Shown: positions 1 through 64,000, numbered from the stretch's first letter. The stretch: DNA of 64,000 nucleotides from Candidatus Bathyarchaeia archaeon (GCA_038882975.1 JAVZNE010000001.1:96001-160000); one strand, 5' to 3'. Notes: generated by a model not told the origin, from the letters alone. Made by a program: numbers and translations.

Positions 1-1
1 G

Positions 2-973
2 AACTACTATTGGTAGGGCTATTGTTGCGTCACAGTAGCACTGCACATTCCGTCCCTCCTTGGCTTCCTTACCCCAGCTTATGGCTTCCTCAAAAGTGCA
101 GCCAGAAAGCCCACCCCAATGAGGCGCGTCAGTCGTAATCTGTATGGCATACTTGTGTGGGTAAGTTCTCTCATATTTTCTGGATTCTGTTAGGCTTCTT
201 CCAACCGTTGTTAGTTGGATGAAGTCTTTTGGCACGCCGCCGCCAATGTAGATTACGGCGCTTTCTGGAGCTGCCTTAGCCTTTATATCAACAAGCTGTT
301 CAAAGTCCCGCATCTGGTCTATGGTTATGTCGAAGTTGCTTTCAAGCTTCCTGTTTAGGAGGTAGGCGATCCCATAGCCGCTGTCAACTATGGCTGGACA
401 GAAGACTGGCACTTTATTCTCGTAGGCTGTTGCAATTATGCTTTTAATCCCCATCTGTGAAAGCTCTTTCCCGAAAAGGTGGAGAAACTCAGCTGAGGAA
501 TATTTGCGGTTTAGGCTTAACTTTTTCATGAAGTTGGCGATTAGGCTTTCCATTTGGCGGTATTCAAGCTCGTCTGCAAAAACATCGTAAAAACGGTCAA
601 TTTTATATTGTAAAAGTTGGTGGTCATCCACCATGTGGTGTCCCTGCCAGTAAGTGCCTCCCATGGCTTCCAAAATGTCTTCTGAAATGTTTGCGCCTGT
701 GGAAACAATAACGTCGATAAAGCGTTTTTCAATAAGCCAGTTAACAATTTTCCACTGTCCAGTGGTGCTCATGGAACCGGCATACCCGAAAAAGATTACA
801 ACGTCGTCTTTGAGCATTTCCTCCCAAACTTCGACAACTTCGCCAAGTTTTCGGCCTTGAAAACCAGTTTTAGCCATTTCCGCAAGCAGTTCCGAGATTT
901 TCCTTGGAGTTTTAACCTCTATCGGCTCAAGCTTCCTTCTAAAGAATGGAGTTTGCCTTTTCTCCCTTATCAC
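2..973 (-). CDS. dys: Deoxyhypusine synthase family protein (3' end runs off the window)
   Basis: Not in the ORF track. Manual translation from GTG at 973 gives MAKTGFQGRKLG...IVSTGANISEDI...IDRFYDV...PVFCPAIVDS...YIGGGVPK...TDAPHWGGLSGCTFEEAISWGK...CDATIALP, which are DHS motifs including the catalytic Lys in EAxSWGK. Confidence 0.9.
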   Translation of the reverse strand, partial: MIREKRQTPFFRRKLEPIEVKTPRKISELLAEMAKTGFQGRKLGEVVEVWEEMLKDDVVIFFGYAGSMSTTGQWKIVNWLIEKRFIDVIVSTGANISEDILEAMGGTYWQGHHMVDDHQLLQYKIDRFYDVFADELEYRQMESLIANFMKKLSLNRKYSSAEFLHLFGKELSQMGIKSIIATAYENKVPVFCPAIVDSGYGIAYLLNRKLESNFDITIDQMRDFEQLVDIKAKAAPESAVIYIGGGVPKDFIQLTTVGRSLTESRKYERTYPHKYAIQITTDAPHWGGLSGCTFEEAISWGKEAKEGRNVQCYCDATIALPIVV

Positions 974-1071
974 CGAATTTCAACTCCACAATTTTGGAAT
1001 GCTTTATTTTCAAAACCTCACTTTTAAATTTTTAGTTTCCAGAAAAACCGCTAATATTACGTGCCAATTCT

Positions 1072-2049
1072 TTAAAAAATGTAAAGGTTTCCAACACTGT
1101 TCCAAACGAAGGCTTCTGGCATGGCTCCTGCAATTGCAAAGGCACCCCTCCAGCCAGTGCAGTGCATAGGCGCAACCAGTTCTGGCTTTAACTGTTTGAG
1201 TGCTTCCACGGTTTTGCCGATGCGCTCTTCACACTCTCTACCAGATAAGTGGAAACCGCCAATTATAGCGTGGACTTTCTTGATTCCAGTAATTTGCCGA
1301 ACATAAAGCACAGTGTTAACTATCCCAGCGTGGGCGCAACCAGACAATATAACAAGCCCCTTATTTTTTACATGAACGGCTAATGCTCGGTCATCCCAAA
1401 CCCAGGGGTCAGGCTTCCATTCGCCGTCAATAAAAGCGCGTTGCTGCGTATAGCCCTTCTCAAAGTCTGTTTTTCTCGGAATTTCTCCAGTAACAAGCAC
1501 CAAGCCATCAGCCAGCAGATAAGGTTCTTTTGTTTTCAAGAATTTGGCTGGGCGTATTTGAGCTTCTTTTGGGAATTCTGGATAACGCCTAACAGAACCA
1601 TCAGAAGCGGCGACACCTCTAATCTTAAACATGTCTTCATGCACTATTATGGGTAAGTCCGCTTTACCAATGGCTTTGATGAAGTTCTGTAGTCCGCCGA
1701 AATGGTCATAGTGCCCATGAGATAAGACAATAGCCTCAATCTGCCCCAAGTTTATGCCCATGCTACACGCGTTTGAAACAGCTCCTTGTGGGCTTACACC
1801 AGTGTCAAAGAGCAAAGTGTGCGACTTCCCATCGCAAGACGCTGTAACAAGCATTGACAAGCCATGCTCAGCTATTGGTAGGCGAAAATTCCTTTCAAAC
1901 CATTCATTGCCCATGCGCTTTGCAACCCAGCTCCGAACACCTTGGACTTCCCGCCGGTTGATGGACGATACGAAGTCCACACAGTTGTCCATTAAACATA
2001 TTACTTCTAAACTTTCAGCCTCCCTGAGCGATACACCTATATCGGACAA
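1072..2049 (-). CDS. MBL-fold metallo-hydrolase (archaeal pterin-synthase-like subfamily)
   Basis: AEHGLS, LFDTG, SHGHYDHFGG, SGCAHAG, GGFHL and PMHCTG motifs. Start placed at TTG 2049 downstream of GGAG. Confidence 0.85.
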   Translation of the reverse strand: MSDIGVSLREAESLEVICLMDNCVDFVSSINRREVQGVRSWVAKRMGNEWFERNFRLPIAEHGLSMLVTASCDGKSHTLLFDTGVSPQGAVSNACSMGINLGQIEAIVLSHGHYDHFGGLQNFIKAIGKADLPIIVHEDMFKIRGVAASDGSVRRYPEFPKEAQIRPAKFLKTKEPYLLADGLVLVTGEIPRKTDFEKGYTQQRAFIDGEWKPDPWVWDDRALAVHVKNKGLVILSGCAHAGIVNTVLYVRQITGIKKVHAIIGGFHLSGRECEERIGKTVEALKQLKPELVAPMHCTGWRGAFAIAGAMPEAFVWNSVGNLYIF

Positions 2050-2071
2050 TTGACAGCGCACTCCTGCTTGT

Positions 2072-2830
2072 TTAGAGGAATAGGTCCTTTTCCCTTGGTC
2101 TAATAAGTTCCGCAGCCCTCGCATCCTCGGATTTTATGTACTTATAGCCTCGGATTATAGCCACCGGAATCCCCTCATCCGCCTGCCCAATAACAAGCTC
2201 GGCTGCCGAGCAGAGCTCATCGGCAACGGCTGTCTGCTTTACACGTAAAACATAACCAAACAAGTCCTTTTCACCTCTGCGGTCTCTTATGGGCTTCAAG
2301 CCTGAAACGCCAACAGCAACATTTATTTCGCCTTCTCTTAGGGGTCTGCCATGCGTGTCGGAAATTATGACAGCCACATCGCAGCCCGTCAAACGCCTTA
2401 TCTCACGCCTAATCTTGGCGGCGGAAGCGTCGGGGTCTTCTGGAAGCAAAGCCACAAAGCGTTCCCCAGGCACGTTGGATTTGTCAACCCCTGAATTAGC
2501 ACAGACAAAACCGTGCCTCGTTTCGGTGATTATTTTTCCATCAGCCATTCGTCTAATGCTCTTCGCTTCTCTAAGGACAACCTCAACCATGGCAGGGTCC
2601 TTATCGTAAAGTTCCGCTATAGTTTTCGCAAACTGTGAGGGTGTAACCTCATCCAAGTTTATAACCCGACCCTCAGCCCTCGAAACAACAACATGCGTAA
2701 CAACTATTATGTCGCCGTTCTGTATTGGTGTTCCTTGACGCTCAGCAGCCTTGCAAATGAGCTCTGCGAGGTTGTCTCCAGCCTTTATAATCGGCAAGCC
2801 CTCAACACCAATTATCTGGATTACGTTCAT
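2072..2830 (-). CDS. cofE: Coenzyme F420-0:L-glutamate ligase
   Basis: GLPIIKAGDNL, SRAEG, CANSGVDKSN, LLPEDPDASA, ISDTHGRPLREG, DLFGYVL, DELCSAA and GQADEG motifs. Confidence 0.93.
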   Translation of the reverse strand: MNVIQIIGVEGLPIIKAGDNLAELICKAAERQGTPIQNGDIIVVTHVVVSRAEGRVINLDEVTPSQFAKTIAELYDKDPAMVEVVLREAKSIRRMADGKIITETRHGFVCANSGVDKSNVPGERFVALLPEDPDASAAKIRREIRRLTGCDVAVIISDTHGRPLREGEINVAVGVSGLKPIRDRRGEKDLFGYVLRVKQTAVADELCSAAELVIGQADEGIPVAIIRGYKYIKSEDARAAELIRPREKDLFL

Positions 2831-2980
2831 GAAACATCACGGACATGTTATATGCGGATGTCCCTTATAATTTCCGCTATTTTAACACAGAACAATGTTT
2901 TAAAACCATGGTTTTAGCGGTTTGTATGCAAAAGTTTTTTAATGTTAAAGTTTTTCTCTCTAAAGGCGAGATGAACTGCG

Positions 2981-3706
2981 ATGAAAATATTGCATGAGTT
3001 TGTCCCAACACGCAAATTTTTGAAACTGGCGGAGGAAGTTAAAGACCTTGTTGACGGATGGAACATAACTGACAGCGCCGCCGGAATGCCAGCACCCAGC
3101 GGCACAGCGGTGGGATGCGTCCTCAAAAGCAAATATCCAGAAAAAATTGTCATACCGATATTCATACTCCACTACAAAGGACCAGTGGAGGTTGGAGGCT
3201 TGGCTTTGGCTGCAGATGCTGTGGGCTTGGATGGGCTTGTAATTACAATGGGAGACATACCAAAATACGGTGAGCCCATAAAAATGTTCAAATCCTCAGA
3301 GGAAGCTAGAGACTTCCTACGCACAACAATACGCCTAAAAACCGTTAAACTTGGATGCTTGCTTACAGCACGCCGAACCATAGAAGAAACCATAGCAAGA
3401 GCTAAAGAACCATGGGACTTCGTCTTCTTCATGAGGCTTGAAGACAAAACTTTCCCAGCGCTGGAAAATGTGGCGAAAGAGTGCAAACGCTTAAACAAGC
3501 CTATATACACATACTTCCTCGTTGGAACACCCAAAAACGCTGAAATGGTCAAACTAATCGGGTGGCCGGTAACAACAACCATGGATAAGGTTGAGGAAAC
3601 AGCATCAAAACTTGAGGGTTTGGTGGACGGCGTCATAGCAACATGCGCCGGAGACTATGAAGGAGACAAAGAACTCCTAACAAGACTTCAAAAGTTTAGA
3701 AAATAG
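2981..3706 (+). CDS. Methylenetetrahydrofolate reductase-like FAD-linked TIM-barrel protein
   Basis: N-terminal EFVP, NITDSAAG and LVITMGD resemble MetF-family motifs. Short (241 aa) and divergent. Confidence 0.55.
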   Translation: MKILHEFVPTRKFLKLAEEVKDLVDGWNITDSAAGMPAPSGTAVGCVLKSKYPEKIVIPIFILHYKGPVEVGGLALAADAVGLDGLVITMGDIPKYGEPIKMFKSSEEARDFLRTTIRLKTVKLGCLLTARRTIEETIARAKEPWDFVFFMRLEDKTFPALENVAKECKRLNKPIYTYFLVGTPKNAEMVKLIGWPVTTTMDKVEETASKLEGLVDGVIATCAGDYEGDKELLTRLQKFRK

Positions 3707-3749
3707 AAGTTAAATCGCCAAACATCCCCTCTCTTTTGCTCCATTGTTT

Positions 3750-4376
3750 CTAACACTGTATCCAAGCATTAAACATTGAAAAAGTTTTTAGCGACTTTCT
3801 TGGCGGAGGCTCCGGCTTCTCGTCGGGATATCCCATTATAACCATTGCTTGAGGCTCAATTTCACGGGGCAAACCCAAAGCTTTTCTCACTGCACTCTGA
3901 CAGAATAATGGCGCGCAAACCCAGCATGCCCCAAGTCCATAATAGTGCGCTAAGAGAAGCATGTTCTGAACGTATGCGGCAACGCTTTGAACACCCATTA
4001 AGTATTCTGCCTTCCGCCTCCTCCTATCCGGATATTTATGCATGTCCTCCATTGACAGACAAACCATGAAGACGACGGGGCTTTTGGTTATCCGCTGCCA
4101 ACTCTCAACCCTAACAGTTTCCTCAGCCTTCTCCCTAGGAACACCATCCTTAAGCATGTCCAAAAGCCAAGCCTTCCCCATCGCTGCGGCAAGCCTCGCC
4201 TTCACCTTATCATCGTCTATTGCAACTACGCGCCAGGGCTGAGCATTGTGCGCTGAAGGAGCCCACCTTGCCAAATCTAAAATGGCGCTTATGACTTCGC
4301 GGGAAACTTTTGTCGGCTTAAACTTGCGGATGCTCCGCCTAGTTTTAATAAGCTCAACTGCGTCCATTTTGGACAC
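3750..4376 (-). CDS. Nitroreductase family protein, similar to FbiB C-terminal domain / FbiE
   Basis: RRSIRKF, APSAHNAQPW and GLGACW, plus FbiB-C-like W..D...DG and MHKYPDRRRRKAEYLM segments. Confidence 0.85.
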   Translation of the reverse strand: MSKMDAVELIKTRRSIRKFKPTKVSREVISAILDLARWAPSAHNAQPWRVVAIDDDKVKARLAAAMGKAWLLDMLKDGVPREKAEETVRVESWQRITKSPVVFMVCLSMEDMHKYPDRRRRKAEYLMGVQSVAAYVQNMLLLAHYYGLGACWVCAPLFCQSAVRKALGLPREIEPQAMVIMGYPDEKPEPPPRKSLKTFSMFNAWIQC

Positions 4377-4425
4377 ATCCCAACAAGCACTTTAAGGCTA
4401 AGAACCAATTTATAGGTGTGGTTTA

Positions 4426-5352
4426 ATGGGTAAGGTTGTGGCGCTTGCAGGCGGCGTTGGAGCAGCAAAACTTTTAAGAGGACTCGTAAAGGTTGTGCCG
4501 CCCAAAAACCTCTTTATAATTGGAAACGTAGGCGACGATATAGAGCTCTACGGACTTCACATAAGCCCAGACCTAGACATAATAATGTATACACTTGCTG
4601 GCATAGTGGACGAGGCAAAAGGCTGGGGGATAGCAGGCGACACCTTTAACTGCCTTGAAATGTTGGGGCACTTAGGATTTGAAACGTGGTTCCGGCTAGG
4701 AGACAAAGATTTGGCAGTTCACATTATAAGAACCAAAATGTTACGGGAGGGCATGACGCTCTCCCAAGCCACAGCAAAATTATGCAAAATGCTTGGAGTT
4801 GAAGCCAACCTCTTACCAATGAGCAACAACCCAGTGCGGACAAAGATTCAATCCGGCAGCATGCTCCTCGAATTCCAAGAATACTTCGTCAAGAGAGGGG
4901 CAACGGACACTGTTACGGACGTAATTTTTGAAGGCGCTGAAAAGGCTGAGCCAACACCGGGTGTTATCCAAGCCATAGAGGAGGCTGAACGAGTAATAAT
5001 TTGCCCTAGTAATCCAATTCTAAGCATAGCTCCAATCCTTGCAATAAAAGCTATAAAAAAGGCACTGGAAAAATCAAAAGCGCCAATAGTGGGCGTAAGC
5101 CCAATAATAGGTGGAAAAGCCCTGAAAGGACCAGCTGACAAAGTGATGGCAAGCATGGGCTTTGAGCCATCAGCCTACGGTGTAGCAAAATATTACGAAA
5201 AACTCCTAAAACACTTTATTATTGATGAAGTTGACAAGGAACAGAAAAGCCGCATAGAAAATCTTGGAATAAAAGTTACAGTAATAAACACGATTATGAA
5301 AAGTCTTGAAGACTCAATTCGCCTCGCAAAAGTTGTGATGGGCATAACATAG
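4426..5352 (+). CDS. cofD: 2-phospho-L-lactate/phosphoenolpyruvate transferase
   Basis: LAGGVGAAKL, NVGDD, ISPDLD, WFRLGDKD, FQEYFV, PSNPILSI and GKALKGPA motifs. Confidence 0.95.
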   Translation: MGKVVALAGGVGAAKLLRGLVKVVPPKNLFIIGNVGDDIELYGLHISPDLDIIMYTLAGIVDEAKGWGIAGDTFNCLEMLGHLGFETWFRLGDKDLAVHIIRTKMLREGMTLSQATAKLCKMLGVEANLLPMSNNPVRTKIQSGSMLLEFQEYFVKRGATDTVTDVIFEGAEKAEPTPGVIQAIEEAERVIICPSNPILSIAPILAIKAIKKALEKSKAPIVGVSPIIGGKALKGPADKVMASMGFEPSAYGVAKYYEKLLKHFIIDEVDKEQKSRIENLGIKVTVINTIMKSLEDSIRLAKVVMGIT

Positions 5353-5416
5353 CGCAGCAAATAATAAAGAGCGCATACCCTACTATTAATGTAGCCTCCA
5401 AAAGCTGGGACAATGA

Positions 5417-6193
5417 TTGAAAATAATAGAAAGGATAGATCAGCAGGTAAGCCAAATAGAAGAGCTTGTAAAGGAGTTGAAGAGCGAGAAAAGTTACAGA
5501 GGAACAGAAAGGCTTGTACAACTAACAATTCAAGCGCTTCTTGATTTGGGGGTTATGGTGCTTTCAGCCGCGGGTGGAAGAACACCTAAAGGATATTCAG
5601 AAATAGGCACTCTGTTATTAGATCTGGGCATCTTAAATGAGAAGGATGCTAAAGTTTTAAGGTCCATGGCTGGCATGAGGAACATTCTGGTACACGCATA
5701 TGCCACAGTCGACAGAAACCTAGTGATGAATTCTGTAAGCAAACTCATGAAAGATGCTCCGAGAATAGCCAGAATACTTAGGGAAGGGATAAAAGGAAAA
5801 GACATAGACCCCCCAACCTTAGAATTTTCTCATAAAAATCTGCAAGAGGTGTTTAAGGGAAGAGTTAAGGCAGCTTTCTTGTTCGGTGGTAGAGCCAAAG
5901 GATACGCTTTGAAGGACGATTATGACATTTCCGTGTATTTCGGAAGGCCCCATAACTTATATAATTTGGGAGAACTCGTTGTGGACTTGGCAAAAGCCAT
6001 GAACATTGAAGAGGATAAAATTGACATTGTTGATTTGGATTCCGCGGCGCCGGAAATTGTGCTTGAAGCATTGAAAGGTATACCGTTATTTGTGGAAGAT
6101 GACTACGTGGTTTTTGAGCTTAAGGTTAAAGCCACTTTGGCGCTATTAGACATAAAGAGTGGAATTCAAGCCTACTACGAAGGTAAGTGCTAG
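5417..6193 (+). CDS. HEPN (DUF86/HepT) - minimal nucleotidyltransferase (MNT) fusion
   Basis: N-half has GMRNILVHAY (RX4H RNase motif). C-half has FLFGGRAKG...DDYDISV (MNT GS/DxD region). Confidence 0.85.
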   Translation: MKIIERIDQQVSQIEELVKELKSEKSYRGTERLVQLTIQALLDLGVMVLSAAGGRTPKGYSEIGTLLLDLGILNEKDAKVLRSMAGMRNILVHAYATVDRNLVMNSVSKLMKDAPRIARILREGIKGKDIDPPTLEFSHKNLQEVFKGRVKAAFLFGGRAKGYALKDDYDISVYFGRPHNLYNLGELVVDLAKAMNIEEDKIDIVDLDSAAPEIVLEALKGIPLFVEDDYVVFELKVKATLALLDIKSGIQAYYEGKC

Positions 6194-6197
6194 AAAT

Positions 6198-6392
6198 TTA
6201 TATTTCGCGGATTTCACATTTAAGCTTCTTTATAACCTCTTCAGCTTTTGAAGGCTCAACTTTTAGAGTGTAAAGCATTTTCGGCGTGCGAAGCTTCAGT
6301 TTCACAACATCTTTTAAGCGCTTGACTGCGCAGTATTCGGCTCTCTCGCTTATTTCAACGAACTTTTCTATGTCGAAGATTTCCGTCGGCAT
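6198..6392 (-). CDS. rpl38e: 50S ribosomal protein L38e
   Basis: MPxEIxDIxxF...KLKLRTPKMLYTLKV pattern; 64 aa. Confidence 0.85.
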   Translation of the reverse strand: MPTEIFDIEKFVEISERAEYCAVKRLKDVVKLKLRTPKMLYTLKVEPSKAEEVIKKLKCEIREI

Positions 6393-6448
6393 GCTAAAGT
6401 CTCCAAACTGATGCTCTTTGCCGGTCTAATTTTTATCTGTTTTGGTCT

Positions 6449-7534
6449 TCACTTGCCCTTAAGCCTATCACAGAACTTGATAAGCTCTTTTTTGGTGGGA
6501 TGCTTGCCCTCGGGGTCTGATATGTAGTAGGCTGCGACAGCATTAGCCAACGTAAGCCTAATAGCGTCGCCCAACCCGTAAACTGTTCCAATTATGTTTC
6601 CAGCATTCCAAGCGTCGCCAGCACCGGTTGCCCTCAAAACTGGAACGTGAAAGGCGGGGACAAGCGTTTCTGTTTCGCTGGTGAAGGTTGCAGAATACTC
6701 TGTTGTGTGAAGGTCTATCCTCGCCCTTAAATGGGAAGCTAGAAACTTTGCAGACTCTTTCGCCAACTCTTCAAAATTCAAGCCTTTCTCGGGTTTTTCA
6801 GCTTTCCCTTTCAGAAGCGAAGCGAAAAAAACTGCCTCATTCTCGTTTAGGCTTAAAACGTCCACCAAGTCGCTTTGCAATACCCTTTCCAGCAGTTTTT
6901 TGGCTTCTTTCTTATTTGGGTTTGGGTCAGCGGTGTCAAAATAAGTTTTGCCTCTCCCCCTTGTTTTGGCATGATAGAAAACGGTTTCAGTCAGCTTCGT
7001 GCCATATTTTCTTGTTCCAGCCCAGTTGAAAACGCATGTGCAATCAGCCCTTTCTATGGTTTCAAAGTCTTCGACGTCTAGGTTTTGTGGTCCAAAATCT
7101 GCCAATGAGCCGACATCCCTAAGCATGACATTAACTTTACCACCATCCGTTTTGAATTCTAGAGCTGTTGTTATTGAGGGCTTTTCCACAATTTTTACAT
7201 GTTTTAGATCGATTCTAGGCGATTTTATATAAAATTTGATTAGTTGAAGCCCAAGCTTGTCCGTGCAAACTATTGGCGTGACCCTAACGCCTAGATTTGC
7301 CAAAGCAGCAGCAGTGTTTATGGCATTTCCACCCCTAAACTCTTTTTGGCTTATTCCATTTATGCTCCCACCCTTCCTTTCCACAACATCCATGAGGCTC
7401 TCGAAAAAGTGGTTTGCGCTTGTGTTTATGCTTACGAACCTGTCGATGAAGAAGTCTGGCATAACAACAACTTCTACTTCTCTCTGCCGACTTTTCAGAA
7501 AATCCTTAACTTCATCTAAATACTCATCCAACAA
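6449..7534 (-). CDS. PfkB/ribokinase-family carbohydrate kinase
   Basis: GGNAIN, SLNENEA and TGAGDAWNAG motifs. Confidence 0.9.
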   Translation of the reverse strand: MLDEYLDEVKDFLKSRQREVEVVVMPDFFIDRFVSINTSANHFFESLMDVVERKGGSINGISQKEFRGGNAINTAAALANLGVRVTPIVCTDKLGLQLIKFYIKSPRIDLKHVKIVEKPSITTALEFKTDGGKVNVMLRDVGSLADFGPQNLDVEDFETIERADCTCVFNWAGTRKYGTKLTETVFYHAKTRGRGKTYFDTADPNPNKKEAKKLLERVLQSDLVDVLSLNENEAVFFASLLKGKAEKPEKGLNFEELAKESAKFLASHLRARIDLHTTEYSATFTSETETLVPAFHVPVLRATGAGDAWNAGNIIGTVYGLGDAIRLTLANAVAAYYISDPEGKHPTKKELIKFCDRLKGK

Positions 7535-7596
7535 GCTTTACGCCTTCCAAAACAAGGTATTGCCAACCAAACAGAATTAACTCTTTTGAAAAGCGT

Positions 7597-8418
7597 TTAT
7601 CCTCCCATAAAAAGGCGGACTAATGCCCAAACAACATCTCCGTAAACCAACGCCAAAACTAAGCCAGCTGTCATGAAAATGAGCATTGGCAGCCCGGGTG
7701 TCACCCAAACTTTTTCGGGGATTTTTCCAGCCTCAACAGCATTTTCCAGCCTTTTAACTATGGCTTCTCTCTCCTCGTCTTTTGGCAGAACCAGGAGCTT
7801 CCTTTTCATTCCGCCTTCTTCTGCGTTTTCCACATCTTCTAGGGGGTATATGTGCCATTTCTCCCTCAACTTTTTAATGTGAACCTTGTAGCCAGTAGCC
7901 ATAACCAAAAGCCTCTTGCCCACCGATGCCTTTCGCTGTTCACCCTCGAAGAGCGGGTTGCCAGTTTTTATGCGCCATAAAATGTTGTGGAATAGTAGGT
8001 ATATGGCTGTTAAGGCCGCCAAAATAACAGAGTTGCTGAAAACCGTTACTGGAAAAAACAAGTTCATTATTGGTGAGGCTTCGCCCATCAAGGGCATTAA
8101 AGGTTTTAGAAGCTCTGATGGGTAGAAGGGTAAAGCCAAAGCTAGACACATCAAAGCCTTCGCGTCTGCCCCGCCGAAGCCCCCAGCATAGAAGAGGATT
8201 ATGGCGAAGGCTGATGTTAAGGCGAAGCACAGCCCATAATAAGGGAGCATTGAGAAGTCGTGGAGGAAAAGTTCGGCGAAGGTTAGGGCGAAGGCTGGTG
8301 GGGCGAAAAGAATCCAGACGCTGTTGCTCACTTCCCGCGTTTTGTAGTCACTCCAAGAGGCATAAAACAAAACGGCTAATGAAAGGGCAATTTTTGCTCC
8401 AATTAACACCGCAATCAT
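7597..8418 (-). CDS. Prepilin/preflagellin peptidase (A24, PibD/FlaK-like)
   Basis: SWSDYKTREV, GGFGGADAK and C-terminal VWVTPGLPM; multi-TM. Confidence 0.92.
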   Translation of the reverse strand: MIAVLIGAKIALSLAVLFYASWSDYKTREVSNSVWILFAPPAFALTFAELFLHDFSMLPYYGLCFALTSAFAIILFYAGGFGGADAKALMCLALALPFYPSELLKPLMPLMGEASPIMNLFFPVTVFSNSVILAALTAIYLLFHNILWRIKTGNPLFEGEQRKASVGKRLLVMATGYKVHIKKLREKWHIYPLEDVENAEEGGMKRKLLVLPKDEEREAIVKRLENAVEAGKIPEKVWVTPGLPMLIFMTAGLVLALVYGDVVWALVRLFMGG

Positions 8419-8521
8419 GAACTTTCCTCGCTAGAATATTATTTGCCCCTGTTTCAAATTGTTGCCAGAATAAGGAGGGCCGATGGGTGTTAAAACTTTT
8501 TCTTGGAGAAATTATAGGGTG

Positions 8522-8953
8522 TTATGGGGCTGTATATGGCTCTATTGGTGTCTCCTGTCCACCTTCAGCCACTGCCTTAAAGTAGTATGTTTTATGCGAT
8601 GTCCAGTTTTGGTTTAACGCTATTTCTACTGTTACATATGTTTTGGCGGCTAAAGGTTTGCTTCCTTCCCAAATTCTTTGGAGGTTGTACATGCTTTCGC
8701 CCATGTAAATACTAACTAGGTTGGTGTCTGAGGTGCCTGTATTCCTCACGGTAACCGTTACATTTTTGCTATTGTGGAAGTAGACGTTTTCAATTTCAAT
8801 CATTACGCCTGCCCGCTGTCCTGCGCCATGCATGTATATCATTATCCATGCGTATGTTACGACTATGGCGGCTACAGCTATTACTATTAGCAGGAGGGTT
8901 GCGAGGATTGGGGATATACCCCTTCTAGATTTCAAGAGGGTTTTGGTTTTCAT
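8522..8953 (-). CDS. Type IV pilin (probable major pilin)
   Basis: Class III signal KSRRG|ISPILATLLLIVIAVAA followed by an Ig-like domain (VTVRNTG). Confidence 0.9.
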   Translation of the reverse strand: MKTKTLLKSRRGISPILATLLLIVIAVAAIVVTYAWIMIYMHGAGQRAGVMIEIENVYFHNSKNVTVTVRNTGTSDTNLVSIYMGESMYNLQRIWEGSKPLAAKTYVTVEIALNQNWTSHKTYYFKAVAEGGQETPIEPYTAP

Positions 8954-9044
8954 GGCGTGTGCACCTTCTGCTGGTTTATGAAATCTGAAGAATACTTATT
9001 TAACTTGTATGAACCCTCAATGTGGATTTCAAGTAAGTTTTGCA

Positions 9045-11414
9045 TTAGGCGATTACCTCCACCTTTGGAGGATGCTCAACAACAACCCACAAACCAACAC
9101 CATTCTTATAAATGAAGTCTGTGCCAGACTGAATCGTCACAACAGCTCCAAACCATGTGACATCGAGTGGAAACCTAAATGAGACTTGCCTAAGCCTTAT
9201 TGGAGAAAGCTCGACGGTTGTGCTCCTTTGCTGCACCTCTACTTGTACCTCGTATAACCTTTGAGAATCAGAATTGCTTCTGCTTTCAAGTTTTATGTAT
9301 CTGCCTTGAGCCTGAAACTGCCCGCTATTGACCCACCCATAACCGTCAATTCGCCCAGTCCATACTGCCGAACCCCAATTTTGGGGATCGTTGCTGACGT
9401 AGATGTTTATGCCGGCTGTGCTACCCCAATCATTGTCACCTTGGTAAATTCTTATCCTTGATATATTCATTGGCTCACCTAAGTCGTAGATTATCCAGTG
9501 GTAGCATGTTGAGCTGTGCCGCCAATAGGTTGAGGTGCTTCCATCTATAGAGTTCGCAGCGATATTGCTTCCGGATTCGCCGCATTTACTGTAAACTGTT
9601 TTAGGAATAATCCATTGTAGGCTCTGGATTGTTGCTACGTTTAAGACGCCGGTGCTTTGTCCTATAATTTTGTCAAAAAAGTAGAGGTTTTTGTTATTGA
9701 AGTCGTTAAAAATTATTCCAGCCCCGGAGCTACTTGTATAGTTATATTGGGTCCAATGGTGTTGCCACTTCCCATCAGAGAAATTGTAGAAGGCATAGCT
9801 ACCTACATATGTCTCATCTGCTAAGGGGATTCCATTGCTTGTACCGTTTTCAGTTAAAACCTTAAGTTTAGTTTTCCAATCGCTTGAAATTGTTATTGGG
9901 GTGAGGTTAGTTATTACCCTATCTTCCGGGCATGTTGAGGCGTTTACAAAAATCAGTCTTAAGGCGTATGTGTAATAGGTTGCGTTTGCCGGAAATGTCA
10001 GAACTATTTGGGCGTATGTGTTGGGAAAGCCCCAATTGTTGTAGCCTGACCATTCAGCCTCTTGCTGTATAATATCCCTCACAGTGCCGTTTATTATTGG
10101 GAATGATGGTGAAGCATAGAATTTCGCCGAATGCCCGTTTATCTGCATGAAGTCAGCTCTGCTTGTAGCAGTTTGAACGTAGAAAGTTCCACTACCGCTG
10201 TTGTAGGTTATGTTCACTTGAGTTAAACCGTTATTTAAGATGGCTACCGCTCCACCACCACTAGCACTTACTATTCTGTCATTAAAACTTCTCATGTTTG
10301 CGTAGGGTGTTTGTTGGGCATAGTCTCTTCCATCCCACCATATTGTCACATTTTTTATGTTGTGGTCTACTAGGAAGACTATCATGTTTCTGCTCGAAAA
10401 CAGTGTTTCACCGCTGCTCCTGCCAAGGGGAACTTTGTAGTTGGATGCCCAATCCTCAACTTGGAAGGGTATCTGTCTGGCTTCCAGATGGTTGGGATCT
10501 GCGTTTGCACTCACTCTTAGGCACTTAATTGGCAGTTGTGGGATGGGATATCCGTCTAGAAGTTTTTGTCCAAGCCATAGTATTGTCCCATTCTGGAGAA
10601 CTTCAACAACAATTTTATCGTTTCTTAGTTGGGTGTAGATACCTTGCATTCCAGTGGCGTTCCAGTCGAAAACATAAGTTATTTGGGGCTTTCTGCGTGT
10701 CGAATAAAAGCTGATGGTGATTATCCCTCTAGGATCTGAAACTTCCAGTAGGAAACATTTTTTGCCAACCACTTGGGGCGGTATACCTAAAAAGTATAGG
10801 TTGTTTTCAAACCAAGCACTTGAAGCTTGCTGCTTCATCCAGCTGGAAGTTACATTGTTATAGTAGTAGAATAGGAAGTTTTCTGCTGTTAGTCCAAGGT
10901 ATGGGCGATTTTCGTCAAGTGTGACGTTAACTTTAGCTGTGTTGTTTGTAACTTCAATTATTTCAACTCTTAAAGCACAGAAAGTATCATAGTTTATGTT
11001 GCTTAAGCGTAGGCTTAACAGGTCGTAGGATGCTTTAATATAGCCCATGCTGTAGCTGGAGGTTTCATACCAGCACACTGAAAAGTTCATGTCGGAAATT
11101 CTAATGGAAGGGTTAAACTCCGGATGGGAGTTAGCAATAAATTCAAAGCCACTGCTTAAATAATTGCGTGCTAAGCTTCGGGCAAAGGATGAGTTGCCAG
11201 TCACCTGCAGTACAGAGCAGTAATAGCCAACAGCGAACTCCAGCATCTGCTTCAAAGAGTTGTTAATTTCGTAAACTGATGATGAGACGTTGGTTTGCTC
11301 CTTGGGAAGTGAAAAGTTAATTATTGAGTATGTAACGGCAACGGCGGATATGAGAATTATGGCTAGCAAGGCGGCGGCAATTATTGAAAACTGCCCTTTA
11401 ACAGCACCATGCAT
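9045..11414 (-). CDS. Large pilin-like adhesin with F5/8 type C (discoidin)-like domain
   Basis: KG|QFSII class III signal. NSIDGSTSTYW...WIIYDLG...IYVSND...GRYIKL...LYEVQV is a discoidin signature. Confidence 0.75.
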   Translation of the reverse strand: MHGAVKGQFSIIAAALLAIILISAVAVTYSIINFSLPKEQTNVSSSVYEINNSLKQMLEFAVGYYCSVLQVTGNSSFARSLARNYLSSGFEFIANSHPEFNPSIRISDMNFSVCWYETSSYSMGYIKASYDLLSLRLSNINYDTFCALRVEIIEVTNNTAKVNVTLDENRPYLGLTAENFLFYYYNNVTSSWMKQQASSAWFENNLYFLGIPPQVVGKKCFLLEVSDPRGIITISFYSTRRKPQITYVFDWNATGMQGIYTQLRNDKIVVEVLQNGTILWLGQKLLDGYPIPQLPIKCLRVSANADPNHLEARQIPFQVEDWASNYKVPLGRSSGETLFSSRNMIVFLVDHNIKNVTIWWDGRDYAQQTPYANMRSFNDRIVSASGGGAVAILNNGLTQVNITYNSGSGTFYVQTATSRADFMQINGHSAKFYASPSFPIINGTVRDIIQQEAEWSGYNNWGFPNTYAQIVLTFPANATYYTYALRLIFVNASTCPEDRVITNLTPITISSDWKTKLKVLTENGTSNGIPLADETYVGSYAFYNFSDGKWQHHWTQYNYTSSSGAGIIFNDFNNKNLYFFDKIIGQSTGVLNVATIQSLQWIIPKTVYSKCGESGSNIAANSIDGSTSTYWRHSSTCYHWIIYDLGEPMNISRIRIYQGDNDWGSTAGINIYVSNDPQNWGSAVWTGRIDGYGWVNSGQFQAQGRYIKLESRSNSDSQRLYEVQVEVQQRSTTVELSPIRLRQVSFRFPLDVTWFGAVVTIQSGTDFIYKNGVGLWVVVEHPPKVEVIA

Positions 11415-11415
11415 T

Positions 11416-12759
11416 TTATACGCCTCCTAAAGCCGCCAGCTGTAAGATTATAAGCCTAGACTTTCCCGGAGCGGTGAAAGTTTCTTTGAAAATGTTCGGC
11501 TTGTAGTATATCAGAAGGGCTAGGGCGGCTATTCTAATGTCTGGTGTTCGTGTCAAGCCTATGGCTATTAAGGCGCCTTTCCCGCTGTTATGCCTGAAAG
11601 TTGCAGCAGCATAATACCCATAAACCGGATTGAAAATAGGAGCATACACTCCAAGGTTATATCGGCTTGTAATGCTGTTTGGTGCTCCTGGACCTGGAAG
11701 CGCTCTGCTTGCGCTCTGTTTTGACGCTGGATAAATCCCATAATAGTTAGTGCGATAGTAAGTTTCTGATGTAAATTGGACTTGTACGCCGTAATCTGCT
11801 GTTATATCTTTTGTTATCCATGTTGAGTCGGAGGCATAGTTCTCATTGTTTAATCCACGTAGAAAGGCGTTTAATCCCGGCGCTCCAACACTAACTATTC
11901 CGTATATTCCATAGCCGTTTTGTATATTGTAAAATCTAACGGTGTTTGTTACGTAAAAGAATGGGTAGCCAACTATGCTGATCCATTTCCAGTTATATTG
12001 CCTAACTTTTCTGCCCAATGTATAGCAGTAGCGTGCATAACCTCCACTTGAAGAGTAACCGTCGCCCTGCCGTGAGTAGCCTTGAGTATACTCTATGGGG
12101 ATTGGCACAACCTCACCGAAAGTGTTTATTATTATGGCGTCTGTGACGCTTTCTGCCGGGTTTGTTGTTAGCTTCGTTCCATCCAGCAAGCTGAGAAGCT
12201 GAGCAGTGCTGTTTACGAGTATTATTGTTTCGAAATATGGCTTAAGAAGGTTGTAGACGTCTTGGGCTAGCATTTGCGCCGTATAGCCAGTAATCCACCA
12301 TCCGTTGGCGTCGGCGCAATTCAATATATATAATGTTAGGTTTTTGCCACCTTCCGAAATTTTCTGGGCAACAGTCTTGTAGGTGACGTCTGGAGAACTA
12401 ACCATGTATGATACGGATTCGGTGAAGGAGACACGCCCAACGGTGTTGGAAATGGTTTTAACAGGAACATAAACTCCGTTTTCGGTAATTTCATAAACCG
12501 TTAGGTTGTAGGCTATGTGGGGCGGGAGACTTGCCGAAAGAACCGTTTGGAGCTCATTCCATTTGCCGTCGTCGTTGGAGAAGGCAACCTCACTTAAATA
12601 TCCACCAGTGTCAAGGTTTTTGACAACCGTAAGGGCTAAAGCCCTAAGATTAAGCGGAGAAACAGCCCTAGGCGAAGGAAGAACTATAAGGTAAGAGGCT
12701 ATGAAAAAAGCTGACAGCATTATAATAATAACAATTACGGATTCAATAGTCCTCATCAT
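11416..12759 (-). CDS. Pilin-like accessory protein
   Basis: N-terminal RTIE plus hydrophobic helix; lies in the T4P operon, 1 nt from the next gene. Confidence 0.65.
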   Translation of the reverse strand: MMRTIESVIVIIIMLSAFFIASYLIVLPSPRAVSPLNLRALALTVVKNLDTGGYLSEVAFSNDDGKWNELQTVLSASLPPHIAYNLTVYEITENGVYVPVKTISNTVGRVSFTESVSYMVSSPDVTYKTVAQKISEGGKNLTLYILNCADANGWWITGYTAQMLAQDVYNLLKPYFETIILVNSTAQLLSLLDGTKLTTNPAESVTDAIIINTFGEVVPIPIEYTQGYSRQGDGYSSSGGYARYCYTLGRKVRQYNWKWISIVGYPFFYVTNTVRFYNIQNGYGIYGIVSVGAPGLNAFLRGLNNENYASDSTWITKDITADYGVQVQFTSETYYRTNYYGIYPASKQSASRALPGPGAPNSITSRYNLGVYAPIFNPVYGYYAAATFRHNSGKGALIAIGLTRTPDIRIAALALLIYYKPNIFKETFTAPGKSRLIILQLAALGGV

Positions 12760-12766
12760 GGTTTAT

Positions 12767-14008
12767 TCACCACCTATACCCAACCACCTGATAGCCCGTC
12801 AAACTCCAAAGGGCAAGCTTCGCCAGATAGGGGACACCACCAATCAAAACATGCCTAACATCAGTGGCAACCCATTCCCAACCATAAGGGTCACCACCAA
12901 ACTCCACACTAAAACTTAAAGACTGAACCATCCAAGGCATAATACTAACACCATACTCATCGGTATCATCTTTATAGCAGAAAACAACGAGGATCCCGGG
13001 TCTACTAAGATATCCCCCTGGAATTTGCGTTTCATTGAAGAATTTACCACCCTTACCAGAGGCGTAGTTTACATGGCCAACGCTCAAAACTGCGCCATTA
13101 TCCAAAGCCCATTCATTATCCAAGGCATAATACGTGGCGTTGTAATGCAAAGCAGCCATATTATTAGTCACTCTTACAGGGTAAGGATGCACCAAAAGCA
13201 AACTACCATTTGTCGTACTTTTAATAAATGGGATGACATGCGCAGCAGTTGTCCATGGATCCTTACACTTGTAGCCAATGCAAGTAAAATCTGCAAACTT
13301 AACATGTACGATAATCACATAATTTAAAGAGACGTTTAGATTTGGGTCTTCACTCCTTGAAAAGGTGAAGTAGGCTTCCCCTTTTCCATCGGTTTCATTA
13401 CGCAGAAGTTGAGCATACTTCTTAACTTTAGGGATATTGTCATCGACTCCAGTAACGTAGAGGAGGGTGCATTTAACCTCTGCACCCTCAATAGGTGAAC
13501 TAAAACTCCTAACGACAACCCTGACGTCCAAAGACGTCCCATCATGTTCTTGATTTTCAAACGTCACTTGAATTATTGGGTTTAAGGAGAGTCTGAAGCC
13601 GTACATCCTCTCTAAGCCAAGCAACTCTTGAGCTGTCTCATAATCAACACATTCGCTTGCCGGAACAAGCAAATAGCCGCCGAAGCCATCAGTTATGTTG
13701 CTATATTTTATTCCAGAGTCGGGTGGAAACTCCACCAATGGACCCGTTGCGGACAACAGTCTCATTACCAGGTAGGGGTCTAGGGTGTAGGGTTCAAGGT
13801 TGTAATCGCCTAACCCAAAAACTCCTGGCATATCGCCAAAGCTAAGCAATATATTGTCTAGGGTGTCGCTGCATTTAGTTGCGAGGTGCATGTGAAACTG
13901 GTAGAGGAGGGCATCGTGCATCACCTGCCCAAATAAGCCCATGAAAAGGGTGAAAGCCACTATGAGGACGGTTGTTGCGACCAGATGGTCAATGGTTGCG
14001 CTTACCAT
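12767..14008 (-). CDS. Pilin-like accessory protein
   Basis: Start reassigned to ATG 14008 after GGAGGTG. MVSATIDH plus hydrophobic helix; T4P operon. Confidence 0.65.
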   Translation of the reverse strand: MVSATIDHLVATTVLIVAFTLFMGLFGQVMHDALLYQFHMHLATKCSDTLDNILLSFGDMPGVFGLGDYNLEPYTLDPYLVMRLLSATGPLVEFPPDSGIKYSNITDGFGGYLLVPASECVDYETAQELLGLERMYGFRLSLNPIIQVTFENQEHDGTSLDVRVVVRSFSSPIEGAEVKCTLLYVTGVDDNIPKVKKYAQLLRNETDGKGEAYFTFSRSEDPNLNVSLNYVIIVHVKFADFTCIGYKCKDPWTTAAHVIPFIKSTTNGSLLLVHPYPVRVTNNMAALHYNATYYALDNEWALDNGAVLSVGHVNYASGKGGKFFNETQIPGGYLSRPGILVVFCYKDDTDEYGVSIMPWMVQSLSFSVEFGGDPYGWEWVATDVRHVLIGGVPYLAKLALWSLTGYQVVGYRW

Positions 14009-14009
14009 T

Positions 14010-14489
14010 TTAGCCACCTCCAAAACGGAAATGAAAAGCACCGCTTGAATCCTTTGTCACCTCAACAAAAGCACTTGTAGAGTTGCTAACAAAAACAGAA
14101 TTTGAATCCCAGCTCACATTGGGTCCAAGAGTGGCATAAGCTGTCACCCTAATGTTTAATTTAGCAACTGTTAAGCTGATATTCAGCCTAGCAGCTCCAC
14201 CCTCCCTTATGGGCGTCAACTCCCCCCTCGCAACATAATAGTATCCATCAATATACTTTGGCAAGCCAGGATCAAAGGTCACGGTGCCGGGCGGAATTGA
14301 CTCATGGTTTAGGGAGAAGTATAGCTGCTGAATTGAGCTTGCCAAACGGCTGGCAGCCGTCTCAGCTGTCAGCCTCCTCGTAGATTCAACATAAATGTTC
14401 GATAGAGTGATTGCCATTAACGGGAAAAGAAATATCTGAGCTATCAAAATTGGAATCAAGATTACATATTCAATTGTCACATGCGGCAT
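14010..14489 (-). CDS. Minor pilin-like protein (TadE-like N-terminus)
   Basis: Start ATG 14489 after GGGAGG. MPHVTIEYVILIP plus hydrophobic helix. Confidence 0.65.
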   Translation of the reverse strand: MPHVTIEYVILIPILIAQIFLFPLMAITLSNIYVESTRRLTAETAASRLASSIQQLYFSLNHESIPPGTVTFDPGLPKYIDGYYYVARGELTPIREGGAARLNISLTVAKLNIRVTAYATLGPNVSWDSNSVFVSNSTSAFVEVTKDSSGAFHFRFGGG

Positions 14490-14504
14490 GTTCAATCCTC
14501 CCTT

Positions 14505-15359
14505 TTACGGATTAACACCAACCGCAACCTCCACTCTTCCCAAATAGAAAACAACTGTTGAAAAGCCGCCCAGATCGATTTCTTTATTAACAATCGTGTT
14601 TGGACCTTGAGGCGACTTCACAAAGAACCCAGCGCCATAGGCCGAAGAAGTCGTTACAAGAATCCTTATCTTTGTCGCATTCTTCGCATCCGAAAAGATT
14701 TGCTTGGAAGTGAATGTCACTGTTGGATTGTTCCCTCTAAAACTGGATTCATACAAAATTGGAAGGTACAGCCTATACTGCTTTTTCCCAGAAATGTTTG
14801 CCTCAACAATCCTTACACAAGGATTCAAAACCAGCCTCACAAAAGAGCCTGTTGACAGCTTTTCAACAGCATAAACCCTCGCAACCGATGCATTTGCTCC
14901 ACTAAATATAAGACTGTCAAGTGTGGCATCAGCTGGGTATATTAACTCCATATATCCATCGTACATGCTGTGTCTTGAAATGGGCATGTTATATGCAAGA
15001 ACGCCTGAAACATAAGAACCGAGGCGATACTCACCAGATGCATTCCTAAAATAGATTGTAAAATTAAGCATGTTAGGTAAAAAACTCATGCTTCCATAAC
15101 TCCTTGAATATCGAAAAGTCTGAGTGCGCCACGGAACCCATGCAATATCATCTATTTGGACTGCCGCTGCCTGCATAAACTGCCTGACAGAGGAAAATTC
15201 GTTTTCTGCAATTTTTGAATCACGAAGATTAATGGCGAAGTTCATAGCCACCAGTACAAGCACCACCACCGCTCCAGTAAGAATTACGGATGAAATTGCC
15301 GGACTGACGGCTTTTCCATTCCTTTTCAGTCCAACATTTTTATGATAGTTAAACCTCAA
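14505..15359 (-). CDS. Minor pilin-like protein with class III signal peptide
   Basis: KRNGKA|VSPAISSVILTGAVVVLVLVA. Confidence 0.75.
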   Translation of the reverse strand: MRFNYHKNVGLKRNGKAVSPAISSVILTGAVVVLVLVAMNFAINLRDSKIAENEFSSVRQFMQAAAVQIDDIAWVPWRTQTFRYSRSYGSMSFLPNMLNFTIYFRNASGEYRLGSYVSGVLAYNMPISRHSMYDGYMELIYPADATLDSLIFSGANASVARVYAVEKLSTGSFVRLVLNPCVRIVEANISGKKQYRLYLPILYESSFRGNNPTVTFTSKQIFSDAKNATKIRILVTTSSAYGAGFFVKSPQGPNTIVNKEIDLGGFSTVVFYLGRVEVAVGVNP

Positions 15360-17084
15360 TTATCCTCCTCCCGTAGATCCTAGGAGCATAGGCACGAGTT
15401 CCGCGGCTAGAGCGGCTATTATTACCAGTATGGCGGCGTGTTTAAAGCCTGCGGCCACAGATTCCTCGCTTATTTTGCCAGCCACTATGCCTATCAAATA
15501 GCTGTGGAAAATCACAGCTGTGGTGAAAACAATTTTTATGCCCGTCATATCTGATGCTGGACTGCCTCCGGCAACTTGCTGTGTGGCGGTGGCAAAGTTT
15601 AGCATCATAACAGTTGTTGCCACCAAGAGAATTGCGGCGAAGTAGGGCATCATCATGTAGGGGCGTGTGGCCATCTTCTTCTCCTTCTCAACCTCCTGCG
15701 TCAGGTTGTTAAACCTTGCAAGAGATTCTATCATGGCTATTGTACCGCCACCCACATCTATCGTTTCTACAAGAAGGAACATGACAAGCTGGGCTAGCCA
15801 GCTTTTCGTGCGCTTAACAAAGTCCATAATAACCTTCCTAACGGGAACACCCCATGAGATTTCTGAGCTTATTTTACGCAGTTCCTTGCTGAAAACTCCA
15901 TAATCACGGTTTGATAGGCTTTCTATGCATTTCTCCGGCGACAAGCCAGTCTTCCTAACCTCTGTCAAGTCCCTCAGGAAGCTGTTGATTCCCTGCTCCA
16001 TGCTTGCCCTATAACTGCTAACCTTATGGTAAACTATGGCTGCAGGAGCTGTCATAACGAAGAGGGCTATTGCTATAGCCGTCGGCAAGTCTACAAGTTT
16101 TTGGATCAGGCTGAGAAACGGAACTTCTATAAGACCTAAGAAGTTGGTCAGCAATAATAGCAATATTATACCGAATATGCTGCATATTCCGAAAACCTTG
16201 TAGGGGCGCATGTCAACAACTGGTGTTTTCGGCTGCATGCTGTGCGCCAAATAAATGAAGACCAGCGAAAGCATAGGCGTGAATATGTATGTATAAAGGA
16301 TTATGCCAGACTGCATTGAAACTCCTCCGCCTCCACCACTAACGCCTGGCATGCTTTCCACGGCGAAGAGAATGAAGAAGCACATGGACATTAGAACCAT
16401 GACGATTATGAAGGTTTCTAGGAGCATTCCAAGCCTTTCGGCAGCAGCCTTAACACGCATAGCCCTAGTCTTGAAGATGTCCTCAGCCTTTCTCTCAAGG
16501 AAGTGTCCAATGTCCCCGCCTATTATGACTGTTGAGGCGTAGCCAGCCAAAAAGTCTTTAAAAATATCCAAGGGGTTTCTCTTAGCCGCGTTTTCAATCG
16601 CTGTCAATGGGTCTATTCCGAAGATTTCCACGTCCTTTATTATTTCTCTGGCTTCGCTCCGCATGGCTGGCATCAGCTCAACTTCGGTTAACCGCTTAAA
16701 ACTCGTGTATGGTGCTATGCCACCGGAAGCCATAACGCTGATGTAGGCGGCTACGAAGGGCATCTCTCTTTCCAAGTTTGCAGCTCTCTCACCAGCCTTT
16801 GACAATGGTATTAGGAAAAATCCTATCATCACATAAATTGGAAATGGAACGAGGAATATTGCTGGCAGAAAACCGAAAAAGTACAATACTATTATAGATA
16901 TTATGGTTACTGGTATTGTTAGAACCGATACAAAAAGCATCAGTGAAACATAGGTTTCAGGGTAAATTTTGATTTTCGCCCTTTCCAAATAGTCTTTGAA
17001 CTCAACAACATGCCTTAGAAAGAAGGGTGCTGCCCTTCCGAAAATGCGGAATGACCATGCCTCAAGGGTTTCTAGAAACGGCAA
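15360..17084 (-). CDS. Type IV pilus/T2SS F-family membrane platform protein (TadC/FlaJ-like, two domains)
   Basis: Two T2SSF repeats (EREMPF...ASGG...; FLRDLTEVRKTGLS...) and multiple TMs. Confidence 0.92.
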   Translation of the reverse strand: MPFLETLEAWSFRIFGRAAPFFLRHVVEFKDYLERAKIKIYPETYVSLMLFVSVLTIPVTIISIIVLYFFGFLPAIFLVPFPIYVMIGFFLIPLSKAGERAANLEREMPFVAAYISVMASGGIAPYTSFKRLTEVELMPAMRSEAREIIKDVEIFGIDPLTAIENAAKRNPLDIFKDFLAGYASTVIIGGDIGHFLERKAEDIFKTRAMRVKAAAERLGMLLETFIIVMVLMSMCFFILFAVESMPGVSGGGGGVSMQSGIILYTYIFTPMLSLVFIYLAHSMQPKTPVVDMRPYKVFGICSIFGIILLLLLTNFLGLIEVPFLSLIQKLVDLPTAIAIALFVMTAPAAIVYHKVSSYRASMEQGINSFLRDLTEVRKTGLSPEKCIESLSNRDYGVFSKELRKISSEISWGVPVRKVIMDFVKRTKSWLAQLVMFLLVETIDVGGGTIAMIESLARFNNLTQEVEKEKKMATRPYMMMPYFAAILLVATTVMMLNFATATQQVAGGSPASDMTGIKIVFTTAVIFHSYLIGIVAGKISEESVAAGFKHAAILVIIAALAAELVPMLLGSTGGG

Positions 17085-18690
17085 CAGCCTTCACCTCCTC
17101 CCCTGCGAGAACCTTCTCATAGAACTGTTTTGGACGAGCATAGTATTCAGCTATTATTGCGGCTACGTCTCTGTAGCTTCTTATGTTGCGTTCCCGCATC
17201 CAGTGCAGAATCTGTTTGCGCCTATCAATTTCCTCCAGCAAGTCCTTCTTGCTTAAGCCTAAACGCTCTGAAATCCCAGCCAGCATTATGCTCTTGTTCA
17301 GCGATGGCAAGTGCTCATCTTTCACTGGGTGCCACTTGAACGTGCATCGGTAATCCTCGTAGTCCGCTATCTCGTTAACGTTCATTACACGCCTGTAGGC
17401 TTTCCTCTCGCCGGACTTTTGCAAGTGCACCCTCTGCACTGACAAGACAATGTTCATCAGTGGAATGTAGGCCGGCGCAATGTCCATTGGCTTCTGGGTT
17501 AAACGTTTTATGGCAGAGTCTAGGTTTTCAGCGTGCATTGTGCACATGCCGCCGTGACCAGTGGCAAGCGCTTGGAAAAGCACGTAGGCTTCTTGTCCCC
17601 TAACCTCGCCCACTATGAGCACGTCTGGGCGATGCCTCATAGAGGTTTTAACGAGGTCGAAGAGGGTTACCTCGCCAACGCTGCTTCCGCCAAGCCCATA
17701 ACTTTGTCTGGCTATTAGGGAAACCCAGTTTTCGTGGGGGAGGTTAAGCTCCGCCGTCTCCTCTATAGTTATTATTTTGCTTCCAGGCCTGATCAAGCAT
17801 GCCAAAGCGTTTAGGGCTGTTGTTTTCCCGGCTGCCGTTCCTCCCAAAACCATTATGGAGGCTCTGTTTTCTAGGCACAGCCAGAAGTAGGCGGCCATCT
17901 CCTCGGAAAATGTGCCGAGGTTTATGAGGTCTACTATTGAGTAGGGGTCCTCCCTAAACTTCCTAATTGTGAAGGCTGTGCCGAAGGGCGTAATTTCACG
18001 CCTATAACAGACTGCAAGCCTATGCTTCCCGGGAAGTGAGGCATCTACAATTGGGAAGGCTGAGCTTACGTGTTTGCCAGCCATGTGGACAAGCTTAACA
18101 ACCATGTTGTCAAGTTCTTCGTCGTTTTCAAATTCCAGGTTTGTCTCAATGCTCTCGTAGTTTCTGTGCCAAACATATACTGGCTTGTTCACACCGTCAC
18201 ATGAAATATCCTCAATGTTTGGGTCCCGCATCAGTGGGTCGATTCTCCCAAAACCTACAAGGTCTCTCTCGGCGTGATAGAGAATCTTGTACCATGAAAC
18301 GTCTGGAAGCCATCCTAGGCTTATGCGGTACTTGTCAACAATCTTTTTTGCTTCTTCGGCGAAGAACTTTCTCGGGTCTAATATTTCCTCTTTAGGAGAC
18401 TCTATTTCGGCGAGGAGTATCTCAAGGATGCGGTTGTAAACACTCCTTTCCAATGGGTCGAGCTGCAACTCGTCTAGAATGTACTTGTACTCGCCGGTTT
18501 TTGGATTTTGAACTATGGCTACGTGGGCGAAGGGTTCGTAGAGCGGGTATCTCTCCACAACTTTGAAGCCTTTTGGGATCGGCTTTGGCGGGGGCGGTGG
18601 GATAGCCACTTTTTTGGGCTTTCCAATGTTGACTTTTATCCTTATTTTCTTGATTTTTGCGAGTTTTTCTTTGAGGCGTAGTTTGGTCAT
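17062..18690 (-). CDS. Type II/IV secretion ATPase (FlaI/VirB11/TadA-like)
   Basis: DPNIEDISCDG, Walker A GGTAAGKTT, TIEETAEL, RHRPDVLIVGEVRG and TGHGGMCTMHA motifs. Confidence 0.95.
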   Translation of the reverse strand: MTKLRLKEKLAKIKKIRIKVNIGKPKKVAIPPPPPKPIPKGFKVVERYPLYEPFAHVAIVQNPKTGEYKYILDELQLDPLERSVYNRILEILLAEIESPKEEILDPRKFFAEEAKKIVDKYRISLGWLPDVSWYKILYHAERDLVGFGRIDPLMRDPNIEDISCDGVNKPVYVWHRNYESIETNLEFENDEELDNMVVKLVHMAGKHVSSAFPIVDASLPGKHRLAVCYRREITPFGTAFTIRKFREDPYSIVDLINLGTFSEEMAAYFWLCLENRASIMVLGGTAAGKTTALNALACLIRPGSKIITIEETAELNLPHENWVSLIARQSYGLGGSSVGEVTLFDLVKTSMRHRPDVLIVGEVRGQEAYVLFQALATGHGGMCTMHAENLDSAIKRLTQKPMDIAPAYIPLMNIVLSVQRVHLQKSGERKAYRRVMNVNEIADYEDYRCTFKWHPVKDEHLPSLNKSIMLAGISERLGLSKKDLLEEIDRRKQILHWMRERNIRSYRDVAAIIAEYYARPKQFYEKVLAGEEVKAVAVSRNP

Positions 18691-18749
18691 GTGTCTTCTC
18701 CTGTACTTATGTTATATATCTATACACTTTGGTTATTAAATATTACGTC

Positions 18750-21719
18750 TTACGAAACGCTACCTTCCTCTTCTTCACCAAACGAAACTTGAATAACCCC
18801 CAGCTTCACCAATACAACAATGACGACTACAAGCAACACTGGAATAAGCACAAGCAAAATCGTCAACCAAGGTATCCCTCCAGCCTCAGGAACAACATTA
18901 AAGAAGGCACAGTTCGGCAAGTGAACACTGTTATACCCTACTTTGGCTACATCCACAGTAATGCTCACATTCAAAGTCCTAGTTGTTTTGGGAGCAAGAA
19001 TAGCCAATTCACAATAACCATTAACATCTGTGAACAAAACCATTGGAGTGAAGCCGTCAATGGTGACTGTTACAGTGACGTTTGCGTTAGCAACAGGTCT
19101 ATCACCACATGTGACGTAAACGACAACTCTTGAGAATTCCCCAGGCTTAACAACGGATGGAACCGTATAAACGATAACTGTTAAGTTTCCGGGCTTTGCC
19201 ATAAGCAAAAGCATGTCATGGTTTTCAGCATAGCCATCTTTGCTGGCTGTTGCAGTGATGGCAATCACCATATTATGGGGAATAGCCGTCATGTTGAAGG
19301 TAAATGTTACATTGCCATCATCGTTTGTGAAGGCGGTTAAAGGCGAGAGTCCTGAAACGTTAAAGGATAACGTTACACTGGCGTTAGATATGGGAGCTCC
19401 GTCATACTCCACGTGAACAAACACATTGATTTCCTCTTCGGAAACCGTAACATTGCGGTCTGCGGTTACATGAACAACCAGAACTTTAGGCATAATCCTA
19501 ATAACAGTCCAGTTTGCACCACTAACGTATCCATCCTTTGTTGCATTGGCAATTATATCCGCAGTAATGTTAACAGTTGTTTTTGGCGCTGTGAAAGTGA
19601 ATGTTGCCATACCACTTGAATCGGTCATGACAGACGCTTGATCAAAACTTCCGTAATTAGCGGACAGAGAAACATTGGCATCTGGGACGGGTTCACTCTC
19701 CCAATAGACAAGAACAGATATCTGTGTAGATTCCTCCGATAGAATAGCTTCTGCTCCTCGATAAATTACTACATCAAGTTCCCTAGGTAGCAATTCAACT
19801 ACACACGTATCGAAGCCTTTTGCATACATATCCTTGAAGGCTTCAACTCGTATTGTTAGTGTTGAATACTCATAAACCAAAGGTGCAGTAAACTCAAATA
19901 TGGCTGTTCCATTAATGTCTGTAAGTCCTTCATCAACAAACGAATCGTTCATAAACAACTGCAAGTGGACATCTGCAACAGGCTCTTTGTAAGCATCGGT
20001 TACATTCACTGCCACCATTATTGATTCTTCAGAGAAAAGTTTCTCGCGGTTAGGCTTTAACGCAACATTCAATGGCGGAAGAACCCTTAAATATTTATAG
20101 TCTGAACCATCTGCATATCCATCCATTGAAGCTCTGGCTATAACTCTTAGTTCTGTGACATCTTTAACGTTTGGAGCAAGAAAAGTTATTGTGGAATATC
20201 CCGAGGAATTTGTTGAGCTGGTAAGGTTCGCGAAGAAACCCTTTGCAACCGCGAACAATGTTACATTAGCCGAATCTACTGGGCGGGTGCCGTTCGTAAC
20301 ATAAACTGTGGCCGAAACTGTGGTATTATAGTCAACTATATAGTTGCTAAGGGTTAATTTAACTTCCAATGGTGGAAGATTCACAACTCTTATAATTGTT
20401 GAGGTGACATTGCCTGTCACGTTAAAGTCGTCTCTAACTTGTAAAGTTGCGTTATACTCACCAGTCGAGTTGTATGAATGGAAGAAAATCGATAATGTTG
20501 TCCATCCGCTGGTTATGCCATCTCCAAAGTCGTATAGGTAGTAGTCAACCCGTCCATGCTCGTCAATATCATACGAGTTGGTGCCGACAAATGTAACATT
20601 TTGCCCAAGCGCCACAGTTAATTTATCTGTCCAAAGAACAGCCCTTGGCGGATTATTCTTATAGTCTATTGAGGCGGATAAGAAGAATATGAAGTGTACG
20701 TTAGTTGCACTGCCGTTTATAGGGTTACCTTTGCCCTGGGGGTTAAGCGACTCATGGTAGGGTCCGCTCCAATGACCCCAATAGTTATATGTCGCAGTTA
20801 CGGTGGCGTTGCCAACATCTATACCGCATGTATTATTGCAGATATCGTTGAAGTGAGCCTCGTGGATTCCTCCATTATAGAAAATTCCGGCTTTACTGTT
20901 GTTGTGAATGTAGTTCCATCTTATAATTGTCGTGCTGTTTGCGGAAACGTAAAAGCCATAAACATTTGAGTACGCTTTGTTTCTCTCTATGTTAAAATTC
21001 TCCACGCTATACTCTTCCATACCTAACTTTATCCCGTTCAAGTTATGGGCTACAATGTTTCGTGAAATGTTGATGCTCGAGATGAGATTTCCTGCTAAGG
21101 TTATGCCGTTTTCATTAAATTCGATGGTGTTGACTTCTACCTGGGCATTGCCTCCTAATATATAAATGCCACTTGCGGTATTGTTGTAGATTGAGTTATG
21201 TGCAACAGTTATTGAGCCATTCAATACCACTACCCCGTTTTCAGAGTTTAAGCGTACAATACTTTTTTGAACTGTTAGTTCGCCATTCGCTATTGTTGTG
21301 CCGTTTGCCCCATACTCTATTATGCAGTTCTCCAGCAGTGAAGGAGGTTGACCGGTTCCGTTAAAATAGAGGGTTCTCCAGTCTCCAGGTTCAGGTTCCT
21401 CCTTGTTGGAGGTGAATTTTATTAGCCTATTAAATTCCGATGTCCCTTTTGCAATGAGTCTGCCATTAACGATTATGGAAAAGTTCCCGCCAAATCTTAC
21501 CTCAACGCCCGGTTCAATGGTCAGTGTTACGTTTTCACGGATAGTTACGTTTCCAGAGAGGATGAAGGGGCTGTCAACAAGGGTCCAAACTGTATCCGTT
21601 GTGATTTCTCCCTCAACATAAGTTGCCTTCACAGCTGGAAACATGTTGTTAAACGGGATTATGGTCAAACCGAAAACTATGACAAGGATTAAGGCCAGGA
21701 TTTTCCTTTTGCTCTTCAT
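18750..21719 (-). CDS. Membrane-anchored surface protein: right-handed beta-helix, PKD and repeated Ig-like domains
   Basis: Signal peptide; WTLVDSPFI and TLTIEPGVEV; Asn-rich beta-helix repeats; YDFGDG (PKD); repeated PV.dA.V.L / TD..G.A.F.F.AP units; C-terminal TM. Confidence 0.8.
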   Translation of the reverse strand: MKSKRKILALILVIVFGLTIIPFNNMFPAVKATYVEGEITTDTVWTLVDSPFILSGNVTIRENVTLTIEPGVEVRFGGNFSIIVNGRLIAKGTSEFNRLIKFTSNKEEPEPGDWRTLYFNGTGQPPSLLENCIIEYGANGTTIANGELTVQKSIVRLNSENGVVVLNGSITVAHNSIYNNTASGIYILGGNAQVEVNTIEFNENGITLAGNLISSINISRNIVAHNLNGIKLGMEEYSVENFNIERNKAYSNVYGFYVSANSTTIIRWNYIHNNSKAGIFYNGGIHEAHFNDICNNTCGIDVGNATVTATYNYWGHWSGPYHESLNPQGKGNPINGSATNVHFIFFLSASIDYKNNPPRAVLWTDKLTVALGQNVTFVGTNSYDIDEHGRVDYYLYDFGDGITSGWTTLSIFFHSYNSTGEYNATLQVRDDFNVTGNVTSTIIRVVNLPPLEVKLTLSNYIVDYNTTVSATVYVTNGTRPVDSANVTLFAVAKGFFANLTSSTNSSGYSTITFLAPNVKDVTELRVIARASMDGYADGSDYKYLRVLPPLNVALKPNREKLFSEESIMVAVNVTDAYKEPVADVHLQLFMNDSFVDEGLTDINGTAIFEFTAPLVYEYSTLTIRVEAFKDMYAKGFDTCVVELLPRELDVVIYRGAEAILSEESTQISVLVYWESEPVPDANVSLSANYGSFDQASVMTDSSGMATFTFTAPKTTVNITADIIANATKDGYVSGANWTVIRIMPKVLVVHVTADRNVTVSEEEINVFVHVEYDGAPISNASVTLSFNVSGLSPLTAFTNDDGNVTFTFNMTAIPHNMVIAITATASKDGYAENHDMLLLMAKPGNLTVIVYTVPSVVKPGEFSRVVVYVTCGDRPVANANVTVTVTIDGFTPMVLFTDVNGYCELAILAPKTTRTLNVSITVDVAKVGYNSVHLPNCAFFNVVPEAGGIPWLTILLVLIPVLLVVVIVVLVKLGVIQVSFGEEEEGSVS

Positions 21720-21900
21720 ATGGATGCATCCATATATTGTGGTTAAGCTATCCTTTCGCCAAGGCTTGCTTAAGCATTATGAATTAAAAATAAAACTTGA
21801 AAATCCATCGTGAAAGTCTGTCTTAGAAGTTATTTAAAAGCAAGAGTTTTAACATAGAGAAGGCACATCATTTAGGAAAACATGAAAGCTGGCATAAACT

Positions 21901-22674
21901 TTGAAGGAGTTTAAGGCTATAGCCCTTGAAGGCTTCCCCCTAATAAAACCCGGAGACAACATAGCTAAGATAATTGTTGAAACTGCAGAGGGAAATGGCT
22001 TAGAAATTGAGGATGGAGACATAATCGTTATTGCTCAAAAAATTTTTTCGAAAGCTGAGGGAAGAATAGTTAACCTCAAAGAAGTTGTCCCATCCGAAAA
22101 GGCCAGGAAAATCGCCAGAAAAACGGGTAAAAGCCCGAAGTTTGTGGAGCTTGTCTTGAGGGAAACAAAGGAGGTCATAAAGGCCTCCAGCGAAATATTA
22201 CTTGTTGAAGATGCCAGAGATATAGTTTGCATAAATGCTGGAATAGACAAGTCAAACATTGAAGGCGAAAGCAACTTTGCACTTCTCCCCGAAGACCCAG
22301 ACGCCTCAGCGGAAAAATGTCGAAAAGAAATAAAAAAGTTGACTGGGAAAAATGTGGCGGTAATAATATGTGATACTTATAGCCGACCTTTCAGGCGTGG
22401 ACAAGTAAACTTTGCCATAGGCTTGGCTGGAATAAAACCTTTCAAAGACTATAGGGGCAAAAGGGACCTCTACGGTTACATGTTGAAAGTTAAGAATGTA
22501 GCCGTTGTCGATGAAATCGCCGCTGCAGCGGAACCCCTCATGGGACAGGGCGAGGAAGCAACGCCTGTGGTGATTTTTAAGGGATTAAGGGGCTTTGTGG
22601 AATTCTGCGAAAAATCAAGCGCAAAGGAGCTGAAAATAGGAAAGGACGAGGACCTGTTTAGAGGGGCTTTGTAA
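21901..22674 (+). CDS. cofE: Coenzyme F420-0:L-glutamate ligase (second paralog)
   Basis: PLIKPGDN, KIFSKAEG, CINAGIDKSN, LLPEDPDASA, DTYSRPFRRG and DEIAAAA motifs. Confidence 0.92.
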   Translation: MKEFKAIALEGFPLIKPGDNIAKIIVETAEGNGLEIEDGDIIVIAQKIFSKAEGRIVNLKEVVPSEKARKIARKTGKSPKFVELVLRETKEVIKASSEILLVEDARDIVCINAGIDKSNIEGESNFALLPEDPDASAEKCRKEIKKLTGKNVAVIICDTYSRPFRRGQVNFAIGLAGIKPFKDYRGKRDLYGYMLKVKNVAVVDEIAAAAEPLMGQGEEATPVVIFKGLRGFVEFCEKSSAKELKIGKDEDLFRGAL

Positions 22675-22685
22675 CGCCCTTATTT

Positions 22686-23324
22686 TCACCACTTCATGAG
22701 GAGGAATGGGTTATTCCGCTTTTCCTCCCCAATTGTTGTTGTTGGACCATGCCCGGGATAAACCTTAAAATCGTCAGGCAAGCTTGCCAGCTTCTTTAAT
22801 GATTCTTTCATGTCTGATTCTGAGCTTTGTGGGAGGTCTGTCCTTCCAATGGAGCCGGCAAATAAGGTGTCACCAGTGAACACTTCATTTTCGCCTATTA
22901 GGGATATGCTTCCGGGACTGTGCCCAGGCGTGTGCATAACTTTTAGGGCTATTTCGCCGAACTTCACGTGATCTCCGTCTTTTAGGGTTGTGTCTGCTGA
23001 TGGCGAAGAACTGTTAAAGCCGAAGAATTTTGCGATCACCTTGCCAAGGGTTCCGAGCATGAAGGCATCCTTCTCATGAACCAAAATGGGTGTTTGAAAC
23101 TTTCTTTTAATTATTCCGTTCCCGCATATGTGGTCTGGGTGACCGTGAGTATTCACAACAAATTTTAGCTTTAAGGCGTTTTCCTCGATAAACTTGAATA
23201 TTTTCTCGGCTTCGGATGTGTTATCAAATCCCGGGTCGATGATTATGGCTTCTTTGGATTCTTGGCATGCCAAAATGTAACAGTTTGTGAAGAGCCTGCC
23301 AACAGTGAACATTTGGATTATCAT
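22686..23324 (-). CDS. MBL-fold hydrolase (glyoxalase II-like)
   Basis: NCYIL, IIDPG, THGHPDH, TPGHSPG, TGDTLF and YPGHG motifs. Start trimmed to ATG 23324. Confidence 0.9.
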   Translation of the reverse strand: MIIQMFTVGRLFTNCYILACQESKEAIIIDPGFDNTSEAEKIFKFIEENALKLKFVVNTHGHPDHICGNGIIKRKFQTPILVHEKDAFMLGTLGKVIAKFFGFNSSSPSADTTLKDGDHVKFGEIALKVMHTPGHSPGSISLIGENEVFTGDTLFAGSIGRTDLPQSSESDMKESLKKLASLPDDFKVYPGHGPTTTIGEEKRNNPFLLMKW

Positions 23325-23421
23325 TTCTGAACAGCCTTTTGAAAGGCATTTCATCTAATAAACTTTGTTGGGTTCGTGTCTGCGGAGAATATTCCAGTTC
23401 TGATAGTAACTCATAAATTCG

Positions 23422-23664
23422 ATGGCGCACACATTTATTTTGGAGATTGGAGAAGCCTTGAAGTTAGATGAAATCTTAGCCGTGGCAAGCAAGTTTAATG
23501 TATGTCCAAAATGTAATTCTAGGGAAGGTTTTTGGCTTGGGATAAGGCGCAACCATGCTTATGTCCAATGCAAGGGTTGTGGAGCGAACTTTGAGCTTTT
23601 TGAGGTTTTCGCCGTAGGCGAGAGGGGAGAAGCGCCTAAACATTTGAAATTTTTTAGGAAATGA
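23422..23664 (+). CDS. Small zinc-ribbon protein
   Basis: CPKC...CKGC. The true start may be TTG 23458. Confidence 0.65.
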   Translation: MAHTFILEIGEALKLDEILAVASKFNVCPKCNSREGFWLGIRRNHAYVQCKGCGANFELFEVFAVGERGEAPKHLKFFRK

Positions 23665-23791
23665 AATGTGAAGTGTTGGATTAAATTTTTGTTCTGATGT
23701 CTTTCTTGGTTTTTATTCTAATTCTGAGTCAGAACCTCTAAAAAATTTTTAATAAACGTGCCAACCTCTCCATACGTGACCCAAAAGAGGA

Positions 23792-26700
23792 ATGAAAATG
23801 GAAAAAAGGAAAAAGCTATTTGCGTTATTGGCAACAATAATAATTGCAACAGCAGCCCTTACGCCAATGCTTTTTGTAACTGTAATAGCCGCAGACCCGA
23901 CAAGTTGGTACACCAAAGTTAATGGTGTTTTGACAAGCGACTACTATTCATTGTATCCGTTTACAACTAAGAGCATAGACTTTGGGCTTTCGAAGTTTGG
24001 CGAAATGATAGACTACCCGGTTACAACAGGCGTGGGTGTCGGTCTACAATATCCTGGTTATGACAGTGTTGGAACGTACGACCAGAAAGCTGGGACGTCT
24101 AGAGACCCCTTCGCCAATGAATATATTGATCCTAAGCTTTGGCTGAACGGTTGGCTTATTGACATTAAGTACACCCATAGAACTTATAGGGATAGGCGGG
24201 TTCTTGCAATGGCAATGTTCGCCGACATGGCCGCCTACGGAGGAGACTGGCTGGTTGGTCACCCATACCCGTTTAATTTGGCGCCTCATGGCGGGAGGAA
24301 GACAACAGGCTACGCCTACACAGAACCATTAACAGTGTTATATAATGGGCCTAGGCGTTATGTAGCCCTTTCAGTAACTCATCTCTACGACTGGTTTGAC
24401 AGCGACCAAGATAATGTTGTTGATCATCCAGATGAAACATGGCCAATCGTTGATGTTGTATTGACCTTCATTTTTGAGAAGGTTAAGAAGCAGGTTATAA
24501 TCTTCAAAGATATTAAGCAAGTGATTACTGGCAAGGAACTTGAATCTCCGCTTGACATACAGTTCAGCAACAGAGAAGAGTGGGACCTTGGCCCGCCGCC
24601 AGGCTACGGAAGCTACGCCCACTTCTTCCATCAAGAGCTTACAACGTGTTATGGCTCTGAATGGCATCTTGCACCCGGTATAATGCGAGAATGGATAGAG
24701 GATGGCTATGCCCTAGACGAGGTTCCAGTGGAGAAGGACGGTTATGGTGGTCCAATAGTTGCAGGTTCTGTGCGGGTTTATGTGAATGGGGTCTTCAAGG
24801 AGGAAGGAACCCACTACAACATCAACTATACTACTGGCGAGATTACTTGGCATATATCTATACGCCAAACAGATTGGGTTACCGTTGTATACAAGCTATG
24901 GAAATATGAGGATGGAACACGTTTAACTGGTGTTCCCCACTATTATGATGTTGCCCAGATAATTAGCAGCGACCTAAAATATGTGGGTTGGAAAGCCTTT
25001 TGGCCGACTCTTTCTGACTACAGCGTTGATGCGTGGGACAAATCGCTTCAGCCTCTAATATGGGTTGATGATGAGGACATGGTACCAGCTACAAGCGAGC
25101 CTGACATACCTTTCGTTGTCGGCGAATGGGACTTCATGCTAGGAAAAGGCTACCCATCCCAGTTCAGAGGAGTCGAAGTGGTAGGCTTAACAGACTATCA
25201 TGACGCAGACGACCCACAACTAGGCGGCGAAGCGTTGCTTGACATTGAAGTCAAATACCAATTAGAGGAAGTTTTTAATCCGTGGAGTCTGGTGGATGCC
25301 GTTGAAAAGTATACTGAACGCTGGGTCCAATTCTATACGGTGAAAGCAGCGGATGTAGGTAAAGACCTAAACATAATATTGGAGCATAAGCCAGTGTTAA
25401 AAGCAACACCATGGGAAGAATACTGCAGCTTCAGTGAAAGGGTCCTATGGGGAGGAGCCCTCAAGATTCCAATACGTGCAGTAGCCACAACATACCACTA
25501 CGAACTATACGTGGACGAAAATGGAACAGGCAGAATATACATACCAGCCAGCAAAGTGCCGCCAGCGGGAACGGAAATCAAAATACTCTATTCCACCCAG
25601 ACTTGGTGGTTTGGTCCAGCACAAGTTGTTTTGTACAGAGGAACTTTCACAAACGAACCTCTAAGAGCAGGCCCAATAACATTGTTGGATGAAGAGGACA
25701 TAAGCAAGGTTATCGGACCAGACGGTTTAGGCGCTAAATGGAGCTTCCTCATCGAAAACTTGACAGTAACGGTGGCAAACGAAACTGACAGCGCTGAAAG
25801 TGGAATGCTTGATGTGGAAATACCGACAGGTCCATACGTAAACTTTAAAGTGTTTAAGAATCAAACCGCTTATCTCATAGGATTAAACTACAAACATGAA
25901 TTTGCAAACCAAACAGCACCAACAGGCTTATGGATAAATGCAACCATTGACGCCATAGGTTACGACGTTACCGCACCACCGCTGAAAGATCTCCACGTGT
26001 TTGTCTTCAAGCCGACAATACATATAAGCATAACAGCCACAACCAATGGAACCCACTGCAACGCAACCATAACAGTAACTGTTGAGGATCCACAAATTGT
26101 GGGAGAAGACCAGCTGCCAATATACATAGAATATGTTGGAGGACGCTACGAGTGGGTAACTGTTGGAAGAGACGCCCACTCAGCCGACTCGATAGGCGCC
26201 TCACTCGTTTCAGCGGCCTTCAAGAATAAACAGGTGGAGATTGGAAATGCAGGCTTCGACATGATGTTCCAGGAATATGCCCTAACAAGCATACCATACC
26301 TCCTACACAAGTTTAGCGGAACAGGGACAGGATGGCCGCCCAACTACAAGGACAGCATCTACAGAATAGCCTTAAGAGACGACTGGTGCCACACATGGCC
26401 AATAGCCAGCTCTAATGTAATTGGGGTTGGAGGCCCACTAGCAAACCATATAGCTGAATACTTCAACGACTTCACAGACGCCTTCTACGGACTCAACACA
26501 GTGGAAGCTCCCTTCACACCATATGCTCCATGGGTTAACAAAATAATCGCACTATCATGCTGGAGCAAAGACACGTACAGCGGCAACGCAACTGTTGGCT
26601 ACGCGGTCATCGCCACATACAAAGATATAAACGGAACAGTTGGCTTCCTAGTCTGGGGAATCAGCGCTAGAGACACCTTCTACGCCTCAAAGTTCTTCCA

Positions 26701-26872
26701 CGAAGAAATCATCTACGAACTGCAAAGATTCCCACCGTGCGCAACATCAATAATAATAAGGATAGACTACACAGACCCAGAACACCCAACATGGACAATA
26801 CCAGAAGTTCTAGGAACAATAAGCGAAACAACAGTAGAACGTGTTAAAGGCGGAATCCACCCAGACCCATAA
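23792..26872 (+). CDS. Probable S-layer / major cell-surface glycoprotein
   Basis: Signal peptide, 1026 aa, N-glycosylation sequons, and NVIGVGGPLAN near the C-terminus resembling the S-layer C-terminal GGPxAN motif. Followed by glycosylation genes. Confidence 0.65.
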   Translation: MKMEKRKKLFALLATIIIATAALTPMLFVTVIAADPTSWYTKVNGVLTSDYYSLYPFTTKSIDFGLSKFGEMIDYPVTTGVGVGLQYPGYDSVGTYDQKAGTSRDPFANEYIDPKLWLNGWLIDIKYTHRTYRDRRVLAMAMFADMAAYGGDWLVGHPYPFNLAPHGGRKTTGYAYTEPLTVLYNGPRRYVALSVTHLYDWFDSDQDNVVDHPDETWPIVDVVLTFIFEKVKKQVIIFKDIKQVITGKELESPLDIQFSNREEWDLGPPPGYGSYAHFFHQELTTCYGSEWHLAPGIMREWIEDGYALDEVPVEKDGYGGPIVAGSVRVYVNGVFKEEGTHYNINYTTGEITWHISIRQTDWVTVVYKLWKYEDGTRLTGVPHYYDVAQIISSDLKYVGWKAFWPTLSDYSVDAWDKSLQPLIWVDDEDMVPATSEPDIPFVVGEWDFMLGKGYPSQFRGVEVVGLTDYHDADDPQLGGEALLDIEVKYQLEEVFNPWSLVDAVEKYTERWVQFYTVKAADVGKDLNIILEHKPVLKATPWEEYCSFSERVLWGGALKIPIRAVATTYHYELYVDENGTGRIYIPASKVPPAGTEIKILYSTQTWWFGPAQVVLYRGTFTNEPLRAGPITLLDEEDISKVIGPDGLGAKWSFLIENLTVTVANETDSAESGMLDVEIPTGPYVNFKVFKNQTAYLIGLNYKHEFANQTAPTGLWINATIDAIGYDVTAPPLKDLHVFVFKPTIHISITATTNGTHCNATITVTVEDPQIVGEDQLPIYIEYVGGRYEWVTVGRDAHSADSIGASLVSAAFKNKQVEIGNAGFDMMFQEYALTSIPYLLHKFSGTGTGWPPNYKDSIYRIALRDDWCHTWPIASSNVIGVGGPLANHIAEYFNDFTDAFYGLNTVEAPFTPYAPWVNKIIALSCWSKDTYSGNATVGYAVIATYKDINGTVGFLVWGISARDTFYASKFFHEEIIYELQRFPPCATSIIIRIDYTDPEHPTWTIPEVLGTISETTVERVKGGIHPDP

Positions 26873-26878
26873 ACACGC

Positions 26879-26910
26879 ATATCCCCCCTTTTCTTTACCT
26901 TCATTTTCTC
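26879..26910 (+). terminator. Pyrimidine/T-rich putative terminator after the S-layer-like gene
   Basis: ATATCCCCCCTTTTCTTTACCTTCATTTTCTC just after the stop codon, between convergent genes. Confidence 0.4.
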
Positions 26911-26956
26911 CGAAAAATCTCGTAAACATTGGCAAAACGAGTTTTGGTGTTTCGTT

Positions 26957-28129
26957 TTAAGCCTCCGACAACAATTCTCTATAAACTTTTAGGAGCCTTT
27001 CAATAACTTTTTCCCAAGAACAAAACATTTCTATAAATCTTCTACCACGCAAACCAGCCTCAATAAGAAAGTCCGGGTCTCTCAGAGCCGTACACAAAAA
27101 TTCTGCAGCTTTTTCCACATCTGTAGGCAAGAGCAAGCCGAAACGCCTCCTCGCCTCCAAGTAACTTCTGATGTAAGGGTTGAAACTTGCAACAACCGCC
27201 TCGCATGCAAGAGCCTCTTTTAAGGCGCCACCCCAAAGGGGGTTTAAATCCAACATGGATGTAGGGGCGAATGCCAAGACACATTTTGAATAGAGGTTTG
27301 GCAGCAAGTGGTGCGGAACAAAACCAAGAAACTCAACATTTCTTTCAAGACCTAAACTTTTAGAAAAACTTTTCAATGCATCAAGTGCCGGTCCATCTCC
27401 AACCATTAAAACTTTAAAGTCGCCCCCATACTTTCTTTTAAGCCTCTGAACAACCTCCAGGATAAGCCATGGATTCTGCTCCTTCAAAGTTCTAGGCCTA
27501 AAAGTCATTCTACCAGCATAAATTAGATGTGGAACCTTAGCCTTCCTGCCAACTCTGCGGAACAGGGAGGTGTCAACTCCCACATTTGGAAATTTTAGAA
27601 TTTTGCTGCGGCTAACATGCAGTTTTTCCAGCCAGTAAATCTCCTCGTCTGGCGCCACAAGAAACTTGTCAACAACACCAAAAAATGGTCTATGAATGTG
27701 TTTTCCAAGGATTTGGAGTTCAGACTCCCCATGATATTGGGCGACAAGCCTCCACCCGCATTGGCGGCGACACTTAGCAAATACCATTGGCGCAAAGGAC
27801 CAAAAGTAATAGTTGTGAAAATGAACTATGTCAAAATCGCCCACTACAAGTTCTTTTATTATCCCAAAATTATGAGAGCTACCTATAGGAACTAGTGGTG
27901 GAAACCTAAACTTAACAGGAAAAGCCTTAAGCACATAGTCGCCTAAACAAAACTCTTTTGTCTCCCTCAAGTCTTGGTGGAACGTGTAAAGGACAACATT
28001 GTTGCCTCTGCGGCCAACCCTTTCAGCATAATCCTTAGAGAAATGGTAGCGTTGAAAGACAAAGTCTTCTAGACGCCAGCCGCTGAACTTTTGGTCGTGG
28101 AGCAGCAGGTAGGCAATATTCAATTTCAT
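26957..28129 (-). CDS. Glycosyltransferase family 4
   Basis: GVDTSLF, YAGR, VGDGP, FLGFVP and EALAC motifs (GT-B fold). Confidence 0.88.
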   Translation of the reverse strand: MKLNIAYLLLHDQKFSGWRLEDFVFQRYHFSKDYAERVGRRGNNVVLYTFHQDLRETKEFCLGDYVLKAFPVKFRFPPLVPIGSSHNFGIIKELVVGDFDIVHFHNYYFWSFAPMVFAKCRRQCGWRLVAQYHGESELQILGKHIHRPFFGVVDKFLVAPDEEIYWLEKLHVSRSKILKFPNVGVDTSLFRRVGRKAKVPHLIYAGRMTFRPRTLKEQNPWLILEVVQRLKRKYGGDFKVLMVGDGPALDALKSFSKSLGLERNVEFLGFVPHHLLPNLYSKCVLAFAPTSMLDLNPLWGGALKEALACEAVVASFNPYIRSYLEARRRFGLLLPTDVEKAAEFLCTALRDPDFLIEAGLRGRRFIEMFCSWEKVIERLLKVYRELLSEA

Positions 28130-28201
28130 ACATTAACCATATAAAGGGGTGGCTCTTGGCAAATAAAAATTGAACCTCAAAAACCGAACAAGTGCACAGC
28201 C

Positions 28202-29590
28202 TTGAACATAAAAAGTTTGGCTAAAAAGTTTTTCAAATCAAAAACAGCCCTACTACTAACCCTTGCAGTTCTAATCCGTTTTTCGCTGGCGCCCTTCACA
28301 GAACACAGATACGACATGTATATTTGGAGACTTAATCAAGCATTCGCCTATCAATACGGGGTTAACCCGCTGAATCCGCCGAAGTGGATTGATAAAAACG
28401 CCACAGTGTTCTTCTGGAGTTATCCGCCTTTGTGGCTTTTCTGCCTACTCGCAGTCTACCCCATCTACGCCGCTGCTTCCCACACAACTTTCCCAGCAAA
28501 CGTCAGCGAACTCTGGCGGGACATGTACACTTACAACAATCCATGCGAAGCCTACAACTCCTTCAAACCCAAAAACCTGCCATTACTAGACCTGCTGATT
28601 AAAACGCCTCTAATCCTTTCAGACTTAGCCATAGCCCTACTACTGCTCAAAGTAATTGGAAGATTTTCCGAGGAAGAGAAAGCCCGCAGACACGCCTACA
28701 TGTGGATTTTTAACCCATATGTTATATTCATCTCGGCTGTCTGGGGAATGTTTGACACTTTACCAACACTTTTCACATTGTTAGCCGTATGGCTTCTCCT
28801 AGAAGGGAAAAGTGGCAAATCAGCAGTATCCCTATCTGTTGCTGCACTGTTTAAAATGTATCCAATTGTATTTGCACCAATACTTGCCACCATGCATTAC
28901 AAAAAATGTCGGAAACCCTTTGTAGCAGTAAAATATCTCCTAACAGCAGCGGGCTTGACGATTCTAGCCATGCTTCTGGTTCACTTCTGCTTCGCATTAA
29001 TCTTCGGCCAAGAACCTTTTAGCACTTCCACCACAATGGTTTGGCTGCTCTTAAAAGGGAGAGCTTCACCAGACTGGTACGGCTCCAACATATTCTTCGG
29101 ACTAACACCCCTCAGCATAATGGAAGACCTATTCAAGCGATTAAATGTCAAGACAAATATCCCCATTTCGCCAATATTAATCAGCGTCGCAGTAACTATT
29201 CTAATCTTTGGAATAAGCCGAAAGAAAGATTTTGATTCCATGGACGTTTTCTCCTACATTACAGTGGCACACTTCGCCGTCTACCTCACATACGCAGTTG
29301 TTAACGAACAATATTTGATGTGGATTTTACCCTTCCTTTTAGTTCTTGCAGCAACAAAAGGCAACTCCAAAATTGTGTTTATTTACTGGACGATAAGCCT
29401 CACCGCAATGCTTTTCGTTTTCACCCACTACGGAGACTTATCCTACTTTATCTCCCCATATTTTGTTCCGGGTTATCCGGGATACATGCCAGCACTAGTT
29501 CTTTTTGGGTTAACAATGGCGGTTGTTTATTCACTGGGCATAATTTTCATTCTGAAAAAAGATGAAGGGAAAGCTGCAAAAAATGCATAG
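28202..29590 (+). CDS. GT-C-type polytopic glycosyltransferase (GT87/PIG-M-like)
   Basis: RFSLAPFTEHRYD, YPPLW, KTPLILSD and NPYVIFISAVWGMFD motifs. Confidence 0.75.
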   Translation: MNIKSLAKKFFKSKTALLLTLAVLIRFSLAPFTEHRYDMYIWRLNQAFAYQYGVNPLNPPKWIDKNATVFFWSYPPLWLFCLLAVYPIYAAASHTTFPANVSELWRDMYTYNNPCEAYNSFKPKNLPLLDLLIKTPLILSDLAIALLLLKVIGRFSEEEKARRHAYMWIFNPYVIFISAVWGMFDTLPTLFTLLAVWLLLEGKSGKSAVSLSVAALFKMYPIVFAPILATMHYKKCRKPFVAVKYLLTAAGLTILAMLLVHFCFALIFGQEPFSTSTTMVWLLLKGRASPDWYGSNIFFGLTPLSIMEDLFKRLNVKTNIPISPILISVAVTILIFGISRKKDFDSMDVFSYITVAHFAVYLTYAVVNEQYLMWILPFLLVLAATKGNSKIVFIYWTISLTAMLFVFTHYGDLSYFISPYFVPGYPGYMPALVLFGLTMAVVYSLGIIFILKKDEGKAAKNA

Positions 29591-30899
29591 GCATCTTGAC
29601 AAGTTTAGGATGCTTATCCTCCTAGGACTAATCGTTAGGCTAGCCCTCTGCTTCTGGACCGGACACCCCTGGGATTTTGAAGTTTTTATCCGTGTGGGAT
29701 ACTATGTGGCTAAAGGCTCAAGTCTTTTCGGCATCTACCCAGCAGAAAGCTACTATAAGGAAGGTTTGGGTCAACCAATATTTCCATACGTTACAGGCTT
29801 GGGCTACCTTCCAGCATGGGGACTATACACAGCCCTCGCATACAGAATCTACAGTCTCTTACCAGTCTCCCCATTCCTCTACTATTTTATGCTAAAACTA
29901 GCCCCAATTCTCGGAGACTCGGCTTCAACACACCTAATCTACTCATTAACATGGATGGTTACTGGCGACGTGGAGAAGGCAAGGCTTAGCGCATTAACAT
30001 TTTTTCTATGCCCCTTCATCATACTTATAAGCTCGGTTTGGGGCATGTTTGACTCCACACCATTGGCTTTTACGTTGGCATCTGCAATGCTACTGTTGCT
30101 GGACAAGCCTTTTTTAAGCGGAGTCTGCCTTGGAATAGGAATCTACATAAAAGTTGTTCCAATAATTTATCTTCCAATCCATATGCTTTACCTAAGCAGC
30201 AAGAAAGGGATTAGACAAGCTTTAACCCATCTATTAACCGCCTTGCTTGCCCCTTTCATGTTGACGATGGTTCCACTGGTCTATTTTGGCTGGGACCCCT
30301 CAAAAGCTGCCATAACAATCTTCAGCCAGACCCAGAGAACAGGCGAAGTTTTAACCTACTGGAATCTAAGCGCCCTCCTAAACGACTTGTTCCCAGAGAT
30401 CTTTTCAAGCGAGGTACTAAACGAGGTTTTCTCCTTCCCGTTAGTGAGGTATTTTTGGGTTCTGGGACTTATGGTGGGCTACCTCCTATACCACAAACTA
30501 CAAAAGGATTCCGATGAACCTCACGGTTTAAGCCTATTAAAGGGATACCTTTTCGTAACAGTAGGGTTTCTACTGACAAGAACCTTTATTCCAGAACAGT
30601 TCGTTATCCACCTAGCCCCCCTAATAATTGTTCAGGCAAAAGGTTGGCGGCCTGAGAAGATGCTAGGCTGGAGGAGTATTTGGGTTCCAGCCCTAACTTT
30701 CACTTTCATCAATTTGTATCCGTTTACATTCGCTTACCTAATAAATCCGGAATTATGGTACGTCTTCAGCTACTGGGCATTCACAAAACCCTACTCAAGC
30801 GTTAGATATCTTGCACGCTTCATCACAGCAGTGGTTTTCGACCTATTTTTGGTGAAAATTCTCTATGAAATGGTGAGAAGCCATGGAGAAAGTGCTTGA
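29562..30899 (+). CDS. GT-C-type polytopic glycosyltransferase (paralog)
   Basis: TGHPWD, YLPAW, KLAPILGD and PFIILISSVWGMFD motifs. Confidence 0.75.
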   Translation: MKGKLQKMHRHLDKFRMLILLGLIVRLALCFWTGHPWDFEVFIRVGYYVAKGSSLFGIYPAESYYKEGLGQPIFPYVTGLGYLPAWGLYTALAYRIYSLLPVSPFLYYFMLKLAPILGDSASTHLIYSLTWMVTGDVEKARLSALTFFLCPFIILISSVWGMFDSTPLAFTLASAMLLLLDKPFLSGVCLGIGIYIKVVPIIYLPIHMLYLSSKKGIRQALTHLLTALLAPFMLTMVPLVYFGWDPSKAAITIFSQTQRTGEVLTYWNLSALLNDLFPEIFSSEVLNEVFSFPLVRYFWVLGLMVGYLLYHKLQKDSDEPHGLSLLKGYLFVTVGFLLTRTFIPEQFVIHLAPLIIVQAKGWRPEKMLGWRSIWVPALTFTFINLYPFTFAYLINPELWYVFSYWAFTKPYSSVRYLARFITAVVFDLFLVKILYEMVRSHGESA

Positions 30900-32418
30900 A
30901 CTATTAAGGGACAAGAAGATGCAGTACGTGGTTATTGTTTGGATACTTCTAATAAAAGTTGTTGAAATCGCTGTTGAACTGCTTGCAAACATCGAGCTAC
31001 TATATTTCATTGAACTTTTAGGGTTTGGCTATCTCTCCAAAACTTCCCGCATGGTGTGGGATGCTCTTATAACCTTTACAATTATTTGGCTAATCTACCG
31101 ACTGGCAAAGGATGCCTTTCAAATCTCTTTAGGGCTGAGGCAGCTCTCAAAAAGGGAGCTTTTAAGCACCATTTTACTGTTGATATGGGTGGCTGCCTCC
31201 GTTACAGCGGTTTTGCAGTTTGCCCAAGCAGCCTCGCTTCCACCAGCAAGTCCACGACTGGAAATTTCAAGATACTATCAACCATGCAACATGACCGAAG
31301 ACGGATTTACCACATATTTCACAATCAACGACGCAGAGCAAGGAGCTAAAATTACATTAGACCTTTCTAAATCGGTTTTTTCAAACGCTTTCTCCTTTTA
31401 CAGAATAGGCGAAATTTCTATGTTTGGAGTAAAGGATGGCGGCTTAAGCTACTTTTCTCTGAAAGACTCTCAGACGGGGCAAAAGATGATTGAGATGAAG
31501 TTTTTTGGAAACGGCACCAATGGTTTGGACGGATGGTTTGCAAATAAAATCATATTGGAGAAGCCTCTAAACGTAAATGAGAACACAACGCTTATACTGC
31601 TGCTCAAGCTGGAGCCTTCAGCCGACAACACCGCTTGGACCTACATAAAACTGGACTTTTCATCCGAAAACGGCGAGGATTATTATCTTGTCTGGAAATT
31701 TCACGACAAACCAATAAATTCCATGCCCTACAGTGCCGACAAAAGAATGAAAACGTACCTTCTCGGAAGTGCTGTTGAATGGACATTTTTCCAATTCAAC
31801 CTACAAAATGTTTTCTACACAAGTTTCTCAAGCCACCCAAAACTTTTAGGTGGCATCGAATATGGTGTGGGCGCAGAGGCAGACAACACTGTAGCTGCAA
31901 ACTTCCTTTTGGCGAAAATATCTGATAATCCCTTCAAAGTTAATGGGGAACTGGTTGAAAGCGTGAAGCCAACAGTAAAACTAGATGATTCCCGAATATG
32001 TTTTGAAGGGGTTAATGTCTATAGGCTTTATGCAACATCAATACTAAAGCCATGCCTAGAGGAAAAGCATTTCCAATTATTCCTAACAAAAATTTCAAGA
32101 CTTGAAAAATATAAATGGATTCTCCCAGCATCTCGCCAAGAGGCTGAAGAGCGAATCCGCCTCAACACCACAAATAATTCCACAAAAATATTTTTAAACG
32201 GCAGACAGGTCACGTTCAAAACACGCGTTTATGAGTTGTCGGTTTTCCAGTCAGAAACTTTGCAAAATGAGGTTGTCCTAACGTTTGTTAATGAAATGGA
32301 CACGTATCTTATGCCAATAATCAGCATTTTCTTAATTCCACCGCTCACGGTATGTCTATGGAAAACTGTTAAACTCAAAAAGAGAATGAAAAACGCATAT
32401 GCTGTCTTCTACTTTTAG
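30883..32418 (+). CDS. Membrane protein with large extracellular beta-rich domain
   Basis: Three N-terminal TMs, a soluble domain and a C-terminal TM; overlaps the GT-C gene. Confidence 0.65.
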   Translation: MEKVLELLRDKKMQYVVIVWILLIKVVEIAVELLANIELLYFIELLGFGYLSKTSRMVWDALITFTIIWLIYRLAKDAFQISLGLRQLSKRELLSTILLLIWVAASVTAVLQFAQAASLPPASPRLEISRYYQPCNMTEDGFTTYFTINDAEQGAKITLDLSKSVFSNAFSFYRIGEISMFGVKDGGLSYFSLKDSQTGQKMIEMKFFGNGTNGLDGWFANKIILEKPLNVNENTTLILLLKLEPSADNTAWTYIKLDFSSENGEDYYLVWKFHDKPINSMPYSADKRMKTYLLGSAVEWTFFQFNLQNVFYTSFSSHPKLLGGIEYGVGAEADNTVAANFLLAKISDNPFKVNGELVESVKPTVKLDDSRICFEGVNVYRLYATSILKPCLEEKHFQLFLTKISRLEKYKWILPASRQEAEERIRLNTTNNSTKIFLNGRQVTFKTRVYELSVFQSETLQNEVVLTFVNEMDTYLMPIISIFLIPPLTVCLWKTVKLKKRMKNAYAVFYF

Positions 32419-32513
32419 AAGCAATCCATAAGAGGGTACCTTGTTCCATTTTCAACATAATCCTTATAAATTTTCCAACTGAAGCGCGGGAATGGTGAAA
32501 GCTGGTATCCCTT

Positions 32514-33485
32514 TTGGACGTTAGTATCGGCATATGCGCCTACAACGAAGAGGAAAACATCGGAGCCTTACTTGAAAACCTTTTAACAAAACAATCTCTA
32601 CCTTGCAACTCAGAAATCATTGTTATATGTTCAGGATGTACCGATGAAACGCCAAATATTGTCGAAAAATTCGCAAGAGAAGATGAGCGGGTTAAGCTAA
32701 TTCTGGAAAAGGAAAGAAGGGGAAAAGCACCCGCATTAAATCGAATACTCAGCCTTTATCGAGGGAAAATATTTGTCCATCTTGACGCTGACCACCTTCC
32801 AGAACCAGGCGCCATCAACCTGTTATTAAAACATTTCCACAACCCTAAAGTTGGAGCCGTTTCTGGTTGTCAGATACCCGTTAAAGTTGATAGCTTCATG
32901 GGACAAGTAAACGCCGTTATTTGGGGCTTACACAATGAAACCCAACGTTATTACCACCAAAAGGGTAAAGCACAACACTTGGGAGGAGTCCTATTTGCTA
33001 TTAGAAGAGGCATATGCGACAGAGTTCCAGAAGACATTGTGAATGACGACGCATACATGGGAATAGTATGCCAACAAAAAAATTACAGAATCATATTTGA
33101 GGAAAAAGCGATAGCCTTTTTCCGAGGACCCGAAACCATAATTGATTATATAAATCAAAGGAGAAGGGTCGTCTATGGACACTTAAGAGTAAAAAGGGAA
33201 ACAAAGGTCTCTCCAATGATTTTAGAAGCCAGCCCCTTAAGCGACAAAATTACTATATTTTCAAGATGGTTTAAAAGAAATTGGAGGGCCCTCCCCTACC
33301 TTATGGCAGCTTGCTTTCTAGAAGCTATTGTAAATATTATGGCGAGAATCGACCTTAAAAAAGGAAAGCCCCTTCATAAGGTGTGGAAAATAGCGGCAAC
33401 GACTAAAAAACGTGTACATGTGCCAGAAAATCAAAACGCGGTTCGAAAAACCAATAATTTAGGCGTTGTGTTTGCTGAAACTTAA
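32514..33485 (+). CDS. Glycosyltransferase family 2
   Basis: ICAYNEE, GKAPALN, LDAD, NDDAY and QRRR motifs. Confidence 0.9.
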   Translation: MDVSIGICAYNEEENIGALLENLLTKQSLPCNSEIIVICSGCTDETPNIVEKFAREDERVKLILEKERRGKAPALNRILSLYRGKIFVHLDADHLPEPGAINLLLKHFHNPKVGAVSGCQIPVKVDSFMGQVNAVIWGLHNETQRYYHQKGKAQHLGGVLFAIRRGICDRVPEDIVNDDAYMGIVCQQKNYRIIFEEKAIAFFRGPETIIDYINQRRRVVYGHLRVKRETKVSPMILEASPLSDKITIFSRWFKRNWRALPYLMAACFLEAIVNIMARIDLKKGKPLHKVWKIAATTKKRVHVPENQNAVRKTNNLGVVFAET

Positions 33486-34229
33486 GGTTTTAAGGTTGCG
33501 AAAAGCTGTTTTAATAATGTATAGCAGGAAGCTCAGTATCTCGCTTTTTGTCAGTTTTGACTTTCCCTTCTTTCTGTTAGTAAACGTTATCGGAGTTTCA
33601 ACCACTCTGGCCTTGTTAATGCTCGCCTGCCGGAGGGTTTCAATTTGAATTTCATAGGTTTGACTGTGGAGATTTGGAAGAATTTTCTGGATGTACCCCC
33701 TAGAATAGCATCTAAAACCACTTGTGAAGTCGTTTATTGGCAAGGCTACAAGTTTTGCGGTTATTTTGTTAGCTATTTTACTGATCGCCAGTCTTGTTAA
33801 AGGCCAGCCCTCAACAGCTCCGCCGTCACAATATCTGCTTCCAACAACTATGTCGCAACCCTTCCTCGCTTGCTCTAGAAGCTTCGGTATCTCTTTTGGA
33901 TCATGGGAGTAGTCAGCGTCCATTGTTATAATGTATTTTGAGGGAGTTTTCTGGGATAAAACAAAATGGAAGCCGTGGGTTATTGCCGTTCCAAGTCCAG
34001 CTTTAAAGGGACGTGCCAGCAATGTTATATTTCCATATATTTTCTGCAGTTTTTGGACAATTTTTCCTGTCCCGTCGGGGCTTGAATCATCTATAACTAT
34101 TATCTTCGAGTTTATTCCCAAGTTTTCGATGGTGTGTATTAGGTTTTCAATGTTTTCGGCTTCACAGTATGTTGGTAGGAGGATGGTAACGGAAGAACCA
34201 TCATCTTCGCTCGTCTTACTCTCTTTCAC
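33459..34229 (-). CDS. Polyprenol/dolichol-phosphate mannosyltransferase (DPM1-like GT2)
   Basis: PTYCEAENI, DDSSPDGT, GLGTA, MDADYSHDP, GSRY, TSGFR and GKSKL motifs. Start placed at GTG 34229 after AAGGAG. Confidence 0.85.
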   Translation of the reverse strand: MKESKTSEDDGSSVTILLPTYCEAENIENLIHTIENLGINSKIIVIDDSSPDGTGKIVQKLQKIYGNITLLARPFKAGLGTAITHGFHFVLSQKTPSKYIITMDADYSHDPKEIPKLLEQARKGCDIVVGSRYCDGGAVEGWPLTRLAISKIANKITAKLVALPINDFTSGFRCYSRGYIQKILPNLHSQTYEIQIETLRQASINKARVVETPITFTNRKKGKSKLTKSEILSFLLYIIKTAFRNLKTLSFSKHNA

Positions 34230-34408
34230 TTTTTTGTCTCCTTTATAGATAACGTCTTTTGTTAGGCTTCTGTGGACGTTTGCCCTTGGCAATTATTAAA
34301 AAGTTTTTAGCGGTTCGGAATCCGAATAAAAACCAGATTAAAATCCAATAAGTTTTTCTAATACACAACCACTCTAGTAGGTGATTTAAAATTTACAAGG
34401 ACAAGAAC

Positions 34409-35494
34409 ATGAATGAAACAAAGGAGCAAACAAACCAAGAAGAATTCGAAAAGCTAAAAGAAATTGTCTGCAAGCACTTTCAGATAGAGGAAGCCCTTAT
34501 AGAGCATAATATTCCCACTTTCTACATTAAACAGCCCCAAGAAACAAAGCAAGCTTTTCTAATTTTACTCAAAAGCTTAGAGTTAATGGGTCTAATAGCG
34601 TTTCTAAGGAGAGTTGATGGAAAACTTGTTTTAAGGATCATTGAAAAACAGCCTGTCAAACCAAGTAAGATACTTATTAATTTGGTTCTGTTTTTAGCAA
34701 CCATCGGAACAACTTTTGCAACAGGCTACATTTTATCATCAAATCTAGCCTCAATAGGTGGAAATATAGATCCAGTTTTCGGAGGAATTACATTTACAAC
34801 TGCTATATTGGCGATTCTCGGAGTGCATGAAATGGGGCATAAACTTATAGCAAACAAGAACGGAATAGAGGCAACACCCCCATACTTTATTCCGGGTCCG
34901 CCACCAATTGTTGGCGGGGGAATAGGAACTTTTGGCGCTGTTATAGTTCAAAAGTCTCTTCCACCTAATAGAGATGCCCTGTTTGATATAGGGGTCAGTG
35001 GACCGATCTCCGGCTTTATAGTTGCCACAATTGTTGCTGCTGTGGGTTTAACAATGTCCGTACCAGCTCAGCCCGTTGAAGAAGCAGCCGTCCTACCAGT
35101 TCCGTTGATTATGATTCTCGTTGGTGAGTTGCTCAGGCTTAGAGGATTAATCCCCACTCGTCCTCAAGGTCAAGTTTTATATTTTCATCCTGTAGGTTTT
35201 GCTGGTTGGGTTGGAATTGTCATTACAATGCTTAACCTTTTACCTGCAGCAATGCTCGATGGAGGCCATGTCGCTAGATCTATAGCTGGGGATAAAACCA
35301 GAGTCGTTCTAACGATACTGTCAATTGTTTTACTGCTGCTCAGTGATTTTTGGTTGATGGCATTATTTGTTCTCTTCTTAGCTATGCAAAGGCACCCTGG
35401 ACCGTTAGACGATGTTTCAAGCCTCTCTAAAGGGCGAAAAGTCGTGGCTGTTGTTTTAGTTTTAATTTTTGTTTTGTCTTTTCCTATTTTCTGA
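34409..35494 (+). CDS. Site-2 protease (peptidase M50)
   Basis: HEMGH, GTFGA, FDIGVSGP and NLLPAAMLDGGH motifs. Confidence 0.92.
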   Translation: MNETKEQTNQEEFEKLKEIVCKHFQIEEALIEHNIPTFYIKQPQETKQAFLILLKSLELMGLIAFLRRVDGKLVLRIIEKQPVKPSKILINLVLFLATIGTTFATGYILSSNLASIGGNIDPVFGGITFTTAILAILGVHEMGHKLIANKNGIEATPPYFIPGPPPIVGGGIGTFGAVIVQKSLPPNRDALFDIGVSGPISGFIVATIVAAVGLTMSVPAQPVEEAAVLPVPLIMILVGELLRLRGLIPTRPQGQVLYFHPVGFAGWVGIVITMLNLLPAAMLDGGHVARSIAGDKTRVVLTILSIVLLLLSDFWLMALFVLFLAMQRHPGPLDDVSSLSKGRKVVAVVLVLIFVLSFPIF

Positions 35495-35581
35495 ATTTAA
35501 TAGCCTTTTGTAGTTGTGTTGAGCAGAAGAACAGAAATATTTAATAAATATTACTACTTCGGATGCTTATGAGAATTTATA

Positions 35582-35818
35582 GTGGGAAGATATGTGAAGG
35601 GAATTTCAATACTAATGGTTTTCTTTTTAATGTTCTTAGCTGCTTCGCTTTTAATCCCTTCACCCATATTTCCAGGAAACTTTATATGCACTTTAATTGG
35701 AAAAGCTGCTGAGGAATACCAGAAGTTTGTGAGCGCCATTTTCAACGGAATCTTTTACGGAGCAATTTTATGGCTTGTTTTTATTGCAGTGAGTCGAAAA
35801 TTTGAGAAAGAGAAGTAA
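35582..35818 (+). CDS. Small two-TM membrane protein
   Basis: Two hydrophobic segments; fills the intergenic gap. Confidence 0.6.
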   Translation: MGRYVKGISILMVFFLMFLAASLLIPSPIFPGNFICTLIGKAAEEYQKFVSAIFNGIFYGAILWLVFIAVSRKFEKEK

Positions 35819-35830
35819 GCCCAGCGCCTT

Positions 35831-36082
35831 TTAGCTTTCAACGGGTTGTTGTAGGAAGCCCACTAGCCTTATAGTGCTTCCGCATTTGTTGCAGCGGAGA
35901 ATTAGCTCCGCCAGGTCGTCTCCTTTAACTTTTGTTTCAACAATCTGGTAGACTTCTTCAGTTTCGTCGTCCGGTGATATTATAACCCCGCATCTTGGGC
36001 ATGGGAATGCGCCGTCTCCATCAATTCTCGTCAAATCCACCGTGTACATTTCACTCTTTTTAACTGTGGCTTTTTTCATCAT
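35831..36082 (-). CDS. Small zinc-ribbon protein
   Basis: GAFPCPRCG...CNKCG. Start trimmed to ATG 36082. Confidence 0.7.
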   Translation of the reverse strand: MMKKATVKKSEMYTVDLTRIDGDGAFPCPRCGVIISPDDETEEVYQIVETKVKGDDLAELILRCNKCGSTIRLVGFLQQPVES

Positions 36083-36183
36083 TTGATTACGCCTTCCTTT
36101 GACCTTGACGTTTTCCCAGTTTGCCCAGAATATAATTAACAATTATGAATCAAAAATCCATATTCTAACTAAACTTTAACAAT

Positions 36184-37164
36184 TTATGGGGAAGGTATCC
36201 CAGCAACTTTGGGAAATGGAACAGCGTCCCAGATATTTTCAAGACCGCAGATAAACCTTGTAAGCCTCTCAACACCTATTCCAAAACCCGCTGAGGGGGG
36301 AATGCCAACCATCAACATGTCCAAATACCACCCATAATCAGCGGGATTTTCACCGCTTTTCAGCATCCTCTCCAAAAGCTTGTCATATCGATGCTCTCTT
36401 TTCCCGCCTGAAATTGCCTCGCCGAAACCATCCGGATATAGTAGGTCAAAATCTTCTAAAACGCCATGTTCTTTTTCGCTTTCCATGTAGTAAAAGCTTC
36501 TAGCCGTGGCTGGAAAGTTTGTTATCCAAAAGGGCTCCCCGTGCATCCTTGATATAGCTTCCTCCGCCTCCCACGGAATTTCTTTGCCATACTCCACACT
36601 TATTCCAATACCCTTGAGAATTTCAAGAGCTTCTCTGTATGTGTATCTTTTGAATGGCAATTTTGGCACTTTCAGCATTTTTGCGCGTTCTCCAAGCTCT
36701 TCGCGGCACTTGTTTTTCACATGGGTTATCACGTGGTGGAGCATTCTTTCGCCTAGCTCCATCACATCTTCGCATTTGGCATAAGCAACTTCAAGGTCTA
36801 TTTGCCTAAACTCTGTTAGGTGGCGACGTGTCCCCAAAGTTTCTATAGGTTCTAGTCGTATGTTTGGCGATAATGCGAAAACTTTTGGCAAAGCCGTGAT
36901 AATCATTTGTTTGTATAGTATCATACTGCTCATAACTTTGAAAGGAAAACCATAATAGTCTATAGTGGCTTGCTTTGCCCCTCTAATGCCGGGATCTGTT
37001 GCAGGTCCAATGATGGGCGCCAAAATTTCGATAAAGCCCTCATTTTTTAGGAAAGCCCGGATTGATGATATTATTTCATCTTGAACTTTAAAGACGTTTG
37101 CCAGTCCATTATTTTTTAGTGTTATGTACCTTTTTTTTAGGCTTTCGAAGGGGTCGCTGCTCAT
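36184..37164 (-). CDS. Archaeal asparagine synthetase (AsnRS-like catalytic domain without anticodon domain)
   Basis: TDPGIRG, SMILYKQ, SPNIRLE, RHLTEFRQIDLE, EAISGGKRE and SAGFGIGVERL motifs; 326 aa with no OB domain. Confidence 0.85.
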   Translation of the reverse strand: MSSDPFESLKKRYITLKNNGLANVFKVQDEIISSIRAFLKNEGFIEILAPIIGPATDPGIRGAKQATIDYYGFPFKVMSSMILYKQMIITALPKVFALSPNIRLEPIETLGTRRHLTEFRQIDLEVAYAKCEDVMELGERMLHHVITHVKNKCREELGERAKMLKVPKLPFKRYTYREALEILKGIGISVEYGKEIPWEAEEAISRMHGEPFWITNFPATARSFYYMESEKEHGVLEDFDLLYPDGFGEAISGGKREHRYDKLLERMLKSGENPADYGWYLDMLMVGIPPSAGFGIGVERLTRFICGLENIWDAVPFPKVAGIPSP

Positions 37165-37268
37165 GAGAGTGAGAGATAGCGATTGATGTTTTTAAATTTT
37201 TTATTGAAAATTCTGTATTTTTATTAAATGATAACCTTTTTATGCTTGAATTTATGTAATTTTTACAC

Positions 37269-37775
37269 ATGAGTCTAAAACTCAACGAAAAAGATTTGGC
37301 AATACTGGACTTGCTGCAGAAAAACTGTAAGATGACAGCGAAGGAAATAGCGAGAAAAATAAACTCGCCCATAACAACGGTTTTTGCAAAAATAAAGAGA
37401 ATGGAACAGCAAGGAATAATTAAAGAGTACAGAGCTATCCTAGACCATAAGAAGCTGGATTTTGGCGTGACAGCCTTCATTTTGGCATCCTTCTCCTATA
37501 GAACCAACAAGGAGGAGGAGACACCACTTTCCCAGCGGGCTATAGCTGAGCAAATATCAAAGTTTCCAGAGGTTCAAGAAGTCCACATAATATCCGGAGA
37601 CTGGGACATCCTCATCAAAGTTAAGGATAAAGATGTGGATTCTGTTGGAAGGTTTGTAATAGATAAACTGAGGACTGTGAAGGGGATAGAGAAAACATTA
37701 ACATGCATGGTGTTTGATACGCCAAAAGAGACAACAACCATACCAATACCATTGAAAGCTCTTAAAAAGCTGTGA
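37269..37775 (+). CDS. Lrp/AsnC family transcriptional regulator
   Basis: D..IL..LQ HTH, IKRMEQQGII and HIISGDWDILIKV (RAM domain). Confidence 0.93.
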   Translation: MSLKLNEKDLAILDLLQKNCKMTAKEIARKINSPITTVFAKIKRMEQQGIIKEYRAILDHKKLDFGVTAFILASFSYRTNKEEETPLSQRAIAEQISKFPEVQEVHIISGDWDILIKVKDKDVDSVGRFVIDKLRTVKGIEKTLTCMVFDTPKETTTIPIPLKALKKL

Positions 37776-37804
37776 CATCCGATTTATCAAAATGGGTGGT
37801 TAGC

Positions 37805-38194
37805 CTAACCTTTGTTCGAGGCTAAACCACTTGAATAGTAAAGCAGTGGCAGCGCAAGCAACATAACGTTTCTACCCTTTTCTGTGAGTGCATACTCTAC
37901 CCTTATGGGTGGACCGGTTTCCACAAGTCTTTTAATGTATCCGTTTTTCATTAGGTTTTTTAGCTTGTCCGAGAGGGTGCGAGAATTTATACCTAAAATT
38001 TTCTTTAACCCACTAAAGGAGACGTTGTTTTTAAAGAAGAGGGTGTAGAGCAGTTCAAGATTCCACTTCTGAGATAGGAGAGTGAAGCTTTCTTCCAGAC
38101 TTTTGATATCTTCTTTTAAATTGTCGAGGGTTACGTTTTGTTTCTCAAGTATATATTTCAGAGTTTTCTCTATCCCTTCCAAAGTGTGCCTCAT
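37805..38194 (-). CDS. HxlR-family winged-helix regulator
   Basis: KWNLELL, INSRTLSDKLK and PPIRVEYALTEKG motifs. Confidence 0.88.
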   Translation of the reverse strand: MRHTLEGIEKTLKYILEKQNVTLDNLKEDIKSLEESFTLLSQKWNLELLYTLFFKNNVSFSGLKKILGINSRTLSDKLKNLMKNGYIKRLVETGPPIRVEYALTEKGRNVMLLALPLLYYSSGLASNKG

Positions 38195-38345
38195 CCGCGC
38201 CTCTACAAGACCGCGAAGCTCATCGCTTATTGTTATTTTGTTGTGATTTATTTGGCTACACCAAGTGTGAATAGGCTTACTTCAATATTTATAAAGGTTT
38301 ACTATTACAACAAGGTATAGAAACTACACCGTAGAGGTTTGTTAA

Positions 38346-39704
38346 ATGAAGTACGATGTTGTAGTTGTTGGTGCCGGAACAGCAGGGTGTTTAGCCGCAA
38401 AAACGGCTGCTCAAGCTGGCTTGAAGGTCTGTTTAGTTGAGCGGAAGGTTCAAAGGGAGATTGGCGAGAAGGTTTGTGGAGACGCCTTAGGAGAGCACCA
38501 TTTAAAGAGTGTTGAGTTGAAGCCTCCCCAACACGGTGAGTTGGAGAGGCAGATAGAAGGCGTTAAAATATATTCGCCGGACTTGGAGACTGTTTTTACT
38601 GTTAGGCATGAGGATTTTTCTGGTTATCTCCTGAATAGGCGCCTTTTTGGGCAGTGGCTTTTGAGAATGGCGCTGGATAATGGAGCGGATTTATTTGACT
38701 TGACTCAATGTTTAGAACCTATTATTGGTGGCGGCTGTGTAACTGGAGTTTTAGCTAAAAACATGAAGACTGGTGAGAAGATTCGTATTGAAGGAAAAAC
38801 CGTCGTGGATGCGAGCGGTTTTCTAGCTGTTGTTAGGAGGAAACTTCCAGAAGAAATGAAGATTGAGAGAGAAATTGCCAACGAGGATGTGGAGGCTTGT
38901 TATAGGGAGATTAGACAGCTTAAACAAGAGGTTGAGGACAAAAGTTACTGCGAAATCTACCTAAACCAGAACGTGACTCCTGGCGGCTACACATGGATTT
39001 TCTATAAGAGCAGCGCAAAAGTTAACGCTGGACTTGGAGTCTGCATGCGAAACAGGTTTCCAAATCCGAAAGGACAGTTTTACAAGCATGTCTTAATTAA
39101 TCCATTGTTCGATGGTTCACTGTTGCTTGACGGTGGGGCGTGGTACGACCCAACAAGGAGACCATTAGACAACATGGTTGGAAATGGCGTAATAATCACC
39201 GGAGACGCCGCGTGCCTCGTGAACCCCATACATGGAGGCGGAATAGGACCATCGATGATAAGTGGATATTTAGCTGGAAAAACCATAACTAAGGCTTTAG
39301 AGAAAGGCGACGTAAGCCAAGAAGCCTTATGGCAGTACAACGTCAAGTACATGGAAAGCTATGGGACAAAGCAAGCCGCACTAGACGTTTTTAGACTTTT
39401 GCTGTTAAAATGTAGCAATGAAGACCTAAACTATGGCATGAAATATAAGCTGTTGACCGAGGAGGATGTTTTAAAAGCTGGTTTAGGCGAGGACTTCCAC
39501 CTAAAAATAACTGAAACTGCAAAAAGGGTTTTCAGAGGCATAAAACGCATCCACTTTTTAAACAAGTTGAGGGTCACAGTTAACCTAATGAACAGGGTTA
39601 AGGCTCATTATAGGAATTATCCAAAAACGCCAAGAGACTTTGAGAAGTGGCAACTTAAAACTGAGGCGCTGTTTAAAGAGGCGAAGTCAAAGCTTATGGG
39701 ATAA
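38346..39704 (+). CDS. Digeranylgeranylglycerophospholipid reductase family flavoprotein
   Basis: VVGAGTAG, KVCGD, PGGYTWIF and GDAACLVNPIHGGGI motifs. Confidence 0.88.
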   Translation: MKYDVVVVGAGTAGCLAAKTAAQAGLKVCLVERKVQREIGEKVCGDALGEHHLKSVELKPPQHGELERQIEGVKIYSPDLETVFTVRHEDFSGYLLNRRLFGQWLLRMALDNGADLFDLTQCLEPIIGGGCVTGVLAKNMKTGEKIRIEGKTVVDASGFLAVVRRKLPEEMKIEREIANEDVEACYREIRQLKQEVEDKSYCEIYLNQNVTPGGYTWIFYKSSAKVNAGLGVCMRNRFPNPKGQFYKHVLINPLFDGSLLLDGGAWYDPTRRPLDNMVGNGVIITGDAACLVNPIHGGGIGPSMISGYLAGKTITKALEKGDVSQEALWQYNVKYMESYGTKQAALDVFRLLLLKCSNEDLNYGMKYKLLTEEDVLKAGLGEDFHLKITETAKRVFRGIKRIHFLNKLRVTVNLMNRVKAHYRNYPKTPRDFEKWQLKTEALFKEAKSKLMG

Positions 39705-39712
39705 TGCGGCAC

Positions 39713-40387
39713 ATGCGGGTTGCAGTTCTAGCCACTGGCGGGAAAGATTCCACCCTTGCCCTTTACCGAGTTTTACGTTTGGGCTATGATGTAAAATGCT
39801 TGGTGAGCATGATTCCTCTTAGGGAGGACAGCTGGATGTTCCACTATCCAAACATTCATTTAATGGATCTGTTTGCGGAAGCCGTTGGAATTCCACTGGT
39901 TAAGGGTGAGACCTCTGGAGTGAAGGAGGTTGAAGTTGAGGATTTGAAGCGTTTGGTGGCAGAGCTTGACGTGGACGGAATTGTTTCCGGGGCTATAGCC
40001 TCAAACTATCAGAGGACGAGGATAGAGGAAATCTGCAAGCAGTTGGGGCTTAAGTGTCTGACACCTCTTTGGCGGGAAAATCCGATAAGCATCTTAAGGG
40101 AGATTCTGGACCTAAAATTTGAAGTTATAATAACTAGTGTTTGTGCATATGGCTTTTCAAAAGAGTGGCTTGGGAGAAAATTTGACGCAGAAACCGTTGA
40201 TGCTTTGATTGAGCTGAACGAGCGTTTTGGTGTTTCCCTTGTGGGTGAGGGGGGCGAATACGAAACACTGGTGCTTGACGCCCCATTTTTCAAGAGAAAG
40301 TTGAAAATTGTTGAGGCTGAAAGGGTTTGGAGGGGGCAGAGCGGCTATCTCCTCGTTAAAAGGGCTGTGCTTGAGGCTAAGCCCTAA
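39713..40387 (+). CDS. dph6: Diphthine--ammonia ligase (Dph6 family)
   Basis: TGGKDS, SWMFHYPN, GAIASNYQ, PLW and GEGGEYETLV motifs. Confidence 0.88.
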   Translation: MRVAVLATGGKDSTLALYRVLRLGYDVKCLVSMIPLREDSWMFHYPNIHLMDLFAEAVGIPLVKGETSGVKEVEVEDLKRLVAELDVDGIVSGAIASNYQRTRIEEICKQLGLKCLTPLWRENPISILREILDLKFEVIITSVCAYGFSKEWLGRKFDAETVDALIELNERFGVSLVGEGGEYETLVLDAPFFKRKLKIVEAERVWRGQSGYLLVKRAVLEAKP

Positions 40388-40508
40388 CAGCCTATTGGAA
40401 AAGTTTATTTTGTTGGTTGGGGGAATCATTGAGAGCCAGTGGCGGATGGGAATCCGCTGGGATGTAACCAGCTGGTTGAACCATAAACAATAAGTGAGGT
40501 GAAAAGAA

Positions 40509-41084
40509 TTGGCGTATAAATACATTGCAGAGGCTTGGAAAAAGCCTGAAGAATCCTTCGTTAAAGAGTTAATGCGTAAGAGGCTAATAGAGTGGCGAAA
40601 AGAACCAGCAATAGTTCGTGTGGAAAAGCCAACACGTCTAGACAGAGCTAGGAAACTTGGCTATAAAGCGAAACAAGGCTTCATCATAGTCCGTGTCCGC
40701 GTTAGGCGAGGCGGACTGCGAAAACAGCGCCCCAGGTCCGGTAGAAGACCAAAAAGGATGGGTGTTAAAAAGTATAAGCCTGCGAAAAGCTTGAGGCTTA
40801 TAGCTGAGGAGCGGGCTGCCAGAAAGTTTCCAAACCTAGAAGTTTTAAACTCCTACTGGGTTGGCGAGGACGGACGCTTCAAATGGTTTGAAGTCATAAT
40901 GGTTGATCCGCATCACCCGGCTGTTAAGGCTTACAAGGATATAAACTGGATATGCCAAAAACAGCATAAGGGAAGAGTCTTTAGAGGCTTAACAAGCGCT
41001 GGCAAAAAAGTTAGAGGCTTAAGAAAGAAAGGACGGGGAGCAGAAAAAGCCAGACCAAGCCGCAAAGCGGCAACAGGAGACTAG
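40509..41084 (+). CDS. rpl15e: 50S ribosomal protein L15e
   Basis: [27 protein letters not shown] and RGLTSAG motifs. Confidence 0.97.
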
Positions 41085-41090
41085 CCTACC

Positions 41091-41399
41091 ATGGCGGGGA
41101 TGAAGCCGCTTGTCTTCAAGAAGGGTGGAAAACAACGCTTAGGGAAAGGCTTCAGCCTCGGAGAACTAAAAGAGGTCAAATTAAGCCTAAAACAAGCCTT
41201 GAAGCTTGGCATTGCAGTTGACTCTCGAAGGAGAACAGTTCACGAGGATAACGTAAAATCTCTGAAGGAGTTTCTAGCAACTTCATTAAAGCCCAAGGCT
41301 AAGCCTAAGGCTGAGGCTAAAGTTGAGAAGGTTTCAAAGCCAGAAGCCGCTGAGAAGAAGGGAAAAGCTAAAAGCGTGAAGAAGAAGAGTAGCAAGTAG
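41091..41399 (+). CDS. rpl13e: 50S ribosomal protein L13e
   Basis: RLGKGFSLGEL...LGIAVDSRRRT..NV..LK. Confidence 0.9.
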   Translation: MAGMKPLVFKKGGKQRLGKGFSLGELKEVKLSLKQALKLGIAVDSRRRTVHEDNVKSLKEFLATSLKPKAKPKAEAKVEKVSKPEAAEKKGKAKSVKKKSSK

Positions 41400-41412
41400 C
41401 AGTGATGCCGTT

Positions 41413-41859
41413 TTGTCTTCTAAAGTTCCCGTATCCCATATTGACGTGAGGGTGTTTGCCCACGCAACAGAAGACGAAGAGAAAGTTTTATCAGCCGTAC
41501 GCAACACACTTCCGCCACAAGTTTCCGAAAACATTGCTTTTAAAAAGTCTAACTTAAGCGGGCATCATGGAAACCCAATAACCCTTTTCGAGGCTAAAAT
41601 TAAGGAAAAGGCGCATGTTATGGCTTTTCTTGAGAAGCTTGCTTTAGGCTTAAGCATTTTAGACAAGGAGATTTTGGGCGGCGAAATCGAACAGCACATT
41701 GAAAAGGGCTGCCTTTACATAAGGCTTGACAAGCAGGCGGCTTACCTAAACGAGTTTAAGCTCGGCACAACAGACCCGATACATTTCAAAATTCACTTCA
41801 AGAAATCTGATATGAGAGAGATTGCTGAAGTCTGCAGAAGCCTTGGGATAATTCCATGA
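41413..41859 (+). CDS. RNA-binding protein of the exosome/RNase P superoperon (COG1325-like)
   Basis: HATEDEEKV, GHHGNPI and LYIRLDKQ motifs. Confidence 0.88.
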   Translation: MSSKVPVSHIDVRVFAHATEDEEKVLSAVRNTLPPQVSENIAFKKSNLSGHHGNPITLFEAKIKEKAHVMAFLEKLALGLSILDKEILGGEIEQHIEKGCLYIRLDKQAAYLNEFKLGTTDPIHFKIHFKKSDMREIAEVCRSLGIIP

Positions 41860-42599
41860 GGAGAATTTTTGCTGATCTACACTTACAGCCAAACCTAGGC
41901 GACGTGGAACAGACTAGGCGAATGATAGCTAAGGCTTCAGAGTTGGGCTACCGCCTAATAGCCATGCCAGTGCCACCCTCGCTAAGCCTTGCCGAAAAAT
42001 ACGTCCAACAGTTGAGAAGTATATGCCAAGAAAAAGCCATAGACTATGCTTCACGCCTAGATTTAAAGCCGAAAACACCAAAAGAACTTCTCCAACTTTT
42101 GAGGCAGTTCCGCCGAAAATACGAGATAATAGCCGTGATGTGCGAGTCTAAGGCTGTTGCGAGGCAAGCGGCAAAAGACCATAGAGTGGATCTCCTAAAC
42201 TTTCCATCCATAGACCCCCACAAAAGGTTTTTCGACAAGGCAGAAGCCGAACTAGCCTCCAACACTCAAGCCTCACTAGAGATTGACATAAAACCATTGC
42301 TCATTTTGAAAGGCCCAGCCAGAATAAGGCTTCTTTCAACTTTGCGAAGGGAAACGGCCATAGCAAAAGACTTTCAAGTGCCCATTGTGGTTTCAAGTGG
42401 CACGACAAGTGAGCTACTAATGCGGAAACCCCTCGAAATGGCAGCACTGGCAGCCCTTTTTGATTTAGACAAGCCGTCAGCCCTAGATGCCGCTTCAAAG
42501 AATCCTTTGGCGATTGTTAAGAGAAACCGCGAAAAGCTCAGCCCCCACTTTATTGCTCCTGGAATACGCCTAATCAGGATGGGGAAAGATTGCCAGTAA
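41856..42599 (+). CDS. rnp3: RNase P protein Rpp30
   Basis: PHP-like barrel (ADLH, RVDLL, LEID, PIVVSSG, NP); position between the RNA-binding protein and Pop5. Confidence 0.85.
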   Translation: MRRIFADLHLQPNLGDVEQTRRMIAKASELGYRLIAMPVPPSLSLAEKYVQQLRSICQEKAIDYASRLDLKPKTPKELLQLLRQFRRKYEIIAVMCESKAVARQAAKDHRVDLLNFPSIDPHKRFFDKAEAELASNTQASLEIDIKPLLILKGPARIRLLSTLRRETAIAKDFQVPIVVSSGTTSELLMRKPLEMAALAALFDLDKPSALDAASKNPLAIVKRNREKLSPHFIAPGIRLIRMGKDCQ

Positions 42600-42916
42600 A
42601 AGTGAGGCGCCGCTATCTAGCCCTAAAGATGGAATCTGCGGAAAAGTTTGAGTCGAGGGAGCTTCTTGACGCCTTATGGAACGCCATTTTAAGGTTGTAT
42701 GGAGAGTGTGGAGCAAGCAAAACAAGCTTAACATTAATTGATTATGATGAGGAAAAAGGAATTGCCATAATCCGCGTAGCCCATACGGAGCTTGAAAAGG
42801 TTAGAGCCGCCATAGCCACAATAACAGAAATTAACACCAAACCAGCAGTGGTTCATGTCTTAACCGCTTCCGGCACCTTAAGAGCCCTTCATAGAAAAGT
42901 TAGAGCCAGCCATTAG
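42590..42916 (+). CDS. rnp2: RNase P protein Pop5
   Basis: RRRYL, LYGECG, GIAIIRV and SGTLR motifs. Confidence 0.88.
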   Translation: MPVKVRRRYLALKMESAEKFESRELLDALWNAILRLYGECGASKTSLTLIDYDEEKGIAIIRVAHTELEKVRAAIATITEINTKPAVVHVLTASGTLRALHRKVRASH

Positions 42917-42956
42917 CAGCAATTGGTTTAAAAGGCTGAAAACATATTTTAAGCTT

Positions 42957-43020
42957 GGGGGATGATGACGCCGTCCCAGTCTGATGATGCAATATGAGGA
43001 GCTCATGACGGCCAGACCCC
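42957..43020 (+). ncRNA. Box C/D 2'-O-methylation guide sRNA
   Basis: GGGG/CCCC terminal stem; C box ATGATGA 42962-42968; 12-nt guide; D' CTGA 42981-42984; C' ATGAGGA 42994-43000; 12-nt guide; degenerate D CAGA 43013-43016; TTTAAAAG about 25-30 nt upstream. Confidence 0.8.
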
Positions 43021-43042
43021 GCAAATCGTCAAAGCTGGAAAA

Positions 43043-43735
43043 CTAACGAAGAAGCCTAGCCATTTTCTCCCTTTTCCGCTTAAGCCCAAAAGCCAATGCC
43101 AAAATCATTCCTGCAACGAAGCCGCCTATATGCGCCCAATAAGCAATCTTGCTGCCGATTTCAAATAGGCCGTAAAGCCACTGCATGAGAAACCAGACGC
43201 CTAGAAAAATAACTGCTGGGATGGGCAGTATAAAGTAGGCAACCCATGTTAAAATTCGGGCTTTTGGAAACAGTATAAGGTAAGCTCCTAAAACTCCGGA
43301 AATCGCTCCAGAAGCACCAACAACTCCAGTGCTGAAATCAATGGTGCCATTGGTTAAGCCAAGACACAAGCTCAATATGTGAGTGAAGGCTGCTGCTAAG
43401 CCACAAAATATGTAGAATGCCAAATAGCCTATGTGTCCAAAAATGTCTTCAACGTTATCTCCGAAAATGTATAGAAAGAGCATGTTTCCAAGCAAGTGTA
43501 GCCAATCAGCGTGCATAAACATTGATGTCACTAAAGTGTAAAGCCTTTGTCCGTGGACAACTTTGCTGGGATACATGATAAAATCAGACCCGATTCTCTC
43601 TGCAACTGTAGGTGGAAAGTAAATTCCTAAGTCAGAAAGCCAATAAACCGCGAATATGACAATGTTCACAATTAACAGCATGCGGTTGACGTGGGGAGTG
43701 CTGAACGGACGGTTCAAATCCTTTAATGGAAGCAA
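43043..43735 (-). CDS. Rhomboid family intramembrane serine protease
   Basis: HLLGNMLFL, GASGAISG and AYWAHIGGF motifs. Confidence 0.93.
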   Translation of the reverse strand: MLPLKDLNRPFSTPHVNRMLLIVNIVIFAVYWLSDLGIYFPPTVAERIGSDFIMYPSKVVHGQRLYTLVTSMFMHADWLHLLGNMLFLYIFGDNVEDIFGHIGYLAFYIFCGLAAAFTHILSLCLGLTNGTIDFSTGVVGASGAISGVLGAYLILFPKARILTWVAYFILPIPAVIFLGVWFLMQWLYGLFEIGSKIAYWAHIGGFVAGMILALAFGLKRKREKMARLLR

Positions 43736-43815
43736 GGAACAGCCTCGCCAAACCCACTATGACTCATGGCAACGTTTAAAATTTACCGTCAAAATGTTGG
43801 CTAAGCAACACGTCA

Positions 43816-44196
43816 TTAGTAGGCTAGGCACTCAATCATTCTGCTACAAGTTAAACACTCATCTGGTATTGGCGTATTCTTTGGACGCTTCTTCAAATAA
43901 CCAAGAAAATGTTCACACTTTGCCCCTTCTGATTCGCTTTCCTCTTTTTTGTGTACAATAACTGTGGAGGTTTTTTCCTCTTCTTCCCTGCTTCTTTCAT
44001 GCCTCATGGCTTTTACTTCTCCAACTTTTGTTAGGCAACGCGGACAAGCATAATAGGTTCTGAAAGAACCGCCAGAAACAATTGTTGCCAAAATTGGTTT
44101 TTCAAAGTTTTCACCACAGCCATAACATGTCTGACCATTATACCTTGAAAGATAGTACCCGCCACTATACCTTGCTAATGATATGTTTTCAGACAT
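43816..44196 (-). CDS. Cys-rich double zinc-binding protein
   Basis: CYGC...ACPRC, charged linker, CEHFLGYL...PDECLTC...C. Start trimmed to ATG 44196. Confidence 0.7.
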   Translation of the reverse strand: MSENISLARYSGGYYLSRYNGQTCYGCGENFEKPILATIVSGGSFRTYYACPRCLTKVGEVKAMRHERSREEEEKTSTVIVHKKEESESEGAKCEHFLGYLKKRPKNTPIPDECLTCSRMIECLAY

Positions 44197-44275
44197 ACTT
44201 TGCAACCCATCAGTATGCAGAATATTAATATTTAATAAACCTTTTTGCACAAACGTACAACACAAAAACACATAG

Positions 44276-44350
44276 TGGGCCGGACCGGATTTGAACCGGT
44301 GACCTTCCGCACGTCAAGCGGATGTCCTAACCGAGCTAGACTACCGGCCC
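44276..44350 (-). tRNA. tRNA-Val(GAC)
   Basis: GGGCCGG/CCGGCCC acceptor stem, anticodon arm TCCGC-TTGACGT-GCGGA, GGTTCAAATCC T-arm; no intron, CCA not encoded. Confidence 0.95.
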
Positions 44351-44452
44351 TCTTTTGCCCGGAAATAGTTTACTTGCATTTCCAATATATAGCTGATTCG
44401 TTTTTGGATAAAGATTTAAGATTTAAAAGTGTCTTAGAGGGTGGTGGCTGTT

Positions 44453-44540
44453 GCCGGGATGGCGGAGTGGATAACGCGCAGGCCTTGAGAGCCTGTGGCC
44501 CGTTTGGGCCGCGTGGGTTCGAATCCCACTCCCGGCGCCA
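44453..44540 (+). tRNA. tRNA-Ser(TGA)
   Basis: GCCGGGA/TCCCGGC acceptor stem, CAGGC-CTTGAGA-GCCTG anticodon arm, long variable arm GGCCC-GTTT-GGGCC, G73 and encoded CCA. Confidence 0.95.
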
Positions 44541-44575
44541 AAACTGCCGTTTAAGGCGTTTTAGGGTGATTTATT

Positions 44576-44947
44576 ATGCATTGTTCTGATTGTGGTGAAT
44601 GCTGCCGTGAAACCGAAATGGAACTTTCAAGCGATGACGTAGAGCGTTTGGTGGATGCTGGTTATCGCCCAGAGGATTTTATGGTTGTACGTGATGATGT
44701 GCCACATCTCAGAAATGTTGATGGTTGTTGCTACTTTTACAGCCCAGCTAAAAGGAGGTGTCGAGTTTATAAGATAAGACCTTTGGGATGCCGTCTTTAT
44801 CCAGTTATTTATGTGGACGGTGTAGGCGTGACTTTGGATGAGTTATGTCCTATGAGGCATACAGTTTCCAAGAAAGAGTTTAAGCGGAAAGCGAGAATTC
44901 TCAAGAGGCTTTTGGAAAAGATTTATGGTGAACGTTTGTTCCGCTGA
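44576..44947 (+). CDS. YkgJ-family cysteine-cluster protein
   Basis: CSDCGECC...CYFY...CRVYKIRPLGCRLYP...CP. Confidence 0.88.
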   Translation: MHCSDCGECCRETEMELSSDDVERLVDAGYRPEDFMVVRDDVPHLRNVDGCCYFYSPAKRRCRVYKIRPLGCRLYPVIYVDGVGVTLDELCPMRHTVSKKEFKRKARILKRLLEKIYGERLFR

Positions 44948-44950
44948 TGG

Positions 44951-45364
44951 CTAGGACTGTTTGAAGTCCCATCCAAACAATGCCAAGTCAAAGTCCGTTA
45001 TTAAGCCAACAAGTTTATTTTTAGCGTTTACAACAGGGATTCTCCTAAGATGTCTATTGTTCATTGTTTTGACAACGTCGAGGACAGTGTTATTGGGTTT
45101 ACATGTTACAAGGTCCCTTGTCATTATGTCTTCAACTTTTAGCTTTCTTACATCAGCCTGTGAATAAACAGCCTTTGTAATTATATCCCTGAAGGTTAGC
45201 AAGCCTTGTAAAATACCTTTCGAGTCGATGATGGGTAGGCATTCCACATCGCATTCAATCATCCTTTTCACGGCTTCTTCCACCGTGCTGCCAACGGAAA
45301 CCGTGATTAGGTTTCTTGTCATAATTTTGCTAACTTTCACTTTAAGTGCGGCTAAATCCTTCAT
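44951..45364 (-). CDS. CBS-pair protein
   Basis: Two CBS repeats (VSKIMT...GLLTFRDI; VEDIMT...GLITDFDL). Confidence 0.92.
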   Translation of the reverse strand: MKDLAALKVKVSKIMTRNLITVSVGSTVEEAVKRMIECDVECLPIIDSKGILQGLLTFRDIITKAVYSQADVRKLKVEDIMTRDLVTCKPNNTVLDVVKTMNNRHLRRIPVVNAKNKLVGLITDFDLALFGWDFKQS

Positions 45365-45506
45365 TATAATCTAAACCCATCTAAAAGAACAAAAGGTGCT
45401 TAAAAACCTATTTATGCCAATGGAAGGCTGAGAGCAAAATTTCTCGTTCCGTCTCTCGAACGTCAATTTTAGCAGTCTGAAAATTGTAAAGTTTGATAGC
45501 CCCTCT

Positions 45507-47231
45507 CTAGTTTTTCGGTGAAACATCTGCCCAATATTTTTCGAACTGTTCCACGTATTTGTATCCGCTGTCGGGGAAAACAAGAACGTACACGCCTTTT
45601 TCTCCGGCAATTTTCTGGAAAGCGTGCACAATGGCTCCTGAGCTTAGCCCTATTAGGAGACCTTCCTTTCTCGCTATTTTTATTGCGCCTTCTATGGCTT
45701 CTGTCTGTTTCACTTCTACTACTTCGTCGAAATGTGCGTTGTGGAACCATTTCATGCCTGTTTCTATCCGCCTTATGCCGGGAATAACTTCGTTTTGGGC
45801 TGGTTGGACGCCAACAATTTTTACGTTGTGGCCGTATTTGGTTTTGAAGTAGTGGGATATGGCGCTCATATGCCCAGACGTCCCAAGTCCTCCAATTATG
45901 CATGTGGGCTTTAAGCCTAGGCTGTTCAATTGGTCGTCTATTTCTCTGGCTGTGTATTTTAGGTGGACTTTGAAGTTTGCGTCATTCTCGAACTGGTTTA
46001 GGTGGACAGCATTGTCGGCTTTTGCCTCTTTTTCTACGTGGCTTATCGCCTCAACGGTTAAGCCCACTGGAAGCCGCACAACCTCTGCTCCGAGAACTTT
46101 TAGGTAGATGTCGCTTGCCTTCTGTATGGTTTTCGGTATGAAAAGCCTTGTTCTCACGTCGAGCGTATTAGCTATGGATGTTAAGGCTATGCCAGTATTT
46201 GTGGATGTAGCCTCATACAAAGCAGTTTTAAGCTCTCCATTCTCCATAGCTTCTTTAATCATAGCCCAACCTATTCTGTCTTTTACACTGTTGCTGAAAG
46301 GGTTATAACACTCAAGCTTAGCCCAAACGCTGCAGGAGGTAGAGGAAAGGGAATTTAACTTTACAAGTGGGGTTGGCCAACCATCATAAAGCAGTTCTAG
46401 AGTGCTATTGTAAACTTTTAACACTTTGCGGCTTTGCCTCTTTTTAGTCAATAACTTTTCCAGCGGAACATTAATTTTGACCGGTTCTGCGAAAAGGGTG
46501 AAGCTTTTTGGCTGGAGCTTTGGACCCTTAACCCCAGCCTCAATAATTCTCTCCTTAGAAAAGTTTTCCATGTTTGGTGCTTTGATTTCTACATCCTTTA
46601 AGTTCACCGTAAAAGTGGGTGCCTTCTCTGCCGAAAGTAGGTCGAGTGCTTGGAAGGCTTCATAGCCATGCAATAAAACGCCCGTTCTCTTATCAATTAC
46701 TAGGGGGGCATCGATGACTTCTGTTTTAAGGAATTTAGTGTATGTTGATAGTACATCTGCAAGTTCAACATTCATGGCGGCTTTTATGCGTTTTATGGGC
46801 GTAAGTGTAAGTTCGCTTTTCAGCACTTCGATGGGGATGTCAACCTTCTTTTCAATTGACGATATATGCGATAGGGTTTCACTGTTTCTTATCATGTGGC
46901 ATGTTGATTTAGGCGGAAAACGCTTCCCAGATAAGGCTGCTTCTATCACGTCCCTTTTTGTTAAGTTGTAATTATTTCTCCATGTTTGAACCACTATGTT
47001 TGGCGAGTTGTAATCCACGTAGATTACTGGGATTCTTTTGCATCCGAGGCTTTTGAGGACGTTGAAGCGATGTTCGCCATCCAATATTATATTTGTTTTT
47101 TTGTCGACGACTATTGGATGTTTTAGGATTTTGTCTGCAGCTATTTGTCGTGTCAGTTCTTCGAGATGCTCGGGATCTGTCTCTTCGTGTTCGTGGAGCC
47201 TTTCCAGTTTTATTAGGTGTATTTCGGTCAT
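45507..47231 (-). CDS. Fusion: SerK/SbnI-like ParB-Srx domain + degenerate ParB-Srx repeat + PLP cysteine synthase (O-phosphoserine sulfhydrylase-like)
   Basis: N-term LHEHEE...PIVVD...ILDGEHR...FPPKSTCH; repeat with PLVID...LLHGYEA; C-term PTPLV, KLECYNPFSNSVKDR, ATSTNTG, NQFEN, GGLGTSG, IPGIRR and GLSSGA. Confidence 0.85.
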   Translation of the reverse strand: MTEIHLIKLERLHEHEETDPEHLEELTRQIAADKILKHPIVVDKKTNIILDGEHRFNVLKSLGCKRIPVIYVDYNSPNIVVQTWRNNYNLTKRDVIEAALSGKRFPPKSTCHMIRNSETLSHISSIEKKVDIPIEVLKSELTLTPIKRIKAAMNVELADVLSTYTKFLKTEVIDAPLVIDKRTGVLLHGYEAFQALDLLSAEKAPTFTVNLKDVEIKAPNMENFSKERIIEAGVKGPKLQPKSFTLFAEPVKINVPLEKLLTKKRQSRKVLKVYNSTLELLYDGWPTPLVKLNSLSSTSCSVWAKLECYNPFSNSVKDRIGWAMIKEAMENGELKTALYEATSTNTGIALTSIANTLDVRTRLFIPKTIQKASDIYLKVLGAEVVRLPVGLTVEAISHVEKEAKADNAVHLNQFENDANFKVHLKYTAREIDDQLNSLGLKPTCIIGGLGTSGHMSAISHYFKTKYGHNVKIVGVQPAQNEVIPGIRRIETGMKWFHNAHFDEVVEVKQTEAIEGAIKIARKEGLLIGLSSGAIVHAFQKIAGEKGVYVLVFPDSGYKYVEQFEKYWADVSPKN

Positions 47232-47267
47232 TTTAACACCGTTAAAAGGATTTTAACGCCGTTAAAA
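47231..47267. promoter_or_regulatory. Tandem palindromic operator TTTTAAC-N3-GTTAAAA (x2)
   Basis: TTTTAACACCGTTAAAA 47231-47247 and TTTTAACGCCGTTAAAA 47251-47267 at 20-bp period, next to TATA-like ATATATAAA 47268-47276. Confidence 0.75.
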
Positions 47268-47306
47268 ATATATAAACCTACCGCTAAAAATAACTAGGGA
47301 AAACCC

Positions 47307-47702
47307 TTGAAACCACCATGTGTAATCGTAGTGAAATATCTTCTTCCGGCAATAAGAGTGCTGGTAACAAAAGAGCTTATCGAAAAACACAACATGAGAA
47401 AAATAGAGGCTTCTGAAAAGATGGAGCTAACCCCAGCGGCTATAACCCAATATTTTAAAGGTGAAAGAGGAGCAACGCTCACAAACGAAATAGCTCAGTC
47501 CGAAGAGGCCATGAAAATGGTATCAAAGTTGGCTGAAACCCTCGCCAGAAAAGACGCAACACCAGAAAGCGTCATAGAGAAACTCTGCGAAATATGTGCC
47601 ACCATAAGATATGAAGGGGTTATCTGCAAACTTCATCAAGAAGACTTGCCAACCCTCAAAGAATGCAGGTGTGCCACATGCTATTCCTCGCCAGAAACCT
47701 AA
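47307..47702 (+). CDS. HTH transcriptional regulator with Cys-rich C-terminus (COG2522-like)
   Basis: PC.IV...LPAIR, LTPAAITQYFKGERG and CEIC...CKLH...C..C motifs. Confidence 0.82.
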   Translation: MKPPCVIVVKYLLPAIRVLVTKELIEKHNMRKIEASEKMELTPAAITQYFKGERGATLTNEIAQSEEAMKMVSKLAETLARKDATPESVIEKLCEICATIRYEGVICKLHQEDLPTLKECRCATCYSSPET

Positions 47703-47716
47703 ACTGAAGCTCTAAT

Positions 47717-47899
47717 TTACCGTTTTACTGTCACTACAGCCTTCATTTGCCTTCGCTCTTTCTCAACCTTGACGATTCTCACCCTTATTTTGCTTAAAAG
47801 CTCCTTTATCATTTTTCTGGCTTCTTCCCTTGTTTGATATTTTCCGCTGAGCTCAATCCATGGCAGTGTTTCGTCAATTTTTACCCATATGGCATACAA
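47717..47899 (-). CDS. Small hypothetical protein
   Basis: 60 aa, TTG start preceded by GGTG; protein-like composition. Confidence 0.5.
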   Translation of the reverse strand: MYAIWVKIDETLPWIELSGKYQTREEARKMIKELLSKIRVRIVKVEKERRQMKAVVTVKR

Positions 47900-48307
47900 T
47901 ATTTTTCACCGTTGCACTGCGAATTTAGAGGCTAGCTAATTAAAACAGTTATGAATTTTGGATATGGATTTTGTATTCGCGGAAAAATAATTAAGGGAGT
48001 TGCTCACATTTTTAGAGGTTTGGGAGCGATATAGAAGGTGGAGTTTAAGGGCACACTGGAAAAAGCCGCTTTGAAGGAGTGCCTATGGATGCAGAACGCC
48101 GGAGAAAGCCAAGAAGGCGAAAATGATGAAACTAGCCAACAGCACGCCAAAAGAACAAATCAGAAATCTTCAGTTGCACAGCCATGTCCATCAAAAATTC
48201 TACTTAAAGCAATACAACCATAAGCCAAAACGTTCTCATTCCACGACCGACTTTTGCCTTATTCCGCCCCTTTTCCACTGTTCGCGAGAGCTTTTGGAGG
48301 TTAGTTT

Positions 48308-49510
48308 ATGGTTTTGAAGGCTAAACCGCGATTCGCCGAAACCCTAAAGCAGTCAGTGATGGCTTACGCCTTTAATATTTTTGGGATAGCCGCCGGAACA
48401 ATAATCGCCTATTATTCTGAACTTTTTGCAGAAGCGCCATGGGCGGTTGTAATTTATCCACCAATCCTCAGCGCCCGTGGAGTTATAGGCGGCTTATTTT
48501 GTGGACGCCTAAGTACAGGCCTACACCTTGGAACTATTCAACCACGCCTTTTTAGAAACACTAAAAGTTTCTATCTACTATTCCAAGCAATTGTGATTAT
48601 GACTTTTGAAGCAAGCCTCATGATGAGCCTAATTGCAGCTCTTTTAAACGGCTTTGGAGAATCTTTGCGTTTGATAAACGTTTTTATGGCTACAATGGCT
48701 TTGGCGCTGATTGTTATTTCCCCACTGACGCTGACGGTTTCCTTCATCTCCTTCAAGCATGGACTTGACCCAGACATAATCTTATACCCGATAGAATCAA
48801 CAGTGGCAGACCTCCTCATAACATCAATTTATATTACAGTGCTAGGTCTTTTCCTCACTAACAGTTTTCTTTGGGGTTATGTCTTCACTTTTATAAGTTT
48901 AGCACTGCTGTTAACCTCCGCATTCTTCCTCGTTAAAAATGCGAAGGAGCCAGAATTCATTAAAACTTTAAAAGAATCCCTATTAACACTTGTTTTAGTC
49001 TCTTTTATAGTCAATGTTGCCGGAGCCACCTTAGGCAAGGTGGAAGAACTCATACGCGGGAAAAAGCTTAGCCAAGTCTACGTTGTTTATCCAGCGTTAA
49101 TTGACACTATAGGTGACGTGGGAGCTGTTGTAGGCTCAACAGCCACAACAAAACTTGCCCTTGGAACACTTAAAGCATCATTTTCCTCCATGAAAAGCCA
49201 TTTTATGGAGATTTCAGGCGCGTGGGCAGCATCATTAATAATGTATTTTGCCTATTCAGTCTTAGCCTTACTAATAACTGGCACATTTGCTCCAATAAGC
49301 CTTGCAGCTTTTACGTTTTTCCTTTTCACAGTCAACATTTTCGCCGCTTCCCTAATAATTTTGGTTTCCTATTCCGTTGCCATCCTAACCTATCAAAGAG
49401 GTTTAGACCCTGACAACTTTGAAATTCCAATAGAGAGTTCCCTCGCAGATAGCATAACAACAATTTCGCTTCTTGTGGCACTTGTCTTGTGGGCTGGAAT
49501 ATTAGCTTAA
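48308..49510 (+). CDS. MgtE-type divalent cation transporter membrane protein (internally duplicated)
   Basis: Two repeats: GRLSTGLHLG...GLDPD and TTKLALG...GLDPDN. Confidence 0.88.
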   Translation: MVLKAKPRFAETLKQSVMAYAFNIFGIAAGTIIAYYSELFAEAPWAVVIYPPILSARGVIGGLFCGRLSTGLHLGTIQPRLFRNTKSFYLLFQAIVIMTFEASLMMSLIAALLNGFGESLRLINVFMATMALALIVISPLTLTVSFISFKHGLDPDIILYPIESTVADLLITSIYITVLGLFLTNSFLWGYVFTFISLALLLTSAFFLVKNAKEPEFIKTLKESLLTLVLVSFIVNVAGATLGKVEELIRGKKLSQVYVVYPALIDTIGDVGAVVGSTATTKLALGTLKASFSSMKSHFMEISGAWAASLIMYFAYSVLALLITGTFAPISLAAFTFFLFTVNIFAASLIILVSYSVAILTYQRGLDPDNFEIPIESSLADSITTISLLVALVLWAGILA

Positions 49511-49589
49511 ACATGCTCCAAAATAGCCTTTGGGATAAGAGTTAAAATATTTAGCTGCTAAATATTGTGGTCGGAGAGCCCAAAGCGCT

Positions 49590-50198
49590 ATGCCTCCCTT
49601 TGAAAAAATCGAGTATAAGCCCGTGACAGTGAGGGAAGTTCTCCGTGAAATGAAAAACCTCTCTGAACTAATGATTGACTTGGCTTATTCTGCTGCTCTC
49701 TTCAATGACAAAGACTTGGCTGAAGACGTTTTGGAACTGGAAAAACGCATAGACACGCTGGCTTACCATCTGGAAATGGTGACCATGGTGGCTGCAAGAG
49801 ACGCAAAAGACGCAGAAGCACTTGTCGGAGTTTCAAAAGTGGCTGCCGCTGCAGACAAAATTTCAGACGCCGCCGCAGACATAGCGGCGATAGTAACCCA
49901 AAATATAGGCGTGCACCCCATCGTGGGTGAAATTTTTGAAAGAGTTGAAGAACGTTTAGCAAAAGCCAAAGTGCACGAAGAATCGGTTTTAGTTGGAAAG
50001 GAGATAGGCGAGCTTGAACTAGCCCCTAGAATGGGAATAGACATAATCGCCATATTCAGAGAAAACGACTGGATAATAAACCCAAAAGAAAACGAGAAGG
50101 TTAAAGCTGGTGACATCCTCATAGCCCGCGGCACCCACGAAGGATTAAGAGAGCTTAAAGAAATCTGCGAAGGAAAACTTGACAAACTGGAGGACTAA
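49590..50198 (+). CDS. PhoU-like + TrkA_C (RCK_C) domain protein
   Basis: MKNLSELMIDLAYSA...ISDAA helical bundle plus C-terminal RCK_C. Confidence 0.85.
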   Translation: MPPFEKIEYKPVTVREVLREMKNLSELMIDLAYSAALFNDKDLAEDVLELEKRIDTLAYHLEMVTMVAARDAKDAEALVGVSKVAAAADKISDAAADIAAIVTQNIGVHPIVGEIFERVEERLAKAKVHEESVLVGKEIGELELAPRMGIDIIAIFRENDWIINPKENEKVKAGDILIARGTHEGLRELKEICEGKLDKLED

Positions 50199-50200
50199 TC

Positions 50201-50779
50201 ATGGCAGGGAAAAGCCAGAAGAAATTTGAGGAAATCGTCGCACGCTTTGTAGAGCTTAAAGACACATCCGAACTAATGATTGACCTGGCTTATTCATCGC
50301 TTCTTCTAAACAGCAAGGAGCTAGCCGAAGAAGTACAAAAACTCGAAGAATATGTGGACAAGCTACACACAGAATTTGAGCTACTAGTCTTGTCCAGCAA
50401 ATTCAAAAAAGAGGAAGCTAAAGGCTTTTTAGGGCTGATAAGGCTTGGCGTCGTCACAGAGAAGATAGCCGACGCGGCTGCACAAATAGCCGAGGTTGTT
50501 TTAAGAGGCATAGAACCCCACCCAGTGCTGGCACTAGCCATAGAAGAAGCTGAAGAGACAATAACATACGCGAAGGTAGCGGAAAACTCGCCCTTAGTAA
50601 ATAAGACTTTGCGAGAGGCTAAAATCCCAGAGGAAACAGGCATGTGGGTTCTAGCCATAAAGAGGGGAGACAAATGCATACGTCCAAAGCCAGAAACCCG
50701 AATCCAGGTGGGCGATATTCTAATTGCTTCGGGCTATGCTGAAGGCGAAGAGGATCTCAAAAAACTTGCAGTTCCATAA
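50201..50779 (+). CDS. PhoU-like + TrkA_C (RCK_C) domain protein (paralog)
   Basis: LKDTSELMIDLAYSS...IADAA and ETGMWVLAIKRG...GDILIASG. Confidence 0.85.
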   Translation: MAGKSQKKFEEIVARFVELKDTSELMIDLAYSSLLLNSKELAEEVQKLEEYVDKLHTEFELLVLSSKFKKEEAKGFLGLIRLGVVTEKIADAAAQIAEVVLRGIEPHPVLALAIEEAEETITYAKVAENSPLVNKTLREAKIPEETGMWVLAIKRGDKCIRPKPETRIQVGDILIASGYAEGEEDLKKLAVP

Positions 50780-50873
50780 CATTATTTTGGAAAGGTTAGT
50801 TAGGATAAGTATTCTGGATTCATCAACACTATAAACTCGAAGTTCAATTCTAATTCTAAAGGAGGAATAGTCC

Positions 50874-51260
50874 ACGAAGAAGAGGGAAGATTCCACAGAA
50901 AACAAAAGCCACACATGCCCAAATCCCTTATGCGGGAAAAACTTCGTAAACCCAATAACGGTTGAAAACGTTGGAAACGGCGCTGTCTATGAGGCATGCC
51001 CCTACTGCCTAACAGAAATAACAGTTGAAAAACCAGTCCTCATATCCGCCACCGAGCAAAAAACTCTGAAAGAAGAAATCAGAGCTGAGGAAAAACCACT
51101 GGCGAAGAAAGAACATGCCATTCAGATTGTTCCAGAGAAAACTGAATGTAAACATTATTTTGGGTATTTGAGCCAGCGCTCATCAAAAGAGAGCGTTCCA
51201 GAAGAGTGTATTGTCTGCGAAAAAATAGTGCAGTGCATGCTAAAAACCGTAACAGGGTAG
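50874..51260 (+). CDS. Cys-rich double zinc-binding protein, paralog of 43816-44196; no canonical start (ACG proposed)
   Basis: Missing from the ORF track. Open frame reads ...HTCPNPLCGKNF...YEACPYCLTEI...ECKHYFGYL...PEECIVCEKIVQCM. GGAGG at 50861-50865, in-frame TAG at 50868, ACG at 50874. Confidence 0.7.
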   Translation, partial: TKKREDSTENKSHTCPNPLCGKNFVNPITVENVGNGAVYEACPYCLTEITVEKPVLISATEQKTLKEEIRAEEKPLAKKEHAIQIVPEKTECKHYFGYLSQRSSKESVPEECIVCEKIVQCMLKTVTG

Positions 51261-51335
51261 GTTGTTTGCCAATGATACACACACCTTCTTTTAAACATTC
51301 TAAACACCTTTAAAGATGAGTAGGAGACTCCATAA

Positions 51336-51707
51336 TTGTCAGCGGTTCTTCAGAAAAAGGCTCCAGGCGTCGTTACCCCAGCGGCACAGATGAAGAGGCT
51401 TAACGCCGAATCAGTCACAACCATCGCAACAAGCTTCCTCAAAAGGATAGGTCACAAGGGGGGCGTAAAGCCGAAAAGAGTTTCATTGGAAGAGGGAATA
51501 TACACCGTCGAGGTGGAAATGAAGAAGCTCACAGCCGTAATCCACGTGGACGCCGAAACTCAGGAGATAACATCATATGAGATTCAGCCAAAAGGCGAAG
51601 AGGGAGCCCTCACATCTTTCTCGCCAAAAATAATTCTGCTGATTTTCGTTATAGCTGCGGTAATTAACGTTGCTTTACACTTCGCATTTAAAATGTTGGG
51701 ATTGTAA
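51336..51707 (+). CDS. Small membrane-anchored protein (PepSY-like)
   Basis: YTVEV...IHVDAETQEI and a C-terminal TM. Confidence 0.55.
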   Translation: MSAVLQKKAPGVVTPAAQMKRLNAESVTTIATSFLKRIGHKGGVKPKRVSLEEGIYTVEVEMKKLTAVIHVDAETQEITSYEIQPKGEEGALTSFSPKIILLIFVIAAVINVALHFAFKMLGL

Positions 51708-51711
51708 GGCA

Positions 51712-52077
51712 CTACTTTTTGGTTTTGCCCTTTCCCTTCTCCTCTTTCTTCTCTTCTGTTTCAGCAGCCTCTGTAGACTCTTTAGCAGCTTCCTCTTTCT
51801 TCTCCTCTTCTTCGATCTCGCTTGTTATCTCTTCTATGGGTTTTGGCGGAGGCGTCGTAGCCATCGTCCAGCCAATCCAGGCGCCAATACCCATTATGGC
51901 TATGAAGGCTATAAACACTGGAATTGCAATGAGCCAAAATCGAACATTGTCTGTCGTACCCCCTAAGCCTAAATTAACAATCCAATCTGGATAGAACAGC
52001 GTTATTACGTAGAATATTGCTATTATGAGGCATATGATGAATATTGCTCCCCCTATTGATTGATCTTTGCTTACCAT
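51712..52077 (-). CDS. Two-TM membrane protein with charged tail (DPM2/PIG-P-like pattern)
   Basis: KDQSIG-TM1-Y...RFWLIAIP-TM2-WIGWTMATTPPPKP, then an E/K-rich tail. Confidence 0.7.
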   Translation of the reverse strand: MVSKDQSIGGAIFIICLIIAIFYVITLFYPDWIVNLGLGGTTDNVRFWLIAIPVFIAFIAIMGIGAWIGWTMATTPPPKPIEEITSEIEEEEKKEEAAKESTEAAETEEKKEEKGKGKTKK

Positions 52078-52155
52078 TTACATATCACCACACAAAGCCT
52101 TGTTTATTGTTTATTTTCCTTTTAAAGTTTACCATGTAATACGATATATAAGATG

Positions 52156-53412
52156 TTAAGTTGTGCCCATCTCCCATTCCGTCAAATACTTTTTCTGCTC
52201 CTCTGTCAGCTCATCTATTTTTACGCCGATTGCCTCAAGTTTAAGCCTCGCTACAGCTTCGTCTATTTCCCTCGGAACTGGATACACTTTAGGCCGCATC
52301 CTCTCGCCTTTAACAAGGTATTCGACGCTTAAGGCTTGATTTGCAAAGGACATATCCATAACTTCGGACGGATGTCCCTCAGCAGCCGCCAGGTTTACAA
52401 GTCTCCCTTCGGCTAGCAAATAAAGCCTCCTACCATCTTTTAACACGTATTCGCCAAGGTTTGGTCTAACAGCCCTTTTCGAGGCTGCCAGTTCTTCAAG
52501 GTCTTTTAGGCTTATTTCAACGTTGAAGTGGCCACTGTTGGCGAGGATGGCCCCATCCCGCATCTTCTCCATATGCTCTTTCCTAATGACGTTTATGTCG
52601 CCAGTTGTTGTTAGGAAAATGTCACCTATCTTGGCTGCCTCGCTTATGGGCATTACTCGGAAACCATCCATGACAGCTTCAAGAGCCCTTAAGGGGTTTA
52701 CTTCCGTCACTACGACGTTAGCGCCCATCCCTCTTGCCCGCATTGCTACACCTCTGCCACACCAACCATAGCCACAGACAACAAAGTTTTTACCAGCCAA
52801 GAGAATGTTTGTCGCTCTTAAAATGCCGTCTATTGTGCTTTGCCCAGTTCCATAACGGTTGTCGAACAAATATTTTGTGTAGGCGTCGTTAACCGCTATT
52901 ATCGCGTATTTTAGGGTTCCAGACCTTTCCATGGCCCTAAGCCTCAAAACGCCTGTTGTTGTCTCTTCAGTGCCTCCTTTAACATTTGGTAATGCGTCTG
53001 TTCTTTTGCTGTGGATTGTGCTTACTAAGTCTGCCCCGTCGTCCAATGTTATTAGGGGTTTTTGGTCTATGACCCTTTCAATGCACCAGTAGTATTCGTC
53101 TGTTGTTTGACCACGCCACGCGTAAACGTGAACACCCTTCTCCGCTAGTGCTGCCGCAACCTCATCTTGTGTTGAAAGCGGGTTAGAGCCGCAAAGAGCA
53201 ACTTTCGCGCCTCCAGCTAGGAAAACGTCAACCAGCACTGCTGTCTCCTTTGTTACGTGTAAGCATGCGCCGAGCACAACGCCTTTTAAGGGTTTTTCCT
53301 CGCTGAACCTTTTCCTAATCTGGTTTAGAACAGGCATGTGTCTTGAAGCCCATTCTATTTGCAGAACTCCTTTCGGTGCTAGGCTTTCATCCTTAACTTT
53401 AAAGTTTGCCAT
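52156..53412 (-). CDS. ahcY: S-adenosylhomocysteine hydrolase
   Basis: [46 protein letters not shown] and AEGHP motifs. Confidence 0.96.
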
Positions 53413-53447
53413 TAAATCGCCTTCCGCTATGCCATTTCCACCAACAA

Positions 53448-54803
53448 TTATTTAACGTTGCGCCTAAGCCTTTCCAAAAGGCTATTTTTGGCTTTCTCCA
53501 CCATTTCCATAACCTTCTCAATATTTAATGTTGTTAGGCGTCTGTTTTCCATCACTATTTTTCCGTTTATTATGACGGTTTCAACATCCGCCGATTTTGC
53601 AGTATAAACAAGATGGCTAAACTCATTATAGAGTGGGCATAGATGCGGCTTATCAAAGTTTATGATGGCTAAATCAGCCTTTTTCCCCACTTCTATTGAG
53701 CCTATCTCATTCTCCCAGCAAAGAGCCCTAGCCCCATCCAAAGTTGCCATTTTCAAAACTTGCTGGGCAGACATTACTGTCGGATTTCCGCTTACCCCTT
53801 TATGGAGTATGGCTGCCACCTTCATAACCTCAAACATGTCCGCAGCATTATTGGAACATGGACTGTCTGTGCCAAGCGAGACCGTTACGCCTTGTTCCAG
53901 CATTTTTGGAACGGGACTTATGCCTGAAGCAAGCTTAAGATTTGAAATTGGGTTGTGGGAGACCTTAACGCCTCTGGCTTTCATTAACGCCATATCATCG
54001 TTCGTTAGTGCCACACAGTGCGCTGCGATAACACGCTCGTCTAAAACGCCCAAAGAGTCCAAATACTCCATTATGCCGCCTTTAACATCAACATTGAAGG
54101 CTTTCCGTATCTTGTCAGCCTCGTCAAATGTTTCTGCCACATGAATGTGCCACATAATTGGCGCCTTTTCAGAACCATACTTCCCATCGAGTTCCTCGCG
54201 TAAAGCCTTCAGCTCCTTCATATATTCTGGGTCAACGGTGTAAGGCGCGTGGGGGTCAACACTTACGCGGATAAGCCCCCCAGCCTTATTATGCCAGTTT
54301 TTGGCTAAGTCTTCCAACGCTCTTCTATCCTCATCCTTCCTCCATGAAAAGCAAACATGCCCAACAACGCCTCTGACACCAGCATCTACAAAAGCTTTCG
54401 CCTCATTCTCCCCTGGCATGTAATGGTACATCGTGTTAACGGTTGTTGTACCGCCCATTATGGATTCTACAGCCGTCAGCAAGCTGCCAACATAAATGTC
54501 TTCAGCGGTCATCAACGCTTCTATGGGCCATATCCATTTTTCAAGCCACTCTTGAAGGGGTAAATCGTCGGCATAACCCCTCAAAAGGCTCATGGCTGCA
54601 TGTTGGTGAGTGTTTATAAGCCCTGGAATCACAACCTTTCCTTTGGCGTTTATCTTCTCATAGCCAATTGCATATTTACGAAGTATCGGCTCAGTTTTCC
54701 CAACATCAACTATTGTCCCGTTTTCTATAGCTATGGCACCGTCGCGAATTATTTCATCCCTTCGCATCGTGACTACGGTTCCGCTGTGGATTAGAATGTT
54801 CAA
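53448..54803 (-). CDS. mtaD: 5'-methylthioadenosine/S-adenosylhomocysteine (5'-deoxyadenosine) deaminase
   Basis: [39 protein letters not shown] and LGTD motifs. Start trimmed to TTG 54803. Confidence 0.88.
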
Positions 54804-54805
54804 TT

Positions 54806-55000
54806 TTAGTATCCCCTCCGCCTTTTTGAACATGCAACTATTAGGAGGGTTATGCCAGCCGTGAAAAATATTGCCTCAAAAAACTCGTGATGAAGCATGT
54901 CAGCCAAGTCGAAAGGTCTCTGCCAGAAAATGATATGATGAATGATTAGCAAGAGCCCAACGGCGATTAAAAATGCACCTATGGCTTCTGTTTTATCCAT
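54806..55000 (-). CDS. Small two-TM protein
   Basis: Hydrophobic 64-aa ORF with HHEFFE motif, directly upstream of mtaD. Confidence 0.55.
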   Translation of the reverse strand: MDKTEAIGAFLIAVGLLLIIHHIIFWQRPFDLADMLHHEFFEAIFFTAGITLLIVACSKRRRGY

Positions 55001-55151
55001 AAACCTTCACATTGCCAGTCCTAAACGTGTTTAGTTTTGCATTCTAAAGAACTTTTAAACTTTCTTGCTCCGCCACTCATGTCAAGCGTGTTTTCGCTAA
55101 ACTTATAATGCGTATCAGCCTCTATGTTCTGCTGGACAATGAGGGAAAGTT

Positions 55152-55742
55152 TTGCCAAACACACAAAAGTTTCGTGTAATAAAGCCTGAAATCCGCGTTT
55201 TAGGAGTTGACGATGGAATATTTAAACCCCACACAAAAGGCTTAGTGCCTGTTGTTGGCGTTGTTTTCCGTGGCGGATACTGGCTAGACGGGGTTATGCA
55301 CACAAAAGTTAGGGTTGACGGATTTGAAGCCACAAGAAAAATAGCATCCATGATAAAGGGTTCCCCCCACTATGAGCAGTTGAGAGTTATAATGCTTAAC
55401 GGCGTAACCATCGCGGGCTTCAATGTAGTAGACATTAAAAGGCTTAACGCGGACACTGAACTCCCGGTAATAGCCGTTACACGGGATAAACCAAACTTTG
55501 ACGAAATCTACGAAGCCCTAAAAAAGCTTCCAAAAAGCGAGGAGCGTTGGAAAGCCATACTTAACGCTGGCGAACTTTACGAAGTGCCTATACGGGGCGG
55601 GAAAGGCAAGATTTACATGCAAACAGCGGGTATTTCGGAAGAAGATGCGAGAAAAATTCTGCAGTTGACATCGACCCGGAGCTACATACCCGAGGCACTC
55701 CGCGTTGCACACTTGATTGCATCAGGGCTTAGCACGATATAG
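55152..55742 (+). CDS. DUF99 / endonuclease V-like (endonuclease dU) protein
   Basis: RVLGVDDG, VDG, GFNVVD and PEALRVAHLIA motifs. Confidence 0.88.
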   Translation: MPNTQKFRVIKPEIRVLGVDDGIFKPHTKGLVPVVGVVFRGGYWLDGVMHTKVRVDGFEATRKIASMIKGSPHYEQLRVIMLNGVTIAGFNVVDIKRLNADTELPVIAVTRDKPNFDEIYEALKKLPKSEERWKAILNAGELYEVPIRGGKGKIYMQTAGISEEDARKILQLTSTRSYIPEALRVAHLIASGLSTI

Positions 55743-55822
55743 CACTAATCCTAATTGTCAAAAGAAAAAGTTTAAAAGACACCAAAGCATGGGAAAACAA
55801 ACGGAAACCGGAGTTCAAAACA

Positions 55823-56176
55823 ATGGAATTTTGCCCAAAATGCGGAACCCGCCTCGTGCCAAAGAAGGCAAAATCTGAGAAAAAGGAATCTCTTACGCTT
55901 GTCTGCCCAAAATGCGGCTACAAAAAGCGCATAGTAAGCGAAAAAGCCACACCAAAAGTTGCAAAAATCATCCAGCACAACCCACAACAACAAGTCGCCG
56001 TAATAAGCAAGGAAGAACAAAAACTCAGAACCCTCCCAACGGTCCGAATCGAATGCCCAAAATGCGGAAACAACACGGCTTATGTATGGCAAGTGCAAAC
56101 TCGCGGGGCGGATGAATCCTCAACCCAGTTCCTCCGCTGCACAAAATGTGGCTACACATTCAGAGAATATTCATAA
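55823..56176 (+). CDS. tfs: Transcription factor S
   Basis: MEFCPKCG...CPKCG...CPKCGN...QTRGADES.TQFLRCTKCG, with the acidic DE hairpin intact. Confidence 0.93.
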   Translation: MEFCPKCGTRLVPKKAKSEKKESLTLVCPKCGYKKRIVSEKATPKVAKIIQHNPQQQVAVISKEEQKLRTLPTVRIECPKCGNNTAYVWQVQTRGADESSTQFLRCTKCGYTFREYS

Positions 56177-56188
56177 ACATTTTAGAAA

Positions 56189-56382
56189 TTATATCAGCAA
56201 TTCTACCCCATAAATCGCCATGACACTTCCAAGCACTAGAAGCACAATCGCAATAGGAATTGATAGAACGCCAAGGTCTGGAAAACTATATAGTTTCAAA
56301 TACCAAATGACAATGCTCAATACTACCAAGATTACGCCAACAAGAGTGATGACAACTCCTTTTGGATTTTGGTGAAATCCAT
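56189..56382 (-). pseudogene. Possible frameshifted small two-TM protein
   Basis: Frame YGFHQNPKGVVITLVGVILVVLSIVIWY...IAIVLLVLGSVMAIYGVELLI* is bounded upstream by TAG. The ATG at 56382 is one base out of frame. Confidence 0.35.
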
Positions 56383-56401
56383 ACTTATACTATTATTAAA
56401 T

Positions 56402-56896
56402 TTATTCAGATAGAAACTTGCTGTAAATGATAAGGTCCAAGCCGTGGAAGTGTTTTCTTAGAAAACCTTCGGGAACAAAACCCTTTTTAATGTAAAGTCT
56501 TATGGCTGGCAAAAGCCTCGTAGAAGTGTAAAGCCAAACCTTTTGAGCACCCCTAATTCTCGCCTCTTCAATAAACCTTTCAAGCAAGCTTTCTCCAACC
56601 TTTCTACCTCTATATTCCTTTCTCACACCCAAAAAGCCTAGAAGAGCTACGCCAGTGTGAACCCTCCCTTGCGCAATCCCTACGACCTCCCCATTTTCAT
56701 ATGCAACCAAAAAGATCATGCTTTTATCTTCCATCTGCTGCCTTAGCCTTTCCCTTGCCTCTGGTTTTAACAGCTCTTCTAGTTCGGAGTTCACAGCTAA
56801 GCTCGGCAGGTATTCATTCAGGCTTTTCCATACATCAATAAGACACCCCATTAACTTGTCAACGTCCTTGGTTGAGGCAGGCAAGACTTTAAGCAT
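56402..56896 (-). CDS. GNAT acetyltransferase
   Basis: FLVAYENGEVVG, LGVRKEYRGRKVG and AIRLYIKKGF motifs. Confidence 0.9.
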   Translation of the reverse strand: MLKVLPASTKDVDKLMGCLIDVWKSLNEYLPSLAVNSELEELLKPEARERLRQQMEDKSMIFLVAYENGEVVGIAQGRVHTGVALLGFLGVRKEYRGRKVGESLLERFIEEARIRGAQKVWLYTSTRLLPAIRLYIKKGFVPEGFLRKHFHGLDLIIYSKFLSE

Positions 56897-57012
56897 AATC
56901 TCACCTCAACACTCTAATGTTTAACATAAGATATTAATTTTAAACCACAAGGCTAAAGCGTGCAAATCTTTTATAGCTCTCAAGTCATATCCAAATTAAA
57001 AGGTGAAGTTGA

Positions 57013-57768
57013 GTGTTTAAGCTCAAGGTTTCAGACGCCAAGCTTCTAAGGGACATGGCAACAGCCATATCCATCCTCGTCGACGAAGCAACATTCCAAA
57101 TAACGCCGGAAGCCTTAAAGCTTAGGGCAATGGACCCATCCCGCGTCGCCATGGTAGACTTCGAGTGGCCAAAAACAGTTTTCGAAGAGTACGTCTGCAC
57201 AGAACCAACCAAGATGTGCATAAACATAGGCGAGCTGTTAAAACTTCTGAAAAGAGCGGGGAAGGACGAGGTTATTGAGCTAGCCCTTGATGAAAAAACG
57301 GGACGCTTGCAGGTAAAAATAACTGGGAAATATACGCGGAACTTTACAATGCCAACCCTTGAAGCATCAGAAGAAGAGGTACCGACACCAAAAATAACAT
57401 TTAATGTCAGAGCAAAGGCAACAACAGATGGCTTACGTCAAGCAGTGGAAGACGCCGAACTTGTAAGTGACCACGTCCGCATAGAGGCGGATAGCGAAAA
57501 ACTGGTTTTCCAAGCCGCAGGCGACCTCATGGGCGCCACAATAGAGCTGAGAAAAGGAAGCGACGCTCTACTAGACTTGGAAGCAAAAGAACCATCAAAG
57601 GCTACATTCAGCCTAAGCTACCTCTCAGAAATAATTAAGGCGGCGTCAGCCACATCAGACATAGCAACCCTAGAATTCTCAACAGACATGCCAATAAAAA
57701 TAGACTTTCAACAGGCAAAAGAGGGAAAACTAACCTTCTACCTGGCGCCAAGAATAGAAACAGCCTAA
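57013..57768 (+). CDS. pcn: Proliferating cell nuclear antigen (sliding clamp)
   Basis: LVDEATF, AMDPSRVAMV, FSLSYL and FYLAPR motifs. Confidence 0.96.
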   Translation: MFKLKVSDAKLLRDMATAISILVDEATFQITPEALKLRAMDPSRVAMVDFEWPKTVFEEYVCTEPTKMCINIGELLKLLKRAGKDEVIELALDEKTGRLQVKITGKYTRNFTMPTLEASEEEVPTPKITFNVRAKATTDGLRQAVEDAELVSDHVRIEADSEKLVFQAAGDLMGATIELRKGSDALLDLEAKEPSKATFSLSYLSEIIKAASATSDIATLEFSTDMPIKIDFQQAKEGKLTFYLAPRIETA

Positions 57769-57778
57769 CAGTGGAAAA

Positions 57779-58807
57779 ATGCAACTCGCAACGGTCAAGT
57801 TCACAAAGAATGACTTGGCTAAATATCCATTCCTAAAAGAGGCAGTGGAATACGTAAAAACCCTAGACCTAAAAATTGAAGATTTGGCTAGCCCAGAATT
57901 CACCCAAATTCTAGAACGCGCAAAAGAAAGAGTTGAAGAAGCAATCTTATATACCATAGTAACTAGGAAAACCAAAAACGAGGAAGTGGAAATCCTATCG
58001 TTCCCAACAGCAATAATGCTCGCAGCAGCCACCCAAAACCCATTCACAAAAAGAAGATACGCCCTAGCAGAAGCAAAACAAGCCTATAACAACATGAAAA
58101 ATGAACCTCCAGAAAAAATTTTGACGATAGCAAATAACTTCCAATGGAAAATTGCAGTAAACACAGACATGGAAAAGCCATACCAGTTTAAGCTCCATTT
58201 CACCGACTACCTTAAAAACACAACAAATTTGCGAGAAAAGAAATGGAAACTGGTAAACCGCATACTAAAAAATGGAAACGTCTACCTAACATTAAACGAA
58301 ACCGCAAGACTCCTAAGCGAAGAGATCAGAAAGCATATAGAAAAACGCTTGGAAATAAAGGATTTACCGGAACTCCCACAAAAAATAACGGAGATAGTTG
58401 AAAAAATTAAGAGTTTGACACTTGAAAAGGTTAGCAAAGCAGAAATAGAGGGCATCCCAAAAACCTTAAAGAAGGAAGCTTTTCCACCGTGCATAAAAGC
58501 GCTTTATGATGCCGCCTCAAAAGGACGCCACATATCCCACATAGGCAGATTCACCCTAACATCCTTCCTCGTGAACACAGGAATACCCGCCGAAAACATA
58601 ATCGAACTCTTCAGAAACTCCTCAGACTTCAACGAACGCCTAACCAGATACCAAGTAGAACACATAGCCGGCGAAAGAGGCTCAAGAACCAGATACAAAC
58701 CACCAAAATGCGAAACCCTCAAAACACATGGACTATGCACGGAACCAGACGAAACATGCGGAAAAGTAAGCCACCCCCTAACATACTACAAAAGAAAGGA
58801 GCATTAA
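57779..58807 (+). CDS. priL: DNA primase large subunit
   Basis: AKYPFL, WKLVNR..NG.VYL, FPPCI, H.GRF, TRYQVEHI and PPKCETL...C...C...HPL.YY (Fe-S domain). Confidence 0.95.
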   Translation: MQLATVKFTKNDLAKYPFLKEAVEYVKTLDLKIEDLASPEFTQILERAKERVEEAILYTIVTRKTKNEEVEILSFPTAIMLAAATQNPFTKRRYALAEAKQAYNNMKNEPPEKILTIANNFQWKIAVNTDMEKPYQFKLHFTDYLKNTTNLREKKWKLVNRILKNGNVYLTLNETARLLSEEIRKHIEKRLEIKDLPELPQKITEIVEKIKSLTLEKVSKAEIEGIPKTLKKEAFPPCIKALYDAASKGRHISHIGRFTLTSFLVNTGIPAENIIELFRNSSDFNERLTRYQVEHIAGERGSRTRYKPPKCETLKTHGLCTEPDETCGKVSHPLTYYKRKEH

Positions 58808-58902
58808 TTTTGGTATCTTTCCCTTAACGCACGCTACAAAGCTTCTATAAGTCACCATCAACGATAAGACCCCGATAATTTTGATTTTTACCATAAAAAT
58901 CA

Positions 58903-60045
58903 TTAATTTACATAACTTCTCTTTACATTTTCCAGAACTTCTTTAAATATTTTTGCAGACGTATCCCAAGAAAATCTTGTCGCGTGCTCAAACGCATTCG
59001 CTGAAAGTTGTCTCCTCAATTCCGTATCTGCAATTATCCTTCGCATATTTTCCGCTAAAGCTCTTATATCACCAAATTTGTATTTTAATCCATTATACCC
59101 ATTTTTAACAACATCCTCTGGCACACCCTCGGTAGCAATTACTGGAGTGCCAAGCATATTTGCCTCAACAGACACTATGCTGAACCCTTCTACTGGAGAG
59201 GTCACAATTAATGCGATAGCACTCGATAGTAATTGCACCTTTTCTTCTTCACTTATGTCCAATCTTATAGAAACATGGTCTTGAAGCTTATAGTCTGCAA
59301 TTAATTTCTGTAGTTCTGCATAATATCTGTCCTCGCCTCTGCGACCAGCTATAATCAGAAAACAAGTTTCATCGTCATCCCTCAATTTTTTTAATGCCTC
59401 TATAGCGTGATGATAGGCCTTGTACTTTCTAATCTTTCCCAAAACCAGAAAGTATGGTTCTTTCCCTCTTGCAAATTCGCTTCGCACATTTTTTGAAGGT
59501 ACAGAAGTGACGGTGTTGGCCGCGGCTGGAACTATGTGGACTTTATATATCGGAAATCCAACTTCCAAAAACTCCTTCGCTCTTTCTCGCGAAGGAACAA
59601 TAATATTATGCTTTTTACGGGTTAGAGAAACATAGACTTTTTCTAGTAATAGGAGCGCTAGTGCTATTGGATAGGGAAACTGGTTAAAATAAATTAATTT
59701 TCCAAGTTGGTGCCACATTATAACAATAGGTTCTTTAACGTAAAGAAAGGCAAAGAATGGCCCAGCAGGTCCTTCCGCCTCCTCAATAACCACATCATAC
59801 CGCCCTATAAGTGACTTATAGTAGAACAAAAAATTTGAGAGTATTCTAAAGATTCCGCCACGTATTCTAATAATTTGTATGCCATGAAGTTTTTCATAAT
59901 TTTTACATCCTGAATATCTGCTACACAACATTGTCACTTTGTGTCCGCTTTGAGCTAGCCTTTTCGCTATTTCGAAATGATATACATCGCCACCTGCCCA
60001 CTTTGGGTGTGTAATATCTCTGCTTGTCATAAACAGTATTTTCAT
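58903..60045 (-). CDS. Glycosyltransferase family 4
   Basis: HPKWAGG, LGKIRKYK, EGFSIVSVEA and FSWD motifs. Confidence 0.9.
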   Translation of the reverse strand: MKILFMTSRDITHPKWAGGDVYHFEIAKRLAQSGHKVTMLCSRYSGCKNYEKLHGIQIIRIRGGIFRILSNFLFYYKSLIGRYDVVIEEAEGPAGPFFAFLYVKEPIVIMWHQLGKLIYFNQFPYPIALALLLLEKVYVSLTRKKHNIIVPSRERAKEFLEVGFPIYKVHIVPAAANTVTSVPSKNVRSEFARGKEPYFLVLGKIRKYKAYHHAIEALKKLRDDDETCFLIIAGRRGEDRYYAELQKLIADYKLQDHVSIRLDISEEEKVQLLSSAIALIVTSPVEGFSIVSVEANMLGTPVIATEGVPEDVVKNGYNGLKYKFGDIRALAENMRRIIADTELRRQLSANAFEHATRFSWDTSAKIFKEVLENVKRSYVN

Positions 60046-60334
60046 AGCTTCAAACCATTCACGACTAATGCTAATAATGTTTTAAATTTAAGTCTAACCT
60101 TTTTTCTTTCCCAAAAACCTCAACAATATCCCAAAAACACCACTATAAATCTCAATCTGTCGAAACAATCAATACACTAACCACAAACTAACGAAAATCA
60201 AAGTTTAAGAAGGCTTATGCAGTTAAAGCTTGCCTTGTGTCAAGAGCTAAAACCCATAACCTATTACTTTCAAGGATCTATGTTGATTTTTACGTTATTA
60301 TGCTATCTAAAACAAAAGCTAGCATTGGCCTATT

Positions 60335-62932
60335 TTATATCGGTATTTTCATTGCAGAATTACTGCATTTTGTGCATAAAGGGAAATTACTAAATTTTTG
60401 TAACCATAGTTTAATGGTTAATATAAGGATTATAAGTAGTAGCACCGAATAAAGTGCTCCAATTAAAGCGCTCATGATGTTTGACAAATAGGGGTCGCCA
60501 AAAGCAACCCTTTCCGCTCCACTTATAAATCGTAAATAATTCCTCCAGAACGCTACGTATATAAAGCCTGTGGCAATGCTTATAACTGCAAATGTCACTA
60601 AAAAATACTTTTCGTTTGAAAAAAGGTAAGCCATTAACAGAAGCCCAGCGATCCATATTACAAACTGATCAAATATTGTTGGAAAGGTCAATTGGAATAT
60701 GGCAACGGTACATAACATAAAAGTTCCAGTTATCATTTTTTCATGTAAACCTGCTAAATTCGCCTTGTTTACTCGATATAAGAAGATTGCAATTAAAATC
60801 AAAAAAGCAATTAATGTTCCACAAGGATAGAAAAATGGATGCAATTCATATCCCAATATTTCTAGCATAAACCTGAGAGTTAAGCCGTATCCCACAGAGG
60901 ATGGTATGATTGAACCGTATAAATAAAAGTTAAATTGTTTTCCATAAAAGGCTTCGCCGGGAATCCCTGATAAAAATCTTTCAAAGGACGTAATAAATAT
61001 TGGTGATTTCGGCTCAAAGACAAACGGCACTATCAAAATACAAAAGATACCCACAGCCAGCAGCAACGTTTTAAAAGCTGGAAAGAATCCATCACTTTTC
61101 TTTATTTTTGCCAAAAGAGGAACAAAGGTTGCGGCTCCCACAGGGTTGATTATTGCACAGAAACCTGAAAATATGCCTGCTTTAACTTTATCATACTTAA
61201 CAATCAAGTAATATGTGCTGAGAATAATTGTGAACACAAATATTGTGTCAAATTGACCTAGTATCGCAGAAATATAAATCGTTAATGGGTTAAGCATGTA
61301 TATGCTCAACAGTAAAGCTTGTTCTTTTGGCACATGTTTTTGCGATATTTTTTGTAAGTACAAGACTATTCCTAGATCGGCTAAGATGGATGGAATTTTA
61401 ACGAAAAATGATTCTAATGTATACGCGGAAGAAGCTAAGAATTGAAAATCTTGAAAGCCTGCTGCTCTTAAAAGGGCATATGGGAGGTAAGCGGCAATTT
61501 GTATGTAGACAAATCCAGGTAAACTGACCCATTGCGCTCCCAGTATGCCCGATCCATAATATAAAGCGCCTAATTGTGCAAATATTTGAAGATCGTATGG
61601 ATATGCGGTTATAGGTGCGAGAACCAGTCGGAAAGCTAAACCTGTAATCAAAATTCTAGTTATAGTCGTTTTATCGTTATTTAGTATGCCTTTTCTGTGC
61701 ATGAAAAATAAGGCTATAAGCAGGAATGTGGGAAGTATTCCAGCCATCATCAAAATGAATAATGTCGCTGCTAGAAGAACTTCTTCGCTTAAAGTGGGTA
61801 AAGTACATTCGTCGAATTGAATTTTAGAAAAAGTAAACTCAACTTTATGAAGTGTAACGCTTTTTATTTCGCTTCCATTAACAGGGACAAAAATTATTCC
61901 ATAATCCCCTTCTTCCATCAAGTAATGGAGCCCGTTTATCGGATCAAAATTTAAATCGAGAAACTTTAACTTCTTCCAGTCAATATATGTGCCTATTTGA
62001 TTTGAACGGCTTGTGTGGATGAAAAGGAAATCACTTCGTGAAGCAACCAATCCGTCTTTCTTTTTGTAAACTAAAAACACTGTGTATAATGCGTTTTTTG
62101 ACGCGTTAATTGAATATTTTACGTAGGCTCTTTGAAGATATGGATAGTTAACAATAGACCGTCTAAAATCGTCATTTTCCTTAATGACATAAGCTGCCGT
62201 CCCTTCCGAAAGGCAATAAGCTTTAACTTTCTGACTTAGATAATAAGGCAATTCTCTCATTACGCTTAACGAAGCTAGTCTAAACAAACAGCGACCTTCG
62301 ATTTCCGGTTTCAAAATGCCAAGAATTTTCACTTTAATTTCGATGGCGGAGAAGTTTTTATCAGCCAGTGCGCACTTTAAAAGCATCTCTTTTATATTAA
62401 GTGTTACTGAATGATTTATATGATCGTCAAAGCCCATGTCAACTTTGGATGAACAATTTACCCAAACATATTTATCATCAATCACAATATTGTGAGCTGG
62501 TTGCAATTCGTTTTCAAATATTGCATAGTTATTTAAAGTTCCTACCAATAGGTCGATTGATACGTCAGGGCTGCTGGAGATCAAGGCGTGGAGATAGGGA
62601 AATCTAGAAAAATTTAAGGAAAGTCCTTCTAAGGTAGCATTAAAGATATACCGCCTTGAATAATTAATAGGACAATCGATTAGCAGGGTTCCGTCAATGA
62701 TGTGACATTTTGCATCTTTCGGTTCAACATTCAATTGAGAGAGATTTATTGAAATAGCCTTGCTTAATGAAATTATGGTATTATTAACCATTAATGAGAA
62801 GATTCGTGTATCTTCGGCATCGATAAGTGTTGCAGTTTGATTTGCGAGTTTACCCTTACAGTATATTATGCAAACTCCATAAACTAATAAAGTAAGCAAC
62901 ATTGTCATGACACGTCGCTTCATAAACACCAC
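60335..62932 (-). CDS. Large membrane protein: extracellular domain + GT-C-type glycosyltransferase
   Basis: C-half RLVLAP...YPYD, KIPSILAD and NPLTIYISAILGQFD match the two GT-C genes at 28.2-30.9 kb. Confidence 0.72.
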   Translation of the reverse strand: MVFMKRRVMTMLLTLLVYGVCIIYCKGKLANQTATLIDAEDTRIFSLMVNNTIISLSKAISINLSQLNVEPKDAKCHIIDGTLLIDCPINYSRRYIFNATLEGLSLNFSRFPYLHALISSSPDVSIDLLVGTLNNYAIFENELQPAHNIVIDDKYVWVNCSSKVDMGFDDHINHSVTLNIKEMLLKCALADKNFSAIEIKVKILGILKPEIEGRCLFRLASLSVMRELPYYLSQKVKAYCLSEGTAAYVIKENDDFRRSIVNYPYLQRAYVKYSINASKNALYTVFLVYKKKDGLVASRSDFLFIHTSRSNQIGTYIDWKKLKFLDLNFDPINGLHYLMEEGDYGIIFVPVNGSEIKSVTLHKVEFTFSKIQFDECTLPTLSEEVLLAATLFILMMAGILPTFLLIALFFMHRKGILNNDKTTITRILITGLAFRLVLAPITAYPYDLQIFAQLGALYYGSGILGAQWVSLPGFVYIQIAAYLPYALLRAAGFQDFQFLASSAYTLESFFVKIPSILADLGIVLYLQKISQKHVPKEQALLLSIYMLNPLTIYISAILGQFDTIFVFTIILSTYYLIVKYDKVKAGIFSGFCAIINPVGAATFVPLLAKIKKSDGFFPAFKTLLLAVGIFCILIVPFVFEPKSPIFITSFERFLSGIPGEAFYGKQFNFYLYGSIIPSSVGYGLTLRFMLEILGYELHPFFYPCGTLIAFLILIAIFLYRVNKANLAGLHEKMITGTFMLCTVAIFQLTFPTIFDQFVIWIAGLLLMAYLFSNEKYFLVTFAVISIATGFIYVAFWRNYLRFISGAERVAFGDPYLSNIMSALIGALYSVLLLIILILTIKLWLQKFSNFPLCTKCSNSAMKIPI

Positions 62933-63943
62933 ATAGCATTTAACCTGTACCTTTCAAAAATGTAAAAATTTAAGCATTTCGTACAGTAGCAGCTTAACCT
63001 TCGGTGAAGATAAATGATTATACAACCTATACATAAACTGTTAGCTGTCACAATTATGCTGGTTAAAAAGTCTAGAGATTTAAAAATTCCAAGCAACACT
63101 GTAAGTTTATATAGTACAGCGACATGATAAACGTAGAAAAATAACGCGTGCCTTCCCATAAACTCGAAAATCTGGGGCCCTATCCACTTACCAAATTTTG
63201 CAACTACCAAGAAAATAAGTGAGACCATTGAAAGGCTTAACAGGACAAAGCTTGTAGCCCCCTCAAAATACGAGATTTTAGGCGAGATAGTCAAAGTAAA
63301 AAGTAAGGCTGATACAAAAGTTGAAAGGCTAAAGCTTAAAATGGTCTTAGAATCCCGAGCGAGAATTTTATTAGCGAGAAACATTCCCGCCGAAAAATAT
63401 GGAAGCATCAGCAAATCGTGAATCCATAGAAAAAGGGACGGATAATCATGCCAACACAATAATTTGATACGTATTCTCGAAGAAGGAAGGAAACACTCCA
63501 AACACCTATCATGAACCAAAAGGTGTGCCTATAAAAATCAAAAGTAAAGTTAAGGATATCATTGCATAGAGCCCGATAGCCCCGATAACCTCCCTAAATT
63601 CTAAAAATAAAGTTATGTCAGCTACCCATATACAGATTATTAAGCTAAGAAAAATATAGGCGCCATACCTTCTAAATCCATATATTCATATTTTAAGTTT
63701 TGAATAACTACGTTCGAGTCTCTTTTTAAATGATAAATATAAGCTGACTCCAGAAACGGTCATAAAAATAGGCAACCAGTTAAAAAAATCAAAACCAAAA
63801 CCAAATGCATACCAATCTCTATTACTTAAGCCGTAGAGAATGAAATCTTTGCTAAAGAAGTCCCATGTTTGAAACCAAATCATCCAAAGAACAGCAATAC
63901 CCAGTACAATGTCAATGTCTCTAACACGTTTAGAACTCTTAAT
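62920..63943 (-). pseudogene. Disrupted membrane acyltransferase (HGSNAT/DUF1624-like)
   Basis: KRVRDIDIVLGIAVLWM...PIFMTVSGVS, then in-frame TGA at 63686-63688 with the frame continuing (IYGFRRYG...), a frameshift near 63520 and probably another near 63410. C-terminus has MGRHALFFYVYH. Confidence 0.7.
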
Positions 63944-64000
63944 ATTCGTTCCTCCTAATATCCTTTCATTTTAATTTTGATGAGCTCGATAAGGCTTACA

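Follow-up and report, generated by a model that had tools for sequence, protein, structure and literature searches.

A gene in the 64,000-nucleotide stretch of DNA analysed here (the window), from a Candidatus Bathyarchaeia archaeon (GCA_038882975.1 JAVZNE010000001.1:96001-160000), is predicted to encode a protein of three modules: an intact serine-kinase-like domain (rep1), a decayed copy of a module of the same type (rep2), and a cysteine synthase of the O-phosphoserine sulfhydrylase (OPSS) type. The best reading of this architecture, to which we give somewhat better than an even chance on the sequence evidence, is a bifunctional enzyme that would convert serine to O-phospho-L-serine (Sep) and Sep to cysteine within one polypeptide. 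The gene and its parts are listed below.

45507..47231, minus strand: whole gene, the rep1-rep2-OPSS fusion, 574 aa, ATG to TAG, with the stop TAG at 45507-45509
46818..47231, minus strand: rep1, aa 1-138, intact one-domain ParB/Srx module, SerK/SbnI-like, candidate serine kinase
47184..47189, minus strand: His15-Glu16, of which Glu16 pairs with Glu30 of Thermococcus kodakarensis SerK (query residue 6 opposite SerK residue 20)
47067..47081, minus strand: D51-G52-E53-H54-R55, predicted nucleotide-binding P-motif (GxxR) of the ParB-type fold
46896..46916, minus strand: P106-P107-K108-S109-T110-C111-H112, tail motif in common with the SerK C-terminal motif
46446..46817, minus strand: rep2, aa 139-262, decayed copy of a rep1-type module
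46656..46670, minus strand: H188-G189-Y190-E191-A192, degenerate rep2 counterpart of DGEHR
46416..46445, minus strand: basic linker, aa 263-272, lowest-confidence part of the AlphaFold2 model
45510..46415, minus strand: PLP domain, aa 273-574, O-phosphoserine sulfhydrylase-type cysteine synthase
46281..46283, minus strand: Lys317, PLP Schiff-base lysine, equivalent to Aeropyrum pernix OPSS Lys127 by alignment, in the SVKDR motif
45771..45773, minus strand: Arg487, predicted phosphate-recognition residue, equivalent to A. pernix OPSS Arg297, with GIRRIETGM opposite GIRRVETGM

The coordinates given in a preliminary description of this DNA coincided exactly with the 574-aa ORF, and the strand, which had not been given, was minus. 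All of the motifs quoted there were present in the translation (H15-E16-E17, D51-G52-E53-H54-R55, F105-PPKSTCH-112, H188-G189-Y190-E191-A192, and YNPFSNSVKDR at aa 309-319), and its division of the protein into a ParB/Srx-type N-terminal domain, a second copy and a PLP cysteine synthase domain was borne out by profile, PDB-sequence and Foldseek matches. The AlphaFold2 model of the fusion protein had a mean pLDDT of 86.7 and a pTM of 0.86, with values >90 for rep2 and a mean of 57 for linker residues 261-270. Pfam PALP matched aa 283-553 (E=6e-49), while ParB_N matched aa 3-78 at 25.4 bits, just below the cut-off of 26.3, which explains why the source names the product only as a 'PLP-dependent enzyme'. 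The fusion protein had 86 homologous clusters, and full-length identity between the window protein and the members of a 51-sequence alignment was 62-89%. Five entries (P0083-P0087) were rejected as real shorter or split architectures; they start mid-repeat or end right after rep2, and four of the five were on short contigs of 3.6-3.9 kb, with P0084 on a 25.5-kb contig. Neither a characterised fusion of this type nor a published description of one was found in print, in line with the preliminary description, and the main text and six supplement files of PMC12704722 did not mention PALP, cysteine synthase or Bathyarchaeia.

Sequence and structural searches identified the free-serine kinases SerK and SbnI as the nearest characterised relatives of rep1. 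The NCBIfam models for SerK (1.2e-16) and SbnI (2.7e-14) outscored parB_part (1.2e-6). Against PDB sequences the best match was SbnI (3e-10), followed by SerK (1e-8), compared with 0.06 for ParB nuclease, and Foldseek placed SerK (2.4e-9) and SbnI (3.8e-8) on top, with Noc/ParB at 5e-4 and sulfiredoxin at 6e-3 or worse. A grouping with DNA-binding or nuclease ParB proteins was not seen, as SerK and SbnI were ahead of ParB, Noc and ParB nuclease in both sequence and Foldseek comparisons. Moreover, neither the HTH DNA-binding domain nor the C-terminal dimerisation domain of ParB/Noc clamps was detected after rep1 with Pfam, NCBIfam or the model; the ParB/Noc match spanned about 110 columns, and the rep1 core was followed only by a short PK..H tail and then by rep2.

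The description of rep1 as SerK/SbnI-like therefore holds for its closest characterised relatives, but not for strict membership, because rep1 lacks an insert of about 100 residues and falls below the NCBIfam equivalog cut-offs, at 60.6 vs 380 bits for SerK (NF053625) and 53.1 vs 350 bits for SbnI (NF033589), covering only model positions 15-101 of SerK and 7-92, of 254, of SbnI. An HMM of the one-domain module matched rep1 without interruption (model positions 7-144, E=1.2e-64), whereas it hit SerK-like proteins in two pieces around the insert (13/13 examined), with HMM positions 93-121 coming after it. By this comparison rep1 goes from the core straight to the PK..H tail, without the intervening domain of about 100 residues. 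The idea that rep1 and rep2 together form the two-domain SerK fold was rejected, since HHalign indicated that the SerK-type insert is unrelated to either repeat (0.2% against rep2 and 3.5% against rep1). Aligned end to end by Foldseek, the N-terminal module and SerK/SbnI gave an RMSD of 10-23 Å and TM values of 0.29-0.38. The missing domain and the scores far below the equivalog cut-offs count against the serine-kinase reading.

Conservation within rep1 was concentrated in motifs shared with the serine kinases. H15 and E16 were invariant in 51/51 fusions and in 41/41 sequences of alignment A2, 32 of which are standalone one-domain proteins, and the invariants shared across A2 were H15, E16, D51, G52 and K92. 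The SerK residue opposite Glu16 was the one changed in the E30A and E30Q mutants, which served to trap phosphoserine complexes according to their PDB titles. D51, G52, H54 and R55 were likewise invariant in all 51 fusions, and PMC12704722 describes the GxxR arginine as required for NTP binding in ParB-fold proteins. In the tail, which gave a weak local alignment with SerK residues 204-228, H112 was kept in 51/51 fusions and K108 in 49/51. Position 111 was K in 29, R in 13, C in 7, Y in 1 and Q in 1, so that Cys111 of the window protein is a subclade variant at a position held by Lys or Arg in 42/51. The alignment confirmed that T. kodakarensis SerK has Arg there, and a Cys where SerK has Arg and the family mostly Lys or Arg counts against kinase activity. 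Rep1 and SbnI likewise share the aligned Glu and, within DG.HR, the Asp, both of which have a catalytic role in SbnI. Finally, the median dN/dS of rep1 was 0.095 (21 pairs), similar to the 0.075 of the PLP domain, and rep1 is thus still under strong purifying selection.

The homology between rep1 and rep2 is, as judged from their sequences, far above chance. BLASTP of aa 1-135 against aa 136-270 gave E=2e-11 with 31% identity over 75 aa, the one-domain HMM found rep2 with E=7.6e-14, and HHalign paired the two repeats with 99.5% probability (E=7e-23, 124 columns). The residues that mark rep1 have been lost from rep2, in which position 192 was A, V or T, and never Arg, within the fusion family, and V, L, I, A or T in the other classes; both the His-Glu pair and the GxxR arginine were absent from rep2 in all four architecture classes. 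From its residues, rep2 is predicted to be catalytically dead. The earlier view of a dead repeat was right in that the catalytic residues are gone, but a private duplication that decayed locally did not hold, since rep2 is the standard N-domain across the OPSS clade; it occurred in 63 relatives that lack rep1 (rep2-OPSS) and in 11 that have a ThiS module ahead of it (ThiS-rep2-OPSS). Within the sequences compared, this makes rep2 the N-terminal domain ancestral to the entire archaeal OPSS clade, with the module family joined to OPSS twice, as the rep2 ancestor and as rep1. Its present role is probably that of a structural or docking surface.

Transitive profile evidence suggests that rep2 and the N-domain of A. 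pernix OPSS (ApOPSS), an enzyme that has been crystallised, are counterparts. The short-class profile reached ApOPSS residue 43 and its N-domain matched rep1 and rep2 with an HHalign probability of 97%, and the Foldseek alignments to ApOPSS spanned 417-444 columns, compared with about 300 for OASS. Compared directly by phmmer, rep2 did not significantly match the ApOPSS N-domain, which was also absent among the N-module Foldseek matches listed, and the mixed profile A4 reached only ApOPSS residue 66, with no rep2-ApOPSS N-domain match.

The C-terminal domain was of the OPSS type rather than the OASS type, as had been proposed, on the basis of sequence, Foldseek, Lys317 and Arg487. Its best PDB sequence match was ApOPSS (1wkv, E=1.7e-60), compared with 2e-34 for the best OASS. 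OPSS entries were also on top in Foldseek (E about 1e-28 to 3e-28, TM(target) 0.81-0.85), ahead of OASS (2e-21), and Mycobacterium tuberculosis CysM (about 4e-20) was much weaker than ApOPSS (3e-28). Lys317 and Arg487 were each invariant in 142/142 relatives. The role of the equivalent Lys127 in ApOPSS follows from the title of a PDB entry ('K127A mutant ... external Schiff base'), and Arg297 recognises the phosphate of phosphoserine according to PMC5120207. The ApOPSS chain (1wkv, 3vsc, 6l0p; 'Protein CysO') indeed carries the YNPFS-x-SVKDR form in the alignment, and thus shares Lys127/Lys317, Arg297/Arg487, YNPFS.SVKDR and GIRR.ETGM with the fusion. Its PLP core is likewise preceded by an additional N-terminal domain, the corresponding place being taken by rep2 in the fusion. 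At 389 aa, however, ApOPSS differs from the fusion in that its N-domain is short and an intact kinase-like module is missing. None of the NCBIfam cysteine-synthase models reached its cut-off (best cysKM, 188 vs 344 bits), and the SbnA (4e-35) and cysteate-synthase models also matched the PLP domain.

In the proposed bifunctional enzyme, rep1 would bind a nucleotide (ATP or ADP) and phosphorylate free L-serine to Sep, with Glu16 acting as the base and with D51, H54 and R55 of the P-motif, together with K108 and H112 of the tail, holding the nucleotide and phosphate. The PLP domain would then take Sep by means of Lys317 and Arg487, eliminate phosphate, and add sulfur (sulfide, or possibly a carrier thiocarboxylate) to give L-cysteine, while rep2, without catalytic residues, would hold rep1 against the sulfhydrylase. 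Domain identities, residue conservation, purifying selection, the series of architectures and the tree were observed, whereas serine as the kinase substrate, the phosphate and sulfur donors, and any channelling are inferred. Serine would be the simplest substrate for a rep1 kinase because the defining substrate of its fused partner is O-phosphoserine, although nucleotide binding without kinase chemistry is conceivable.

The same two chemical steps are known from T. kodakarensis, where SerK (TK0378) feeds Sep to the OPSS-type CysK (TK1687), and the SerK route extends over Thermococcales and Desulfurococcales according to PMC5120207, a range outside of which the Bathyarchaeia host falls. SerK resembles rep1 in its ParB/Srx core, His-Glu pair (Glu30 corresponding to Glu16), DGxHR and PK..H tail, and the residue of its PLP partner opposite Arg297 is basic, as is Arg487 of the fusion. 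The fusion differs from this pair in being one polypeptide, with a decayed copy between the kinase-like module and the synthase. A ParB-fold serine kinase also feeds a CysK-fold PLP enzyme in Staphylococcus, where SbnA, a CysK-family member of staphyloferrin B synthesis, receives Sep from SbnI and makes a precursor of diaminopropionate rather than cysteine. In contrast to rep1, SbnI stands alone as a two-domain protein, and its NCBIfam name points to roles in DNA binding and regulation.

In 11 sister enzymes from Bathyarchaeia, the slot of rep1 was occupied by a ThiS/MoaD module (Pfam E 1e-11 to 1e-15), the Gly-Gly end of which was kept in 10. The ThiS forms were nested among the rep1 forms in the PLP-domain tree, although the clade of all rep1 and ThiS forms had weak support (0.60), which counts against the proposal. 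As a ThiS carrier and rep1 alternate in one slot of the OPSS clade, modules placed ahead of rep2 seem to serve in providing one or other of the two substrates of OPSS. The M. tuberculosis CysO-CysM system, which consists of a ThiS/MoaD-type thiocarboxylate carrier and a Sep-dependent cysteine synthase, is like the sister enzymes in coupling a Sep-using synthase to a ThiS-like carrier, and unlike the window protein, from which the ThiS module is missing. The Gly-Gly end is internal in the archaeal ThiS fusions, and cleavage would be needed for action of the mycobacterial type.

The gene neighbourhood was rejected as functional evidence, synteny being informative only among close relatives. No other genes for serine, cysteine or sulfur carriers, ThiS included, were found in the 64 kb window, and the lack of serine/cysteine pathway genes nearby counts against the bifunctional reading. 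Directly downstream is a CBS-pair gene (44951-45364); of the 7 loci with enough sequence on that side, only 3 had it after the fusion. The conserved upstream block, comprising an HTH-like ORF, an MgtE-like transporter, two PhoU/TrkA-C proteins, AhcY and a deaminase, is functionally unrelated and was common only to close relatives, at 74-87% identity.

Two other readings of rep1 have to be weighed, both of which we regard as improbable. In the first, rep1 would be a nucleotide-sensing regulatory module (ATP, ADP or CTP) that tunes the fused OPSS allosterically, much as CBS domains tune cystathionine beta-synthase, with Sep coming from SerA/SerC. ParB-fold domains act widely as switches or scaffolds that bind NTP, and PMC12704722 describes CTP binding by an archaeal SerK-like protein. 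The absence of the SerK/SbnI insert from rep1 would fit such a role, and the decayed rep2 is a case of the fold persisting on OPSS without its catalytic residues. However, a sensor would need only GxxR, whereas the equivalent of SerK Glu30 and the adjoining His do not vary in either the fusions or the standalone family, the nearest relatives of rep1 are enzymes rather than switches, and the sister enzymes have the substrate carrier ThiS, and no sensor, in the rep1 slot.

In the second, to which we give the same small chance, rep1 would be a kinase or ATP-dependent activator of something other than serine, either another hydroxy compound or, in parallel to ThiS, a step involving the sulfur donor. 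The alternation of rep1 and ThiS at one position would suit a sulfur-donor role, as would the structural match (E about 6e-3) to sulfiredoxin, an enzyme of the same fold that uses ATP on a sulfur oxyacid. The one-domain module was also found fused to a nucleotidyltransferase of the sugar-phosphate type (P0193), to a D-2-hydroxyacid dehydrogenase, and to a glycerol-3-phosphate-cytidylyltransferase-like domain (P0194). Together the three partners suggest a family of small-molecule kinases, which favours the bifunctional reading, but the P0193 and P0194 fusions imply that some one-domain members act on substrates other than serine, which counts against the serine-kinase reading. Nevertheless, the PLP partner fused to rep1 is defined by O-phosphoserine, and the sulfiredoxin matches were far weaker than those to SerK and SbnI. 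The position that we take to correspond to the catalytic cysteine of sulfiredoxin, in its nucleotide-binding signature motif, is Glu53 in rep1, and was Glu in 49/51 fusions rather than a sulfiredoxin-type cysteine.

Less likely still, rep1 would make Sep but the PLP domain would carry out another beta-replacement, with a protein thiocarboxylate as in mycobacterial CysM, with an amino-acid nucleophile as in SbnA, or to S-sulfocysteine; the NCBIfam results for the PLP domain and the Gly-Gly end of the sister ThiS modules, which recalls the CysO-CysM thiocarboxylate route, lean this way, but the best match by a wide margin was ApOPSS, a sulfide-using cysteine synthase, and a ThiS module is absent from both the window protein and the window.

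If the bifunctional reading is correct, the Ser-Sep-Cys route, known as separate enzymes in Thermococcales and Desulfurococcales, would reach a major uncultured lineage. Bathyarchaeia are abundant sediment archaea that ferment amino acids, and to our knowledge cysteine routes are without assignment in many archaea. The architecture would provide annotation pipelines with a rule for proteins now called just 'PLP-dependent enzyme', and the alternation of kinase and ThiS modules would be a natural experiment on the recruitment of substrate-delivery modules to a PLP enzyme. A compact Ser-to-Sep-to-Cys or Sep-generating module could also serve in enzyme cascades for non-canonical amino acids.

A wider and more tentative reading, to which we give clearly less than an even chance, joins these observations. 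The archaeal OPSS clade would be a modular platform for cysteine synthases. The N-domain of archaeal OPSS, including that of A. pernix, would be a fossil serine-kinase-like docking module, which suggests a source for a so far unexplained domain, and the slot in front of it would alternate between a live Sep-supplying kinase and a ThiS sulfur carrier. The insert-less module of about 140 aa would represent an extensive family of minimal kinases for small molecules, so far unrecognised, in both archaea and bacteria, and certain members may dock in trans on the widespread rep2-OPSS enzymes; this would be the smallest known version of a SerK-type kinase, and the fusion would serve as a Rosetta-stone clue to the function of the family. 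By sequence, rep1 belongs to this large uncharacterised family of standalone proteins (about 120-180 aa), which are named 'ParB N-terminal domain-containing' or 'hypothetical' and occur in Bathyarchaeota, Thermoproteota, Thermoplasmatota, Micrarchaeota and some Bacteria. Although separate proteins, they share with rep1 the HE, DG(H/E)HR, PPKT..H and HIS motifs and the lack of the insert, and the identity of rep1 was 32-47% with the 32 standalone members in A2 and reached 69% with members that are likely from Bathyarchaeia.

The gene that fuses a duplicated kinase-like module to a cysteine synthase was confirmed at 45507..47231 on the minus strand, reading from ATG to TAG over 574 aa, with rep1 (aa 1-138, intact ParB/Srx module), rep2 (aa 139-262, decayed copy) and a PLP domain (aa 273-574). 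All motifs listed in the preliminary description were found, namely H15-E16-E17, D51-G52-E53-H54-R55, F105-PPKSTCH-112, H188-GYEA-192 and YNPFSNSVKDR at aa 309-319. Pfam placed PALP at aa 283-553 (E = 6e-49) and ParB_N at aa 3-78, the latter with 25.4 bits, slightly below the 26.3 cut-off. The two N-terminal copies, as had been proposed, were a genuine duplication (BLASTP E = 2e-11; HHalign 99.5%, E = 7e-23, 124 columns), and a purpose-built module HMM matched rep1 at E = 1.2e-64 and rep2 at E = 7.6e-14. An AlphaFold-type model of the N-terminal 263 aa had a pLDDT of 94.9 and a pTM of 0.89, and the full-length pTM of 0.86 indicates only a defined packing of the domains. An A/T-rich, TATA-like element was read in the sequence about 40 nt upstream of the gene.

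The earlier assignment of the C-terminal domain to O-phosphoserine sulfhydrylase (OPSS) held, since its best solved relative was Aeropyrum pernix OPSS (ApOPSS; 1wkv, E = 1.7e-60), compared with 2e-34 for the best O-acetylserine sulfhydrylase (OASS). Structure comparison gave E of about 3e-28 and TM(target) of 0.81-0.85 for OPSS entries, and about 2e-21 for OASS entries. ApOPSS Lys127 aligned with Lys317; a PDB title (K127A mutant) identifies this ApOPSS lysine as the Schiff-base site. ApOPSS Arg297, which is involved in O-phosphoserine (Sep) recognition (Makino et al., in excerpts of PMC5120207), aligned with Arg487 in a GIRR.ETGM motif nearly identical in both enzymes. All 142 compared clade members keep Lys317, the TS.NT loop, Gln413, Arg487 and Arg488. 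The PLP domain is of the OPSS type.

The N-terminal domain had been described as resembling SerK of Thermococcus and SbnI of Staphylococcus, which are ParB/Srx-fold free-serine kinases. This stood as regards closest fold and family models: the best structural matches of the 263-aa model were SerK (2.4e-9) and SbnI (3.8e-8), compared with about 5e-4 for Noc/ParB and 6e-3 or worse for sulfiredoxin. Against NCBIfam, aa 3-87 matched SerK (archaeal serine kinase, 1.2e-16) and SbnI (2.7e-14), both with scores far under the cut-offs, and the generic ParB and Noc models far more weakly. Glu16 of rep1 aligns with SerK Glu30, the residue mutated in phosphoserine-complex structures (PDB titles), and H15, E16, D51, G52, H54, R55 and H112 were unchanged in all 51 fusion proteins. 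Membership in the family as defined did not stand. In 13 relatives of about 250-290 aa that cover the whole SerK model, the one-domain HMM split into about 6-90 and then, after some 100 residues, about 93-121; SerK-type kinases are therefore this one-domain module with an inserted domain, unrelated by HHalign to rep2 (0.2%) and to rep1 (3.5%). Since rep1 has no such insert, it falls outside SerK/SbnI as defined and belongs to an insert-less sister family, although as a candidate kinase it may work as SerK and SbnI do.

An exhaustive phmmer search with aa 1-270 against 1.84 billion representatives returned 1682 matches at E<=1e-3 (734 at E<=1e-10); among the matches listed from cluster P0088 onward, 109 of 148 were 120-180 aa long. 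These short relatives, from Bathyarchaeota, Thermoproteota, Thermoplasmatota, Micrarchaeota and some Bacteria, cover aa 3-137 end to end and share the motifs, with 32-47% identity for the 32 standalone proteins aligned in A2. Their source names were 'ParB N-terminal domain-containing' or 'hypothetical', and none of the four tested was assigned a Pfam family. Outside the window, P0100, P0108, P0113, P0117 and P0146 (333-649 aa) carried two full one-domain SerK-like modules with long unassigned spacers; tandem use of the module is therefore not confined to OPSS fusions. A few relatives were fused to a sugar-phosphate-type nucleotidyltransferase, a cytidylyltransferase or, in a possibly truncated or chimeric ORF, a D-2-hydroxyacid dehydrogenase, company that is typical of small-molecule kinases.

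It had also been noted that Cys111 stands where SerK has Arg, which called kinase activity into question. The Arg of SerK was upheld. Among the 51 proteins of the fusion family, the site held Lys in 29, Arg in 13, Cys in 7, Tyr in 1 and Gln in 1. Within the subclade of the window and six complete loci, six proteins had Cys111 and one Tyr. Over 21 pairs there, rep1 had a median dN/dS of 0.095, the PLP domain one of 0.075 and rep2 one of 0.121; purifying selection on rep1 was as strong as that on the PLP domain. Position 111 is tolerant and the rep1 module is maintained.

The best-supported combined reading, towards which we lean somewhat, is that rep1 would phosphorylate free serine to Sep, the PLP domain would convert Sep to cysteine, and rep2 would serve as a structural bridge. 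On the side of the phosphate donor, an archaeal 'SerK-like' protein bound CTP (excerpts of PMC12704722). Rep1 might be a non-catalytic nucleotide sensor rather than a kinase, which we regard as rather unlikely. Equally improbable is a rep1 that acts as a kinase or activating enzyme on another substrate. A Sep-dependent beta-replacement in place of sulfide-based cysteine synthesis is the least probable.

To return to the proposed serine-to-cysteine enzyme, a search with the PLP domain alone gave 677 proteins at E<=1e-40. The best 120 were taken, and rep1, rep2 and PLP HMMs were mapped on 118 proteins (115 new, plus P0001, P0075 and P0084), with fragments kept out of the four architecture classes.

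Architecture classes of the OPSS clade (class; length; number; remarks)
rep1-rep2-OPSS; about 574 aa; n = 51; the window's class, alignment A1
rep2-OPSS; about 433-481 aa; n = 63, from the best 120 of 677; named sources include Methanomethylicia, Thaumarchaeota/Nitrososphaerota, Aigarchaeota, Fervidicoccaceae and Bathyarchaeia
ThiS/MoaD-rep2-OPSS; 533-545 aa; n = 11, from the best 120 of 677; Pfam ThiS E 1e-11 to 1e-15 in the four tested
ApOPSS-length (short) forms; 389-400 aa; n = 17, from the best 120 of 677; three resemble truncated rep2 forms and were omitted from alignment A5

The decay reported for the second copy extended to all four classes, in which rep2 was without His-Glu and without the GxxR arginine, and rep2 is the ancestral N-domain of the clade. 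Met153 occurred in 51 of 51 rep1-bearing proteins, with V/F/E at this site elsewhere, a hint that the interface between rep1 and rep2 has adapted. By HHalign, the N-domain of the 440-aa class matched rep2 (100%) and rep1 (99.5%, E = 3e-23), and that of the short class matched rep1 (97.4%, E = 1e-11, 80 columns) and rep2 (97.1%); 11 of 14 short-class proteins matched the rep HMMs singly (E 6e-5 to 7e-9). The alignment of a profile of these 14 with ApOPSS began at residue 43 (envelope at 11; E = 2.4e-90), and Foldseek alignments of the full model spanned 417-444 columns for ApOPSS compared with about 300 for OASS. No significant direct match between rep2 and the ApOPSS N-domain was obtained by phmmer, Foldseek or mixed-profile comparisons. 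Through the transitive profiles, which relate it to rep2 (46446-46817), the ApOPSS N-domain (about residues 11-82 of 1wkv) is likely a truncated, decayed ParB/Srx (SerK-like) module.

In a midpoint-rooted tree of the PLP domain (FastTree LG+gamma, 142 sequences, 298 columns), the 14 short forms lay outside and the rep2-OPSS forms were deep grades. One clade of 72, weakly supported (0.60), united every rep1 form (51) and every ThiS form (11) with 10 rep2-only sequences that are possibly truncated calls. Inside it, a clade of 34 (support 0.98) contained 33 rep1 forms, and a clade of 38 (support 0.97) the remaining 18, with the ThiS forms in two groups nested among them. The ThiS fusions were all from Bathyarchaeia (P0260, P0262, P0268, P0274, P0275, P0279, P0280, P0286, P0287, P0290 and P0295), and 10 of 11 retained the C-terminal Gly-Gly of ThiS at an internal position, ahead of a Ser and a linker. 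In mycobacterial CysO-CysM, CysO acts as a thiocarboxylate carrier; by analogy, we infer that the archaeal ThiS module would need cleavage for such a role. The arrangement suggests a Sep-dependent cysteine synthase whose sulfur carrier is built in and can be cleaved off. OPSS takes both Sep and a sulfur donor as substrates, and the two alternative modules in the N-terminal slot plausibly supply one each.

The chemistry is a known route, of which the architecture in a single polypeptide, the kinase-like module lacking the insert and the swap of modules are new versions. In keeping with the earlier remark that no such fusion is characterized, a ParB/SerK-like-cysteine synthase fusion, the archaeal ThiS variant and a ParB-like origin of the OPSS N-domain were all undescribed in a full-text literature search, most subscription journals, with the OPSS, SerK and SbnI structure papers, lying outside its scope. 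None of the three appeared in excerpts of PMC5120207, PMC12704722, PMC13759103 and PMC5424206. PMC5120207 states that there are no clear homologues of SerK outside Thermococcales and some Desulfurococcales.

The window is archaeal (L15e, L13e, RNase P protein subunits, DGGGPL reductase, PCNA, primase large subunit), and the named relatives were from Bathyarchaeia. No gene in the 64 kb added pathway evidence. Features near the fusion gene were:

44275-44350 (-), tRNA-Val(GAC)
44453-44540 (+), tRNA-Ser(TGA)
43816-44271 and 44245-44589, mechanical ORFs that abut or overlap the tRNA genes, the second probably no gene
44951-45364 (-), standalone CBS-pair protein, same strand, 142 bp downstream of the fusion gene
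47307-47702 (+), ORF of 131 aa that matches HTH_3 weakly (E = 1.5e-4) and is transcribed divergently from the fusion gene, with a spacer of 75 bp between them
48308-50779 (+), MgtE-like divalent-cation transporter, then two paralogous PhoU + TrkA-C proteins, a block present in all 10 related loci
52156-54833 (-), adenosylhomocysteinase beside an MTA/SAH-deaminase-type (TRZ/ATZ) amidohydrolase, the two forming a salvage pair of the methyl cycle, a few kb away from the cysteine gene

The weak-HTH ORF adjoined the fusion gene in 10 of 10 close loci and may be a local regulator. The CBS-pair gene was present in only three of the seven related loci reaching that far, and is therefore probably not a dedicated partner.

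Elsewhere, coenzyme F420 biosynthesis in a Bathyarchaeon is represented by two F420-0:gamma-glutamyl ligase (CofE) paralogues and by CofD, with genes at 2072-2830 (-), 4426-5352 (+) and 21901-22674 (+). A 258-aa ORF at 5417-6193 (+) combined HepT-like (HEPN) ribonuclease and Pol-beta-type nucleotidyltransferase domains, and is a predicted fused HEPN-MNT toxin-antitoxin-like pair. At 36184-37164 (-), adjoined by an Lrp/AsnC regulator (37269-37775, +), lay a class II aaRS-core protein (tRNA-synt_2) whose length of 326 aa suggests no anticodon-binding domain; it may therefore be an AsnA-type asparagine synthetase. The region 60001-64000 had a GC of 0.35, compared with a window mean of about 0.43, and held 865-aa and 199-aa ORFs, both without a Pfam family. 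At 7597-21719 (-) lay a cluster resembling those for type IV pili or archaella, with a prepilin peptidase, an ATPase of the T2SSE type, a membrane protein of the T2SSF type and several family-less ORFs. It also encoded two large surface proteins (789 and 989 aa), in which F5/8 type C, PKD, Big_1 and beta-helix domains were recognised.
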